A stretch of DNA of 64,000 nt from NCBI GenBank assembly GCA_051362555.1, contig CM120640.1, positions 1,550,001-1,614,000 of the forward strand, given 5' to 3'. Under the pieces are notes generated by a model, which ran no database searches, was not told the DNA's origin, and saw only the letters and a list, made by a program, of their open reading frames with translations. The first letter of the stretch is position 1. Each line of letters opens with the position of its first letter. Shown here in pieces: positions 1 through 64,000 of this stretch. The DNA comes from Lingula anatina (lineage: Eukaryota > Animalia > Brachiopoda). The position numbers were made by a program, and so were the translations under genes.

Positions 1-25
1 AGTTGCAAAGCATGTTAGCTGGAGA

Positions 26-678
26 ATGGTAGCTTCAAAGCTGCCGGAGAAAACCCTTTCGTTTTCCCGGGTGAGTATTTTTCCGAGTTTTGTTATAAAT
101 TTTATCCTTATGATCCAAAGAGTTACGATGCACCTATTACGTAGAACTGTTAAAATTGACTGCAAAAGTTCAGATATCCACGTTTTTCTTTCGCAGTTCT
201 TGCTGCGTGCCGAGGTGTTGAAGCTGTACAGGCAGTTTGGCCGCACTCTGCAGTGTGTGCCTGATAAGAGTCACAGAGCAGAGCTGCAGACCTGGGTGCG
301 GACTGGGTTCAAACAGAATATCGGACTGGAAGATGAAGTAATTTTTGAAAAACGCCATTGTGCAATAAATTAGACACAAACTGTAGATGAATAAAGAAAT
401 TAAAATAAAATAAGTGAATTAAAATAAAATTGTTGAGAAAAAAAGTTGTTGGCTGCTTATATGTACATGTAGAACAGAACTTGTACACTGCATTTGATAT
501 GTAAAAATATACATCTTTTACATTATTTGCAAATATAATTTTGTCAAAAATCAAATGGTTTTTACATTAAATTTTTGTTCTCAATTGACAGCTAGCCATC
601 AAGATGTGTATCAGCCAAGCTCAGAAGCAGCTGAAGGAACTTGAGAGGATGTTGAAATTGTCTCAGGTATCAAAGTGA
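26..678 (+). CDS. LYRM2: LYR motif-containing protein 2; exons 26-70, 197-337, 592-678; 90 aa
   Basis: GT-AG introns join in frame to MVASKLPEKTLSFSR-FLLRAEVLKLYRQFGRTLQCVPD...WVRTGFKQN...EDE-LAIKMCISQAQKQLKELERMLKLSQVSK. LYR tripeptide present; matches LYRM2 as recalled. Confidence 0.85.
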
Positions 679-1307
679 TCTTCATGTCACGGCATTTGCC
701 AGAAAAAGTTCAGTCAAGAAGTAACATATGGTAAAAAATGGAGCCAGTGAAGACTTCTGTTACTTTATTTCCAACAACTGCACAAGTGTGCAGTGAACCT
801 CAGATAAGCTAATCTATACATACAGCACAAATGTCATGTGATGACTCTACCTCACTCAGTTGTCACTTTACACGTGTCACTCCACATGACACATGGCGCC
901 ATGCTCTGGCTGCAGTGTGTCCCAGTGATTTTATTATTGGTGACAGATATCAAAACATTTCTGGCTGAGAAGTGATGTGACAGCTCTGCACACAATTCCA
1001 AAGTATGGACCTCCAGGAGGCACAGAGTGTGGACTTTCTGTGTGAACTGACATCTGGCATGTTTGCATCTGACAAATTTCCGTGTTGAGAAAGAGATTAT
1101 GAAACCATTTTAAATGCCTTAATTTTTTCACCTTATATGGAGACAGAGAAGGTTTGCAGCGGTTAGTCAAACTCCCTTCAGTTGAGTGGCAAATGTGAAA
1201 TACAGTACTCTCTATTGAATACAGAGAAGGTTACTCAGTGGTTGAAGTGAGGTAATCACCCTCTCCACCACACCTGCTCTGAAATCCTGTGTGTCCTTAA
1301 AGACAAT

Positions 1308-1568
1308 GGCCCAGTTTTATAAAGGACGTTTAGCACTAACCAGTGTTTAACTCTAACCAGACCTTAATAGTCTGTTAGTAAACTGACCTTTAAATAATTA
1401 TTTAATCCAGTCAGACACTGGCCAGTTAACTAATTGGCTGTTTTCTGTTAGAAGACTGTATATAAAACACATTTTAACCATCTTTTAGTTAATGGGTGTT
1501 AGGAGAATTTATCCACTGGTTAGGCTTATCCACTGGTTAGTGCTAAACGTCCTTTATAAAACTGGGCC
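1308..1568. mobile_element. PIF/Harbinger (Tourist-like) MITE
   Basis: ~38-bp perfect TIR GGCCCAGTTTTATAAAGGACGTTTAGCACTAACCAGTG; 3-bp TSD AAT on both sides. Confidence 0.8.
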
Positions 1569-2126
1569 AATATTGATAACACATTTTTCCATTAAGTAAA
1601 AATTCTGAATTTCATATAACTTATTTTTAAATCATACTAGTATAATCTTTATGTCATCAGTTAAAAAGGAAATAAAATGGAATTATAACTGAGGATATTT
1701 GCCCTTGTTTTGCATGTTATTTATGCAGGAGTGTGCCAGATTATTATTTAAGTAGTTTTTTTTTTTTTTTTTTTTTGTAATATAAGATACAACCTGCTTC
1801 CGCCTTAGAACTTCTAGATTTTCAAATAATTATCAACACCATTGTGTTAGTTGAGACAATCCAAGCAATCAACGCAATTAACGTCGGCTCATCTTGTGGT
1901 TCTTTTGTACAGGAGATTGGATTCATTTCGGGAAAAGGTATCGTCTAAAATTTCTCACGGGTTTTAGTTTCTTTTCTTTTGCTTACATACGTTTTATACA
2001 TGGTACAGTATATAGATGCAACTCATTATTGATACTTCCATACGCTAGATTGTGATAAAGACGAAAGGTGGCAAGCAGGAATGTGACCAACGGGAAATAT
2101 CGTACCGATTAATTACACACGGACAG

Positions 2127-2167
<41 letters not shown>

Positions 2168-2298
2168 GTTAACAAATGAAACTATAATTTTATTAGAGTA
2201 AATAGAATAACCTATTTTACATGTTGCGAATTTTGATTAAAAAACTTGTATTGCCCTCCATTCTACATTTCAAATAAGAGTTGTGTATTTTCCCAGTA

Positions 2299-7417
<5,119 letters not shown>

Positions 7418-8811
7418 AACTCTGGAGAAAAAAAAAATAACATAAAAGCAGGCCTGTAGCCATCAGTATTAGGGAGGGGTGCTTTTCTGAAGTGGATTGC
7501 AGTTGAACCAACCTCAACCTTGATTAAAATTTGATTTAGAGAGGACTTTTCCAGACAGAAGGACGGTTCTTTCAAACTTCCACCTGCCTATGGGCCTGTG
7601 AAAGTGCAATAAAACTTCCAAGTCAGTGTGCTGAGAAAGATTCTTCTGCTTTATGAGACTGCATTGTTGTGGCCTGTATGTATAAGAGAATTAAATGTGA
7701 AAGCACATTGTAAGTAATGTTATGTATGAATTTGCTGTAATTCTGTGACTAGGAAATACTGTGAAATTCTTAATTTTAACAAAAATTTTACCACTATTGA
7801 AAGTGATTGGTACTACTTGGAAGATTAGTTTTCAGTATGGAAGAGTTGTTCAAAAACTGAAGCAGCATCAATGAAAACTTGTATTACACGTCATGTAGAA
7901 AAGTATTCTGTTATGACAGATAATAAGTCAGGAAAATTCGAGGTATATTGGTTATATCAAGTACTGCTGGACGGCTAGGATTGTCTGTTGGAGATTTTTA
8001 CACAATTATTTCAGGCAATAGAAAAATCTAATTTGTCGTGTGCTACTTTTGTAAAACACTCAATTTTTTCACTTCATTATTTTAATTTTTATTACTAAGT
8101 ATTTTATATATCATATAAATAAAACTGTACAAAAATATTTCAAGTTCTTTATTCTGATATCAGAAAATATTTTAAAATGGCGAGTTTGCTCAGAGCTTCT
8201 CTGGCATTTGGATCATCATTAGTGTAAGAACAACTGAGCCCCAATCCTTCCCCGATAAAATCCCAATTCTCTGCTTGTGACAAAGATTGTAGAGAAAAGT
8301 AACCCGCAGATGCTAGTTAAGCACGGAACAGTAACTTCAGGTACTTCTGCATATACCCTGTTTATCAATCCATTCATTTATCTGGACTTTTTAGTCCTTT
8401 TACACAACATTCAAGATTACCACTAGTGCTTCCTTTCTCCTGGCAAAACTGACTTCCTACAGTTGACACATGGTCCAAGAATGTTTTAGGACCTCATAAC
8501 TGTGTCACATGCAATATTCATTATCATGTATCATCAAGCAGAGTCAACAGTTGTAGTGGCAAAAGAGCTTCACTGAATGTCACTTTTTCTGCTTGGCCCC
8601 ATGGTTGGCAACTAGTCATCTGCATTGTTAAGGTCCAGAGCAATCATTTCTTCACGTCCAGTGCCAGTAGAAGATGGTAACAGACATGGAGATGTCTTAC
8701 CTATGCCCGGCACCATTTCACACCACCTAGCATGAAGTTTTCTGATAGTCTGAACCCTTGAAGGTATTTTTTTTTTTTTTTGGAAAAATATTTTTTTCAC
8801 TGATGTCCCTG

Positions 8812-9809
8812 TCATACTAATTCTCCACAGTCTGATATGACAACTTTTTGAAACGTTTTTCCATCTTTTGATCCAACACTCTGGAAAACAGAAGTTTTAA
8901 TTAAGAATATTATGTTAAACCTTTCATCCACATCCAAGGCCTACTGATACAGAGGCAGCATCCAGCAGCTTCAACATTCTCTTCATCTCTTGTTTTAAAG
9001 ATACTTTTAACAATTATCTTGTCCTTTTCTTTTCAAAATCACACTTTATTTATTTATTTCCATCGATAAATCTGAGCTGGAATTTTGTTGCAAAATTTAC
9101 CTCCATCTTTCTGACGACGTCCATGCCCTCAATGACCTGCCCAAAGACGACATGCTTCCCGTCCAGCCAGTCCGTCCTCTCCGTACAGATGAAGAACTGA
9201 GAACCATTGGTGTTGGGACCAGAGTTGGCCATGGACATGATTCCTGGAACAAAATTGGTCACTCCACATAAAACTCATTTCAAAATTTTATTCCAGAAAA
9301 TCAAACATTTGTTTATATAGTAGCATTACACTACTGTACAAGTCGTTACACTATTGTACAAGGCAAAACATTTTTGACTTCCATGCTACTGATAAAATGA
9401 GAAATTGAAATATAAAAGACTTCTACCACCAAGTAGATTTCAGTAATATTTACTGAAATTTTTCTCAATCCTAGAGGCAATATTAATTCAACAGTTTAAG
9501 AACGAAACCACCTCAGTTTTGTCTTGTGCTGATAACATACATCTGCATCAATTAATCTAATAATGATTTATTCATATAAAATCAATACCTGGACCAGTGT
9601 GTTTCAGAGCAAAATTTTCATCTTCAAATTTCTTGCCATAGATGGACTTGCCTCCAGTGCCGTTGTGGTTGGTGAAGTCGCCTCCTTGACACATCTGGGG
9701 GCCAGAGTTAAGTTTTTAAAAATACAACACAAAAATACTGGGCGATACTTGTTCTTAACTTATTTTGTTACAGCATATTTCATATCATTAACTCTCTCCC
9801 TCCCTCCAC

Positions 9810-9853
<44 letters not shown>

Positions 9854-12838
9854 AATGGCTTGCAACTTTCAGGCTCTCAGTTAAGGAAAGGATACAAATT
9901 GGGGGATTATTCTGTGGAATATGCTGCCTTTGTAACCAAAGCCCTTCTCATGTGTGCACAAACATCTGAAGTTTTCTGAAAAGAGAAAAACAATAGTTTA
10001 CAACAAAAACACAACAGGGGCCTATCTTTCATAAAAGCTGATAACCCAAATAATCATGGAAATACAAGGTACTCTACTGGTTGTATATGATAATATACAC
10101 CCAAGAAATCCAATCTACTCCTGATTTCAAAACAAGGTCATACCTGCAGTTTTTGGTACCACGTCTGCCCTCAGCTGTATCACAATTCTGCCGGCTGATT
10201 TACTGCCAATCTTCACTTCTAGATATACCTGGGGATTGGATTTTGACCTCTTGGCTGGTGCTGCACTCTGGTGGCATAAATGTCAACTTAATGGGTATCT
10301 TTATATTTATACTACAACCTTCATGTTATCAACCATATGAAAATATCTAAGATTCTTAATGACTGATAGTGCTTGGATAAAAGAAATAGTTTTAACATAC
10401 TTCAAATTTCATGTAATGTGAAAAAATCTACTTAATATTTCAACTTTATTCACTTCTTTATTTTGATCATTTTGTTTTTGTTTTTAAGAAATTCTAAAAT
10501 CTGGTCATTTCTAGACCTTTCACTCAGTTCCTACTCACATCCTCGGCTTCCTCAGCAGGTCTCTTGTTGTTTGCCTCCTCCTCATTCTCCTTATCTCCCT
10601 TGCTCAGTGTCTCCCCAGCATGTTCCTGGAGCCAGGAGTCCTCCGACCACACTGGAAGAGCACATCATATATTAGATGTGGTCAAATTTAATACAAACTA
10701 CAATTTTCTTTTTAAAAAAATTGTGTCATCAAAACAACTAAACAGACACTAAAACTCTATCAGGCATCATGGTGCTGTAGGAAAATTGATGTAGACGGTT
10801 TTTTGTTTAATGTTTACGGCTAGTGTGCTCATTTTCAATAACACTGAAGTTGCCAATAGGAACTATTAAAGAGAAGCTCAACAATAGTACAAAAAAACAG
10901 CTACTTTCAAAATGAAATTCTTTGCAAGATGACGAGAAAAACAAGACAAGAATTGTACTGGAAAAGTAAAAGAAAAATAAAATAAAATAAATGCCAATAA
11001 TGTGATAGGCCCCATTCAGAATAGGGTACTAACTAGACAGGGTCAAATATGGCGACCCGCAACAAAGCTTGCCATCTAATCCACTAATAGACACTGAATA
11101 GATATCCTTGGGGATATATTCAACTGGGTTGGCCATATTTGACCCTCGGACTAGTTAGTCCCCTATTCTGAATGGAGCCATAGTATAATCCTTGATGTTA
11201 ATGAACTCACCAGCTCTGGAGGCTCCCTCTTTAATCTTCATAGGCTTGGCCAGATTGGTACGCACTGTTCTCCCAAATAACTCCGAATCATTCTGATCAA
11301 CATGAAAAATAATACGATTACAATTCTGTCCATCTCCAAGACAACAATGCAGTGTAAACAACAAGCTGAAGTATTCCTCCCATATGGTATTGGAAATTTT
11401 CATTACCGGATAGAAATTAAAAATTCATTTTATCTTATAAATAGATTTTGCTTAAAACACGTGCAAAGTTCTGTGAGTAGATAACGCACTGCTGGGGTAG
11501 CACTGCGGGGTAGCGCTAACAATTTTTTTCTCTTAGCCAAATCACCACTTTTTTGTCAATTTGTTATCAATATGGTTATAATTTGACTAAAACAAGTCAA
11601 ATCAAGCCCTTTTTCTTTAGCCAATTTAAGCAAGTTTTCGCATTTGGCTAAATTGGCGAGTGTTAGCGCTACCCCAGCACTGTAATTTATCGAAATAATG
11701 TGCCAAAACATAAAATTTAAAAAATAAAACAAATATTAGACTCTGAAACAATATGCCCAAATATTAAAATAAAAAATAAATTACATATTACTCTTTCACT
11801 CACCATGTTATCAATGGCAGCTGCTGCATCTTCAGCCAGTTCAAACTCAACAAAAGCAAAACCCCTGTGTTTCTCTGAAAACAAAACATCAGTATCATTG
11901 CATACAGTTATGCCTTTGGGTCTGATATAAAAGGGTTCCTGTGAGGGACATTGATGTCACATACAAGGTTAACAAAAAGACATGCCTTTTGGAAGATTTT
12001 AGAATAAAATGACATTACTAAGCTAGAGAATTCAACCTGTACTACCAAACACAAAAGTTTGTAATTAATGAGTCTCATATAGCCTGATAGGTTATATAAG
12101 TACACAGTTATTTATTTACTAATTCATCCATAATTCTTCAATATTCAAATCATTGGCAATTTTAAAAGTTATTTTCTTTGGGGTTTATATACATCAACTG
12201 ATCAAAGTGGCAGACAGCCTGGCGTGCCCACCCCCTCCCCCCTTTCTAGTTCTCTACTCCTTACCCGTCTCATAGTCCAATGGGATGTTTATATCTACAA
12301 TATCACCAAATGGGATAAAAGCAGCATGGAGAATCTTCTCATCCACCTCCTCTGCAAGACCACCTTTAATTTAAAGATGAGAGAAAATTATAACGTATCA
12401 TAGCGTTGACATGAACATGAATGTGACAAGATCAATTAAGCCCCCCAAACACACACCGGCCGGCTTCATCAAGTTAACTATAACCTGTGCAGCATATCTG
12501 GTCGTACTATTACTTTTTTCATTAGACGGACTTCACGTGCCTTGAGAGCGTTTAAACACTAAGTATATGTTCAAGAAGAAACTAGATCTCTGTTACAATC
12601 AAAACACGTGTTGTGCTGAAAGAATGAAATTTATCTCAACCAACTTGTCAATTTCAACATTTCATGCACGGTTTTCTCAAAAGTGTTTTTCTTGTTTTAG
12701 TAAAATCCCACCATACATAAGTTGCGTGGTTTCGCTCTGGCATAAAAGCTACTTTAAACATTTATAATATAGGGAGTTAATCTCCTTCAATTAAGTGAAA
12801 GCCTTACCGACGTAAACTATCCGCTTGTTGCTCGCCAT
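8812..12838 (-). CDS. PPIE: Peptidyl-prolyl cis-trans isomerase E (cyclophilin-33, RRM plus cyclophilin); 10 exons; 305 aa
   Basis: Exons 12838-12808, 12363-12265, 11874-11804, 11292-11211, 10651-10539, 10267-10144, 9975-9896, 9694-9589, 9243-9101, 8880-8812. RRM: [23 protein letters not shown]...[11 protein letters not shown]. Cyclophilin: [40 protein letters not shown]. Confidence 0.96.
9695..9895 (-). other. U12-type (minor spliceosome) GT-AG intron in PPIE
   Basis: 5' splice site GTATCCTTT; branch-like CTTAAC about 12 nt before the AG; no long polypyrimidine tract. Confidence 0.8.
11008..11179. mobile_element. Harbinger-like MITE; partial relatives near 5462-5540 and 25934-26077
   Basis: Imperfect TIR GGCCCCATTCAGAATAGGG-ACTAACTAG...GGGTCAAATATGGC; 3-bp TSD ATA. 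Confidence 0.7.
11506..11677. mobile_element. MITE; second copy at about 14838-15006
   Basis: TIR GGGGTAGCGCTAAC/GTTAGCGCTACCCC flanked by CACTG direct repeats; internal TTAGCCAAATCACC...GACTAAAACAA shared with the second copy. Confidence 0.65.
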
Positions 12839-13002
12839 TCCTCCAACAATATGACCTACATTCAAAGCGAGGCAAATTTGGATGCGCGCGGAAACGTCCG
12901 AGGGCTACACAAGATTTTGACGTCCAAATGAACTTGGTTTTCATTGTATTCTGCAATGTAGTATTGATGCATTTGATCCTTTAAACCCCACAGAGTCTGA
13001 CA
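12839..13002. promoter_or_regulatory. Probable bidirectional promoter of PPIE and SMC6, plus SMC6 5'UTR exon
   Basis: Start codons are head-to-head 466 bp apart; local CpG patch GCGCGCGGAAACG; donor GTAAGT at 13003. Confidence 0.5.
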
Positions 13003-13303
13003 GTAAGTATCCATGCAGAAAAACCATTTCGTTCAAACATACACCAGTTCACTAACTAGTGCCGTGTCAGTGTCAACCATCTTGTGTTCTTGACACTTGT
13101 GTTTTTAAAAGAGACATGGGTTTTATGCCTTACTTTTATTTAACATTGTTTTCATAATTGTTGCCATTATTTTATTTAGTTTGTTTTGTAACGGTCTTGG
13201 CCAATTCCCAAGATTATCAAAATCAGTAGAAAAAGAAAGATAGCCTGGTAAACTGAAAATGTTTTTCAATGAACGTTTTGGCTAAATTTCAAGCAACAGC
13301 ACC

Positions 13304-16300
13304 ATGTCAAAGAGAAGAACCAACACAGAGCAGCACAGACCATTAAAGCGTATGAAGGATGAAGGCAGAAGTGACAATGATGATGATGACGGGGACATCA
13401 TGGACCAGAGTCAGCGGCCTGATTTCAGGACTGCCAGCATGGGGGTGAGGAGGGGGGGGGAGGGGCAGTGACTCCTTCACTTTGGTTGAAACAGTCTTGA
13501 TTAATCAACTTCAAAGTCAGCCGTTTTTAATGCAAAACAATTAGTGCAAAAAAATTTGTACTACAGGCTCGCAGAGAGCATTTTCAGAGAGGGGGGTCTT
13601 TTTCTGAAAATAAGTGTACCATTTACCTAGAAACCTCATGTGCTTAGCTCAAAATTTTACCCAGGACGGAATGTTCCTAGCAAAAAGGGCAGTCTTTAAC
13701 TAATTCCCTGGACATTACTGTGTCATCTAAAATGATTTAGACCTTATTCCATGTTTTCAGTATTGTTATATATGAGTACAGTATTTATTTTCACATGTGG
13801 CTGTCATTCCAGGAAGAGGCAGATATGGGAATTATTGAGAGGATCCAGTTGAAGAATTTCATGTGTCATACCCGCCTGGACTTCCCTTTCTGCCCAAACA
13901 TCAACTTCATCACTGGAAACAATGGCAGTAAGTGACACAATGGGGTCAGATCAGTTGGAAGATTTTATAAACTGAAACCACACTTTTCTTTGGCTGATGA
14001 CAGGGCTTGACATTAAGGGTGGCCCACTGGCCCTGGGCCACTGAAAACCAACCTAGGGCCATTGAATCGATGGGGTCACTGGCCCAAAGACCAAGTAAAA
14101 TGTCATGTGTCAAATCATCCTTGCAATATTTACCCATATCGCGGGCCAGTATCGAAAAAAGTTAGTGTCAAGCCCTGGATGATGGCAAGCTTATATTGCA
14201 CTTAAATTAATTAAAAAATTGTCTCTTTTCCTTGCTGCTGTCTATTATGTCTTTGGTGCACTACAGTAGCATAAGGGCCTTACCATAGTATTCTTCTTCT
14301 ACTGAACTGATATTGCCAAGAGTCAAATTTTTTCCCTCCATTTCTACTCAATTGATTGAACTCAAAAGAGTTAAGATAAGGTGGTGTTGCTGTTTCCATC
14401 GTTTTTATGGGATGTTAAATATGAAAAAGCTCTGGTGGATGGGAAAGATGTGATGTGATACAGGGAAGATACTTTGGAGGGCCCATTTAAAATTATCATA
14501 ATAGCTTAAAATGTTTAACTGCTCAAAGATTAAAATTACATATCTGAGAAATTGTTAGTTTTTCCTCATTGAAAAGATGGAGTCATAACAATATTATAAT
14601 CTTCCTTCTCCTCCAGGTGGTAAGAGCGCCATCCTGTCACAAATCTTATGCTATCATGAGTCTTAAAGGCAGATGCATGTATCTTAATTTTTCGTTCTCT
14701 CCCCCAGGTGGTAAGAGCGCCATCCTGACAGGGCTGGTAGTGGGCCTGGGGGGAGGGGCCAAGGCCACCAGCAGAGGAACGTCTGTCAGAGGATTCATCA
14801 AGAATGGAAAACAGTAAGGATATATTTCATGAAAGTCTTGGTAGTGCTAGCAATTTTGTTCGCTTAGCCAAATCACCATTTTTTTGTCATTGTCATTTGG
14901 TTATTCAAATGGTTATAATTTGACTAAAACAAATCAAATCAAGCCCTTTTTGTTTAGCCACTTTAAGCCAGTTTTAGTTAAATTGACAAATTTAGCGCTA
15001 CCCCAGAAAGAGATATTTGTAATGTCCACATGCTCACTGGTAATGTTTACATAAAAATCCATTAAAGTTTTACTTAAACTTGACATTGAAACTTAAGTGT
15101 TTCTTGTAGCCATGGGTATTTCTCGAATGTAAAAGAGTGGCACTTTTATTTATTATTTAAAATATTCATATAATTTCAATTTTAGGAGTGGTGAGGTTAT
15201 TATCAAGTTGAGAAACAGAGGTTCTGAAGCCTTTAAACATGACCAATATGGAGACTCCATCATAATTAAGCGAACAATGAAAGCTGTTGGGGGATCTGCC
15301 TACAGGCTGGAAAATGCTGAAGGTAACTTGGTTTTCACCTAACACAGCCGGTGATACTTACCAGGAGTTGGTACCACCTCTCTGATCTAATTTTCCATGC
15401 TTGTTTTGAACTTTACTACTCGTGTTGTTTTGAGCTTTGTTGTATAGATATATATCCATGTAATCAGGGATTGCAAATTCTTTTGAAAGATTTCCTGCAT
15501 ATATATGCCATTCTTTGTTTTCTTGTTCATTATACGAGTGATTTAGTAACAAATTTTGTTCCTCCAGGTAAACTGGTGTCCAATAAGAAAGAGGAACTTG
15601 ACCACATTGTGGACCACTTCAACATCCAGATCAACAACCCAGTGGCAGTGCTGAACCAGGACACCAGCAGAAACTTTCTCCACTCCAAAAACCCCAATGA
15701 TAAATATAAGGTAGTTTGAGACATTGATAGGTATTTTTGGCAGTCATGTATGCATCATTTTGTCATGATAAATGTTATGTGTTACATATTTATGCTTCAT
15801 TAGATTTGTAAGTTGTCTCTTACACCACCCTAGCATCTATTAATGTTTATTGATAAAATGCAGTTTAAATTTTATTTTCTGAAAGTTACCAAGGCTTTGT
15901 TGAAAATATTTCCTGAAATTGTGCCTGATACGTAATGCCATGAAGAAAGAAGTGTCAGAAAGTTGCTATTTCCGAATCTGCTTCAGCCAAATTACACTCT
16001 GTTTCTTTTATTTTCTAGTTCTTTCTGAAGGCCACCCAGTTGGAGCAAATGAAGCAAGACTACTGCAGTATTACCGAGCAGATGGAAATCACCAAAGGAA
16101 TCATCTCAACCAAAGAAACCGTAAGTCTAAGAGCATCTTTGTACAAGGTAATATACTGTCTATCTTGGATGGAAGTCAATATACAAATAAAACTATGGCT
16201 GTGTGTTTGATATGACATCACATGACGTGATATGATAAGAAAACTTATAGAGCATAAATACTGAGATATTTTACATACAGTATGTTAAGATATTAATACA

Positions 16301-19300
16301 GAAATGTAGGAGGAGTGAGGTTCACTGAGGGCAGGGAATACCTTTTGCGTTCACGGTTCTGTGTGACTGGCCTTATTTTTCGAGCGTGACGCATTATTTG
16401 AGGCCAATATTCTGCGTGAAATGTGATTCAGGAATTCTTGGTGATTGGCCTGAATATATCTTGGTGATTGGTGATTGACCTGTTTTTATCTGGGTAGTTG
16501 GTGATTGGGGGGGTGGGGGGGTATTCCCTACCCTCTTCAGAGGTACATTGGGTAGCAGTTTCTTAATCTTGAGGTCTTGTCAATTTCTGTGCAGACTGTC
16601 CCCACCCTCCACGCTGAGGTGCTGGAGTGGGAGAAGAAGTTCAAGGCCGTCCAGAACTGTGACGACCTCAGGGGAAAGATACAGGCCTTGAAAAACGAGA
16701 TTGCCTGGGCCATTGTTATCGAATGTGAGGAGGTCAGTCAGCCATTTTGTGAAAAGAAGAATAAAGGATTGAATATTTTCAATAAGTAGATAAGATATTA
16801 AAATGCATCAGGTAATACATATAGTGCATTTCATATATTACTTGACTACATTAATCAGTCTTTTCAGTGTAGGACTTACAATGGATGAATAAAAGGTTAT
16901 CCATTTTCATTGGTTTCTAAATCTTACTTAACAATATGTATTAGCAGCATACATTTAAAATGTGTATTTCGAAATACAATTATAAAACAAAGTATCATTA
17001 TACTATAGTCTGTTGAATGCAATTATGAAACAAAGTATCATTATGTTATATTCTGTAATATCATGTTTGATATTGTATTCAGAGCCTGAAGCCCCTCACC
17101 AAGGCACACAGGGTAGAAGATGCTCGCACCCCAAAGTTTCAGCAGAAAGTGGATGAGTGTCAGGTAAGAAAAATGTTGGCTACAAATTATAAATTTATTT
17201 TAATTTCAAGGAGGAATGCACATGCAAGTTTGTATTAAGTAACATTTTTCGGTGTTTATCAAAATTTAGATTTGCATGTAAAAACGAATAAAGAGATACA
17301 TGTTTTCCACAACTGGAATAATTTAGTCGACTTTTTGGCTGACTTCAGGCCAAACTGGATGAGTGCATGATGGGACATAAAGAGATCCAAGACAAGCTGA
17401 AGACCTACAGCACCGAGGCACAGAAATTAGTGCCGCAGCACGCAGATGCCAAAAAGGTCCTCAGTGAAAAGAAAAAAATAGTGCGAGCAGTACAGGTATG
17501 TGGTGGTTGGTTATTAACATACTGTGAATAATATTCTGGAATAGTGCTTGGAATTATATACTTTGTTTTATTTTAGCCAAATTTGATAGAAATAGCCAAA
17601 TCACAATTTCAGGCAAGTTACTCAGCCATTACCCACAGTATACTCTCACAGCAACATGAACTACTAAGCTACGTGTATTCCAACTTTACCCAAGTACTTT
17701 ATGTTATGAGGGGGCATACCAGACAGTTAAGTTGATAACACTGACTGCTCCTTGGCATAAATCCTACAGTGATAGATTTATCCTGCTGGCCAATTACTTT
17801 TCATCTGAACACAGCTTTAGATGTAGCAAGATGTGATTTTATTCCATTTTCCTATCTCTACAGATATGCTTTTGACAATTTTTAAAAAAGTGAAGTAGTC
17901 ATGTACTTTAAAGTTATCAAAGTGATAATTTGTCATTCTTCTAGCTGGAAGAAAGGAAGATCCAGAGCGAATTACGGACAGTGACCAAGGACCGTGACCA
18001 AACCCTGGAGCGGATTAATGAAATCAGAAATAGGTAAGTGTGGATGAAAGCAGACATTTTGAAAACTTCATTGTAGCTTAGCATTTAGGCTGACAGTTGT
18101 GAAAAATTTGCTGGACACAAGGGTTTTTTTTTTTTTTTTTTCGTAGGCCTGGCTAAATTTGAAAATCACTACCCCTGTAACACAATTTGAAAAAAAAAAG
18201 ATATTTTTTCCAAATTTCAAATGGTGAACAGTATATATTTTGAAGAAAATCCCATCTTTTCTTAGTTTAAGATTATTTGATTTAAAAAAGATTAAAAAAG
18301 TAAAAAGGTGAGTGTCAAGTTAGCCCAGTAGTAGTGATCACAAGCAGCCACCATTGGCCACCTGATGTGATCTGAGGTTTATACCTAAGCTGCTTTAGGC
18401 TCAGTAGGCTGATACCACTGAGCTATGGCTCACCCTGGAAAATACTGCTGATATCTAATATCATCAATCTACTGACTTGTGGTGCAATACAATGAGGAAG
18501 TGATGTCATTTAGATTGTTAGTTTGTCCAGTGGCCACTAGATGTCACCATGTGTAGAGTGGTGTAGTTTGACTTGTCTCCACCAGATGTCAGCAGTGTAC
18601 AGCACTTCTTGGATTTCACAACACAGTAAGTATATTGATATAGATAAAACATTGCAATAGTTATTGAAGGTGAGCAGTGGTCTAGTGGAATAACCACTGA
18701 GACTAAAGCATTGGACTGCTCCCCATACAAGCCCTAACACTAAGGTGGGGAAATCTACTGGACTGACTTGACACTCACCTTTTTTTTTTTTTTTTTTTGT
18801 CATCTCTAAACACACATCTTTAATTAGAATGATTTTAGTTGAAAAGACAAATAGTTTCAAAAAAAGTCAAAAATTAGTAAATGATGGTTATATACTTTAT
18901 TTGGATTTAAGGTTAAAGTAGTAAGATTTTGTAGAGCATGTAAAATTATAGTTTTTTTCTGATACAGTATTTCGAGCCTATAAGGGACATTGGGATTGTG
19001 CAAGGTCTTCATTTCCTCAGAACAAAATAAACTTCATTGAATTTTTAATGTAAATTTTTAGTAAACACTTATGCTTGAAAATGAAATAACTATTTTGGTA
19101 CTATTTATAATTGAAAAAGGAATGTTGATTAAGGTCAATCAAATATTTGATGAAAAACTGATAGAGATAAGTTATAAATTCTTCAAAAATGTTTGAATAC
19201 AAAAAAGATGTTAAGTTTTCCTAGCAGAAGCTGTAAGTAGCAGAATATTAAATGAATAAGTATGAAAATACCAATTATCAGTCAATTTATTGATGGGATG

Positions 19301-22300
19301 AGTGAATAAAATTTTTAAAAAAGTAAAAAGGTGAGTGTCAAGTTAGCCCAGTAGTAGTGATCACAAGCAGCCACCATTGGCCACCTGATGTGATCTGAGG
19401 TTTATACCTAAGCTGCTTTAGGCTCAGTAGGCTGATACCACTGAGCTATGGCTCACCCTGGAAAATACTGCAGATATCAAATATCATCAATCTACTGACT
19501 TGTGGTGCAATACAATGAGGATGTGATGTCATTAAGCTTGTTAATTTGTCCAGTGGCCACTAGATGTCACAACATGTGGAGTGTTGTACTTTGACTTGTC
19601 TCCACCAGATGTCAGCAGTGTACAGCACTTCTTGGATTTCACAACACAGTCAGTATATTGATATAGATAAAACATTGCAATAGTTATTGAAGGTGAGCCG
19701 TGGTCTAGTGGAATAACCACTGAGACTAAAGCATTGGACTGCTCCCCATACAAGCCCTTACACTAGGGTGGGGAAATCTACTGGACTGACTTGACACTCA
19801 CCTTTTTTTTTTCACCTTAAAATGATTTTAGTTGAAAATAATATCAAGTAGCTTCTAAAATGTCAATTTAGTAAATGATAGTTATAAATTTTACTTGGAT
19901 CAAAGGTTAAAGTAGTAAGATGTTTTTTGGAGCATATAAAATGATTTGTTTTTTCTTTGTGATACAGTATTTCGAGCCAATTAAAGTGACATCAGGATGA
20001 GCAGGGTCTTCATTTCCTGAAAACAAAATAAACTTCATTGCATGTATTTTTTTTTTTTTACTGCACATTAATGCTTGAAAAAGAAATAATTATTGGTTCT
20101 AACTTCTAATAATAATTGAAAAGGGTTGCTCTGATTAAGAACAAGCAAATATTTGATGAAATTCTGATCAAGATAAGTGAGAAATTCTTCAAAAAATACT
20201 TAAATAAAAAAAAATGGGTGGGGTGAGGTCTTTATTTCCTTAAAACAAAAAAAATTAACTTCATTGTATTTTTAAAGTGATTTTTTTACTGAACATTTAC
20301 ACTTGAAAATGAAATAATTTATGTGGTACTTATAATAATTGAAAAAGGAATGTTGGTTAAAATCAATCAAATATTTGATGAAGTTCTGATAGAGATAAGT
20401 GATAAAGTTTTCAGAAATGCTTAAATAAAAGTGGGTGTTGAGTATCCCTTGCAGTAGCTGTTAGTAGCAGAATGCTAAATGAATAAGTATGAAAATACCA
20501 ATTTTCAGTCAGTTTATTGATGGAATGTGTGAATAAAATTGTTAAAAATATTTTTTTAAAAAAGTAAAAAGATGAGTGTCAAGTTAGCCCAGTAGTAGTG
20601 ATCACAAGCAACCACCATTGGCCACCTAATGTGATCTGAGGTTTATACCTAAGCTGCTTTAGGCTCAGTAGGCTGATACCACTGAGCTATGGCTCACCCT
20701 GGAAAATACTGCTGATATCAAATATCATCAATCTACTGACTTGTGGTGCAATACAATGAGGAAGTGATGTCATTTAGATTGTTAGTTTGTCCAGTGGCCA
20801 CTAGATGTCACCATGTGTAGAGTGGTGTAGTTTGACTTGTCTCCACCAGATGTCAGCAGTGTACAGCACTTCTTGGATTTCACAACACAGTCAGTATATT
20901 GATATAGATAAAACATTGCAATAGTTATTGAAGGTGAGCCGTGGTCTAGTGGAATAACCACTGAGACTAAAGCATTGGACTGCTCCCCATACAAGCCCTT
21001 ACACTAGGGTGGGGAAATCTACTGGACTGACTTGACACTCACCTTTTTTTTTTTCACCTTAAAATGATTTTAGTTGAAAATAATATCAAGTAGCTTCTAA
21101 AATGTCAATTAGTAAATGATAGTTATAAATTTTACTTGGATCAAAGGTTAAAGTAGTAAGATGTTTTTTGGAGCATATAAAATGATTTGTTTTTTCTTTG
21201 TGATACAGTATTTCGAGCCAATTAAAGTGACATCAGGATGAGCAGGGTCTTCATTTCCTGAAAACAAAATAAACTTCATTGCATGTATTTTTATGTACAG
21301 ACACAGATGTGTCTGTACATATTGCCATCACCTGCGTCTGTCGTCGCCGATGCCGATGCCGATGGCGATGCCGATGCCGATGCCGATGCCGTCGCCGTGC
21401 ACTTTCCTTGTAAACACGATAAGTGGAAGGCAGTTTTACTTTTTGGCTTTATATTTACAGAGCTGATGAATATTCATAAAACGCAGGTCAAGTTCGAAAA
21501 TCAGCATGATCGGGCCATTATTGTAGAAGTTATGCTGTTTTTTCACTTTTCAGCATATTTTTCACATTTCCTCAGATTCAATTCTTAGGCATGTTAACAG
21601 TCTCATTATTAAACTAATAAGATACGTAAAAGTTTTTGTTTGACATTTCCTGCATCTTTACAACATTGTTAGTTGATTTTTTAAAAATGATGGTAAACTT
21701 GTTATCGTGTATTGTGTAATAAAGTGTCAAAAATGGAAATAAACTCATATCATTGCAGTTTGTCAGATTCAATCATTCACTATGTTCAGAATCTCAGAAT
21801 GGAAGAAATTGGACATTTTACACTGCTCTATTGATATTTTTCCCATCTCATCAATTTTCTTAGTTGATCATATAAAAATGGCAGTAAACTGTTAATTTTG
21901 TTTTATGTTAAAAATGGTTAAAAATGGAAAAAAAAACATTTCAGAACAGTGCTGTCTTGTTTACATTTTGGCATTTTCAAGTTGTGACTTAGAGGTTCCA
22001 TGGGCCTGAAGACCTTTGCTAGTCACATTTTCTGAATATCCATGATACTAATATTTTATTATTAAAAATTGATGGTCATTATGCTGTTAAACATTATGTA
22101 ATATTGCATCAAAATTTGAAAAAAACCTATTTTGGGCACTGCTCCCATGATGACCATTTAAGAAAAACCATGTCACTTACTGTTCTCAAACAGTACAGTA
22201 AATATATATATAGATGTGTCTGTACATATTGCCATCACCTGCGTCTGTCGTCGCCGTCATCGCCGTCGCCGGTGCCGTGCACTTTCATTGTAAACACGAT

Positions 22301-25300
22301 AAGTGGAAGGCAGTTTTACTTTTGGGCTTTATATTTACAGAGCTGATGAATATTCATAAAACGCAGGTCAAGTTCGAAAATCAGCATGATCGGGCCATTA
22401 TTGTAGAAGTTATGCTTTTTTTTCACTTTCCAGCATATATGCAACACTGTAAACACATTCCAAGGAAAACCGATAGGCCTGTTGTCATGAAACTCACAGG
22501 AGTAATCTATCTTACTAAAACGCAGGTCAAGTTCGAAAATCGGCATGATCGGGCCACTATTTTAGTAGTTATGCTGTTTTTTCATTTTTCAGCATATATG
22601 CAACACTGTAAACACAATATAAGAAAAACAGATAGGCCAATTGTCATTAAACTCACAGGAGTGGTCAATCTTACTAAAATGCAGGTTGAGTTCGAAAATC
22701 AGCATAATCGGGCCATTATTTTAGAAGTTATGCTGTTTTTTCACATTTCCTCAGATTAAATTCTTAGGCATGTTAACAGTCTTATTGTTTTACTAATAAG
22801 ATACATAAAAGTGTTTGTTTGACATTTCCTGCATCTTTACAACATTGTAGGTTGATTATGTAAAAATGATGGTAAACTTGTTATCGTGTATTGTGTAATA
22901 AAGTGTCAAAAATGGAAATAAACTCATATCATTGCAGTTTGTCAGATTCAATCATTAACTATGTTCAGAATCTCAGAATGGAGGAAATTGGACATTTAAC
23001 ACTTTTCTATTGATATTTTTCCCATCTCATCAATTTTCTTAGTTGATCATATAAAAATTGCAGTAAACTGTTTATTTTGTTTTATGTTAAAAAAGTGTTA
23101 AAAATGGAAATAAATCCATGTCAGAACAGTGCTGTCTTGTTTCACATTTCCTCAGATTCAATTCTTAGGCATGTTAACAGTCTCATTATTTAACTAATAA
23201 GACATGTAAAAGTGTTTGGTGTACATTTCCTGCATCTTTACAACATTATTAGTTGATTATGTAAAAATGATGGTAAACTTGTTATCGTGTATTGTGTAAT
23301 AAAGTGTCAAAAATGGAAATAAACTCATATCATTGCAGTTTGTCAGATTCAATCATTCACTATGTTCAGAATCTCAGAATGGAAGAAATTGGACATTTTA
23401 CACTGCTTTATTGATATTTTTCCCATCTCATCAATTTTCTTAGTTGATCATATAAAAATTGCAGTAAACTGTTTATTTTGTTTTATGTTAAAAAATTGTT
23501 AAAAATGAAAAAAAAAAACATTTCAGAACAGTGCTGTCTTTGTTTACATTTTGGCATTTTTAAGTTGTGACTTTGAAGTTCCATGGGCCTGAAGACCTTT
23601 GCTAGTCACATTTTCTGAATATCCATGATACTAATATTTTATTATTAAAATTGATGGTCATTATGCTGTTAAACATTATGTAATATTGCATCAAAATTTT
23701 AAAAAAATATATTTTGGGCACTGCTCCCATGATGACCATTTAAGAAAAACCATGTCACTTACTGTTCTCAAACTTACAGGAAAGAAACATGGGACTAAAA
23801 TACAGCTTCAGTAGGCAATGCAGTCTGTTTGGTAATTCTTACTGCCAGTTAAACGGTTTCACATATTGGCATTTTCAAAGTGTGACTTTGAAGTTCCACG
23901 GGCTTGTTTATTATTGCATCAAAATTGGCAAAATGACCTCTTTTGCATCCTTTTTTCTGTTATTTTGTCTGTACATTTGACAGCTTTGCTGCCTTGTTTT
24001 TTTTTACTGCACATTAATGCTTGAAAAAGAAATAATTATTGGTTCTAACTTCTAATAATAATTGAAAAGGGTTGCTCTGATTAAGAACAAGCAAATATTT
24101 GATGAAATTCTGATCAAGATAAGTGAGAAATTCTTCAAAAAATACTTAAATAAAAAAAAAATGGGTGGGGTGAGGTCTTTATTTCCTTAAAACAAAAAAA
24201 AATTAACTTCATTGTATTTTTAAAGTGATTTTTTTACTGAACATTTACACTTGAAAATGAAATAATTTATGTGGTACTTATAATAATTGAAAAAGGAATG
24301 TTGGTTAAAATCAATCAAATATTTGATGAAGTTCTGATAGAGATAAGTGATAAAGTTTTCAGAAATGCTTAAATAAAAGTGGGTGTTGAGTATCCCTTGC
24401 AGTAGCTGTTAGTAGCAGAATGCTAAATGAATAAGTATGAAAATACCAATTTTCAGTCAGTTTATTGATGGAATGTGTGAATAAAATTGTTAAAAATATT
24501 TTTTTAAAAAAGTAAAAAGATGAGTGTCAAGTTAGCCCAGTAGTAGTGATCACAAGCAACCACCATTGGCCACCTAATGTGATCTGAGGTTTATACCTAA
24601 GCTGCTTTAGGCTCAGTAGGCTGATACCACTGAGCTATGGCTCACCCTGGAAAATACTGCTGATATCAAATATCATCAATCTACTGACTTGTGGTGCAAT
24701 ACAATGAAGAGTGATGTCATTTAGATTGTTAGTTTGTCCAGTGGCCACTAGATGTCACCATGTGTAGAGTGGTGTAGTTTGACTTGTCTCCACTAGATGT
24801 CAGCAGTGTACAGCACTTCTTGGATTTCACAACACAGTCAGTATATTGATATAGATAAAACATTGCAATAGTTATTGAAGGGAAGGTGAGCCGTGGTCTA
24901 GTGGAATAACCACTGAGACTAAAGCATTGGACTGCTCCCCATACAAGCCCTAACACTAGGGTGGGGAAATCTACTGGACTGACTTGACACTCACCTTTTT
25001 TTTTTTTTTTTTTTTCCATCTCAAAACACACATCTTTGATTAAAATGATTTTAGTTGAAAAGAATAAGAGCTTCAAAAATGTCAAAAATTAGGAAATCAT
25101 GGTTATACATGCTATTTAGAATAGAGTTTAAATGATGTTTTTTCTTTGTGATACAGTTTTTCTAGTCAATTCAAGTGAACGGGATGGGCCAGGGTCTTCA
25201 TTTCCCCAGAACAAAATAAACTTCATTGAATTTTTAATGTAATTTTTTACTAAACACTTAAGCTTGAAAATGAAATGATTATTATGGTACTAATAACAAT

Positions 25301-26133
25301 TAAAAAAGGAATGTTGATTAAGGTCAATCAAATATTTGATGAAATACTGATCGAGATAAATTATAAATTCTTCAAAAATGTTTAAAGTTTTCCTAGCAGA
25401 TTCTGTAAGAAGCAGAATATTAAATGAACAAGTACGAAAATACCAATTATCAGTCAATTTATTGAATTTATTGATGAGTGAATAAAATTGTTAAAAAAAA
25501 AAAAAGTAAAAAAGTGAGTGTCAAGTTAGCCCAGTAGTAGAAATCTGCTGGACTGACTTGACACTCACCTTTTTTTTTTAAATCTCAAAAGTGACATCTT
25601 TAATTAAAATGATTTTAGTTGGAAAGAATATTGGATCACTTTTAAAATTAAAAAAATAATTAAGTTTTTTTGCACATCATGTTGACTTATATGCAAACTA
25701 TATATTGTAAAACTATTTCAGTGCCCAAGAAGACCATGAGTCAGAACGGATAGCAAGGGAGCAGAAGATCCGGGGTCTCGAAGAGGAGCTGAACGGCTGC
25801 CAGGGGAGGAGGAAGACCACAGAACACGAGGTGGAACAGTTCAGGGCGGCTGTCACCAAGTACAAAGAGGAAGGATACAGACTCAGGTAAAATAAAAACC
25901 AAGTTCTCAGTTCTGAGGTGAATTTGCATTTGAAAGGGTCAAATATTTTGAACCACTGCAAAGCTTGCCGTCTAATCCGCCAATAGACATTGACTAGATA
26001 TCCCGTCGGGGGAAGTATTCAAGTGGGTCGACCATATTTGACCCTGGGACTAGTTAGTCCCCTATTCTGAATTGGGCCTAAGATTATAACAGTTAAATGT
26101 GTTATTTGCTCACATAAACTATCAAGTGTATGG

Positions 26134-26185
<52 letters not shown>

Positions 26186-26632
26186 TAAGCTATGTTCACA
26201 AGGAAAGAAATGTATTTGGCATAGTAATCTTTTCTCTGGTCTTGATGTTTTAGATTATTTCACCAGAATCCGTTTAAAAGGTATTTTATGTTTCAAATGA
26301 ACATGATATTATTGTAAAACTTGGTGAAAACAGTTTCAGAGTATTTATTTTATTTTTCTCCCCAGCAATATGGAAAAAGAGGTGAGACATACGCTGGAAG
26401 AAAAGAAAAATCAGCTAAGAAATCTGCAGGATGCAAGAAGCGATAGATTAAAAAGGTTTGGTGCGTGGGTTCCCACACTGCTAGAGAAGATAGAGGTGGC
26501 ACATAGGCAGAATAGGTTTCACCAAAAACCCAGAGGACCATTGGGTAAGTATGCATTAGCAAATAAATTTACAGATATCTTTGAAATTTTTCCAAACTTT
26601 TTGAAGTAAGAAATTAAAAAATACTGGTCTGT

Positions 26633-26708
<76 letters not shown>

Positions 26709-29700
26709 AGGGTGGGGAGCTGTAATTTACTCTCACTGGGTCAAAATTACAGTAGGATTACAGTAGGATTTATTCATTAATGCTGTCTACCTGAAAGAAA
26801 TGACCCAAATCTTTCCCAGGGGCGTGTATCCAGTTAAAGGACCCGTCCTGTGCTCTTGGTGTCGAGTGCTGTCTCAAGAATCTCATGCATTCCTATTGCT
26901 GCACAGACTATCACGATGAGAAAATCCTCAACCAAATCATGACACAAGTTTGCCCCAAAGGCAGGCCCAAACCTACTATCATAGTCAGCAGGTTCTTGGT
27001 AAGACTTGCAACTCGCTTTCTCACTTTCTCTCTCTATTTCTCTCCTTTAATCCCTCTGTCTTTATCTCATTTATTCATTTCATTTAATAATACATTCTTT
27101 AATGTTTTTCCTCTAGTACCACTTTTTACTTAATTTGTGTAAAATCTAAAGCTTCATAAAGTGTTTACAGTGAATTATCATCATTTTATCTTGTATTCTA
27201 AAGCATGACTGAAGTGATGTGGCATTATTATCATTTTGTTACTTTAATTTGATTTCAGGAACATGTGCATGATGTTAGCCAGTTTGTAAGTACTTATAAC
27301 AAGAAGAATTTAGTTATATCCTTAGATGCATATATTCTTAGATGCATTTTGCACATGTCTTTTTTGTAATACTTTGAGGTAAACCCCCTCTCCAGTAATA
27401 ATTTCAAATTTAATACATATCTGTCACCTTTTTGAAAAGAAGATTAGGTTTTTATCCTTGTTTAGAGAGCTCGTAAGAATAACATTACATTTTGTTTTAA
27501 AACAATCTAAAAAATTGAAGATGTTGGCAGTCAGAATTCTGCATGTCAACATGTCATATACAGTACAGAGTACATAAGCTGTACATTAGCAATATCATTC
27601 ATTTTCAATGTCCCACCTTTTGGTTCTACCCCTAAATGTCAGTTAATAAGAGACATTGGTCGTAGTTGTCTATTTTTATTTATTTCTTTTCTCTACAAAT
27701 AATAAATAAGTAATATAATTTGTAGCGGTCGCGCTGTGAGTTTCCCACTGTCCTGGACATGTTGGAGTTGGATGATCCTGTTGTAGCCAATGCTCTGGTG
27801 GATCAGGTCAGATACACTTTGTTTATTTATTTATTTAGAGGTAAATACACAGTAGAGATAAAAAAAATCAAACTCTCTACAGTAAAACCAATATCTCTTA
27901 AGTCATACTAGAATTTTACTGCTATGTGTTCACATAAGAATATAATGCCAAGTAACTATCTTGAATGTCTTCATTTGAGTTTATTATATGGAAATGTCAT
28001 CCACATATATTTACACATGTTGTGTCTTGCATAGAAATTGTTGTGTAAGATTTTAACTTTGTATACTTCAGCGAGGCATTGAGAATGTGATATTGATCAA
28101 AAATGCAGTCCAGGCTCGACAGTTTATGGGCAAGAATAAGGATCGTAATACAAAAGAAGTAAATAATTACATGATATGAGTACTTAAAAAAAATTATTGC
28201 CTTTGGGAGCTATTTGTTATTGGAAGCAGTGTTCGAAATTAATGCTGGACCGTCTGCCCAGGGTCGACAACTTTCAGAAGGGGCCGAGAACTTTTCCCAC
28301 CTGTCAGATATTCAGTCCAGCTAGTTTTAAAGATAGCTGGACCTTCAGTCCAACAACTAATTTTCCTAAGTGGCAAACACTGATTGGAAGTGTCATAACA
28401 TTGGGTTGTTGTCTCACAAAGAACGCCCTCTTTTGATGATAAAACAAACTAGAAAACCTGCTTGTACACTTAAAAGATTTTCTGTACCAAAAGGCTGCAG
28501 TTCTTTTTGTTTCTTTTTACTTGCTGTATCAATGATAAAAGATTGATATTGCCTATTTTTATTATGATTATTTTGTAAAATGTATAAAGAGAATCACTGA
28601 AATTTTTGTCACCTTTTATTTGGTGTCCTTTTCTTGAAAATATTTGTTAAAAGGCATAGTTGTCGGTTCCTAAGATGTCCTGTTATTGTTCCTGCAGGCA
28701 TTTGTGGGCAATGGAGACCAGGTGTTCAGCTTTCCTACCTTCCGTTACTACGCCTCCAGCACTGACAAGGCATCCTTCCTCAAGGCAGATGTGGAGGAGG
28801 AAATAAGGTACCTTTTCTTTTAAAAAACATTTCCCTTGTTATTATCGAGGTTAAGGTTGCTTATATATCAATGTAATATAGTATGTAAGGGGTGACCTGT
28901 CATTATAAGTATTACTTGACTACAAGAACAGCATACTCTGCATGCCCAGGCAAATGTGCTGAGAAATGTTTTTAAAGTTATTTCAGTTAAATAGTTAAAT
29001 TATTCACAAGGGACCCCCACCCCACCTCCTCTCTTTTTCAGATCCTTAGAGGTGGAAATAGCTGGTATACAGCAAGAAGCTGAAAACTTAAGAAAGAAGA
29101 GAGCCTCCGTAGACTCTGACATCCAGTCTAACCAAATGGAGGAGAGGAGGACGCAGACGAAACTGATGAAAATATCAGAACGGATTGAGAAGTTGATGAG
29201 CGAGATCGACGAATTGAAGAGTATCGAGGACCCGGAACCTGTGGATGTGACCACACTGGTAAAGTAACCAGCTGAATGTCAGCTAGTTTTATGGTCCAAA
29301 TCTCTAAGAATTAATTGGATATTTAATATATCTGTAAACATGTTATTCTAGATTTAGCAATCAGATCATCAGTAAAGATTTTATTTTTTGATTTTTCAAG
29401 TTGATTATAGTGGATTTAAAATATGACCTGTCATACAGTAAATTTTGTGCAAGTCTTATCCTTCAACAATCTACTGTAATCCAAAGAAATGTGCATCAAA
29501 CATTGTACTTTCCAATTAAAAAAAAAAAACAAAAACAATTTAATAATCACAAAACTAATTAACATGTTCATTGATAGCTTAAATAAAGATAATTTATTGA
29601 GAAGGAATTGCATTCTGAGCGCACATTATATTATTCCAGGAAGAGGAAGTGGGGGGTTTTAACCAGCAGATCGAGGAGCTGCAGGGTAAGGTGAACGAGG

Positions 29701-32700
29701 TAAGGGACAAGCTGAAGGAGACCCAGGCAGAGGTTCAGAAGGCAGAGGAGGAGTTCAAGCAGATTGATGAGAAGATGAGGTCCATAGCTGATGGAGCTGA
29801 GCCACTCAAGGTAGCTTTTTTGTTTTGTTCACAAGTTTTAAACCAGTGTTTTTTTCTTTAAGGCAAATTTGAAAGTTATTGTATCAGTTTTTAAAATGAT
29901 GAGTTGATTTTTGGAAAGTTGTTTCACCAATTTTGAGTGAAGTTTTATTGTAAGTGGAATTGATAATACATGAACCTAGAGAAAAGATTGAATTGTGATG
30001 CATTCCTCGCACTGGGTCTTATTCTCTTTCAGGAAGAACTTGCTCATGCTGAAACCCAGATAGAGGTTGCGAAGTCAAACAAAAAACATTACGATGGCAA
30101 GATGAAGGAACATGAGAAAAAATTGAGCGATATTAAAAAATTGGTTGAAGCTAAAAAGAAGGAAATAGAGGTAAAGTATCAGTAAAATTTATTTCTTTTG
30201 TTAGTTAATAAAAATGTGTCTAAAAATTTTAAAATATGAAAACAACCCAGCTTGGACCTAACAGATTGCAGATATTTTTATGTACAGACACAGATGTGTC
30301 TGTACATATTGCCATCACCTGCGTCTGTCTTCGCCGATGGCGATGCCGATGGCGATGCCGTCGCCGTGCACTTTCCTTGTAAACACGATAAGTGGAGGGC
30401 AGTTTTGGCTTTATATTTACAGAGCTGGTGAATATTCATAAAACGCAGGTCAAGTTCGAAAATCAGCATGATCGGGCCATTATTGTAGAAGTTATGCTGT
30501 TTTTTCACTTTTCAGCATATTTTTCACATTTCCTCAGATTCAATTCTTAGGCATGTTAACAGTCTCATTATTAAACTAATAAGATACGTAAAAGTTTTTG
30601 TTTGACATTTCCTGCATCTTTACAACATTGTTAGTTGATTTTGTAAAAATGATGGCAAACTTGTTATCGTGTATTGTGTAATAAAGTTTCAAAAATGGAA
30701 ATTAACTCATATCATTGCAGTTTGTCAGATTCAATCATTCACTATGTTCAGAATCTCAGAATGGAAGAAATTGGACATTTAACACTGCTTTATTGATATT
30801 TTTCCCATCTCATCAATTTTCTAAGTTGATCATATAAAAATGGCAGTAAACTGTTAATTTTGTTTTATGTTAAAAATTGTTAAAAATGGGAAAAAAAACA
30901 TTTCAGAACAGTGCTGTCTTATTTACATTTTGGCATTTTCAAGTTGTGACTTTGAAGTTCCATGGGCCTGAAGACCTTTGCTAGTCACATTTTCTGAATA
31001 TCCATGATACTAATATTTTATTATTAAAAATTGATGGTCATTATGCTGTTAAACATTATGTAATATTGCATCAAAATTTGAAAAAAACCTATTTTGGGCA
31101 CTGCTCCCATGATGACCATTTAAGAAAAACCATGTCACTTACTGTTCTCAAACAGTACAGTAAATATATATATAGATGTGTCTGTACATAATGCCATCAC
31201 TTGCGTCTGTCGTCGCCGTCATCGCCGGCGCGGGCGCCGTGCACTTTCATTGTAAACATAAGTGGAAGGCAGTTTTACTTTTTGGCTTTATATTTACAGA
31301 GCTGATGAATATTCATAATACGCAGGTCAAGTTCGAAAATCAGCATGATCGGGCCATTATTGTAGAAGTTATGCTTTTTTATGTACAGACACAGATGTGT
31401 CTGTACATATTGCCATCACCTGCGTCTGTCGTCGCCGATGGCGATGCCGATGGCGATGCCGATGGCGATGGCGATGCCGTCGCCGTGCACTTTCCTTGTA
31501 AACACGATAAGTGGAGGGCAGTTTTACTTTTTGGCTTTATATTTACAGAGCTGATGAATATTCATAAAACGCAGGTCAAGTTCGAAAATCAGCATGATCG
31601 GGCCATTATTGTAGAAGTTATGCTGTTTTTTCACTTTTCAGCATATTTTTCACATTTCCTCAGATTCAATTCTTAGGCATGTTAACAGTCTCATTATTGA
31701 ACTAATAAGATACGTAAAAGTGTTTGTTTGACATTTCCTGCATCTTTACAACATTGTTAGTTGATTTTGTAAAAATGATGGTAAACTTGTTATCATGTAT
31801 TGTGTAATAAAGTGTCAAAAATGGAAATAAACACATATCATTGCAGTTTGTCAGATTCAATCATCCATTATGTTCAGAATCTCATAATGGAAGAAATTGG
31901 ACATTTAACACTATTCTAATGATATTTTTTCCATCTCATCAATTTTCTTACTTGATCATATAAAAATTGCAGTAAACTGTTTATTTTGTTTTATGTTAAA
32001 AAAAAGTGTTAATAAAAATGGAAATAAACCCATGTCAGAACAGTGCTGTCTTGTTTTATGATACTGTGGGTGAAAAGTTAACAGAAAAGCCAGAACTCTC
32101 TTAGGAAGATTCTATAAGCTCTCATCAAGAGGTTTCCCACTATCCCCAGTTCATTTGACTAATGTGATGCAGTGACCTAGAAATGTGCAACTAGAGACTG
32201 TTGCTAAGAGTGGAGAGATTAACAGAAAAGCCAGAACTCTCTTAGGAAGATTCTATAAGCTCTCATCAGGAGGTTTCCCACAATTCCCAGTTCATTTGAC
32301 TAATGAGATGCAGTGACCTAGAAATGTGCAACAAGAGACTTTGTGAAGGAGGCAATAGGTTTACAGAAGAAGCTTGGTAAGTTGTTAATTTTAGTTTAAT
32401 GTTAGTATTTAAGAGGAGTTATTTATACTACTATCAGAAACAATTAAGGATCAAAAATAAAGCAAAAAATCCTTATCAACAGTTGAAAAGATCATACATA
32501 CATAACATCAGACACTGAAGATGTTTATGTCAAATCTGTATCCTAAAGCTCTATAGTATTTGAAACTGTGCATAACTTTTAGAGATGTGCACCAACACTA
32601 TTCACGACTAAAGAAAGTTAAGAATAGCTATGTGAAAAATGTCATTAAATGGTAATGGTGTCTTGCCTTTCTGAATTGATGCCACATTTTTTTATTGGGG

Positions 32701-35700
32701 AGAATTTGCCTTTTATTGATTCAAAGGATAATGCATTTGTTTTATGGTGTTGAACAGCATGTGTACTTTGCTCCAAAAGGGGGTCAAGGGTTATCCTGTG
32801 TTACAGTACTAGTAAGTACTAACATTACTGGTGATATTTTAATATACTTGTAGTAACCATAGTTTCTTCTCAACATTGTGGCTGATAAAAAGTGAAGGAG
32901 TATGTTTGTGATATAAAGAGCATCAATGCTAGATTGAATAATTGTAAGTTGAATTTATATAATATTATATTTCTTCCAGCTCACAGTTGAAGTTAGCAGC
33001 AATTCAGTTGAAGCTTCACAGAATAATAAGTGTGGCAATAGAATGTAAGTATCTTTGTTTAAATCATTGGCATTTAAGTCTCACGATCATCAAAAAACCA
33101 GAAATATGCATTTGATGTAGATAGCTAAATACTAGAATTCAAGTATATAGAAAAGGCAATACTTTAACATCTAGGCAGATACTAAATTGCAGGCAGTATG
33201 TAGGTTGGTTATTGAAGCAACAGAATAGATGGACCACTGACAAGCAGATCTGTCCACTAAATATGTTAAATTCCTTAATGGTCTTCTTGCCCCCACACGC
33301 CACAACTGCAGCAGCCTAATAATTAAACCCGGACTGAGGTTAAATCGGTTTAAGGGCACATATGGAGGCGGTGAGACCTTCAGGATTCAGAGCTATCACT
33401 TTTAAAGGCCTACTGCGCTCTAGGAACACACAGCGTTCACTGCTTTTTTTACAGTATAAAAACTATAAATCCACGTCAAAAAATTGTTCTTTTTAAGTTT
33501 TAGAGAGAAAAGATGAGATTTAGATGAGAAAATTCTGATTGGTCAGTTTCTAGTGACGTAACCTGGGTAGTAGCTTCCCACAGCTGTACTAGTAATAGTA
33601 TATACTATGCAGTAGGTGACTAAACATCCAGGTGTCAGAAAAACAAAATGCCGCAAAGTTGTGTTGCTCCCGGGTGCCGTAATGTAGGTTACGATAAGAA
33701 AGACATCTGCTATTATATCCTGCCTGCGGATGCCGCAAAACGTAAAATTTGGCTCAATTCTCTGAAGTTAAAAAATCGCAGCACAGTGTCAAAACACGCG
33801 AGGATCTGTAGCGACCACTTCGAGCCGGAATGCTTCGTACGTGACTTGCGAGCTGAATTGTGCGGTGGAAAAGCACGGAGAAAACTAAAAGATGATGCTG
33901 TACCCAGTATATTCGATTTTTCGGAGTACCAAAATGCGACAGTAAATGCCAGAGCGCTGCCGACGAGAGTCTTACCTGTAGGATGTGTGCATGATGCGGC
34001 CGTCGAAAGGAAGAAGAGAGCAGCTTCTAGAGCCCAAAAAAAGTTCTTAGCAGAATTACGTTGTCGAATTTTCTGGTTATTTTAGTGAAAACTTTAATAT
34101 TAACATGATAGTGGACTCAAATTTTTACTCGACATACTGCTGCACTGATCATGTGTAAGGCGTAAGTAGCGAGGTAAGTTGCAGAGGTGTGAAATGTAGT
34201 GTCTGATGCTATCAGTCCGATATCTTTGGCCTTTTGTCCACTGCCCTGGCTCTCCCGGAATGACACGGGTAAACTGCACGGGTGTGAGAAATAATGTTAG
34301 CTGTCACACCTGCATTATAAGGTAACTTTCTCTTATCAGTCGGGATAAGAACGTTCAGCCGACGCGACAGATGGGCATGTGTGAAAAACTATGTTCGCTG
34401 CCCTGATTCCAAACCTTTACTGTTAACAAAGTTTTGGTGTATTTTGTTGGTTAATAAATGATAACCACGTAGGGAATTAATCTTCTTTTGTGTATCCATC
34501 TTCAAAAGTTTGAATTTATAAATGATCATGTAGTAATCAATTGCGTGTATCGCTTTTAGTTTGCACTGCTAGCAAGCGGATAGCTGAATCGGATATGGCT
34601 TTCTGAGCCTCGACGCAAGTGACGTCACTCGCCTCAAAGCGCCACCATGCGGGAGTATCATAAACTTAATTCACACCTGCATAAAATCGGCTTTAAAAAC
34701 TAAATAAACGTAAGAACTTTTTTTCATTACTCAAAAATGACTTTTGGGCACCTAATGGATAGTTTTAACCCGTTTTTTCATCACAGTATACCTTTAAAGT
34801 GGGGTCAGCCCTATTTAGTTGGCGGATCTGCTAGTTGGCGGATCATATTGTTTTGAATGGGACCTACATTGCACCATATATTTCAATATCTTCAATATCG
34901 TCTATTTTTTATTATTGACTCTATTGATCATATTCTGTTCATTTTACCTCTGTAAAATCTACTGAACATTTTATATGGATTTTAGACTGTAAATAAATAT
35001 TACTATTATTAATATTATTATTATTATATGCTATATATTTTTGGAGTAACCATGGTTTCTTCTCAACAATGTGGAGCTGATCAAAAGTAAAGGAATATGT
35101 TTCTGATATAAAGAGTATCAATGCTAGATCAAATTATATTCAGTTGAGTTTATATAATATTTTATTAGTACCACCAGAGTATACGCTGGCGGTACTCATG
35201 GTTTTAGTCCTGACCCGTCTCGTACAGCTTCGCCGGCTCCGCTGGCTCCGCAGTCGAGCGCCGGAAACAAGTCACCGTTACCGCTTCTCCTCCTAGACCT
35301 CCAGGACCTGTGTCCCCACCTCTTGGATTTAGGTCACATATAATCTCAACTTGAACACCCTGGTTTTTTTGTCTCTGTCGGTGCATTGGCCTGGGCGTGA
35401 CACTTGTTGAAACGCACCCTTGTCAAAATTTTTGAAAATTCAAGGCTAAATATCTCCCAAACCAAAGGAATTATGGGAAAAATTACTAAAGACGTCGAAC
35501 CGAAAGTCAAATGTAGAGATTCCAAATATGCCCTTGGATTTGACTATTGACCTTTTTTTCAAGGTGAAACAAGCCAAAATTTTCTAAAAATGGGAATTTT
35601 CTGCAAAAAAATATTTGTTTGTGCTATTTTTTGGAAACTACACAGATCTAAGCTCTCCTGTTATAGTGAGGGGTTACAATTGGGGACTCCTTTCATCTTT

Positions 35701-37324
35701 GGGAGTTTGGGGTCAATCGGTGCATTTTCACGGGAGAAGCAGTCAATTAGATACCGCAACTGAAAACTTGCTTTTATTCTGGAATGGTAAATGCCAGAGA
35801 CTTTTTGTTCATTGCATTTTGTAGAACTTGTCAAGTGCAATACTGGAGTTGGTGTCCATTTTTTTGTTTTCGATATGGTTTAGGCATTGCACTATATCAA
35901 AAATTACAACATCGCAATATTCAGTGGGGAAAATATTAAATATTCCAAAATTAGCAGAGATATGCCCATAGTTACTATTGAACTTGAATAGGAAGTCATA
36001 TACTGGTAATCTAACTGTGACCTTTAAATTGACCTTTGACCCACTTTTCATCATGAACTGAACTTTGCAAATTTTCTAGCCCTTATATCTCCAACATTGG
36101 CAAAAAAATGCCCATAGCTACTATTGAACTTATATAGGAAGTCATATACTGTGACCTTGAAATTGACCCTTGACCTACTTTTTTACCACAAACTGAACTC
36201 TGCATATTTTCTTGCCCTTCATATCTTCAAAACTAGCAGAGATCTGCCCAGTGTTGTTCCTAGGTTTTCTCTTTTGTCAGCATTCCGGTATATGCATTAC
36301 TGATAATGCATTTCAAGGAAAACCAATAGGCCTATTGTCTAGAAAATCACAGGAGTGATCAGTGTTAGGAAAATACAAGTTAATTTGGACATCTCCTTGA
36401 TTGGACCATTTTAACTGTTATGTTTTTTCGATTTTTTTTTTTTTTTTGCATATTTTGAGAACTCTTGTTTATTGCATTTTATAGAGCTTGTCGAGCACAA
36501 GACTGGTGGTGGTGTTCAATTTTTTTTTTTTTTTTTTTTTTTTGGGGGGGGTCCATACGAATGCGCTTACTCCAGCTGGTGGTACAATATCCAGAGGCGG
36601 TATCACCTCTCTGATCCTCTAGTTTTTTCCAGTTCCCAGTTGAAGTTACTTATTCAGTCAGTTACCCACTCAGTCAATTGCACCTTGTCAGGATAATTAG
36701 TGTGGCAATAAAATGTGAGTATTGTTTTAGATACTTGTCATTTAAGTCTCAAGATCATCTAAGTACCAGCAATGTGCACTTTATATAGATAGCTACTAGC
36801 AGCCATGTACATACTGAGGCAATACTTTTGGATAGGTAAATACTTAATTGTTGGCAATATGTGGGTTGGTTATTGAAGCAACAGAATAGAGGGACCACTG
36901 ACAAGCAGATCCATCCACTAAATATGTTTTACCCCACTTCAAAAGCCATGCCATTTATTCCTTAATGGTCTTCTCGCCCCCACACACGCCACAACTGCAG
37001 GGGCCTAATAATTAAACCCGGACACGTGGTTAAATCTGTTTGAGGGAACATGTGGAGGATGTGAGACCTTCGGGATTCAGCGCTATCACTTTTAAAGTGG
37101 GGTCAGCCCTATTTAGTTGGCAGATCTGCTAGTTGGCGAATCATCTTGTTTTGAATGGGACCTACAGTATATATTTATTTACATTGCACCATATATTTCA
37201 ATATCTTTAAGTTTATATCATAACTGTCTATTTTTTATTATGGACTCTATTGGTCATATTCTGTTCATTTACCTTTGTAAAATCTACTGAACATTTTATG
37301 TATGGATTTTAGACTGTAAATAAA

Positions 37325-37368
<44 letters not shown>

Positions 37369-39616
37369 GCTATATATTTTTTTAGTAACCATAGTTTCTT
37401 TTCAGCAATGTGGAGCTTATTAAAAGTAAAGGAATATGTTTCTGATATAAAGAGCATCAATGCTAGATTAAATAATAGTCAGTTGAGTTTATATAATATT
37501 CTATTTCTTCCAGTTCTCAGTTGAAGTTACTCAGTCAGTCAGTTACTCAGTCAGCCAATTGCATCTTGTCAGGATAATTAGTGTATCAGTAGAATGTAAG
37601 TATTGTTTTAGATACTTGTCATTTAAATCTCAAAATCATCTTAGTACCAGCAGTGTGCACTTTATATTGATAGCTACTAGCAGGCAAGTACATACCGAGG
37701 CAATACTTTTACATAGGTAGATACTTAATTGTTGGCAATATGTGGGTTGGTTATTGAAGCAACAGAATAGATGGTCCACCATAGTTCAATATCTTTACAG
37801 TGTTTCCCCTGGCTTTCAAGCTCTGCGAGGTGGTAGTCAGTCCGCGTTCCCAGCAAAACTAGGGGGGTCTGGGGCATGCCCCCCCCCCCCTAAAATTTTT
37901 TTAATTGAGGTGCAATTTGGTGCATTTTCGGGCATTGAGAACTGATTTTTTTACATTTTTTGTGGCACTGAATTGTTTTGTTTTAGATGTTTTGAGGAGT
38001 AAATTCAGTAATAACATAACAAAGGCTTGGACAAAATTTATTTTCTAGTCTGTGCATTCACTTAGTCCTTTACAGTTTACAAATATCTCACAATCATCTT
38101 TGGCATGCTTTACTCTTCTGTTGGAGTTCCTCAAATAAAAGGAGCGCACCAAAATCTGTCCAAAATCTGTTTCCTTATGGTTTTTGCCAAAACCTGAAAA
38201 TCTTATAAAGGCAGAGAGGTGATCCTTCTCCAGTCTGTTTCTCAGAGCGGTCCTCACCTGAAAAACCAAAACACATGAGAATAAAGCAACAAGCATAAGA
38301 AATAGCATCCTGTGTCAATCTTGAAGTTTAAGGTTCAGCAGCTGCAGTTCCTATAACGCTAATTAAAACTTTCAAAAATTAACAACATACTCTTTAAAAA
38401 AAAAGTTAACTACTTTAATAATATAAGAAACAAGAAAAAGGGCTTACTACATTGAATTATTTTTGAATTGACCAAAAAGTTGATAAAATATGTTGTTCTT
38501 ACCGTTTTCACCTTTCTGAAAGTAACTGGTCAATTGACTTTGCAGGTGGGAGCGCATCATCCTCATATAAAACTGCTTCAAAAAGTTCTCTCTCGTGTCA
38601 TTCAGCGCAAAGCGATTCCCGCTACTAGTTATAGGGCATACGTAGTTTGAGATGAAATTTATAATCAACAGCTTCAAACACGTGAAATGAATAATTCAGA
38701 ATTAAAGAGACCAAAATCACACTTATCATCAATTTGAGTTCTTCGTTTGTTCATATAAATTGTTCTATTCAGTCATGGAAATTCATATTCAATACATGGG
38801 TTTCCACGCGAAATACTGACTTGACCCAGTTGTACAACCGACTGCTTTCATATAACTAAACCGTAAATCAATAGAAAATCTTCTCCAAGTTTATAAAATC
38901 AACAAAGTCCACTTAATTTGCTCCATTTTTATCAGTGAATATATGCAAACTATAAAAACAAACAACAGGTGGTCTGAATTTCGGAACATGAAGTGACAGA
39001 GAAAGTGTGTTCTTGACATGTGACTAAATGTTGTAGAGAACAGTTGCCTCGTTTCGCTCTGTCTCTTATATTTTAAATAAGACACAGAACTGCGAAAACC
39101 ATACACTCACAGGAAGATATTAACTGGTGGTTTTTAGACATCTGCGTATGCGTATTTCCGTTACTACTAAATCAAGTGCTCAGAAACATGGGATTACATA
39201 TGTAAACAGAATGCCATATATATATATATATATATATATTTGCTATAGAAATAAATTTAATTTTCAGGCATGAGTGAAAATATACTTTGTTGTTACATTC
39301 AGCCCAGCGAGGCAATGCTTTTGACAAATTTCAGCGAGGCAGGCGCCTCACTCATTTAAGTGCAGGGGAAACACTGCTTTATATCTTAACTGTCTATTTT
39401 TTATTATTGATTTTATTGATCATATTCTGTTCATTTAACCTCTGTAAAATCTACTGAACATTTTATATATGGATTTTAGACTAAATAAATATTATTATTA
39501 TTATATGCTATATATTTTTTGAGTAACCATAGTTTCTTTTCAGCAATGTGGAGTTTATGAAAAGTAAAGGAATATGTTTCTGATATAAAGAGCATCAATG
39601 CTAGACTGTAAATAAA

Positions 39617-39657
<41 letters not shown>

Positions 39658-41366
39658 GGCGCTATATTTTTTTGAGTAACCATAGTTTCTTCTCAACAAT
39701 GTGGAGCTGATCAAAAGTAAAGGAATATTTCTGTGATATTAAGAGCATCAATGCTAGATTAAATAATAGTCAATTGAGTTTATATAATATTTTATTTCTT
39801 CCAGTTCCCAGTTAAAGTTACACATTCAGTCAGTTACCCACTCAGTCAATTGCACCTTGTCAGGATAATTAGTGTGGCAATAGAATGTAAGTATTGTTTT
39901 AGATACTTGTCATTTAAGTCTCAAGATCATCTAAGTACCAGCAATGTGCACTTTATATAGATAGCTACTAGCAGGCAAGTACATACTGAGGCAATACTTT
40001 TGGATAGGTAAATACTTAATTATTGGCAATATGTGGGTTGGTTATTTTGAAACATCAAGCCTTTATGGCAATTTTTATAACTTAAATATAATACTGTTGT
40101 ATACTTTCCTGAAATCTGAAATGTCAGTTTCCACTGATTGATTTTTGCAAATATGAAAAAAGGCTCAAAAAGTTTACACCATTTTTGTTCATGACTGATT
40201 GTTCACATTTGAAGGTTGCTTTTGAATACATAATAGACCCTTAATTAGTTCATCTGTCTAAAATGTGCAATTTACAGGTGTTTGGTACAGAAATGGGGAC
40301 CAGATTAGTGTCGGGTTGAATTAACTTGTCACCCAGAGCATCAGTGAGCATATTGAACACTGTTGTGCTAAGAGTATCACGTAGATCCCTACAGAGGGAA
40401 TGCGTTACTAGTAGCAGCCCTTTTATAAATAAAAATATCCTTTTAATTTAGTGCGCATTTACTTCATAGTATGATTGTCAAAGGTAACCATCAATACCAC
40501 ACTTGAGCATCTTATAGACGAGACCAGTTATTTTTCCCTCTCCATATAAAAAGGTACTGTTTGGTTTATAAATGGATTAAGCTTCCAAGCAGAGACTCCC
40601 CAGCATTTATCCAAGTCAGCTAAAGATAACTTATTATGAATATTCCCTTTGAAGATTAATTGCAATGTTTACGTTCATCATAAGGAGATCAACAATTTTA
40701 ATATTTCTTATATAATAAGAATATTTCTTAATGGATAGATCAATGTTCATTTAATAACCCATACAAGTAGCTCTTTTGTTAACTGTTCTTCACCTTTTAT
40801 AACTTCTGTGCAGCAATCTTAGAGTTTTTTTTAAACTGGTGTCACTTTATCCTTGTTTTAGTTTTGACATGTTTCAATGTGCAAATTGTGACTGCTGATT
40901 TTATATCTTCTGACTAAAATAATAAGTACTTTCATTTATCAAATGTACCAAGTTCCCTTATCCATGTTTTGTTCTAGCAATTAGGTTGTAATTTAGTTAC
41001 TTTGTAAAAATCCATCCAGGTATTTACAGATATTCTGTATATAATGAAGTGTTATGTATCATTGCACTTCTTTTTCCGTAGCTGTGGCTTACTAATTTCA
41101 CTTGTTTTCTGACAACTTGATAATAACAAATCAATTCATATTTAAAAAGAGTAGCTTAAAGCAGGTATGAACATGTTCCAAAAGTCCCTATTTTCTTCTG
41201 TCTTTTCTTTTTCAATTTAACCTTAATAACTAAAAAAAACTTAAATAATATATTTTTTAGCATACCTGATGCTCTTAGTTTACATTTCTGAGCTTTGGCA
41301 TCTTAAGACAAATAAAACTACAAGACTCAATATAAACCTGCTCGATGCTGGAAGTGGAAACTTGGC

Positions 41367-41409
<43 letters not shown>

Positions 41410-44400
41410 ATGTGTAGTTGTGTAATCTGTAATAACAGAAATATGCTGGGCACAACAAATATTATGCTTTGCAAGGAATCCAATATTAGATTATTCTGGC
41501 TCATTTAAAATGGAATAAAACATTGTATCTAAGGATCCGTTCTCATTAAAAATCCAAATTCCAAAAATCCATTGGAGGTATCTAGTATTTACAGTCTGTG
41601 TCCTGAATACCCCGTGTTATAATTAACTTGTATTTTGTAAAACAACATCAAAAGGCATATGTGAATACATTCTTCTGTCTGCTTTCTCTGCTGTATATAA
41701 ATGGGACTGATAAATATTAGTAGGTTAGATAAGTAGTCCAAATTAACCATCAGTTTAAATGTAGTTTAAGGCTCTTTTATTGTTGATGAAGTGATTAATT
41801 TGTTTTGTCCATTGGCATGTCAACTTCATTTCTGTTATACAAGTAACTAGTAGAGGTGGATTACATGTATTACTGGGGATGCACACTCCATCGACATGTA
41901 CCTTTAATTACAGAATCAAAACATCAGTAAATGATGTTTTTGTTTGATAATGTTTTATTTTCAGTGCACTTGTTAGTCTTGGTAGTTTGTTAAGGGCCTC
42001 TTAAGCAGTTGCACTCGAAAGAAACTGTTTACAACTCTCTCAGTTTCTATTATAGTTTGCCCCTTCCAACCATCTTAATGGATATGTATAACTTTTAGCC
42101 AATAAATATGTATTTTTTCATATTTCTAGATGCCTATATTGAAAAAACAAAGCATGGTCCAAAGAAGGGCACATCAGAAGAAGATGATCGAGAAAAGTCG
42201 CAAGAGGGTGACTAAGGATGCCACGTCTACTATTGTGCCTGCTTCGGCAGGCACGCCCACCTTGGTGGGCTCTGTGAAAAACTGTGAAATTACTGTGAAA
42301 AACTGTGAAAATACTGTGAAAAACTGTGAAATTACTGTGAAAAACTGTGAAATTACTGAGAAAAGCAGTGAAAATACTGAAAAAAAGCAGTGAAATTACT
42401 GAAAAAAACTGTGAAATTACTGAAAATACTGAGATTACACAAATTACTGAAAAAAACAGTGAATTTACTGAAAAAAAAAGTGAAATTACTGAAATCACTG
42501 AAAAAGGTGAAAATACTGCAATTATTGAAAAGACTGAATTTCCTGAACACACTGAGATGCCCATTGCTTCAGATGTTACTGTTCATGCAGCTTATACAGA
42601 TGCTTCAGATAAGACAGATGCCACAGTTGACACAGCCTATCCTGTCAGTTTGAGTGCCACTGATGCCCCTGGTCATTCAAGTAAGTCTATAATATATTCA
42701 GAACATTTTTCACCATCATATAAGTCTGTAAAATCTAACATGCCAGTCAACCCAAAGCTATCAACGGTACCCCACAAATTAAAGAAAACATCACAACAAT
42801 CAGTAGTTTTTCCTGAAATTCAAAAAAATGAACCCAATATGGTAACATTAAAAACATCCTTAAAACCTTTGGAAAAAAGTGTTCAATATTCAAAAATGGG
42901 TTCAATGAAGAAGGTACCATTAACAAAACACACTGGTAATACCATTACCTCTGATTCTATTTCATCCATTTTTGATAAAACAAATTTGCACAAACCCCAT
43001 TTGAAAAGACTACATGATGAAATGAAGAGGCAGTTAAAATGGACAGAAGACAAACAACAAAGCAAAATTGACGCAGTGAATAAAACTTTTTTGGATACCT
43101 CACTTACGGGAACCAGTAGCACTGACAGAAATATATTGAAAAGAGAGAAAAATCAGGATGCAACTTCTTAGATCAGGATGCAACTTCTTAGATCTGATCC
43201 ACAGTACAGGAAAGCTGAACAAAATGCTCAAAGAATAACACGTTCTCAGTCCGATGTGAAAAAGCAAATTCAAAAACAAAAACACTTGAAAAGGTCTGAT
43301 CCAGAGTACAGAAAAAACGAACAACAATCTCAGAGGCTAAAACGTTCTCAGGTCGATGAGAAGAGCAAAATTTTAAAGTACAATCAGTTGAAAAGGTCTG
43401 ATCCACAGTATAGGAAAAGTGAACAAGAATCTCACAGACTAAAACGTTCTCAGGTCGATGAGAAGAGCAAAATTTTAAAGTACAATCAGTTGAAAAGGTC
43501 TGATCCACAGTATAGGAAAAGTGAACAAGAATCTCGGAGACTAAAACGTTCTCAGTTCGATGAGAAGAGCAAAATTTTAAAGTACAATCAGTTGAAAAGG
43601 TCTGATCCACAGTATAGGAAAAGTGAACAGGAATCTCAGAGACTAAAACGTTCTCAGGTCAATGAGAAGAGCAAAATTTTAAAGTACAATCAGTTGAAAA
43701 GGTCTGATCCACAGTATAGGAAAAGTGAACAAGAATCTCGGAGACTAAAACGTTCTCAGGTCGATGAGAAGAGCAAAATTTTAAAGTACAACCAGTTGAA
43801 AAGGTCTGATCCACAGTTCAGGAAGCGCGCACAAGAATCTCAGAGACTAAAACGTTCTCAGGTCAATGAGAAGAGCAAAATTTTAAAGTACAATCAGTTG
43901 AAAAGGTCTGATCCACATTATAGGAAAAAGGAACAAGAATCTCACAGACTAAAACGTTCTCAGGTCGATGAGAAGAGCAAAATTTTAAAGTACAATCAGT
44001 TGAAAAGGTCTGATCCACAGTATAGGAAAAAGGAACAAGAATCTCAGAGACTAAAACGCTCTCAGTCTGATATGAAGACCAAAATTCTGAAACACAAGCA
44101 CTTGAAAAGGTCTGATCCTTATTACAAAGTAACTGAGAGAAGTAAAAAAAGGTTAAAAAGATCTGATCCAGAATTCAGAAAACACGAAAGAAAATCTGAT
44201 TCATTTGCTAAATGTAATAAGAGACAGAAAATCAATACCAATCTTCAACAGTTAATACAACAATTCCACAAAAAAGTTGCTGAAGGTTGTACTTACACAT
44301 GTTGTATATGTCAACAACTTTGGTACAGACATACTGTGATAAATTCAGAGTCTATCATGAATTTAGAAAATAATGCAGTTAAACATTGCAAAGAAACTGG

Positions 44401-47400
44401 TGATTTATTTGACAGTAATTGGATATGTTTAACATGCTCTTATCATTTGAAAAAGAACAAAATTCCTCCATGTGCTATGGTGAACGGCCTGTCGTTTCCA
44501 GAAAAACCCAGCTTCTTGGATTTAAAACCTTTAGAGTGGAGATTAACTAGCCCAAGGTTAGTTTTCATGAAGCTTCAACAAGCTCCACGTGGAAAACAAT
44601 ACAAATTAGAAGGAAATGTTGTAAATATACCAGCAGATGTTACATCCACTGTAACAAAGTTACCAAGAACTGAGGCAGATAGTTCTACAATTAAAGTTCA
44701 GCTCAAAAGAAATGTGAAATTTAAAAATTATGCATATGCTCAGAATGTAAGACCTAACAAAGTACTTGAAGCTGCAGCTTGGTTAACTGCAAATGGAAAA
44801 TTATATCAAGAAAAGGGAATAACTGTAGACACAACATGGAAATTAGCAGAGAATCCCTGCAGCTCTGACACATTTGAACAAACAAAAAAAGAGCATACAA
44901 CTGTTAATAACTTGAGTGAGGAACAAATGCAAAACTTACTGAAAGAATATGTTTGTGTTGAATGCCCTGCTAATTGTAAAAACATTCAATTTTCTGAAGA
45001 AGGGCACCTTATGGATCAGGATGGTGATTTTGCAGATGAATTCTATGTCATTTTAGACAAGCCTTATAAATATGATCCATCTGTTGATGTTGACAAATTT
45101 GTGGCTACTATTCAAAGTGAAAGAAAAAGTACTGGTTATTCAAAACAACCACACACTTTAGGTGTACCTGCATTCAAATCACAAGAGAGAGGCAGATCAA
45201 GATATCGCAAGAAGATAAATACAATCAGATCTTCTAGTAGAGAAGGAATTGAAAAACTCATTGCTTATAAGCGCCACCATATTCTAAGAAAATATAAGCA
45301 TTTGAAACTGAGTTATTATGGTTTGTTCAAAAGAAAAAAACAAGGAAGAACATGGTACTCAAGATACTTCAGAACTGTAAAGAAAATTCGACACAGAGTA
45401 AGAAATGTTTCACACTTGCAAAAGGAGTTATCATACTTACAGCAAAGACATATATTACCTACATATTGTGAATCTGAAAATGAGGTACAACACCTACGAA
45501 CTGACAATACTTTATTTCATTTTATGCCTGTAGATGCCCTTTGGCAAGAGAAAATAACCGAAAAACTAAACTTACCATTAAAGCGTCCACACAATTGGCC
45601 TGAAACTGGTAGTGATATTCTCTTGACAAATCCTAGGCAGTTGAAGAAAGTTATTGGAGATGGAAATTGTTTTTTTCGAAGTTTGTCTTTTACCATCACT
45701 GGTTCTGACATGTTGTATGATAATAATCACATTATACTTAGAAACAAAATCGTCAGTCATATGAAGCAGCTTGAGTATGCTTTTGCAAGTAGTATGTTAG
45801 GTGATAATGACAGCACCTCAGCAAGTTATATTAGACGAACAGGCATGGATAGTGTAAATGTTTGGGGTACTGAAACAGAAATACTTGCTGCAGCACATCT
45901 GCTACAAACAGACATCTATGTCTACTGCAAGCCTGGTGACTCTTGGAAATGGTTAAAGTATTCAGCTAACTTTCTTGACCAGAACAATCATTCACACGAG
46001 ACAGCTATTTACCTACAAAATACAAACTCTGATCACTATGATATCGTGCAGAGTGTATGCGACTCATCATTGTCTGCTGATAGCATAAACAAGAACTTGC
46101 TGCAAACAAAGAAGGTAACACGTGCTAAATCAGATATAAGTAAATGCTTACAGGCAAATGATATTACAGATTGGGACGAAATTGATGAGGAAGAAATGAA
46201 ACCTGGTATAAGAGATACAATGTTAACAGGTAGAGACTTCTTAGAAGACACAGAGAGAGAGAAAATTTACTCTTTTGCACCTGGTCAAGAAGGTCATCCA
46301 CTCAGCATATTCAAAGATGAACACTGTGAGGAACTGGCTTTTCCTGAAATATTTCTTGGCAATGCAAGGCCTGCAAATCAAAACAGACTTGTCCCTGTAC
46401 ACTACAGTGACATTTGCAAGTCGGAATTAAGACGCAATGACAGAAGAGCAGCAATGTGTGTTGACAACATATTTTTTAAAGCAAAAAAACTGCAGATGAA
46501 AAGATTGATTGGGTCAGCTTCTCTTGCTGTAAGAAAACATAAAACTAGTGGAAAAAAACTCACTGCAGGAGATTTGAAACAGTCTGGAGCCATTGAGAAA
46601 CTTTTACATTTTGATGAAGGTTATACATTCCTAAAAGGAGTACGTGGTTCCCCCCCATATTTTGAGAAAGCAAAAAAAGATTTATTTGCAATGATACGTC
46701 AGCTAGGAGCAGCAACTTTTTTCTGCAGTTTTTCTTCTGCTGAAACAAAATGGAATCATTTACTCAGGACTCTTGGTCAATTAGTAGATAATAGACATTA
46801 CTCAGAATCAGAGTTGGAACAACTAAGCTGGGATGAAAAATGTCGCTTGATTCAGAGTGATCCCATTACTTGTGCACGGCATTTTGATTATCAAGTCCAG
46901 TGTTTGATACACCACTTTTTGTGCCACAAAGTAGCACCATTAGGTAAAATACAAGATTTTTTTTACCGTGTAGAATTTCAACACAGAGGTAGTCCACATA
47001 TTCACATGCTGCTTTGGATAGAAAATGCACCTATTTATGGTGTCAATTCTAATGAAGACATCATACACTTTGTTGATAGCACAATTTGCTGTAGCAAACC
47101 AAATGAAGATGATCCAATAAAAGAACTCGTATCTTATCAGACACACAAACATACAAGGACATGTATAAAGAATTTGAAAAAATCTTGCAGATTCCATTTT
47201 CCACAGCCTCCGATGAAAAAAAGCATAATTCTGAAACCCCTTGAAGATACTTCACAGAAGAAAGAATATGCAAAAGTTTGGACAAAGATTCATGATATTA
47301 TAAATGACAAAGATTTTACATATGTCAGTCTAACATTTGAAGAATTTTTAAATAAAGTACAAGTGTCAGAAGAAGATTACATTTTGGCAGTGAGATCTAC

Positions 47401-50400
47401 AATCAAAACTGATACTTTGTTCTTAAAAAGACTTCCCTGTGAAATTTGGATAAACAATTATTCCAGGTCATGTTTACAAGCATGGAGAGCAAATATGGAT
47501 ATTCAGTTTGTTTTAGACATCTATGCTTGTGCAACATACATTGTAAATTACATTTCTAAAGGACAAAGAGGCATGTCAGATTTACTTTATCAAGCTTGCA
47601 AAGAAGCTAGAGAAGGTAACAGTGACATAAAACAGCAGGTCCGTCACATTGGAAACAAATTTCTTAATAATGTTGAAATTTCTGCTCAAGAAGCTTCCTA
47701 CATCACTTTACAGTTACCCATGAGAAGAGCATCTCGATCATTTGTATTCATTAACACTACACCCCCTGAAGACAGAGTACGATTACTTAAGCCACTGGAA
47801 GAAATAAAAGAATTAGAAGATGAATCTGACAATATTGAGTCCAGCAACCTTTTGAAACGTTATAGCAGGCGCTTACCTTCCTTGGACAATGTTTCCCTTG
47901 CAGATTTTGCTGCATATTATGACAACAATTTGAACATAATTGGCGGAAGCAAGAAAAGATCTTCTAGATTATTAGATACAGATGGTATGCCATTGGAAAA
48001 GCATGACCTTGAAAATTTTGAGGATGATATTCATGATATTACATGTGAAACAGACATTATTAAACGAAAAAAAGCAAAAATTATTCGCAGTGTTTGGTTC
48101 AGTGAGAGTTTATATCCTGAAAAGCATTATCGTGAGCTATTGATGTTGTATATACCATGGAGAAATGAAGAATCTGACATTTTGCAAAATTTTGAAAGTT
48201 ACGAACAGAGATGTCAACATTTAGAAAATGAGATTTGGGAACAACAGAGAATGTATTCTCCAGCTAAAGATGAATTGCACAGAGCAATGGAAGATCTAAA
48301 TAACATGGATAGTGAAGATGAAGATATGTGGGCCACTGTTGCACCAAATACTGAGTGTCAAAATGAAGTTGATCAGTGTGAAACTAGTGATGTGGTACAA
48401 TCTTCTGTTGGTCTGTCCTATGACTTAGCAGAAGATTTGGGTATACATGTATCTGCCAAAAGTTGCATTGAAGAAGAAATTGTTAATAAAGAAATACCTG
48501 ATATCAGTTACTGTAAAATGATTAGAAACATGAACAGACAACAGTTCGAGTTTTTCCATCATGTTTTACATTTAATCAAATCCAATTCTGATCCGTTTCA
48601 CATATTCCTGTCTGGAGGTGCTGGTGTGGGGAAATCATTTGTCACTCGCGCTCTGTATCAAGGTATTTTAAAGTACTTGTCAAGTTTACCTGGTGAAGAC
48701 TTCCGGACAATTAGAGTTGCTTTGGTTGCTCCTACAGGAAAAGCTGCTTATAATATTGGTGGCCACACAATTCACAGTTTACTGAAAATTCCTGCAAATC
48801 AAAGTCTCAGATATAAAAGACTCAGTGCTGATGTGTTAAACAGTTTCAGATACAAACTTGGATCACTTAAAGTTCTCTTTATTGATGAAGTTTCAATGGT
48901 TGGGAGTAAAATGTTAAGTTTCATCAATGAACGGTTAAAAGAATTAAAAAACAATGACAGATTGTTTGGAGGTGTTAGCATTGTGGCTATAGGTGACCTA
49001 TTTCAACTGAAGCCTGTGTTTGATAACTGGATATTTGAAAATCCAAACAATGACTATTATCCATTAGCTACTAATTTGTGGCAGAAACATTTTCACATGT
49101 ATGAACTGACTGAGATCATGCGTCAAAAAGACAGTAAAGAGTTTGCAGAAATTTTAAATAGGCTTAGAGAAGGACATCACACAGACAAAGACATTAAGGT
49201 TCTAAGTGAACGCCAACTTGATCAATCAAAAACTAGCCAAAAACCATTACTACATGTTTTCCAAACAAATTCTCTGGTAGAAAATTTCAATCATGCAAGT
49301 TATCAAAATGCGAAAGGAGAAAAATTTCAAATTGCAGCCACTGATACTATCACTGGGCCTGTACCAAAACATTTAGAAAACAACATCAAAAAGCAAATTC
49401 CATTGGATCATAAAAAAACCATGAATTTACGAAGGATTCTACATATTGCAGTTGGGGAAAGAACTGAAGTTGTCCTAAATGTTGACACAGAAGATGGCAT
49501 TACTAATGGTGCACCAAATGTTGTGAAACTGGTAGATTTAGACAGACAATTAATTTGGGTACAATTTGATGCAGAGGACATTGGCAAAAATGTCAGAAGA
49601 ATGAACAAATCATTATATAATAGCAACATTTCAAAAACATGGACACCTATCTTTCCTGTTAAAAGACAATTTCACCTGGGAAAAACAGGACAGTATCAAG
49701 TCGTAAGAAAACAATTCCCACTGCAGTTGTCTGCTGCAAAAACTATACACAGATGTCAAGGTGACACATTGAAAGAATTAGTTGTAGATCTCAGTGGCAG
49801 AAAAAATGAGCACATGCATTATGTTGCACTTAGTCGTGTAGAAAAATTAGAAGGATTGCATATTTTGGAATTAAATGCCAGTAAAATATGCATTTCTGAC
49901 AAAGTTAAACAAGAAATGAAACGTTTAAGGCAAGAAGCACAGCTTGTAAAATCAATATCATTTCTATATGAACAACCAGATGACCACTTCAAAATAATCC
50001 ATTGGAATTGCTGTTCTCTTCACAAATACATTGACGATATCAGAAAGAATTTTGATGTAGCAAAAGCAGATGTATGTGCTTTCACAGAGACCAGATTTGC
50101 AATTAAAGACCTAAATACAAAATACCAGTTAAAAGATAAATATCTTCACAGAAATGATAGTACTCTTCATAGACAGCATGGTACTGCTATCTACAGTCAC
50201 CATAGATATGCAGAGAATTTTCCAAAAAATTACAACTTTTCTGGAATTGAGATTACTGTCACACGATTAGATCAGTTTCCTGACTTTGTTGTCATCACAA
50301 TTTACCGACCTCCTCATGGTAAAATGCAGGTTCTTCTTGAGGCTTTGAGAAATATTCTTGACACTATTGATAAGACAGACAAATGTGTTATTATAGGTGA

Positions 50401-53400
50401 CTTTAATGTCAATTGGCTCCATGAAAACAATGCAAATGCTCTCAGAAAAATGATGTGCCAAGACCTTATGTTTAGACAACATGTCACAACTCAAACTACC
50501 ATTTATGACTCAGCCTTAGATCTTGTCTTCACAAACTTTGATCATGCAGATCTTAAAATTATAGTTCTTCCCACTTATTTTGGTGATCACTTTCCAGTCT
50601 GTTTGTCTTTTCCCAAAAATTGTCTTTAAATTTTTATTACAGATTATAAAACAAATTACTTCCAAATTTCATTTAACCTTATGTACTTCCAACCACATAT
50701 ACAGCTAAACACATGTGCAGAAGTTACATTAACAAAACCTTAACCCATCTTTAAAAAAAATTTATTTACTTCTACCTATACATGTGGAAAAATAATGTCA
50801 CACTCATTTCAGTTTTGAAAAGTCAAAATCCAATATAACATGTCCCTCAATACATTTCAAAACCAGTTAATATGACACATCAACAACCAACAGATTATAC
50901 CGGACTAAATACGCCCACATTTCCTCTATCTAGTTATACTTATTTACTTTTTACACAAAATAGTAATGAGCACTATTATCAAATTACCATGTGTAACTCT
51001 TAATTCCACATTTCTTCAACTTCATAATATTATAAATTGACAAATAATATTTGTTTACTGAATTATTTTATTTATTTCAATTCTAAGTTACACAATTAGT
51101 CATACATTTTCACACAGTAGTGTGCTCTTCTTTACTTTTATAAAATTATACACATTATATTGTTAAATATATGTTTATATCTCATATTTTACATAAATGA
51201 CGAAAGCAAGAACAAAATCATCATATTAAAGACAGTTATAGTTCAAATAGTTCAAGTTCAAACCATATTCTTGTTTCACTACCAATTTAATGAGAAGATT
51301 TGTTGGGTAAAAAAAAACAGGTTGCTTTCTAAAATCAGCATGATCAGTTGACATTTACAGTAGTTATTATTTTTATATCATTTTTTTTTTCACCCATTGA
51401 CATTTTCAGTGGCTTATATATCCCGTAAAACTGGATCACTTGCTACTTTAATGTTTAATGTCTTAAATAGCAAAACATCAAAGAAAACCTTAACATTATT
51501 TGGTGCACTTTTTGCTGTCATGTTTCAGCATTTGTCAGTTACCTGGTTTCTGTATGGTGTCTGTATATTTCTCAGCTTTGCTTTCTAATCAGTTTCGGTA
51601 TGCCAAACACATTAAAAAACTAAACAAATTGAGCAAAGACAAATCTTCATGTGATTAATATGTCATGTTGCATATTTTTCTTAATTTCAGAAAGGAAAAT
51701 ACCACCTACTTGGAGAATATTTATGTTCCGTTGAAACTTCTTTCCATGGGGTTTATGGAAACAAGACTACGATAGGATTTCTCTTCTTACTCTTAGAATG
51801 AAGACAGAACAAAGAAAGATATAATTTAATTGACACTGTTGGAGATGTGTCATTTGTGAAGTTGAAATGTTCATTCTTCGCACTCAAGAACACTCAAACA
51901 AGGAATAATGTCATGTACAGTGTTTAAATAACACCACTTTTTGTACCTCTGATTCACAAGACTATTTAATTAAATTATTAAAGTTTAAAGTGAAGTATTA
52001 AAGTAAATTATTCAAGTTTATTCATTTTGTTCAAAAATTTTTTTGGCTTGTAAGGCTTGAATGATTTTGTTTGTTTTTTATAGAGCATAGCAAAACAGAG
52101 TTTCTCCTATCATTTCTTATTTTGTGAGTATAGTTAATCTGAAATTGAAAGTAAAACAGATGTGGAATAAAAATATTTGTCTTTACTCAGAAATGAACAA
52201 AATGTTATTTTCCATGGCTGTTATAAACCCCTGGTTTTGATAAAGACATGCGGTTCTGGTTTTCACTTTTCAGCAAAAATTGCAACACTGAAAACACAAT
52301 ATAAGAAAAACAGAGAGGCCAATTGTCATTAAACTCACAGGAATGGTCATTCCTGCTAAAACCCAGGTTGAGTTCAAAAATCAGCATAATCGGTCCATTA
52401 TTTTAAAGAAATGCAGTTTTTTCACATTTCCTCAGATTCAATTCTTAGGCATGTAAACAGTTTCATTATTGAACTAATAAGATACGTAAAAGTGTATGTT
52501 TGGCATTTCCTGCATCTTTACAACATTATTAGTTGATATGTAAAAATGATGGTAAACTTGTTATCGTGTATTGTGTAATAAAGTTTCAAAAATGGAAATA
52601 AACTCATATCATTGCAATTTGTCAGATTCAATCATTCACTATGTTCAGAATCCCAGTATGGAAGAAATTGGACATTTAACACTGCTCTATTGATATTTTT
52701 CCCATCGCATCAGTTTTCTTAGTTGATCATATAAAACTGGTTGTAAACTGTTAATCTTGTTTTATGTTAACAATTGCAAAAAAAACATTTCAGAAAAAGG
52801 AATACAGGACTAAAATTGAGCCTGAGTTGGAAAAGCAGTCTAATTGGCTTCTTTTTCTGAAAGTTATACATTTTCAAAGTGTGAACTTGAACTCCCATGG
52901 GCCTGAAGCCTTATGCTTGTTACACATTTTACTTACATTGGTATTACCTGTTGAGCATCATTAAAATTTGATGTTGAATTTGCAGTTTAACATAATGTAC
53001 TTTTGCATCAGAATTGACAGTAGCCTATTTTGTGCATAGTTATTTCCTGTTTTTTGTCTGTACATTTGACAGCTTTGCTGCCTTGTTTTCACTTTTCAGC
53101 ATATATGCAACACTGTAAACACATTCCAAGGAAAAGCGATAGGCCTGTTGTCATGAAACTCACAGGAGTAATCTATCTTACTAAAACGCAGGTCAAGTTC
53201 GAAAGTCAGCATGATCATGTTACTATTTTAGTAGTTATGCTTTTTTTTTTCACTTTTCAGCATATATGCAACACTGTAAATACAATATACGAAAAACAGA
53301 TAGGCCAATTGTCATTAAACTCACAGGAGTGGTCAATCCTGCTAAAACGCAGGTTGAGTTAAAAAATCGGCATAATCGGGCCATTATTTTAGAAGTTATG

Positions 53401-56400
53401 TTGTTTTTACACATTTCCTCAGATTCAATTCTTAGGCATGTTAACAGTTTCATTATTTAATTAATAAGATATTAAAAGTGTTTGTTTGACATTTCCTGCA
53501 TCTTTATAACATTGTTAGTTGATTTTGTAAAAATGATGGTTAATTTGTTATCGTGTATTGTGTAATAAAGTTTCAAAAGTGGAAATAAACTCATATCATT
53601 GCAGTTTGTCAGATTCAATCATTCACTATGTTCAGAATCTCAGAATGGAAGAAATTGGACATTTAACACTGCTCTATTGATATTTTTCCCATCTCATCAA
53701 TTTCCTTAGTTGATCATATAAAAATGGCAGTAAGCTGTTAATTTTGTTTTATGTTAAAAATTGTTAAAAATGGAAAAAAAAACATTTCAGAACAGTGCTG
53801 TCTTGTTTACGTTTTGGCATTTTCAAGTTGTGACTTTGAAGTTCCATGGGCCTGAAGACCTTTGCTAGTCACATTTTCTGAATATCCATGATACTAATAT
53901 TTTATTATTAAAAATTGATGGTCATTATGCTGTTAAACATTATGTAATATTGCATCAAAATTTGAAAAAAACCTACTTTGGGCACTGCTCCCATGATGAC
54001 CATTTAAGAAAAACCATGTCACTTACTGTTCTCAAACAGTACAGTAAATATGTACAGATGTGTCAAAAATGTGTCTGTACATATTGCCATCACTTGCGTC
54101 TGTCTTCGCCGTCACCGCCGTCACCGGCGCCTTGCACTTTCATTGTAAACACGATAAGTGGAAGGCAGTTTTACTTTTGGGCTTTATATTTACAGAGCTG
54201 ATGAATATTCATAAAACGCAGGTCAAGTTCGAAAATCAGCATGATCGGGCCATTATTGTAGAAGTTGTGCTTTTTTTCACTTTTCAGCATATTTCACATA
54301 TTGGCATTTTCAAGGTGTGACTTTGAAGTTCTACATGCTTGAAGACCCATGCTAGTCACATTTTCTGAAAATCCATGATACGTATATTTTATTATTAAAA
54401 ATTGACGGTCATTATGCTGTTAACCAATATGTAATATTGCATCAGAATAGAAGAAAACAATTATGGGTGCTGCTGCCATGATGACCATTATGGGAAAACC
54501 ATGTTACTTATGATTGCCAAATGTTCAAAAAAGAAATGCAGGACTAAAATGCAGCCTGGGTTGGAAAAGTAGTCTAATTGGCTTCTTTTTCTGGAAGTTA
54601 TACATTTTCAAAGTGTGAACTTGAACTCCCATGGGCCTGAAGCCTTATGCTTGTTACACGTTTTACTTACATTGGTATTACCTGTTGAGCATAATTCAAA
54701 TTTGATGTTGAATTTGCAGTTTAACATAATGTACTTTTGCATCAGAATTGACAGTAGCCTATTTTGTGCATAGTTATTTCCTGCTTTTTGTCTGTACATT
54801 TGACAGCTTTGCTGCCTTGTTTAAATTTAGTAAGTGACTCTTTGAAATGTTTTAATATTTTGACATTTATTATTAATGACTTTTTTCTTAATTCAGGAAA
54901 AATGTGCCAAGGCAGAGGCTGTCTGTCCAAGAAAAAACACCAGACGTACACAGAGAAACTTGGAAAGTGAAATCATTCAAATTGAAAAACAGCTGAAGGC
55001 GCAAGAGAAAAGGTACAAGGACATGTTCAGCTCCATGCTATAGAGCCTGTGTTCACAGCACCCTGTCATGTCAATACAGCTTTTTTCTCCTATGTATATA
55101 TGTTGGATCTAAAATATTTTAAATAAGGATAGACCCACATCAGTTTAAAATATCTTAAATAAAAGTGCTGAAAATGCACTGCAAATCAATCTGTTTGGCT
55201 GAAGAGTATGGACATTTTAAAAACTTTTTTGCCCAGTAATCAGGTTTTCACTGCACAGTTTGAATGAATTTCTTTCAAATATTGCTCATGTATCATTAAT
55301 CACTCTTTCAGCCATGGAAACAAAGAAGAAATTACACGCAAATACTATGAAACAAAAGATGCCTACCTAAAGATCAAAAAGGAAATAAAGCAGTTTGGAA
55401 ATTTCTTGAAGGTATTAAATTAACACAAGAATTCCAGTTATAATACATTAATTACAATAGCTCACACTCAACATTTCCCCTTAATGGTAGGATATTATCC
55501 GGAAAAAGATCATTTGTAAATTCAGAACTTGCCAGCATATGTTACTATTTGTAAAGAGGGATAGGCCTGTTAGTTTGGCAAGTAAGATTTGTTAACTATC
55601 GTAATTTTGGATCTCCTTGATTGGTTACTAGAAAATTTAAATTTAAAATTTAGAAAACAAAGTAGAGTAGATTTGTTAAATTTTGTTTAATGTTTTTTAT
55701 GTCTGCAAAATTGCCGTTTTTGGACTGAGTGTCCAGTTGTTTAATGAGTTTTTTTTTTTAATTGATTGATTTAATGACAAATACGAAATACTGAGATATA
55801 TTTTCAGAAAAGATCAATATGGCTGGTATTGTCCTTTTTTTTAAATTAATTTTTGGCTGAATGTTATAATTTCTTTAATTAAAAAAAAAAATTCATGTTT
55901 TTTATACTGAGCTAGGATGAGGAACAAGTGCTAAATGCAGCCAATAGGTTAAAGTTGGTAACAGTGTATTTTTTTATTTTTTAGAAACTTGAAATAACCA
56001 TGGAAATTCGGCAAGAGATTTATAAAAAATTAAGAAGCAGTTTGGCATATAGAACTAAAATGAACTTCATAAACACTTTGAGAAGTAGATTTTTCGTGGG
56101 GAGGCTTGTGTTTAGACACAACACCCAAACACTGAATATGGAAGTAAGTTATGGAGTACAAGAAGTCTCAATTTGGGTATGAGGCTTGGTTGAGGCATGC
56201 CATATTAGAGACCATTCCCAGACCCTATCGTATTAACTATGGATCGATCCATCTCTGAGGGGATTCTCAACTTCAGCGGCTTAGATGTCTGTCACGCCTA
56301 CTGTTAGGGGGTAATTAATTATTGTTTAGCAGCTTCAGTAGGCGTGCCAGACATCTGGGCCTCTTAAGCTGAAAGCAATTTAGTTAGAATCTCCTTGGAG

Positions 56401-57489
56401 ATAGGTAGGTCCTGTTAGATCGATCTAGGTACGGGAACCCAGTCTTAGAGACTTTGCGTAGTTCCTATGAACAGCCACTGACTGCCACCTACTTCCTTTT
56501 CATAAATTGGTCTAGGTTGGGATTAAAACTGGTTTACAAAGAAAAGGGTGCTACGGCTCATTTCTCTTGCAAATATGTAGCCAATGGATACTATCAGTTT
56601 ATTTCAGCCTAAAAATTACTTTTTGCCAATATCTTTAATCTTAAAAAAAGATTAATTTGTTAGAATAAAAATGATTTGATAAACAGTTTTGACGCGATGC
56701 TTTTAAAAGAGGGGGTCAGCAGCAGTCGGTGGTTTTCTTTGGCTATTTGCCCTGTTCTGCATTGTGTTTGTGATAATTTTTTTATTATTATTATTGTTAT
56801 TAGCTACTACAGGATGTCATGGGGACCCGTCAACATCAGTTTATAGAGTTTCGCAAAATGATTGCTTTGAGAGCCAAATACTATTTCATCGTGATGTTGA
56901 GCAATCGAAGTTATGTTGGAAAGATGACATTTAATCACAAAAAGGAAATTCTCGAGCTGTCTGTAAGTGATGAAAAAGTTGTCTCTGAGAGACTAGAATA
57001 CTGATACTACAGCCATTGTCTCTATATTTGCTAGATTGCTTGCCTGCTTGCTTGAAGTAGTTTGCCCTCTTAAGTCTACCAAACCATTCCCTGGGATTTG
57101 CATGTCATTTGCCATTCAAAATGAGAAGAGCCTATTACTAGCTAGGCCATGACCTAAATGTGGCAGACCTACATGAAAGGAAGAGCGCTTAATCCTGTAA
57201 TGGTCTCTCTGCCTCTCACACGCCTCCCCACGTGTCGTCCCTGAAGGGACACTGTAATTAAATCTCGACTGGATTCAACCGGTCGAGGGACGACGCGTGG
57301 GAGCCATGTGAGAGACAGAGAGACCATTACAGGATTGAGCGGTCTTCCTTTCACGTAGGTCTGCCATATTTAGGTCATGGCCTAGCTAGCACTCAGATCT
57401 TCTCTTTCTGAATGGCCTCTTTAACTAAATAATCACTTGGGCTTTGCTGAAAGTACAAGGTAATTCTAAAGATAGCCTAGAGCCTTTAT

Positions 57490-57541
<52 letters not shown>

Positions 57542-59414
57542 TCCTTATATCACAAATTTTGCTTTATAACCCTTTGTTAGTAAATTTATTGTCTTATCAC
57601 ACTTGCATGGGTGACAATAGAAGCAATGGCTGTAGTTTTTTTCTAGGGTGTTTGACTGTTTTTTTTTTAAAGCATAATACTAACCCTTTCTAATATACAT
57701 GAAAATGCTTTACTGCTATTATTAGCATTGTTAATTTTTAAAAATTTTGGTTGCTTTGTTTGTTTAGTTTGAAGGGTCTTCAGAAAAATTCAGTGACAAT
57801 ATTGTTCATATCATGCTATGTATTTGTGCATATTATAGTGTCATCTTTTTGTTTGATTTATACAATTTGATATATAAAAATGAATGTATTCATCTTATAT
57901 ATGTAGCTTCCTGTCCTTGTGTGTAAGAACAGTCAAACACCCAAAGCATCCTAATATGACATTCATGTGTTGTGACTTGTGTGCCTTTACTTTATCTTTT
58001 CTAATGTAAGATCTGGTGCAGGTGGCCTTTAGAGCTTCAATTACTCTTTGATGTTATGGAATAATATTAATCTTGTTAGTTTGACAGATTTTTAACTAAA
58101 ATATATGTGTTAGAAATTGCTATAAAATATCTTGTATCAAGGTGTAATTTTAAGGTACTTTATTCTTAACAGAAAAAAAATCAACATATTATGTAACTGG
58201 CATCCTTTTGGTGTTAAAAAGTTGTAAGTATATATTTTAAGAAACATACCAGATGTGATATTATCAGTTATTAGAAAAGAGATTGAAGTAGGTATATCTT
58301 GTAGGTTCAACCATCCAACCAGTCAGCAGAGGGCGCCAAAGACATGAGGGCTCTGTCTGGGGGTGAAAGGTCATTCTCTACCGTCTGCTTCATCTTAGCA
58401 TTATGGGATGCCATGGAATCTCCTTTCAGGTGTATGGATGAGTTTGATGTCTACATGGTAAGTAATGGACACAGTATGAGTTACAGAGGTCTGTGACAAC
58501 CAAGAGGGCAAAGTATGTAGTACTCCAGATGCGGGTAACAAAAGGATATCTGTGGCCATGAATGTTGATGTTGGCTGTTACGGCAATGACTCATTATTTC
58601 TGTTGGAAAAATTGTGAATTTTACAGATGCTGTATTTTTTAAAAAGTCATTTTGATTGGAAGCAAGAAAATTCAAAAGTTACCTACACAACAAATGCCAT
58701 ATAAAAATAAAATGTAATAATGGAGCTGAAAGATTGATAATTTCTTGCCCATAGAAAAGATGGGTCATTACAGTAACTGTAGTTTGCCTTAACTGACCAC
58801 TGAAATTTGAACTTCAGGACATGGTGAACAGAAGGATATCTATGGACATGTTGATGGAGGTAGCCAAGAACCAGAAGACTCGCCAGTTCATATTTCTGAC
58901 ACCACAGAACATGAGGTGATAGTACATGTTTTTTCGCAATAGTAATCATCAGTTTATTGAGCCCTTAATGGTGCATTCTCAGACCTCTTCATTTATTTCA
59001 TAGAATACAAGAAGAGTATGAGATTATTTAAGTATTACATGTGATGATTATCTTACAAATGTTTCTATATCACATTGCAGTGATGGGCTCAGTTATTGTT
59101 TACCCACTGTTTGATGGAAATCTGGGTTGTAATTCTTGTGAACCACTGTTCCTGGAGTTATAGTGCTGTCATGTGGCTAAATACGCTTTTACGTGGAATA
59201 TTTGTCATATGTCTATAACTTACAATTCATTTTATGCACCTTGGCCCTGTAATTCAGACCTCTTTGTTAATTACTTATTGTTATTAATAATTTCAGCAAC
59301 CTACAGCCCAGCCCCACCCTGAAGATCTTTAAGATGCCCGACCCGCAGAGAGGATCAGGGGTGATAGAAACCACCAGAGAACGGGAAGAGGAGCAAGAGG
59401 CTATGGCAACTTGA
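13304..59414 (+). CDS. SMC6: Structural maintenance of chromosomes protein 6; 26 coding exons per isoform; about 1098 aa
   Basis: Exons 13304-13444, 13813-13927, 14708-14813, 15186-15322, 15568-15710, 16019-16120, 16595-16732, 17083-17163, 17349-17495, 17945-18033, 25722-25886, 26366-26544, 26820-26998, 27259-27285, 27726-27806, 28072-28158, 28698-28807, 29042-29258, 29640-29810, 30033-30170, 54897-55012, 55312-55411, (55985-56143 or 56804-56962), 58305-58457, 58818-58915, 59297-59414. Motifs: LKNFMCH, Walker [22 protein letters not shown], signature [13 protein letters not shown], Walker [18 protein letters not shown]. Confidence 0.96.
14001..14177. mobile_element. CAG-terminated MITE with 5-bp TSD (hAT5-like)
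   Basis: TIR CAGGGCTTGACA(T/C)TAA; flanking direct repeat GATGA. Confidence 0.7.
16327..16536. mobile_element. Small MITE-like element
   Basis: Inverted ends GAGGGCAGGGAATACC / GGTATTCCCTACCCTC; internal GGTGATTG repeats. Confidence 0.5.
18307..18434 (-). ncRNA. Putative Pol III structured small RNA, 128-nt type, copy 1 (Y RNA/sbRNA-like)
   Basis: GGUGAG/CUCACC terminal stem followed by T5; UAGCUCAGUGG/CUACUGGGCUA stem; AACUUGAC motif; two internal hairpins. Confidence 0.55.
18531..18594 (+). promoter_or_regulatory. Two CTCF-like motifs, repeated in each cassette
   Basis: TGGCCACTAGATGTCACCA and TCTCCACCAGATGTCAGCA resemble the CTCF core CCACYAGRKGGCRSYA. Confidence 0.45.
18669..18779 (+). 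ncRNA. Putative Pol III structured small RNA, 111-nt type, copy 1
   Basis: GGUGAG/CUCACC stem followed by a long T run; UGGUCUAGUGG/CUACUGGACUG stem; ACUUGAC; TATA-like sequence at -30. Confidence 0.55.
19330..19457 (-). ncRNA. Putative small RNA, 128-nt type, copy 2
   Basis: Same sequence and fold as copy 1. Confidence 0.55.
19692..19802 (+). ncRNA. Putative small RNA, 111-nt type, copy 2
   Basis: Same fold as copy 1; 5' end GGUGAGCCGUGGUCUAGUGG. Confidence 0.55.
20571..20698 (-). ncRNA. Putative small RNA, 128-nt type, copy 3
   Basis: Same fold; stem variants convert G-C to G-U (3' CUCAUC; UGGUUGCU). Confidence 0.55.
20933..21043 (+). ncRNA. Putative small RNA, 111-nt type, copy 3
   Basis: Same as copy 2. 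Confidence 0.55.
21293..23996 (+). mobile_element. Non-autonomous Helentron (HINE/DINE-1-like), family 1
   Basis: 5' hairpin TATGTACAGACAC-AGAT-GTGTCTGTACATA, (GCCGAT)n microsatellite, internal tandem repeats, 3' subTIR TGTCTGTACA plus stem-loop CAGCTTTGCTG. Inserted in a T tract with no TSD; empty site at 20041-20070. Confidence 0.88.
24519..24646 (-). ncRNA. Putative small RNA, 128-nt type, copy 4
   Basis: Same as copy 3. Confidence 0.55.
24885..24995 (+). ncRNA. Putative small RNA, 111-nt type, copy 4
   Basis: Same fold; a 5-bp insertion just upstream of the start alters promoter spacing. Confidence 0.5.
26635..26706. repeat. (GT)n microsatellite
   Basis: Direct observation. Other simple repeats: (TTA)n ~2128-2166, (AAT)n ~26135-26185, poly-T 57494-57540, (TA)n ~63235-63280. 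Confidence 0.95.
28227..28382. mobile_element. hAT-type MITE
   Basis: Ends CAGTGTT/AACACTG; perfect 8-bp TSD ATTGGAAG. Confidence 0.75.
33406..34793 (+). mobile_element. Non-autonomous Kolobok-like DNA transposon encoding a THAP protein
   Basis: TTAA TSD at 33402-33405 and 34794-34797; termini AGGCCTACTG / CAGTATACCT; empty site in the paralogous repeat at 37081-37110. Confidence 0.78.
33648..34085 (+). CDS. THAP-domain protein, 145 aa, transposon-derived with no catalytic domain
   Basis: [10 protein letters not shown]...P...W...RICSDHF...AVPSIF matches the C2CH THAP signature. Confidence 0.85.
   Translation: MPQSCVAPGCRNVGYDKKDICYYILPADAAKRKIWLNSLKLKNRSTVSKHARICSDHFEPECFVRDLRAELCGGKARRKLKDDAVPSIFDFSEYQNATVNARALPTRVLPVGCVHDAAVERKKRAASRAQKKFLAELRCRIFWLF
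35167..36622 (+). mobile_element. Non-autonomous Helentron-type element, family 2
   Basis: 5' hairpin AGTACCACCAG-N8-CTGGCGGTACT, 3' subTIR CTGGTGGTAC plus stem-loop AGAGG...CCTCT; inserted in a T-rich site with no TSD; empty site at about 39785-39810. Confidence 0.75.
37798..39376. mobile_element. Non-autonomous DNA transposon with CAG termini and 5-bp TSD (hAT5-like)
   Basis: Perfect 14-bp TIR CAGTGTTTCCCCTG; TSD CTTTA. Confidence 0.78.
42130..43171 (+). pseudogene. Disrupted N-terminal extension of the Helentron RepHel ORF
   Basis: A +1 frameshift in the A7 run at 42380-42386 links ORF 42130 to ORF 42347, which is in the same frame as ORF 43178 and is cut off from it by a TAG inside a 20-bp duplication; 21-bp repeats encode KNCEITV. 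Confidence 0.6.
43178..50629 (+). CDS. Helentron RepHel protein, 2483 aa: 33-aa repeats, Cys cluster, OTU-like protease, HUH Rep, Pif1 helicase, AP endonuclease
   Basis: OTU: [11 protein letters not shown]...HYD. Rep: [18 protein letters not shown] and YIVNYISK. Helicase: [55 protein letters not shown]. Endonuclease: HWN, TET, IYRPP, GDFN, LDLVF, DH. Confidence 0.95.
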   Translation: MQLLRSDPQYRKAEQNAQRITRSQSDVKKQIQKQKHLKRSDPEYRKNEQQSQRLKRSQVDEKSKILKYNQLKRSDPQYRKSEQESHRLKRSQVDEKSKILKYNQLKRSDPQYRKSEQESRRLKRSQFDEKSKILKYNQLKRSDPQYRKSEQESQRLKRSQVNEKSKILKYNQLKRSDPQYRKSEQESRRLKRSQVDEKSKILKYNQLKRSDPQFRKRAQESQRLKRSQVNEKSKILKYNQLKRSDPHYRKKEQESHRLKRSQVDEKSKILKYNQLKRSDPQYRKKEQESQRLKRSQSDMKTKILKHKHLKRSDPYYKVTERSKKRLKRSDPEFRKHERKSDSFAKCNKRQKINTNLQQLIQQFHKKVAEGCTYTCCICQQLWYRHTVINSESIMNLENNAVKHCKETGDLFDSNWICLTCSYHLKKNKIPPCAMVNGLSFPEKPSFLDLKPLEWRLTSPRLVFMKLQQAPRGKQYKLEGNVVNIPADVTSTVTKLPRTEADSSTIKVQLKRNVKFKNYAYAQNVRPNKVLEAAAWLTANGKLYQEKGITVDTTWKLAENPCSSDTFEQTKKEHTTVNNLSEEQMQNLLKEYVCVECPANCKNIQFSEEGHLMDQDGDFADEFYVILDKPYKYDPSVDVDKFVATIQSERKSTGYSKQPHTLGVPAFKSQERGRSRYRKKINTIRSSSREGIEKLIAYKRHHILRKYKHLKLSYYGLFKRKKQGRTWYSRYFRTVKKIRHRVRNVSHLQKELSYLQQRHILPTYCESENEVQHLRTDNTLFHFMPVDALWQEKITEKLNLPLKRPHNWPETGSDILLTNPRQLKKVIGDGNCFFRSLSFTITGSDMLYDNNHIILRNKIVSHMKQLEYAFASSMLGDNDSTSASYIRRTGMDSVNVWGTETEILAAAHLLQTDIYVYCKPGDSWKWLKYSANFLDQNNHSHETAIYLQNTNSDHYDIVQSVCDSSLSADSINKNLLQTKKVTRAKSDISKCLQANDITDWDEIDEEEMKPGIRDTMLTGRDFLEDTEREKIYSFAPGQEGHPLSIFKDEHCEELAFPEIFLGNARPANQNRLVPVHYSDICKSELRRNDRRAAMCVDNIFFKAKKLQMKRLIGSASLAVRKHKTSGKKLTAGDLKQSGAIEKLLHFDEGYTFLKGVRGSPPYFEKAKKDLFAMIRQLGAATFFCSFSSAETKWNHLLRTLGQLVDNRHYSESELEQLSWDEKCRLIQSDPITCARHFDYQVQCLIHHFLCHKVAPLGKIQDFFYRVEFQHRGSPHIHMLLWIENAPIYGVNSNEDIIHFVDSTICCSKPNEDDPIKELVSYQTHKHTRTCIKNLKKSCRFHFPQPPMKKSIILKPLEDTSQKKEYAKVWTKIHDIINDKDFTYVSLTFEEFLNKVQVSEEDYILAVRSTIKTDTLFLKRLPCEIWINNYSRSCLQAWRANMDIQFVLDIYACATYIVNYISKGQRGMSDLLYQACKEAREGNSDIKQQVRHIGNKFLNNVEISAQEASYITLQLPMRRASRSFVFINTTPPEDRVRLLKPLEEIKELEDESDNIESSNLLKRYSRRLPSLDNVSLADFAAYYDNNLNIIGGSKKRSSRLLDTDGMPLEKHDLENFEDDIHDITCETDIIKRKKAKIIRSVWFSESLYPEKHYRELLMLYIPWRNEESDILQNFESYEQRCQHLENEIWEQQRMYSPAKDELHRAMEDLNNMDSEDEDMWATVAPNTECQNEVDQCETSDVVQSSVGLSYDLAEDLGIHVSAKSCIEEEIVNKEIPDISYCKMIRNMNRQQFEFFHHVLHLIKSNSDPFHIFLSGGAGVGKSFVTRALYQGILKYLSSLPGEDFRTIRVALVAPTGKAAYNIGGHTIHSLLKIPANQSLRYKRLSADVLNSFRYKLGSLKVLFIDEVSMVGSKMLSFINERLKELKNNDRLFGGVSIVAIGDLFQLKPVFDNWIFENPNNDYYPLATNLWQKHFHMYELTEIMRQKDSKEFAEILNRLREGHHTDKDIKVLSERQLDQSKTSQKPLLHVFQTNSLVENFNHASYQNAKGEKFQIAATDTITGPVPKHLENNIKKQIPLDHKKTMNLRRILHIAVGERTEVVLNVDTEDGITNGAPNVVKLVDLDRQLIWVQFDAEDIGKNVRRMNKSLYNSNISKTWTPIFPVKRQFHLGKTGQYQVVRKQFPLQLSAAKTIHRCQGDTLKELVVDLSGRKNEHMHYVALSRVEKLEGLHILELNASKICISDKVKQEMKRLRQEAQLVKSISFLYEQPDDHFKIIHWNCCSLHKYIDDIRKNFDVAKADVCAFTETRFAIKDLNTKYQLKDKYLHRNDSTLHRQHGTAIYSHHRYAENFPKNYNFSGIEITVTRLDQFPDFVVITIYRPPHGKMQVLLEALRNILDTIDKTDKCVIIGDFNVNWLHENNANALRKMMCQDLMFRQHVTTQTTIYDSALDLVFTNFDHADLKIIVLPTYFGDHFPVCLSFPKNCL
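43285..44115 (+). repeat. 99-bp coding tandem repeat, about 8 units
   Basis: [34 protein letters not shown] repeated near-identically. Confidence 0.95.
55985..56143 (+). CDS. SMC6: SMC6 alternative exon A (diverged duplicate)
   Basis: 159 nt, phase 0, TTTTAG acceptor and GTAAGT donor; [53 protein letters not shown]. Confidence 0.8.
56804..56962 (+). CDS. SMC6: SMC6 alternative exon B (canonical-like)
   Basis: 159 nt, phase 0; [53 protein letters not shown]. Confidence 0.88.
57111..57416. mobile_element. Foldback/MITE-like long inverted repeat
   Basis: About 83-bp near-perfect arms (CTAGCTAGGCCATGACC...CTCTCACA) with inner and outer extensions; ends GCCATTCA/TGAATGGC resemble the 11008 MITE family. 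Confidence 0.7.
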
Positions 59415-61562
59415 GGAACAAATCACAAATTTCTCCCAGTTGACTGCAATGTTGAATGGCAGAGATATCTCCCACAATTTCTTTTCAATGTTTTCTGGAT
59501 TCTGTGGCATAGTCCTTGATCAAGTTTTCATAATTTCCCCTGGTGGGGTTGGAGCTAATGTTCAACCTTAATTACACCTGGGTGACACGTGGTAACAGCT
59601 CTCCAGTTAACAGACACCAAGATGAGACTAACTCCAACACAAGAAGGTCCTGCCCTTGATAACTTAGTAAAATGCATATTTTGATTTTATTTTCATAACA
59701 TGCTGGGTCTGGAGGGCCATAGTTTGTTTAAAGTTGTCAGATCACATGGTGACTCATTGTGGCAGTACAGGGGACTGTCATCTAAATGGGAAATTGTGGC
59801 TGTCAGTCAGCTTCTGTGGTGACACTGTGTAATAATGACACTGGACATTCTTTGGTGCAGCATGTAGTCCAAATGGCAAAGGTAGCACTCATTTTGCACA
59901 CAGGGGGAAATTGTGAAATAAAATTTTGTTAAAAGTTAAAAAGACAACTTTTGTCTTGTGAAAAGCAAACTTATTCAGTCTTAAATATCAACACTTTGCC
60001 ATTTTGTAAGTGCTTATACTGGTGCTAAATGATTCAGAGGGTGAGATGTAGACTAGAGAAGATAGATGTTTTCATCTAGAATGTTATCACAAGTAGGATT
60101 TTTATAACACAACTGTTAATGATGTTTAGATCCTTGCTTTTAGTAATCTTGTTGATGCTTTCCCTAGATTTTATCTAGACTTGCTCACAACTGAACCATC
60201 AGCAGGATTTTAAAAAGCAAGGAGCTAAACATCACATCAAGCACATTCTTTAGTATAGCTGCTAACTGATCCAATGATACTATTTAAGTTTATTTTGTTT
60301 GTGACATAAGAGATGGTAGATTGTTAGTAAACAATAAGAATTACAAGATTAGTGAAAATATGCCATATTTGATGAATTTACATTTCATGTATTGAATGTT
60401 AGTATCATTTACAATTTTATTTCTGTTTGTAGTTATATTTGTAGTTTTTTTACATGTTATGATTTAAATCTTTTGGGAAAATGAGAAACTCAAACATTTT
60501 CATTTATTTTTCTTGATCGTTTGATTATATTTGATTTGTTACACACACACATAAATACACACACGTGCGTGCTCACATAAAAACGTGGAAAAAAATTTCC
60601 CCACCCAGTTTCGTTTTATCATTATATTTATACATATGGAAATCCTGCAGTTTCACAGTACATGTTCTATGGTGGATGAATATTGTGGAGAGCCAAGTTA
60701 TTTTTGCATGTGTCCTGTGTTTCTTGCGAAAGGTTTACTTGAACAATTAACATGTAAGGATTAAAAAATGCTAGCATAATAAAGATATTCTACTGTAAAA
60801 GTACATAAATTAATTGCACGATTTCTAGCAGGAACTAGACTTATTTTTCGTTTAAGGCAAATTACTTTTCATCACAAATGGTGAATTAAACCGAAAAAAT
60901 GTGCCACCAGTATACAGTTAAAGGTACCGGTACCTTCTTTATTACATTTTTATATACAGACTTTTATATTCTGATCGGTCTGTCTGTCCATGTCTTCACT
61001 GTCACTGCCCGACACGTGTTGCCCCATAATTGCCAGACCATATGTCTGTTTTACTTTAAATTTACTGAGTGGCTTTGTTTTGGTTAAGGGGCAGATTGCT
61101 GTCGAAAATCGGCATGATTGGTTTACAATTACGGATTTTTTTTTTTTTTTCAAATTTTCCTTTTTCCACACAGTATTTTCAAGGAACTGAATCGCTTGTT
61201 TTTCAATCTCCATTTTACCTGTAGTGCATAATGAAAGACGGCGAGAATGATTATGCTGTTTTAAAGCGTTATGTAACAGTGCATCAAAATTTGACTAAAC
61301 GTTATTTTGTGCACTTTTTAAACAAGAACACTTTTTATGCGTCAGAACATGTACGTTATCCTTATTTTTGAAGAGATTATTGCGGAGGTACAGCCATCTA
61401 TCAAGGTTCACGTGTCTGATGGCAAGCACAGATTTCAGAATAATTCCGACAACTACTGTTTGGTGGTAAAATGGAAATTGTTATATTTCTTTGAATTGAT
61501 TATTATGTTTATATTGTGAAATATGAATCTCATAGGAATAATTGCTATCCCTTTAGAAATCT

Positions 61563-62093
61563 AACATTGGTCAAAAATGTTGTCCCACCCCATTTCCACG
61601 TACTTTTAATTACAAATGATCACCTCACAGCTGTAAATTGTTAGAAATAGTGCTTTTCATTACAGATACCGTGTCTAACATGATTAATGGTTTAAAAAAA
61701 TACAAAGTAGTGGTGAAAATATGCACATTTTATACCATTTAGTAAAATTTATAAGAGGTACCCTCTCAAATCCAATGTTTCACTGTGACTTTTACTGATC
61801 TAGAGAAATGTCTATTAAACTGAAAAGACGCTATCAAATGTCACCAAATTCCCACACAATTGCCATTAGGGTGTGCTCGTTAAAGGTCACGTGCCTAACA
61901 TCGTGTGCGTCTACCGCGTACTACAATTATCTCCTGTAGACGGCGAGACAAGCCTTCAACATGGGTAACAATTCTGTGGGATATTGTCCCCTTCTTCTTA
62001 AACACTATTTCTAACAATTTACAGCTGTGAAGTGATCATTTGTAAAAAAAAGCACATGGAAATGGGGGTGGGGCAACCTTTTTGACCAATGTT
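61563..62093. mobile_element. MITE-like element with ~90-bp imperfect TIRs
   Basis: AACATTGGTCAAAAA...CAGCTGTAAATTGTTAGAAATAGTG and its reverse complement at about 62003-62093. Confidence 0.65.
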
Positions 62094-63231
62094 GTAGAAA
62101 TACCAGCTTCTTTGGATTATTTCCCAATATTTGCACATATATTTCCTACTTAATTGCTGTTCTCTACGTCAAATTTACCACCAGAACATTGAAGAAGGTG
62201 CAGTTTAAAGCGTTTTTTCTGCTTCCCAAGGGACTTTTGTTATTTATTTATTATTATTATTTTTTGGTGGGGGGGGGGGGGCATGTTGATTTTATTTGTG
62301 CTGTGTATAAAACTGGTGCTGATAACTTAATGGTAGACGTTAGATCCTACAAAGTAAGTTTTCTCGCTTCACATGTTTTTAAGTCATGTTATAATTAAGT
62401 CATAATGATGCATCAATCATCGTCAGGGATTTTCATCAGAACAGAAGGACTAGGGACCGAAAGCCTGGATAGGATATTACATCTCTTTAGTAGATGTACA
62501 TAGATGCGGCATTATGATAACTTCTTTATTTCTTAAAAAATCTATACAGTGATTTAATATAAGGCTTCATATATGTCCTTAATAACAAACTGACGAAGGC
62601 AAAGACCTAGCCTCTTTGGTAGAGGTAATGATGGTTAGATATTTAAGTACTGGTATATGCACAAAATGAAAGAAAATGAAATTATAAAAAAGATTAAAAG
62701 AGAACGAGAAGCAAAAGATTGGAGCTACATGCATCAGTGAAGACCTAAAGAATGTACTTCAGTCCCACCACGTCTGGGCCAGTGCACCAAACACGAAATA
62801 AAGTCATTAATCAAAGTGCCCTCCGGCTAACCCTAAATACCTGGCAATATCCTTCAAGGCCCGTCGCGTCTCCCCCGTAATAAGCCTACTGGTAGTTAAG
62901 TGTAATTTTTCCAAGTTGTGTACCAAACCGGTATTTAGGCCTACTTGCTCCAAGGTTTCACCTTTCACATAATCTGCTTTTTATTTTAAAAAATCTTGAA
63001 AAAAGTCATCAGTGCTGTTTTGGACATGCTTGCTCGCAAACAACAATTCTCTTTTTATTGGGTAAATGGTTCTGCTGGTAAAGTATAGATATAAAGTGTA
63101 TCCTTTGATCAACTCACACCCGAACCCCTAAATCATGTTGTCAGTTAATGATAACGGTACCTCTAAAGTGCTCGAATTTCAAACCAATATTAAATATACC
63201 TGGCATTGTGTTGCATGGGGCCGTGCGATCC

Positions 63232-63283
<52 letters not shown>

Positions 63284-64000
63284 GCGTTGTCAGAACATGG
63301 CGGTGCGCAACATTTGATCTACACTTTAAAGCGGCCGGTGTCACGAAACTGAGGTTCCGTATAATAAAAAGTATGCCCTCCATATAGTTATAATGGTTAG
63401 GGTTAGGGCGAGGCTTACCTGTACAAATGAACAGGAAGCTGAGTCTCTAGCATGAGAGACTCGCTGTCACGTTACGCAGGATATATGAGTGATATAGTCT
63501 AATCGCCATGCAAGTGCTATTTATGTTCAGACGTCTTCGACGACGACGACGACGACGATATCCAATGACCCATTGACAAATCAACAAGATGAGGACCGTT
63601 GAAGGTCTGTTATGTGACAGACAAGTACAGTATATTGTCCAAGTTAGCAGGTGGATCAACTGTAGCGTTTAGAGCACAGCTTTAAATCTTATCCCAAAGC
63701 TTTGCACATGGAAATATAAACATGTAGCCATTGCATGGGTTGGGGTGTTTCTTTGTAATTGTTTTAAACTACCACACGGATCATGCAGAAAAAACTGAAC
63801 TAACAACCGTCCTTGTCGTGGGAGCAACATGATTGTAAGAAGGCTCGCTAGGAAAGCAGAAGTATTGTTTAAAACTTCATGTCGTTTTATTTTACGTTTT
63901 CAATTTACTGGAAACTGAAGTTCAACAACAACCGAAGTAAACAAATCAGACACATCAACCGCTGGATTATTAAATTTTCCTGTTCACTTCTGACAATTTC

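Follow-up and report, generated by a model that had tools for sequence, protein, structure and literature searches.

In the parts of the literature drawn on here, vertebrate Y RNA presents CAGUGG, CCACUG and ACUUGAC followed by a stem and U4 (PMC4619022), the same order of elements as in the units described below, and a Y4 fragment reads UAGUGG and then UUAUCAG (PMC6096425). The Ro60 site is a 7-bp helix with a bulged C (PMC4726728), and it is mainly the GGUCCGA strand that Ro60 contacts (PMC4201824). The upper-stem motifs are GUG-CAC in Y RNA and UG-CA in sbRNA, and sbRNAs support DNA replication initiation in an in vitro assay (PMC4450293). Nematode sbRNAs keep GGUCCG; most of the C. elegans sbRNA reverse primers given in the same source carry GTCAAGT, and at this site the CeN71 primer has the same ten letters as the M units of this study (PMC8477234). 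According to passages of a 2015 review, ROP-1 precipitates did not contain CeN72 or the 17 other C. elegans sbRNAs, most animals have a reported Ro60 homologue, and Y-like RNAs outside vertebrates are reported in nematodes, two insects and amphioxus only (PMC4726728); in part of another source, homology searches are said to miss Y-like RNAs (PMC5006418). Vault RNAs, as described in sections of two papers, pair their 5' and 3' regions around a variable centre and have internal boxes together with a CRE-like element upstream (PMC7058938), box B being a defining element (PMC7058938, PMC11012908).

In a 64,000-nt stretch of Lingula anatina DNA (the window), an initial annotation had placed eight candidate small RNA genes in divergent pairs at 18302..25579, and all eight were found there. 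They form four cassettes, each with a minus-strand unit M (128 nt up to the T-run), a spacer of 234-238 nt and a plus-strand unit P (111 nt). In cassette 1, M1 (18302..18434, minus), a candidate 128-nt RNA gene with T5 recognized by sequence and fold, is followed by spacer 1 (18435..18668), whose sequence reads as two upstream regions back to back, and by P1 (18669..18784, plus), a candidate 111-nt RNA gene with a T-run and with A rather than C at +8. Comparison of the cassettes placed M2 at 19325..19457 (minus; identical to M1), P2 at 19692..19807 (plus), M3 at 20566..20698 (minus; identical to M4, with three C-to-U differences from M1), P3 at 20933..21048 (plus; identical to P2), M4 at 24514..24646 (minus) and P4 at 24885..25000 (plus). 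Thus, the M units start at 18434, 19457, 20698 and 24646 and the P units at 18669, 19692, 20933 and 24885. Every arm reads outward into T5 or longer, at both outer cassette ends, as had been claimed. The claimed CUCACC end failed for M3 and M4, which end CUCAUC, and the 5' strand, given as GAGCCG or GAGCCA, departs in P1, where CAG replaces CCG at +7..+9 (GAGCAG).

The array lies within one 7.7-kb intron of SMC6 (18034..25721, plus strand, GT..AG), because four RNA reads (run X5) exit at 18033 and resume with the exon letters at 25722; splice sites and exon matches agree, all cassettes are enclosed, and the intronic placement given earlier was borne out. Six further GT..AG joints were obtained from RNA reads upstream of the array. 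SMC6 is on the plus strand of the window, so the P units run in its sense direction and the M units against it. The translated exon downstream of the array was 100% identical, over 91% of its length, to the SMC6-like protein P0002 of Lingula anatina, and the SMC6 exons from 13816 to 59411 were tiled by the SMC6-like Lingula protein together with a snail homolog. P0002 (361 aa, partial) begins at the exon directly after the array (25722-59411 region); the exons at 28695-56968, matched by the snail homolog, find no counterpart in it. Residues of about 924-973 of snail SMC6 are matched twice, at 56000-56149 and 56816-56968 (40% and 61%), which we read as a putative duplicated or alternative exon. 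An SMC6 exon acceptor with its first codons also occurs twice, at 14611-14637 and 14703-14728, 92 nt apart, a short duplication that offers a possible alternative splice site. One large SMC6 intron holds an open frame of 2485 codons (43172-50629, plus) with Helitron_like_N, PIF1, OTU and endonuclease domains, apparently an intact Helitron-type element, and a 153-codon frame with a THAP domain (33624-34085, plus).

The cassettes stand in a tandem unit of about 1.0-1.2 kb, and their linkers are homologous only to one another. Since the flanks are common to the copies, the copies arose in tandem. Cassette 3 is a mosaic (M3 equals M4 and P3 equals P2, with 0 differences each), matching cassette 4 on the left and cassette 2 on the right, so only three cassettes are independent; it would thus be the product of a recent unequal exchange or of the assembly of two haplotypes. 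The eight units comprise only five distinct sequences. At 25508..25575, the sequence retains a remnant of a fifth cassette, in which the M and P 3' ends are joined and the starts and the spacer are deleted. Between cassettes 3 and 4 lies an inserted 2.7-kb dispersed repeat outside the family (21288..23990), known from its copies at 30275-32058 and 52260-54639 (76-96%); this repeat family, with three clusters in the window, contains internal repeats of 159 and about 400 nt and a GCCGAT microsatellite. A covariance model of the units, run across the window, matched the eight units and the remnant only (next best E 0.09), and no further cassette copy was found elsewhere in the 64 kb. This anatomy could be explained by a head-to-head duplication of one gene together with some 60 nt upstream of it, followed by tandem amplification of the resulting pair in units of about 1 kb; a later, recent unequal exchange would have produced cassette 3 and one internal deletion the remnant.

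The units have changed less than their surroundings. Cassettes 1 and 2 differ at 0 of 128 positions in M, 3 of 111 in P, 13 of 234 in the spacer and 46 of 218 in the right flank; for cassettes 1 and 4 the counts are 3/128, 2/111, 4/233 and 43/224. Cassettes are thus 0-6% apart where the flanks are about 20% apart, a difference that could reflect selection or gene conversion. Homologs from outside were sought in run X1 with cassette 1 as the query (85% likeness), and the resulting contigs behave like DNA because the sequence continues through both flanks. A 369-nt contig aligned over the whole of M, between the T-run and -77 (about 89%; 19 other letters, 4 gaps) and was unlike the window beyond both alignment ends. 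All 11 listed changes within the RNA (9 letters, 2 gaps) fell at +54..+90 and none at +1..+53 (P 0.002, with the variable region defined from the M/P alignment); 2 of the 19 other letters lie outside this listing, possibly in the 3' stems. When the nine letters are placed on the M fold, four are unpaired and two convert G-U pairs to A-U, a further two together replace G-C by A-U at pair 77-88, for which M3 and M4 show the intermediate G-U, and the last one breaks a helix-end pair; so little damage had a simulated chance of 0.03-0.08. Disruption of the intra-arm stems at neutral rates, named earlier as speaking against the genes, was not the pattern of the listed changes, which were loop-confined and partly compensatory with one helix-end pair broken; the basis for covariation is two paralogs and this one outside contig. 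Upstream of M, the contig is almost unchanged at -43..-77 and changed at -18..-42, and four of its changes hit part of the upstream element common to M and P. A second X1 contig matched the first 65 nt of P only, with other sequence on both sides. A third (contig 2 of the run) matched only 33 nt (18561-18593) around the second CTCF-like motif described below, and its depth of 256 means that a high-copy sequence carries a word like that motif.

The pairing pattern held throughout the family. A 6-bp end stem and an 11-bp inner (upper) stem gave 17 pairs that hold in all five distinct sequences (85 of 85 cells), with G-U as the sole non-Watson-Crick pair. The claimed C-G to U-A switch in the 11-bp stem, with only G-U exceptions, was confirmed (one two-sided and five one-sided changes), and RNAalifold added a twelfth pair with a two-sided change, U-A/A-U at columns 21-103; 46 of 500 shuffles reached the covariation score, a weak result with five distinct sequences. 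Against shuffles, the outward strand of M folded at z -5.4 and -3.9 and the other strand at z -2.0 (M1), whereas P reached z -1.9 to -2.3 versus -1.6 and -1.9 on its other strand, with the first G missing in the P folds. As modelled, M is very stable on the outward strand and P modestly so. The predicted fold comprises the 6-bp end stem (pair probabilities 0.96-1.0), an open region with ACUUGAC, an upper stem of 11-12 bp and a variable loop with one paralog-specific hairpin. Two details of the earlier description stood in part: the M stem variants are G-C to G-U in two of three cases, the third sitting in a bulge, and AG(C/A)CUAAAG is common to both paralogs, but the shared hairpin proposed for it is absent from the M minimum-energy fold and has two consensus pairs.

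In both paralogs a second, local partner at +26..+39 is available to the 5' strand of the upper stem. M favours the long-range form (-54.5 vs -45.8 kcal/mol for the local one) and P1 divides 89 to 11 between long-range and local, whereas in P2 and P4 the two forms are about equal, with an ensemble share for the long-range one of about 49% at 37 °C and 31% at 25 °C. This alternative weakens the claim that P takes a Y-like fold; the local helix of P itself has GUG-CAC. The local partner may reflect a switch, an intermediate in folding or the vestige of an internal duplication.

How far the units resemble Y RNAs and sbRNAs depends on the element compared. ACUUGAC is present in all eight units and both remnant ends, and by chance it fell within the last 30 nt in 0.14-0.15% of shuffles; a descriptor built from Y/sbRNA words matched only the eight units in 64 kb. 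At 111 and 128 nt, with paired ends and oligo-U, the units fall in the Y RNA size class of about 80-120 nt, M being slightly long. Of the proposed Y/sbRNA element order, the YAGUGG/CYACUG stem and the 3' ACUUGAC agree with published sequences, but the Ro60 motif and an exact GUG-CAC fail. GGUCCGA is absent from all units, so the canonical Ro60 helix is not formed, as the initial annotation had cautioned; its place is taken by GAGCCA, GAGCCG or GAGCAG, with two pairs at most. The 11-12-bp upper stem is present, but its GUG pairs with UAC. Neither the sbRNA lower stem (GGUCCG opposite UUGAC with a single bulged C) nor UG-CA in a 9-bp upper stem with G-C clamps was found, as UG pairs with UA, flanked by G-C pairs. 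At the 5' end of the loop, where sbRNAs have UUAUC, M has GUAUC (4/5) and P has AAUAA. At gathering level Rfam gave 0 hits over the 64 kb; relaxing the threshold to E 10 brought 5, 2 and 1 weak hits, all unrelated, and searches with single units still matched no Y_RNA, sbRNA or vault model. Membership in the Y/sbRNA family was not assigned because the Ro60 motif, GUG-CAC and Rfam all fail. In a metagenome scan the 3' pattern occurred at two loci only, L001 and L002, which we rejected as chance matches as they have neither the 5' strand nor a covariance model score; the 5' pattern gave 0 matches in viral contigs and 0 in prokaryote genomes.

Signals for transcription lie both upstream of and within the units. 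Positions -62..-1 of M (18435-18496) and P (18607-18668) are homologous (0 of 5000 shuffles reached the score, cassette 2), while -117..-63 are not alike (P 0.20, cassette 2). The shared 62 nt fit an upstream promoter element and, equally, simple descent from the inverted duplication. A type 3 promoter has a PSE and a TATA box at -32 to -25, this distance being taken from one passage of PMC4702372. P has TATAGATAAAA near -31, and M has no clear TATA box. What we take to be the A-box consensus is matched exactly at +10 in M1 (18415..18425, minus) and at the corresponding position of every other unit (18678-18688 in P1). These are the only exact matches in the window (8 against 0.29 expected, with a consensus narrowed after the units had been seen), and no unit contains any of the four B-box matches in the window. 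New relative to the earlier description are this putative A box at +10, which no B box accompanies, the local upper-stem partner and a pair of CTCF-like motifs in every spacer. The candidate A box is formed by the 5' strand of the 11-bp inner stem, and through it a vault-like or tRNA-derived reading stays possible. The CTCF-like motifs are 14-mers, two to a spacer and on the same strand, each a single letter away from what we take to be the CTCF consensus: putative motif 1 at 18534..18547 (plus; also 19557, 20798 and 24745) and putative motif 2 at 18579..18592 (plus; also 19602, 20843 and 24790). Spacers hold eight of the ten such matches in the window (0.16 expected; two independent).

In three long-RNA libraries (poly(A), oligo-dT and unspecified), of each of which 6-25% was read, SMC6 exons had a depth of about 1-7 and cassette 1 had no coverage; as short RNAs without poly(A) are lost from them, these libraries say nothing on unit expression. 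Position, copy structure, conservation, pairing potential and motifs were observed here, and from them we infer Pol III transcription of the units. The shared upstream element would set Pol III, perhaps aided by the internal A box; transcription would start at the G of GGUGAG and stop in the T-run, and La would bind the U tail.

Conservation relative to the flanks, the loop-confined and partly compensatory homolog changes and the shared upstream element support structured small RNA genes with oligo-U ends. Of the original proposal, an undescribed Y/sbRNA-like or new Pol III RNA family, the structured genes in divergent pairs are upheld, but Y/sbRNA membership was not borne out. Our main reading, to which we give a probability of about 0.5, is that the SMC6 intron harbours likely Pol III genes encoding a pair of paralogous RNAs (111 and 128 nt, each with a U tail in addition), which would be divergent Y/sbRNA-like RNAs predicted to work via the upper stem and not Ro60. 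That the units represent genuine small RNA genes, or copies recently derived from them, appears very probable; for their belonging to the Y/sbRNA lineage the odds look even, and we liken them to these RNAs, from whose stock they may descend, without filing them as members. As the 5' strand read by Ro60 is missing, Ro60-independent action as scaffolds, like that of most nematode sbRNAs, is predicted. We would guess, by analogy, that a nuclear partner reads the upper stem, the function in known cases being replication initiation. A bolder version, which we consider unlikely, would make them a lophotrochozoan branch of Y RNAs that dropped the Ro60 handle, in which an upper-stem strand doubles as a vault-like A-box promoter and also switches between local and long-range 11-bp partners retained in both paralogs, making a two-state RNA, and CTCF bridges the head-to-head pairs.

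A separate Pol III family, perhaps derived from a tRNA or SINE head, with the Y-like words a coincidence, is a possible but doubtful alternative. It would account for the failure of three Y/sbRNA features and for an A-box match that stays exact although 4 of its 11 letters differ between the paralogs; a visual comparison also shows the 5' 60 nt to resemble a human tRNA-Phe as printed in PMC11706605. In a panel of 118 distinct tRNAs from viral contigs, mostly non-animal and with tRNA-Phe genes added on purpose, tRNA-Phe was the best match for P, but likeness beyond the A box was not significant (P 0.21 for M and 0.13 for P). ARAGORN and Rfam found no tRNA, the units have no B box, A-rich tail or target-site repeat, and ACUUGAC is left unexplained. 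A tRNA-derived SINE or gene as such was rejected on homology beyond box A and on box B.

MITE and foldback elements have inverted ends and internally deleted derivatives, and they show target-site duplication and dispersed copies. That the cassettes are a non-coding element of this kind, with long imperfect terminal inverted repeats, tandemly duplicated and with no RNA function, seems improbable. The end inverted repeats (about 30 nt at 90-93%, about 70% further in) and a remnant that looks like an internally deleted element are in its favour; the 369-nt X1 contig could be one arm with another interior, and as DNA a whole cassette folds mostly arm to arm (61 cross-arm vs 30 within-arm pairs). 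However, no target-site duplication was found in the flanks of all five copies, which have A-runs on the left and T-runs on the right, and the 64 kb hold no further copy. Within-arm pairing is strand-specific (seven G-U states are independent, a pattern with a hand-calculated chance of about 1 in 128 were both strands equally likely), and the X1 homolog changes respect a hairpin found in M only.

Human vtRNA1-1 presumably has its A box at the same +10 offset as the units. A reading as divergent vault RNAs, with paired ends, an A box close to the 5' terminus whose partner is on the 3' side, a variable centre and upstream helpers, seems improbable. In its favour, the A box sits at +10, TGACATCA lies within the upstream block kept in the X1 contig and an M 9-mer just before the 3' stem strand is two letters off the B box; against it, box B is absent in all eight units, Rfam gives no Vault match and the 3' end is Y-like.

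Under the main reading, the brachiopod family could serve as a seed model for molluscs, annelids and phoronids. It would be a natural variant separating two Y RNA modules, with the upper stem and one Ro60-helix strand kept and the Ro60-read strand missing, and would test whether the Y/sbRNA replication role is general to bilaterians. If unrelated to Y RNAs, it would still be an unannotated Pol III RNA family. Our literature search, which lay outside the main subscription Y/sbRNA homology surveys, found no report of such RNAs in Lingula or molluscs, and terms such as ncRNA and Rfam are absent from the main text of a 2026 Lingula genome paper (PMC13121700).

Compared with known systems, the cassettes share inverted ends and an internally deleted derivative with MITE and foldback elements, but lack target-site duplication, are tandem within the window and carry strand-specific structure inside their arms. 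They resemble vault RNAs, as far as the cited sections describe these, in an A box within a stem near the 5' end, paired ends, a variable centre and a CRE-like upstream word, and differ in lacking the B box and in a Y-like 3' end (PMC7058938, PMC11012908). With vertebrate Y RNAs, in the parts of the sources used, they have in common the size class, paired ends, U tail, YAGUGG opposite CYACUG, variable loop, ACUUGAC before the end stem, clustered genes and conserved upstream sequence (PMC4726728, PMC4619022, PMC6096425). Unlike those Y RNAs, the units have no GGUCCGA, the 7-bp helix being cut to two possible pairs (C-G, A-U or G-U) and a 3-nt bulge, and they have GUG:UAC, an exact A box, intronic head-to-head pairs and no Rfam score. 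Nematode sbRNAs, in what the same kind of excerpts state, best keep the GGUCCG and bulged-C lower stem that fails in the units, as does the upper-stem UG-CA, and P lacks UUAUC (PMC4450293). In contrast, multiple copies, variable loops and ACUUGAC are shared with them, M has UCAGUGG and then UAUC, and sbRNAs are mostly not found with Ro60 (PMC4450293, PMC8477234).
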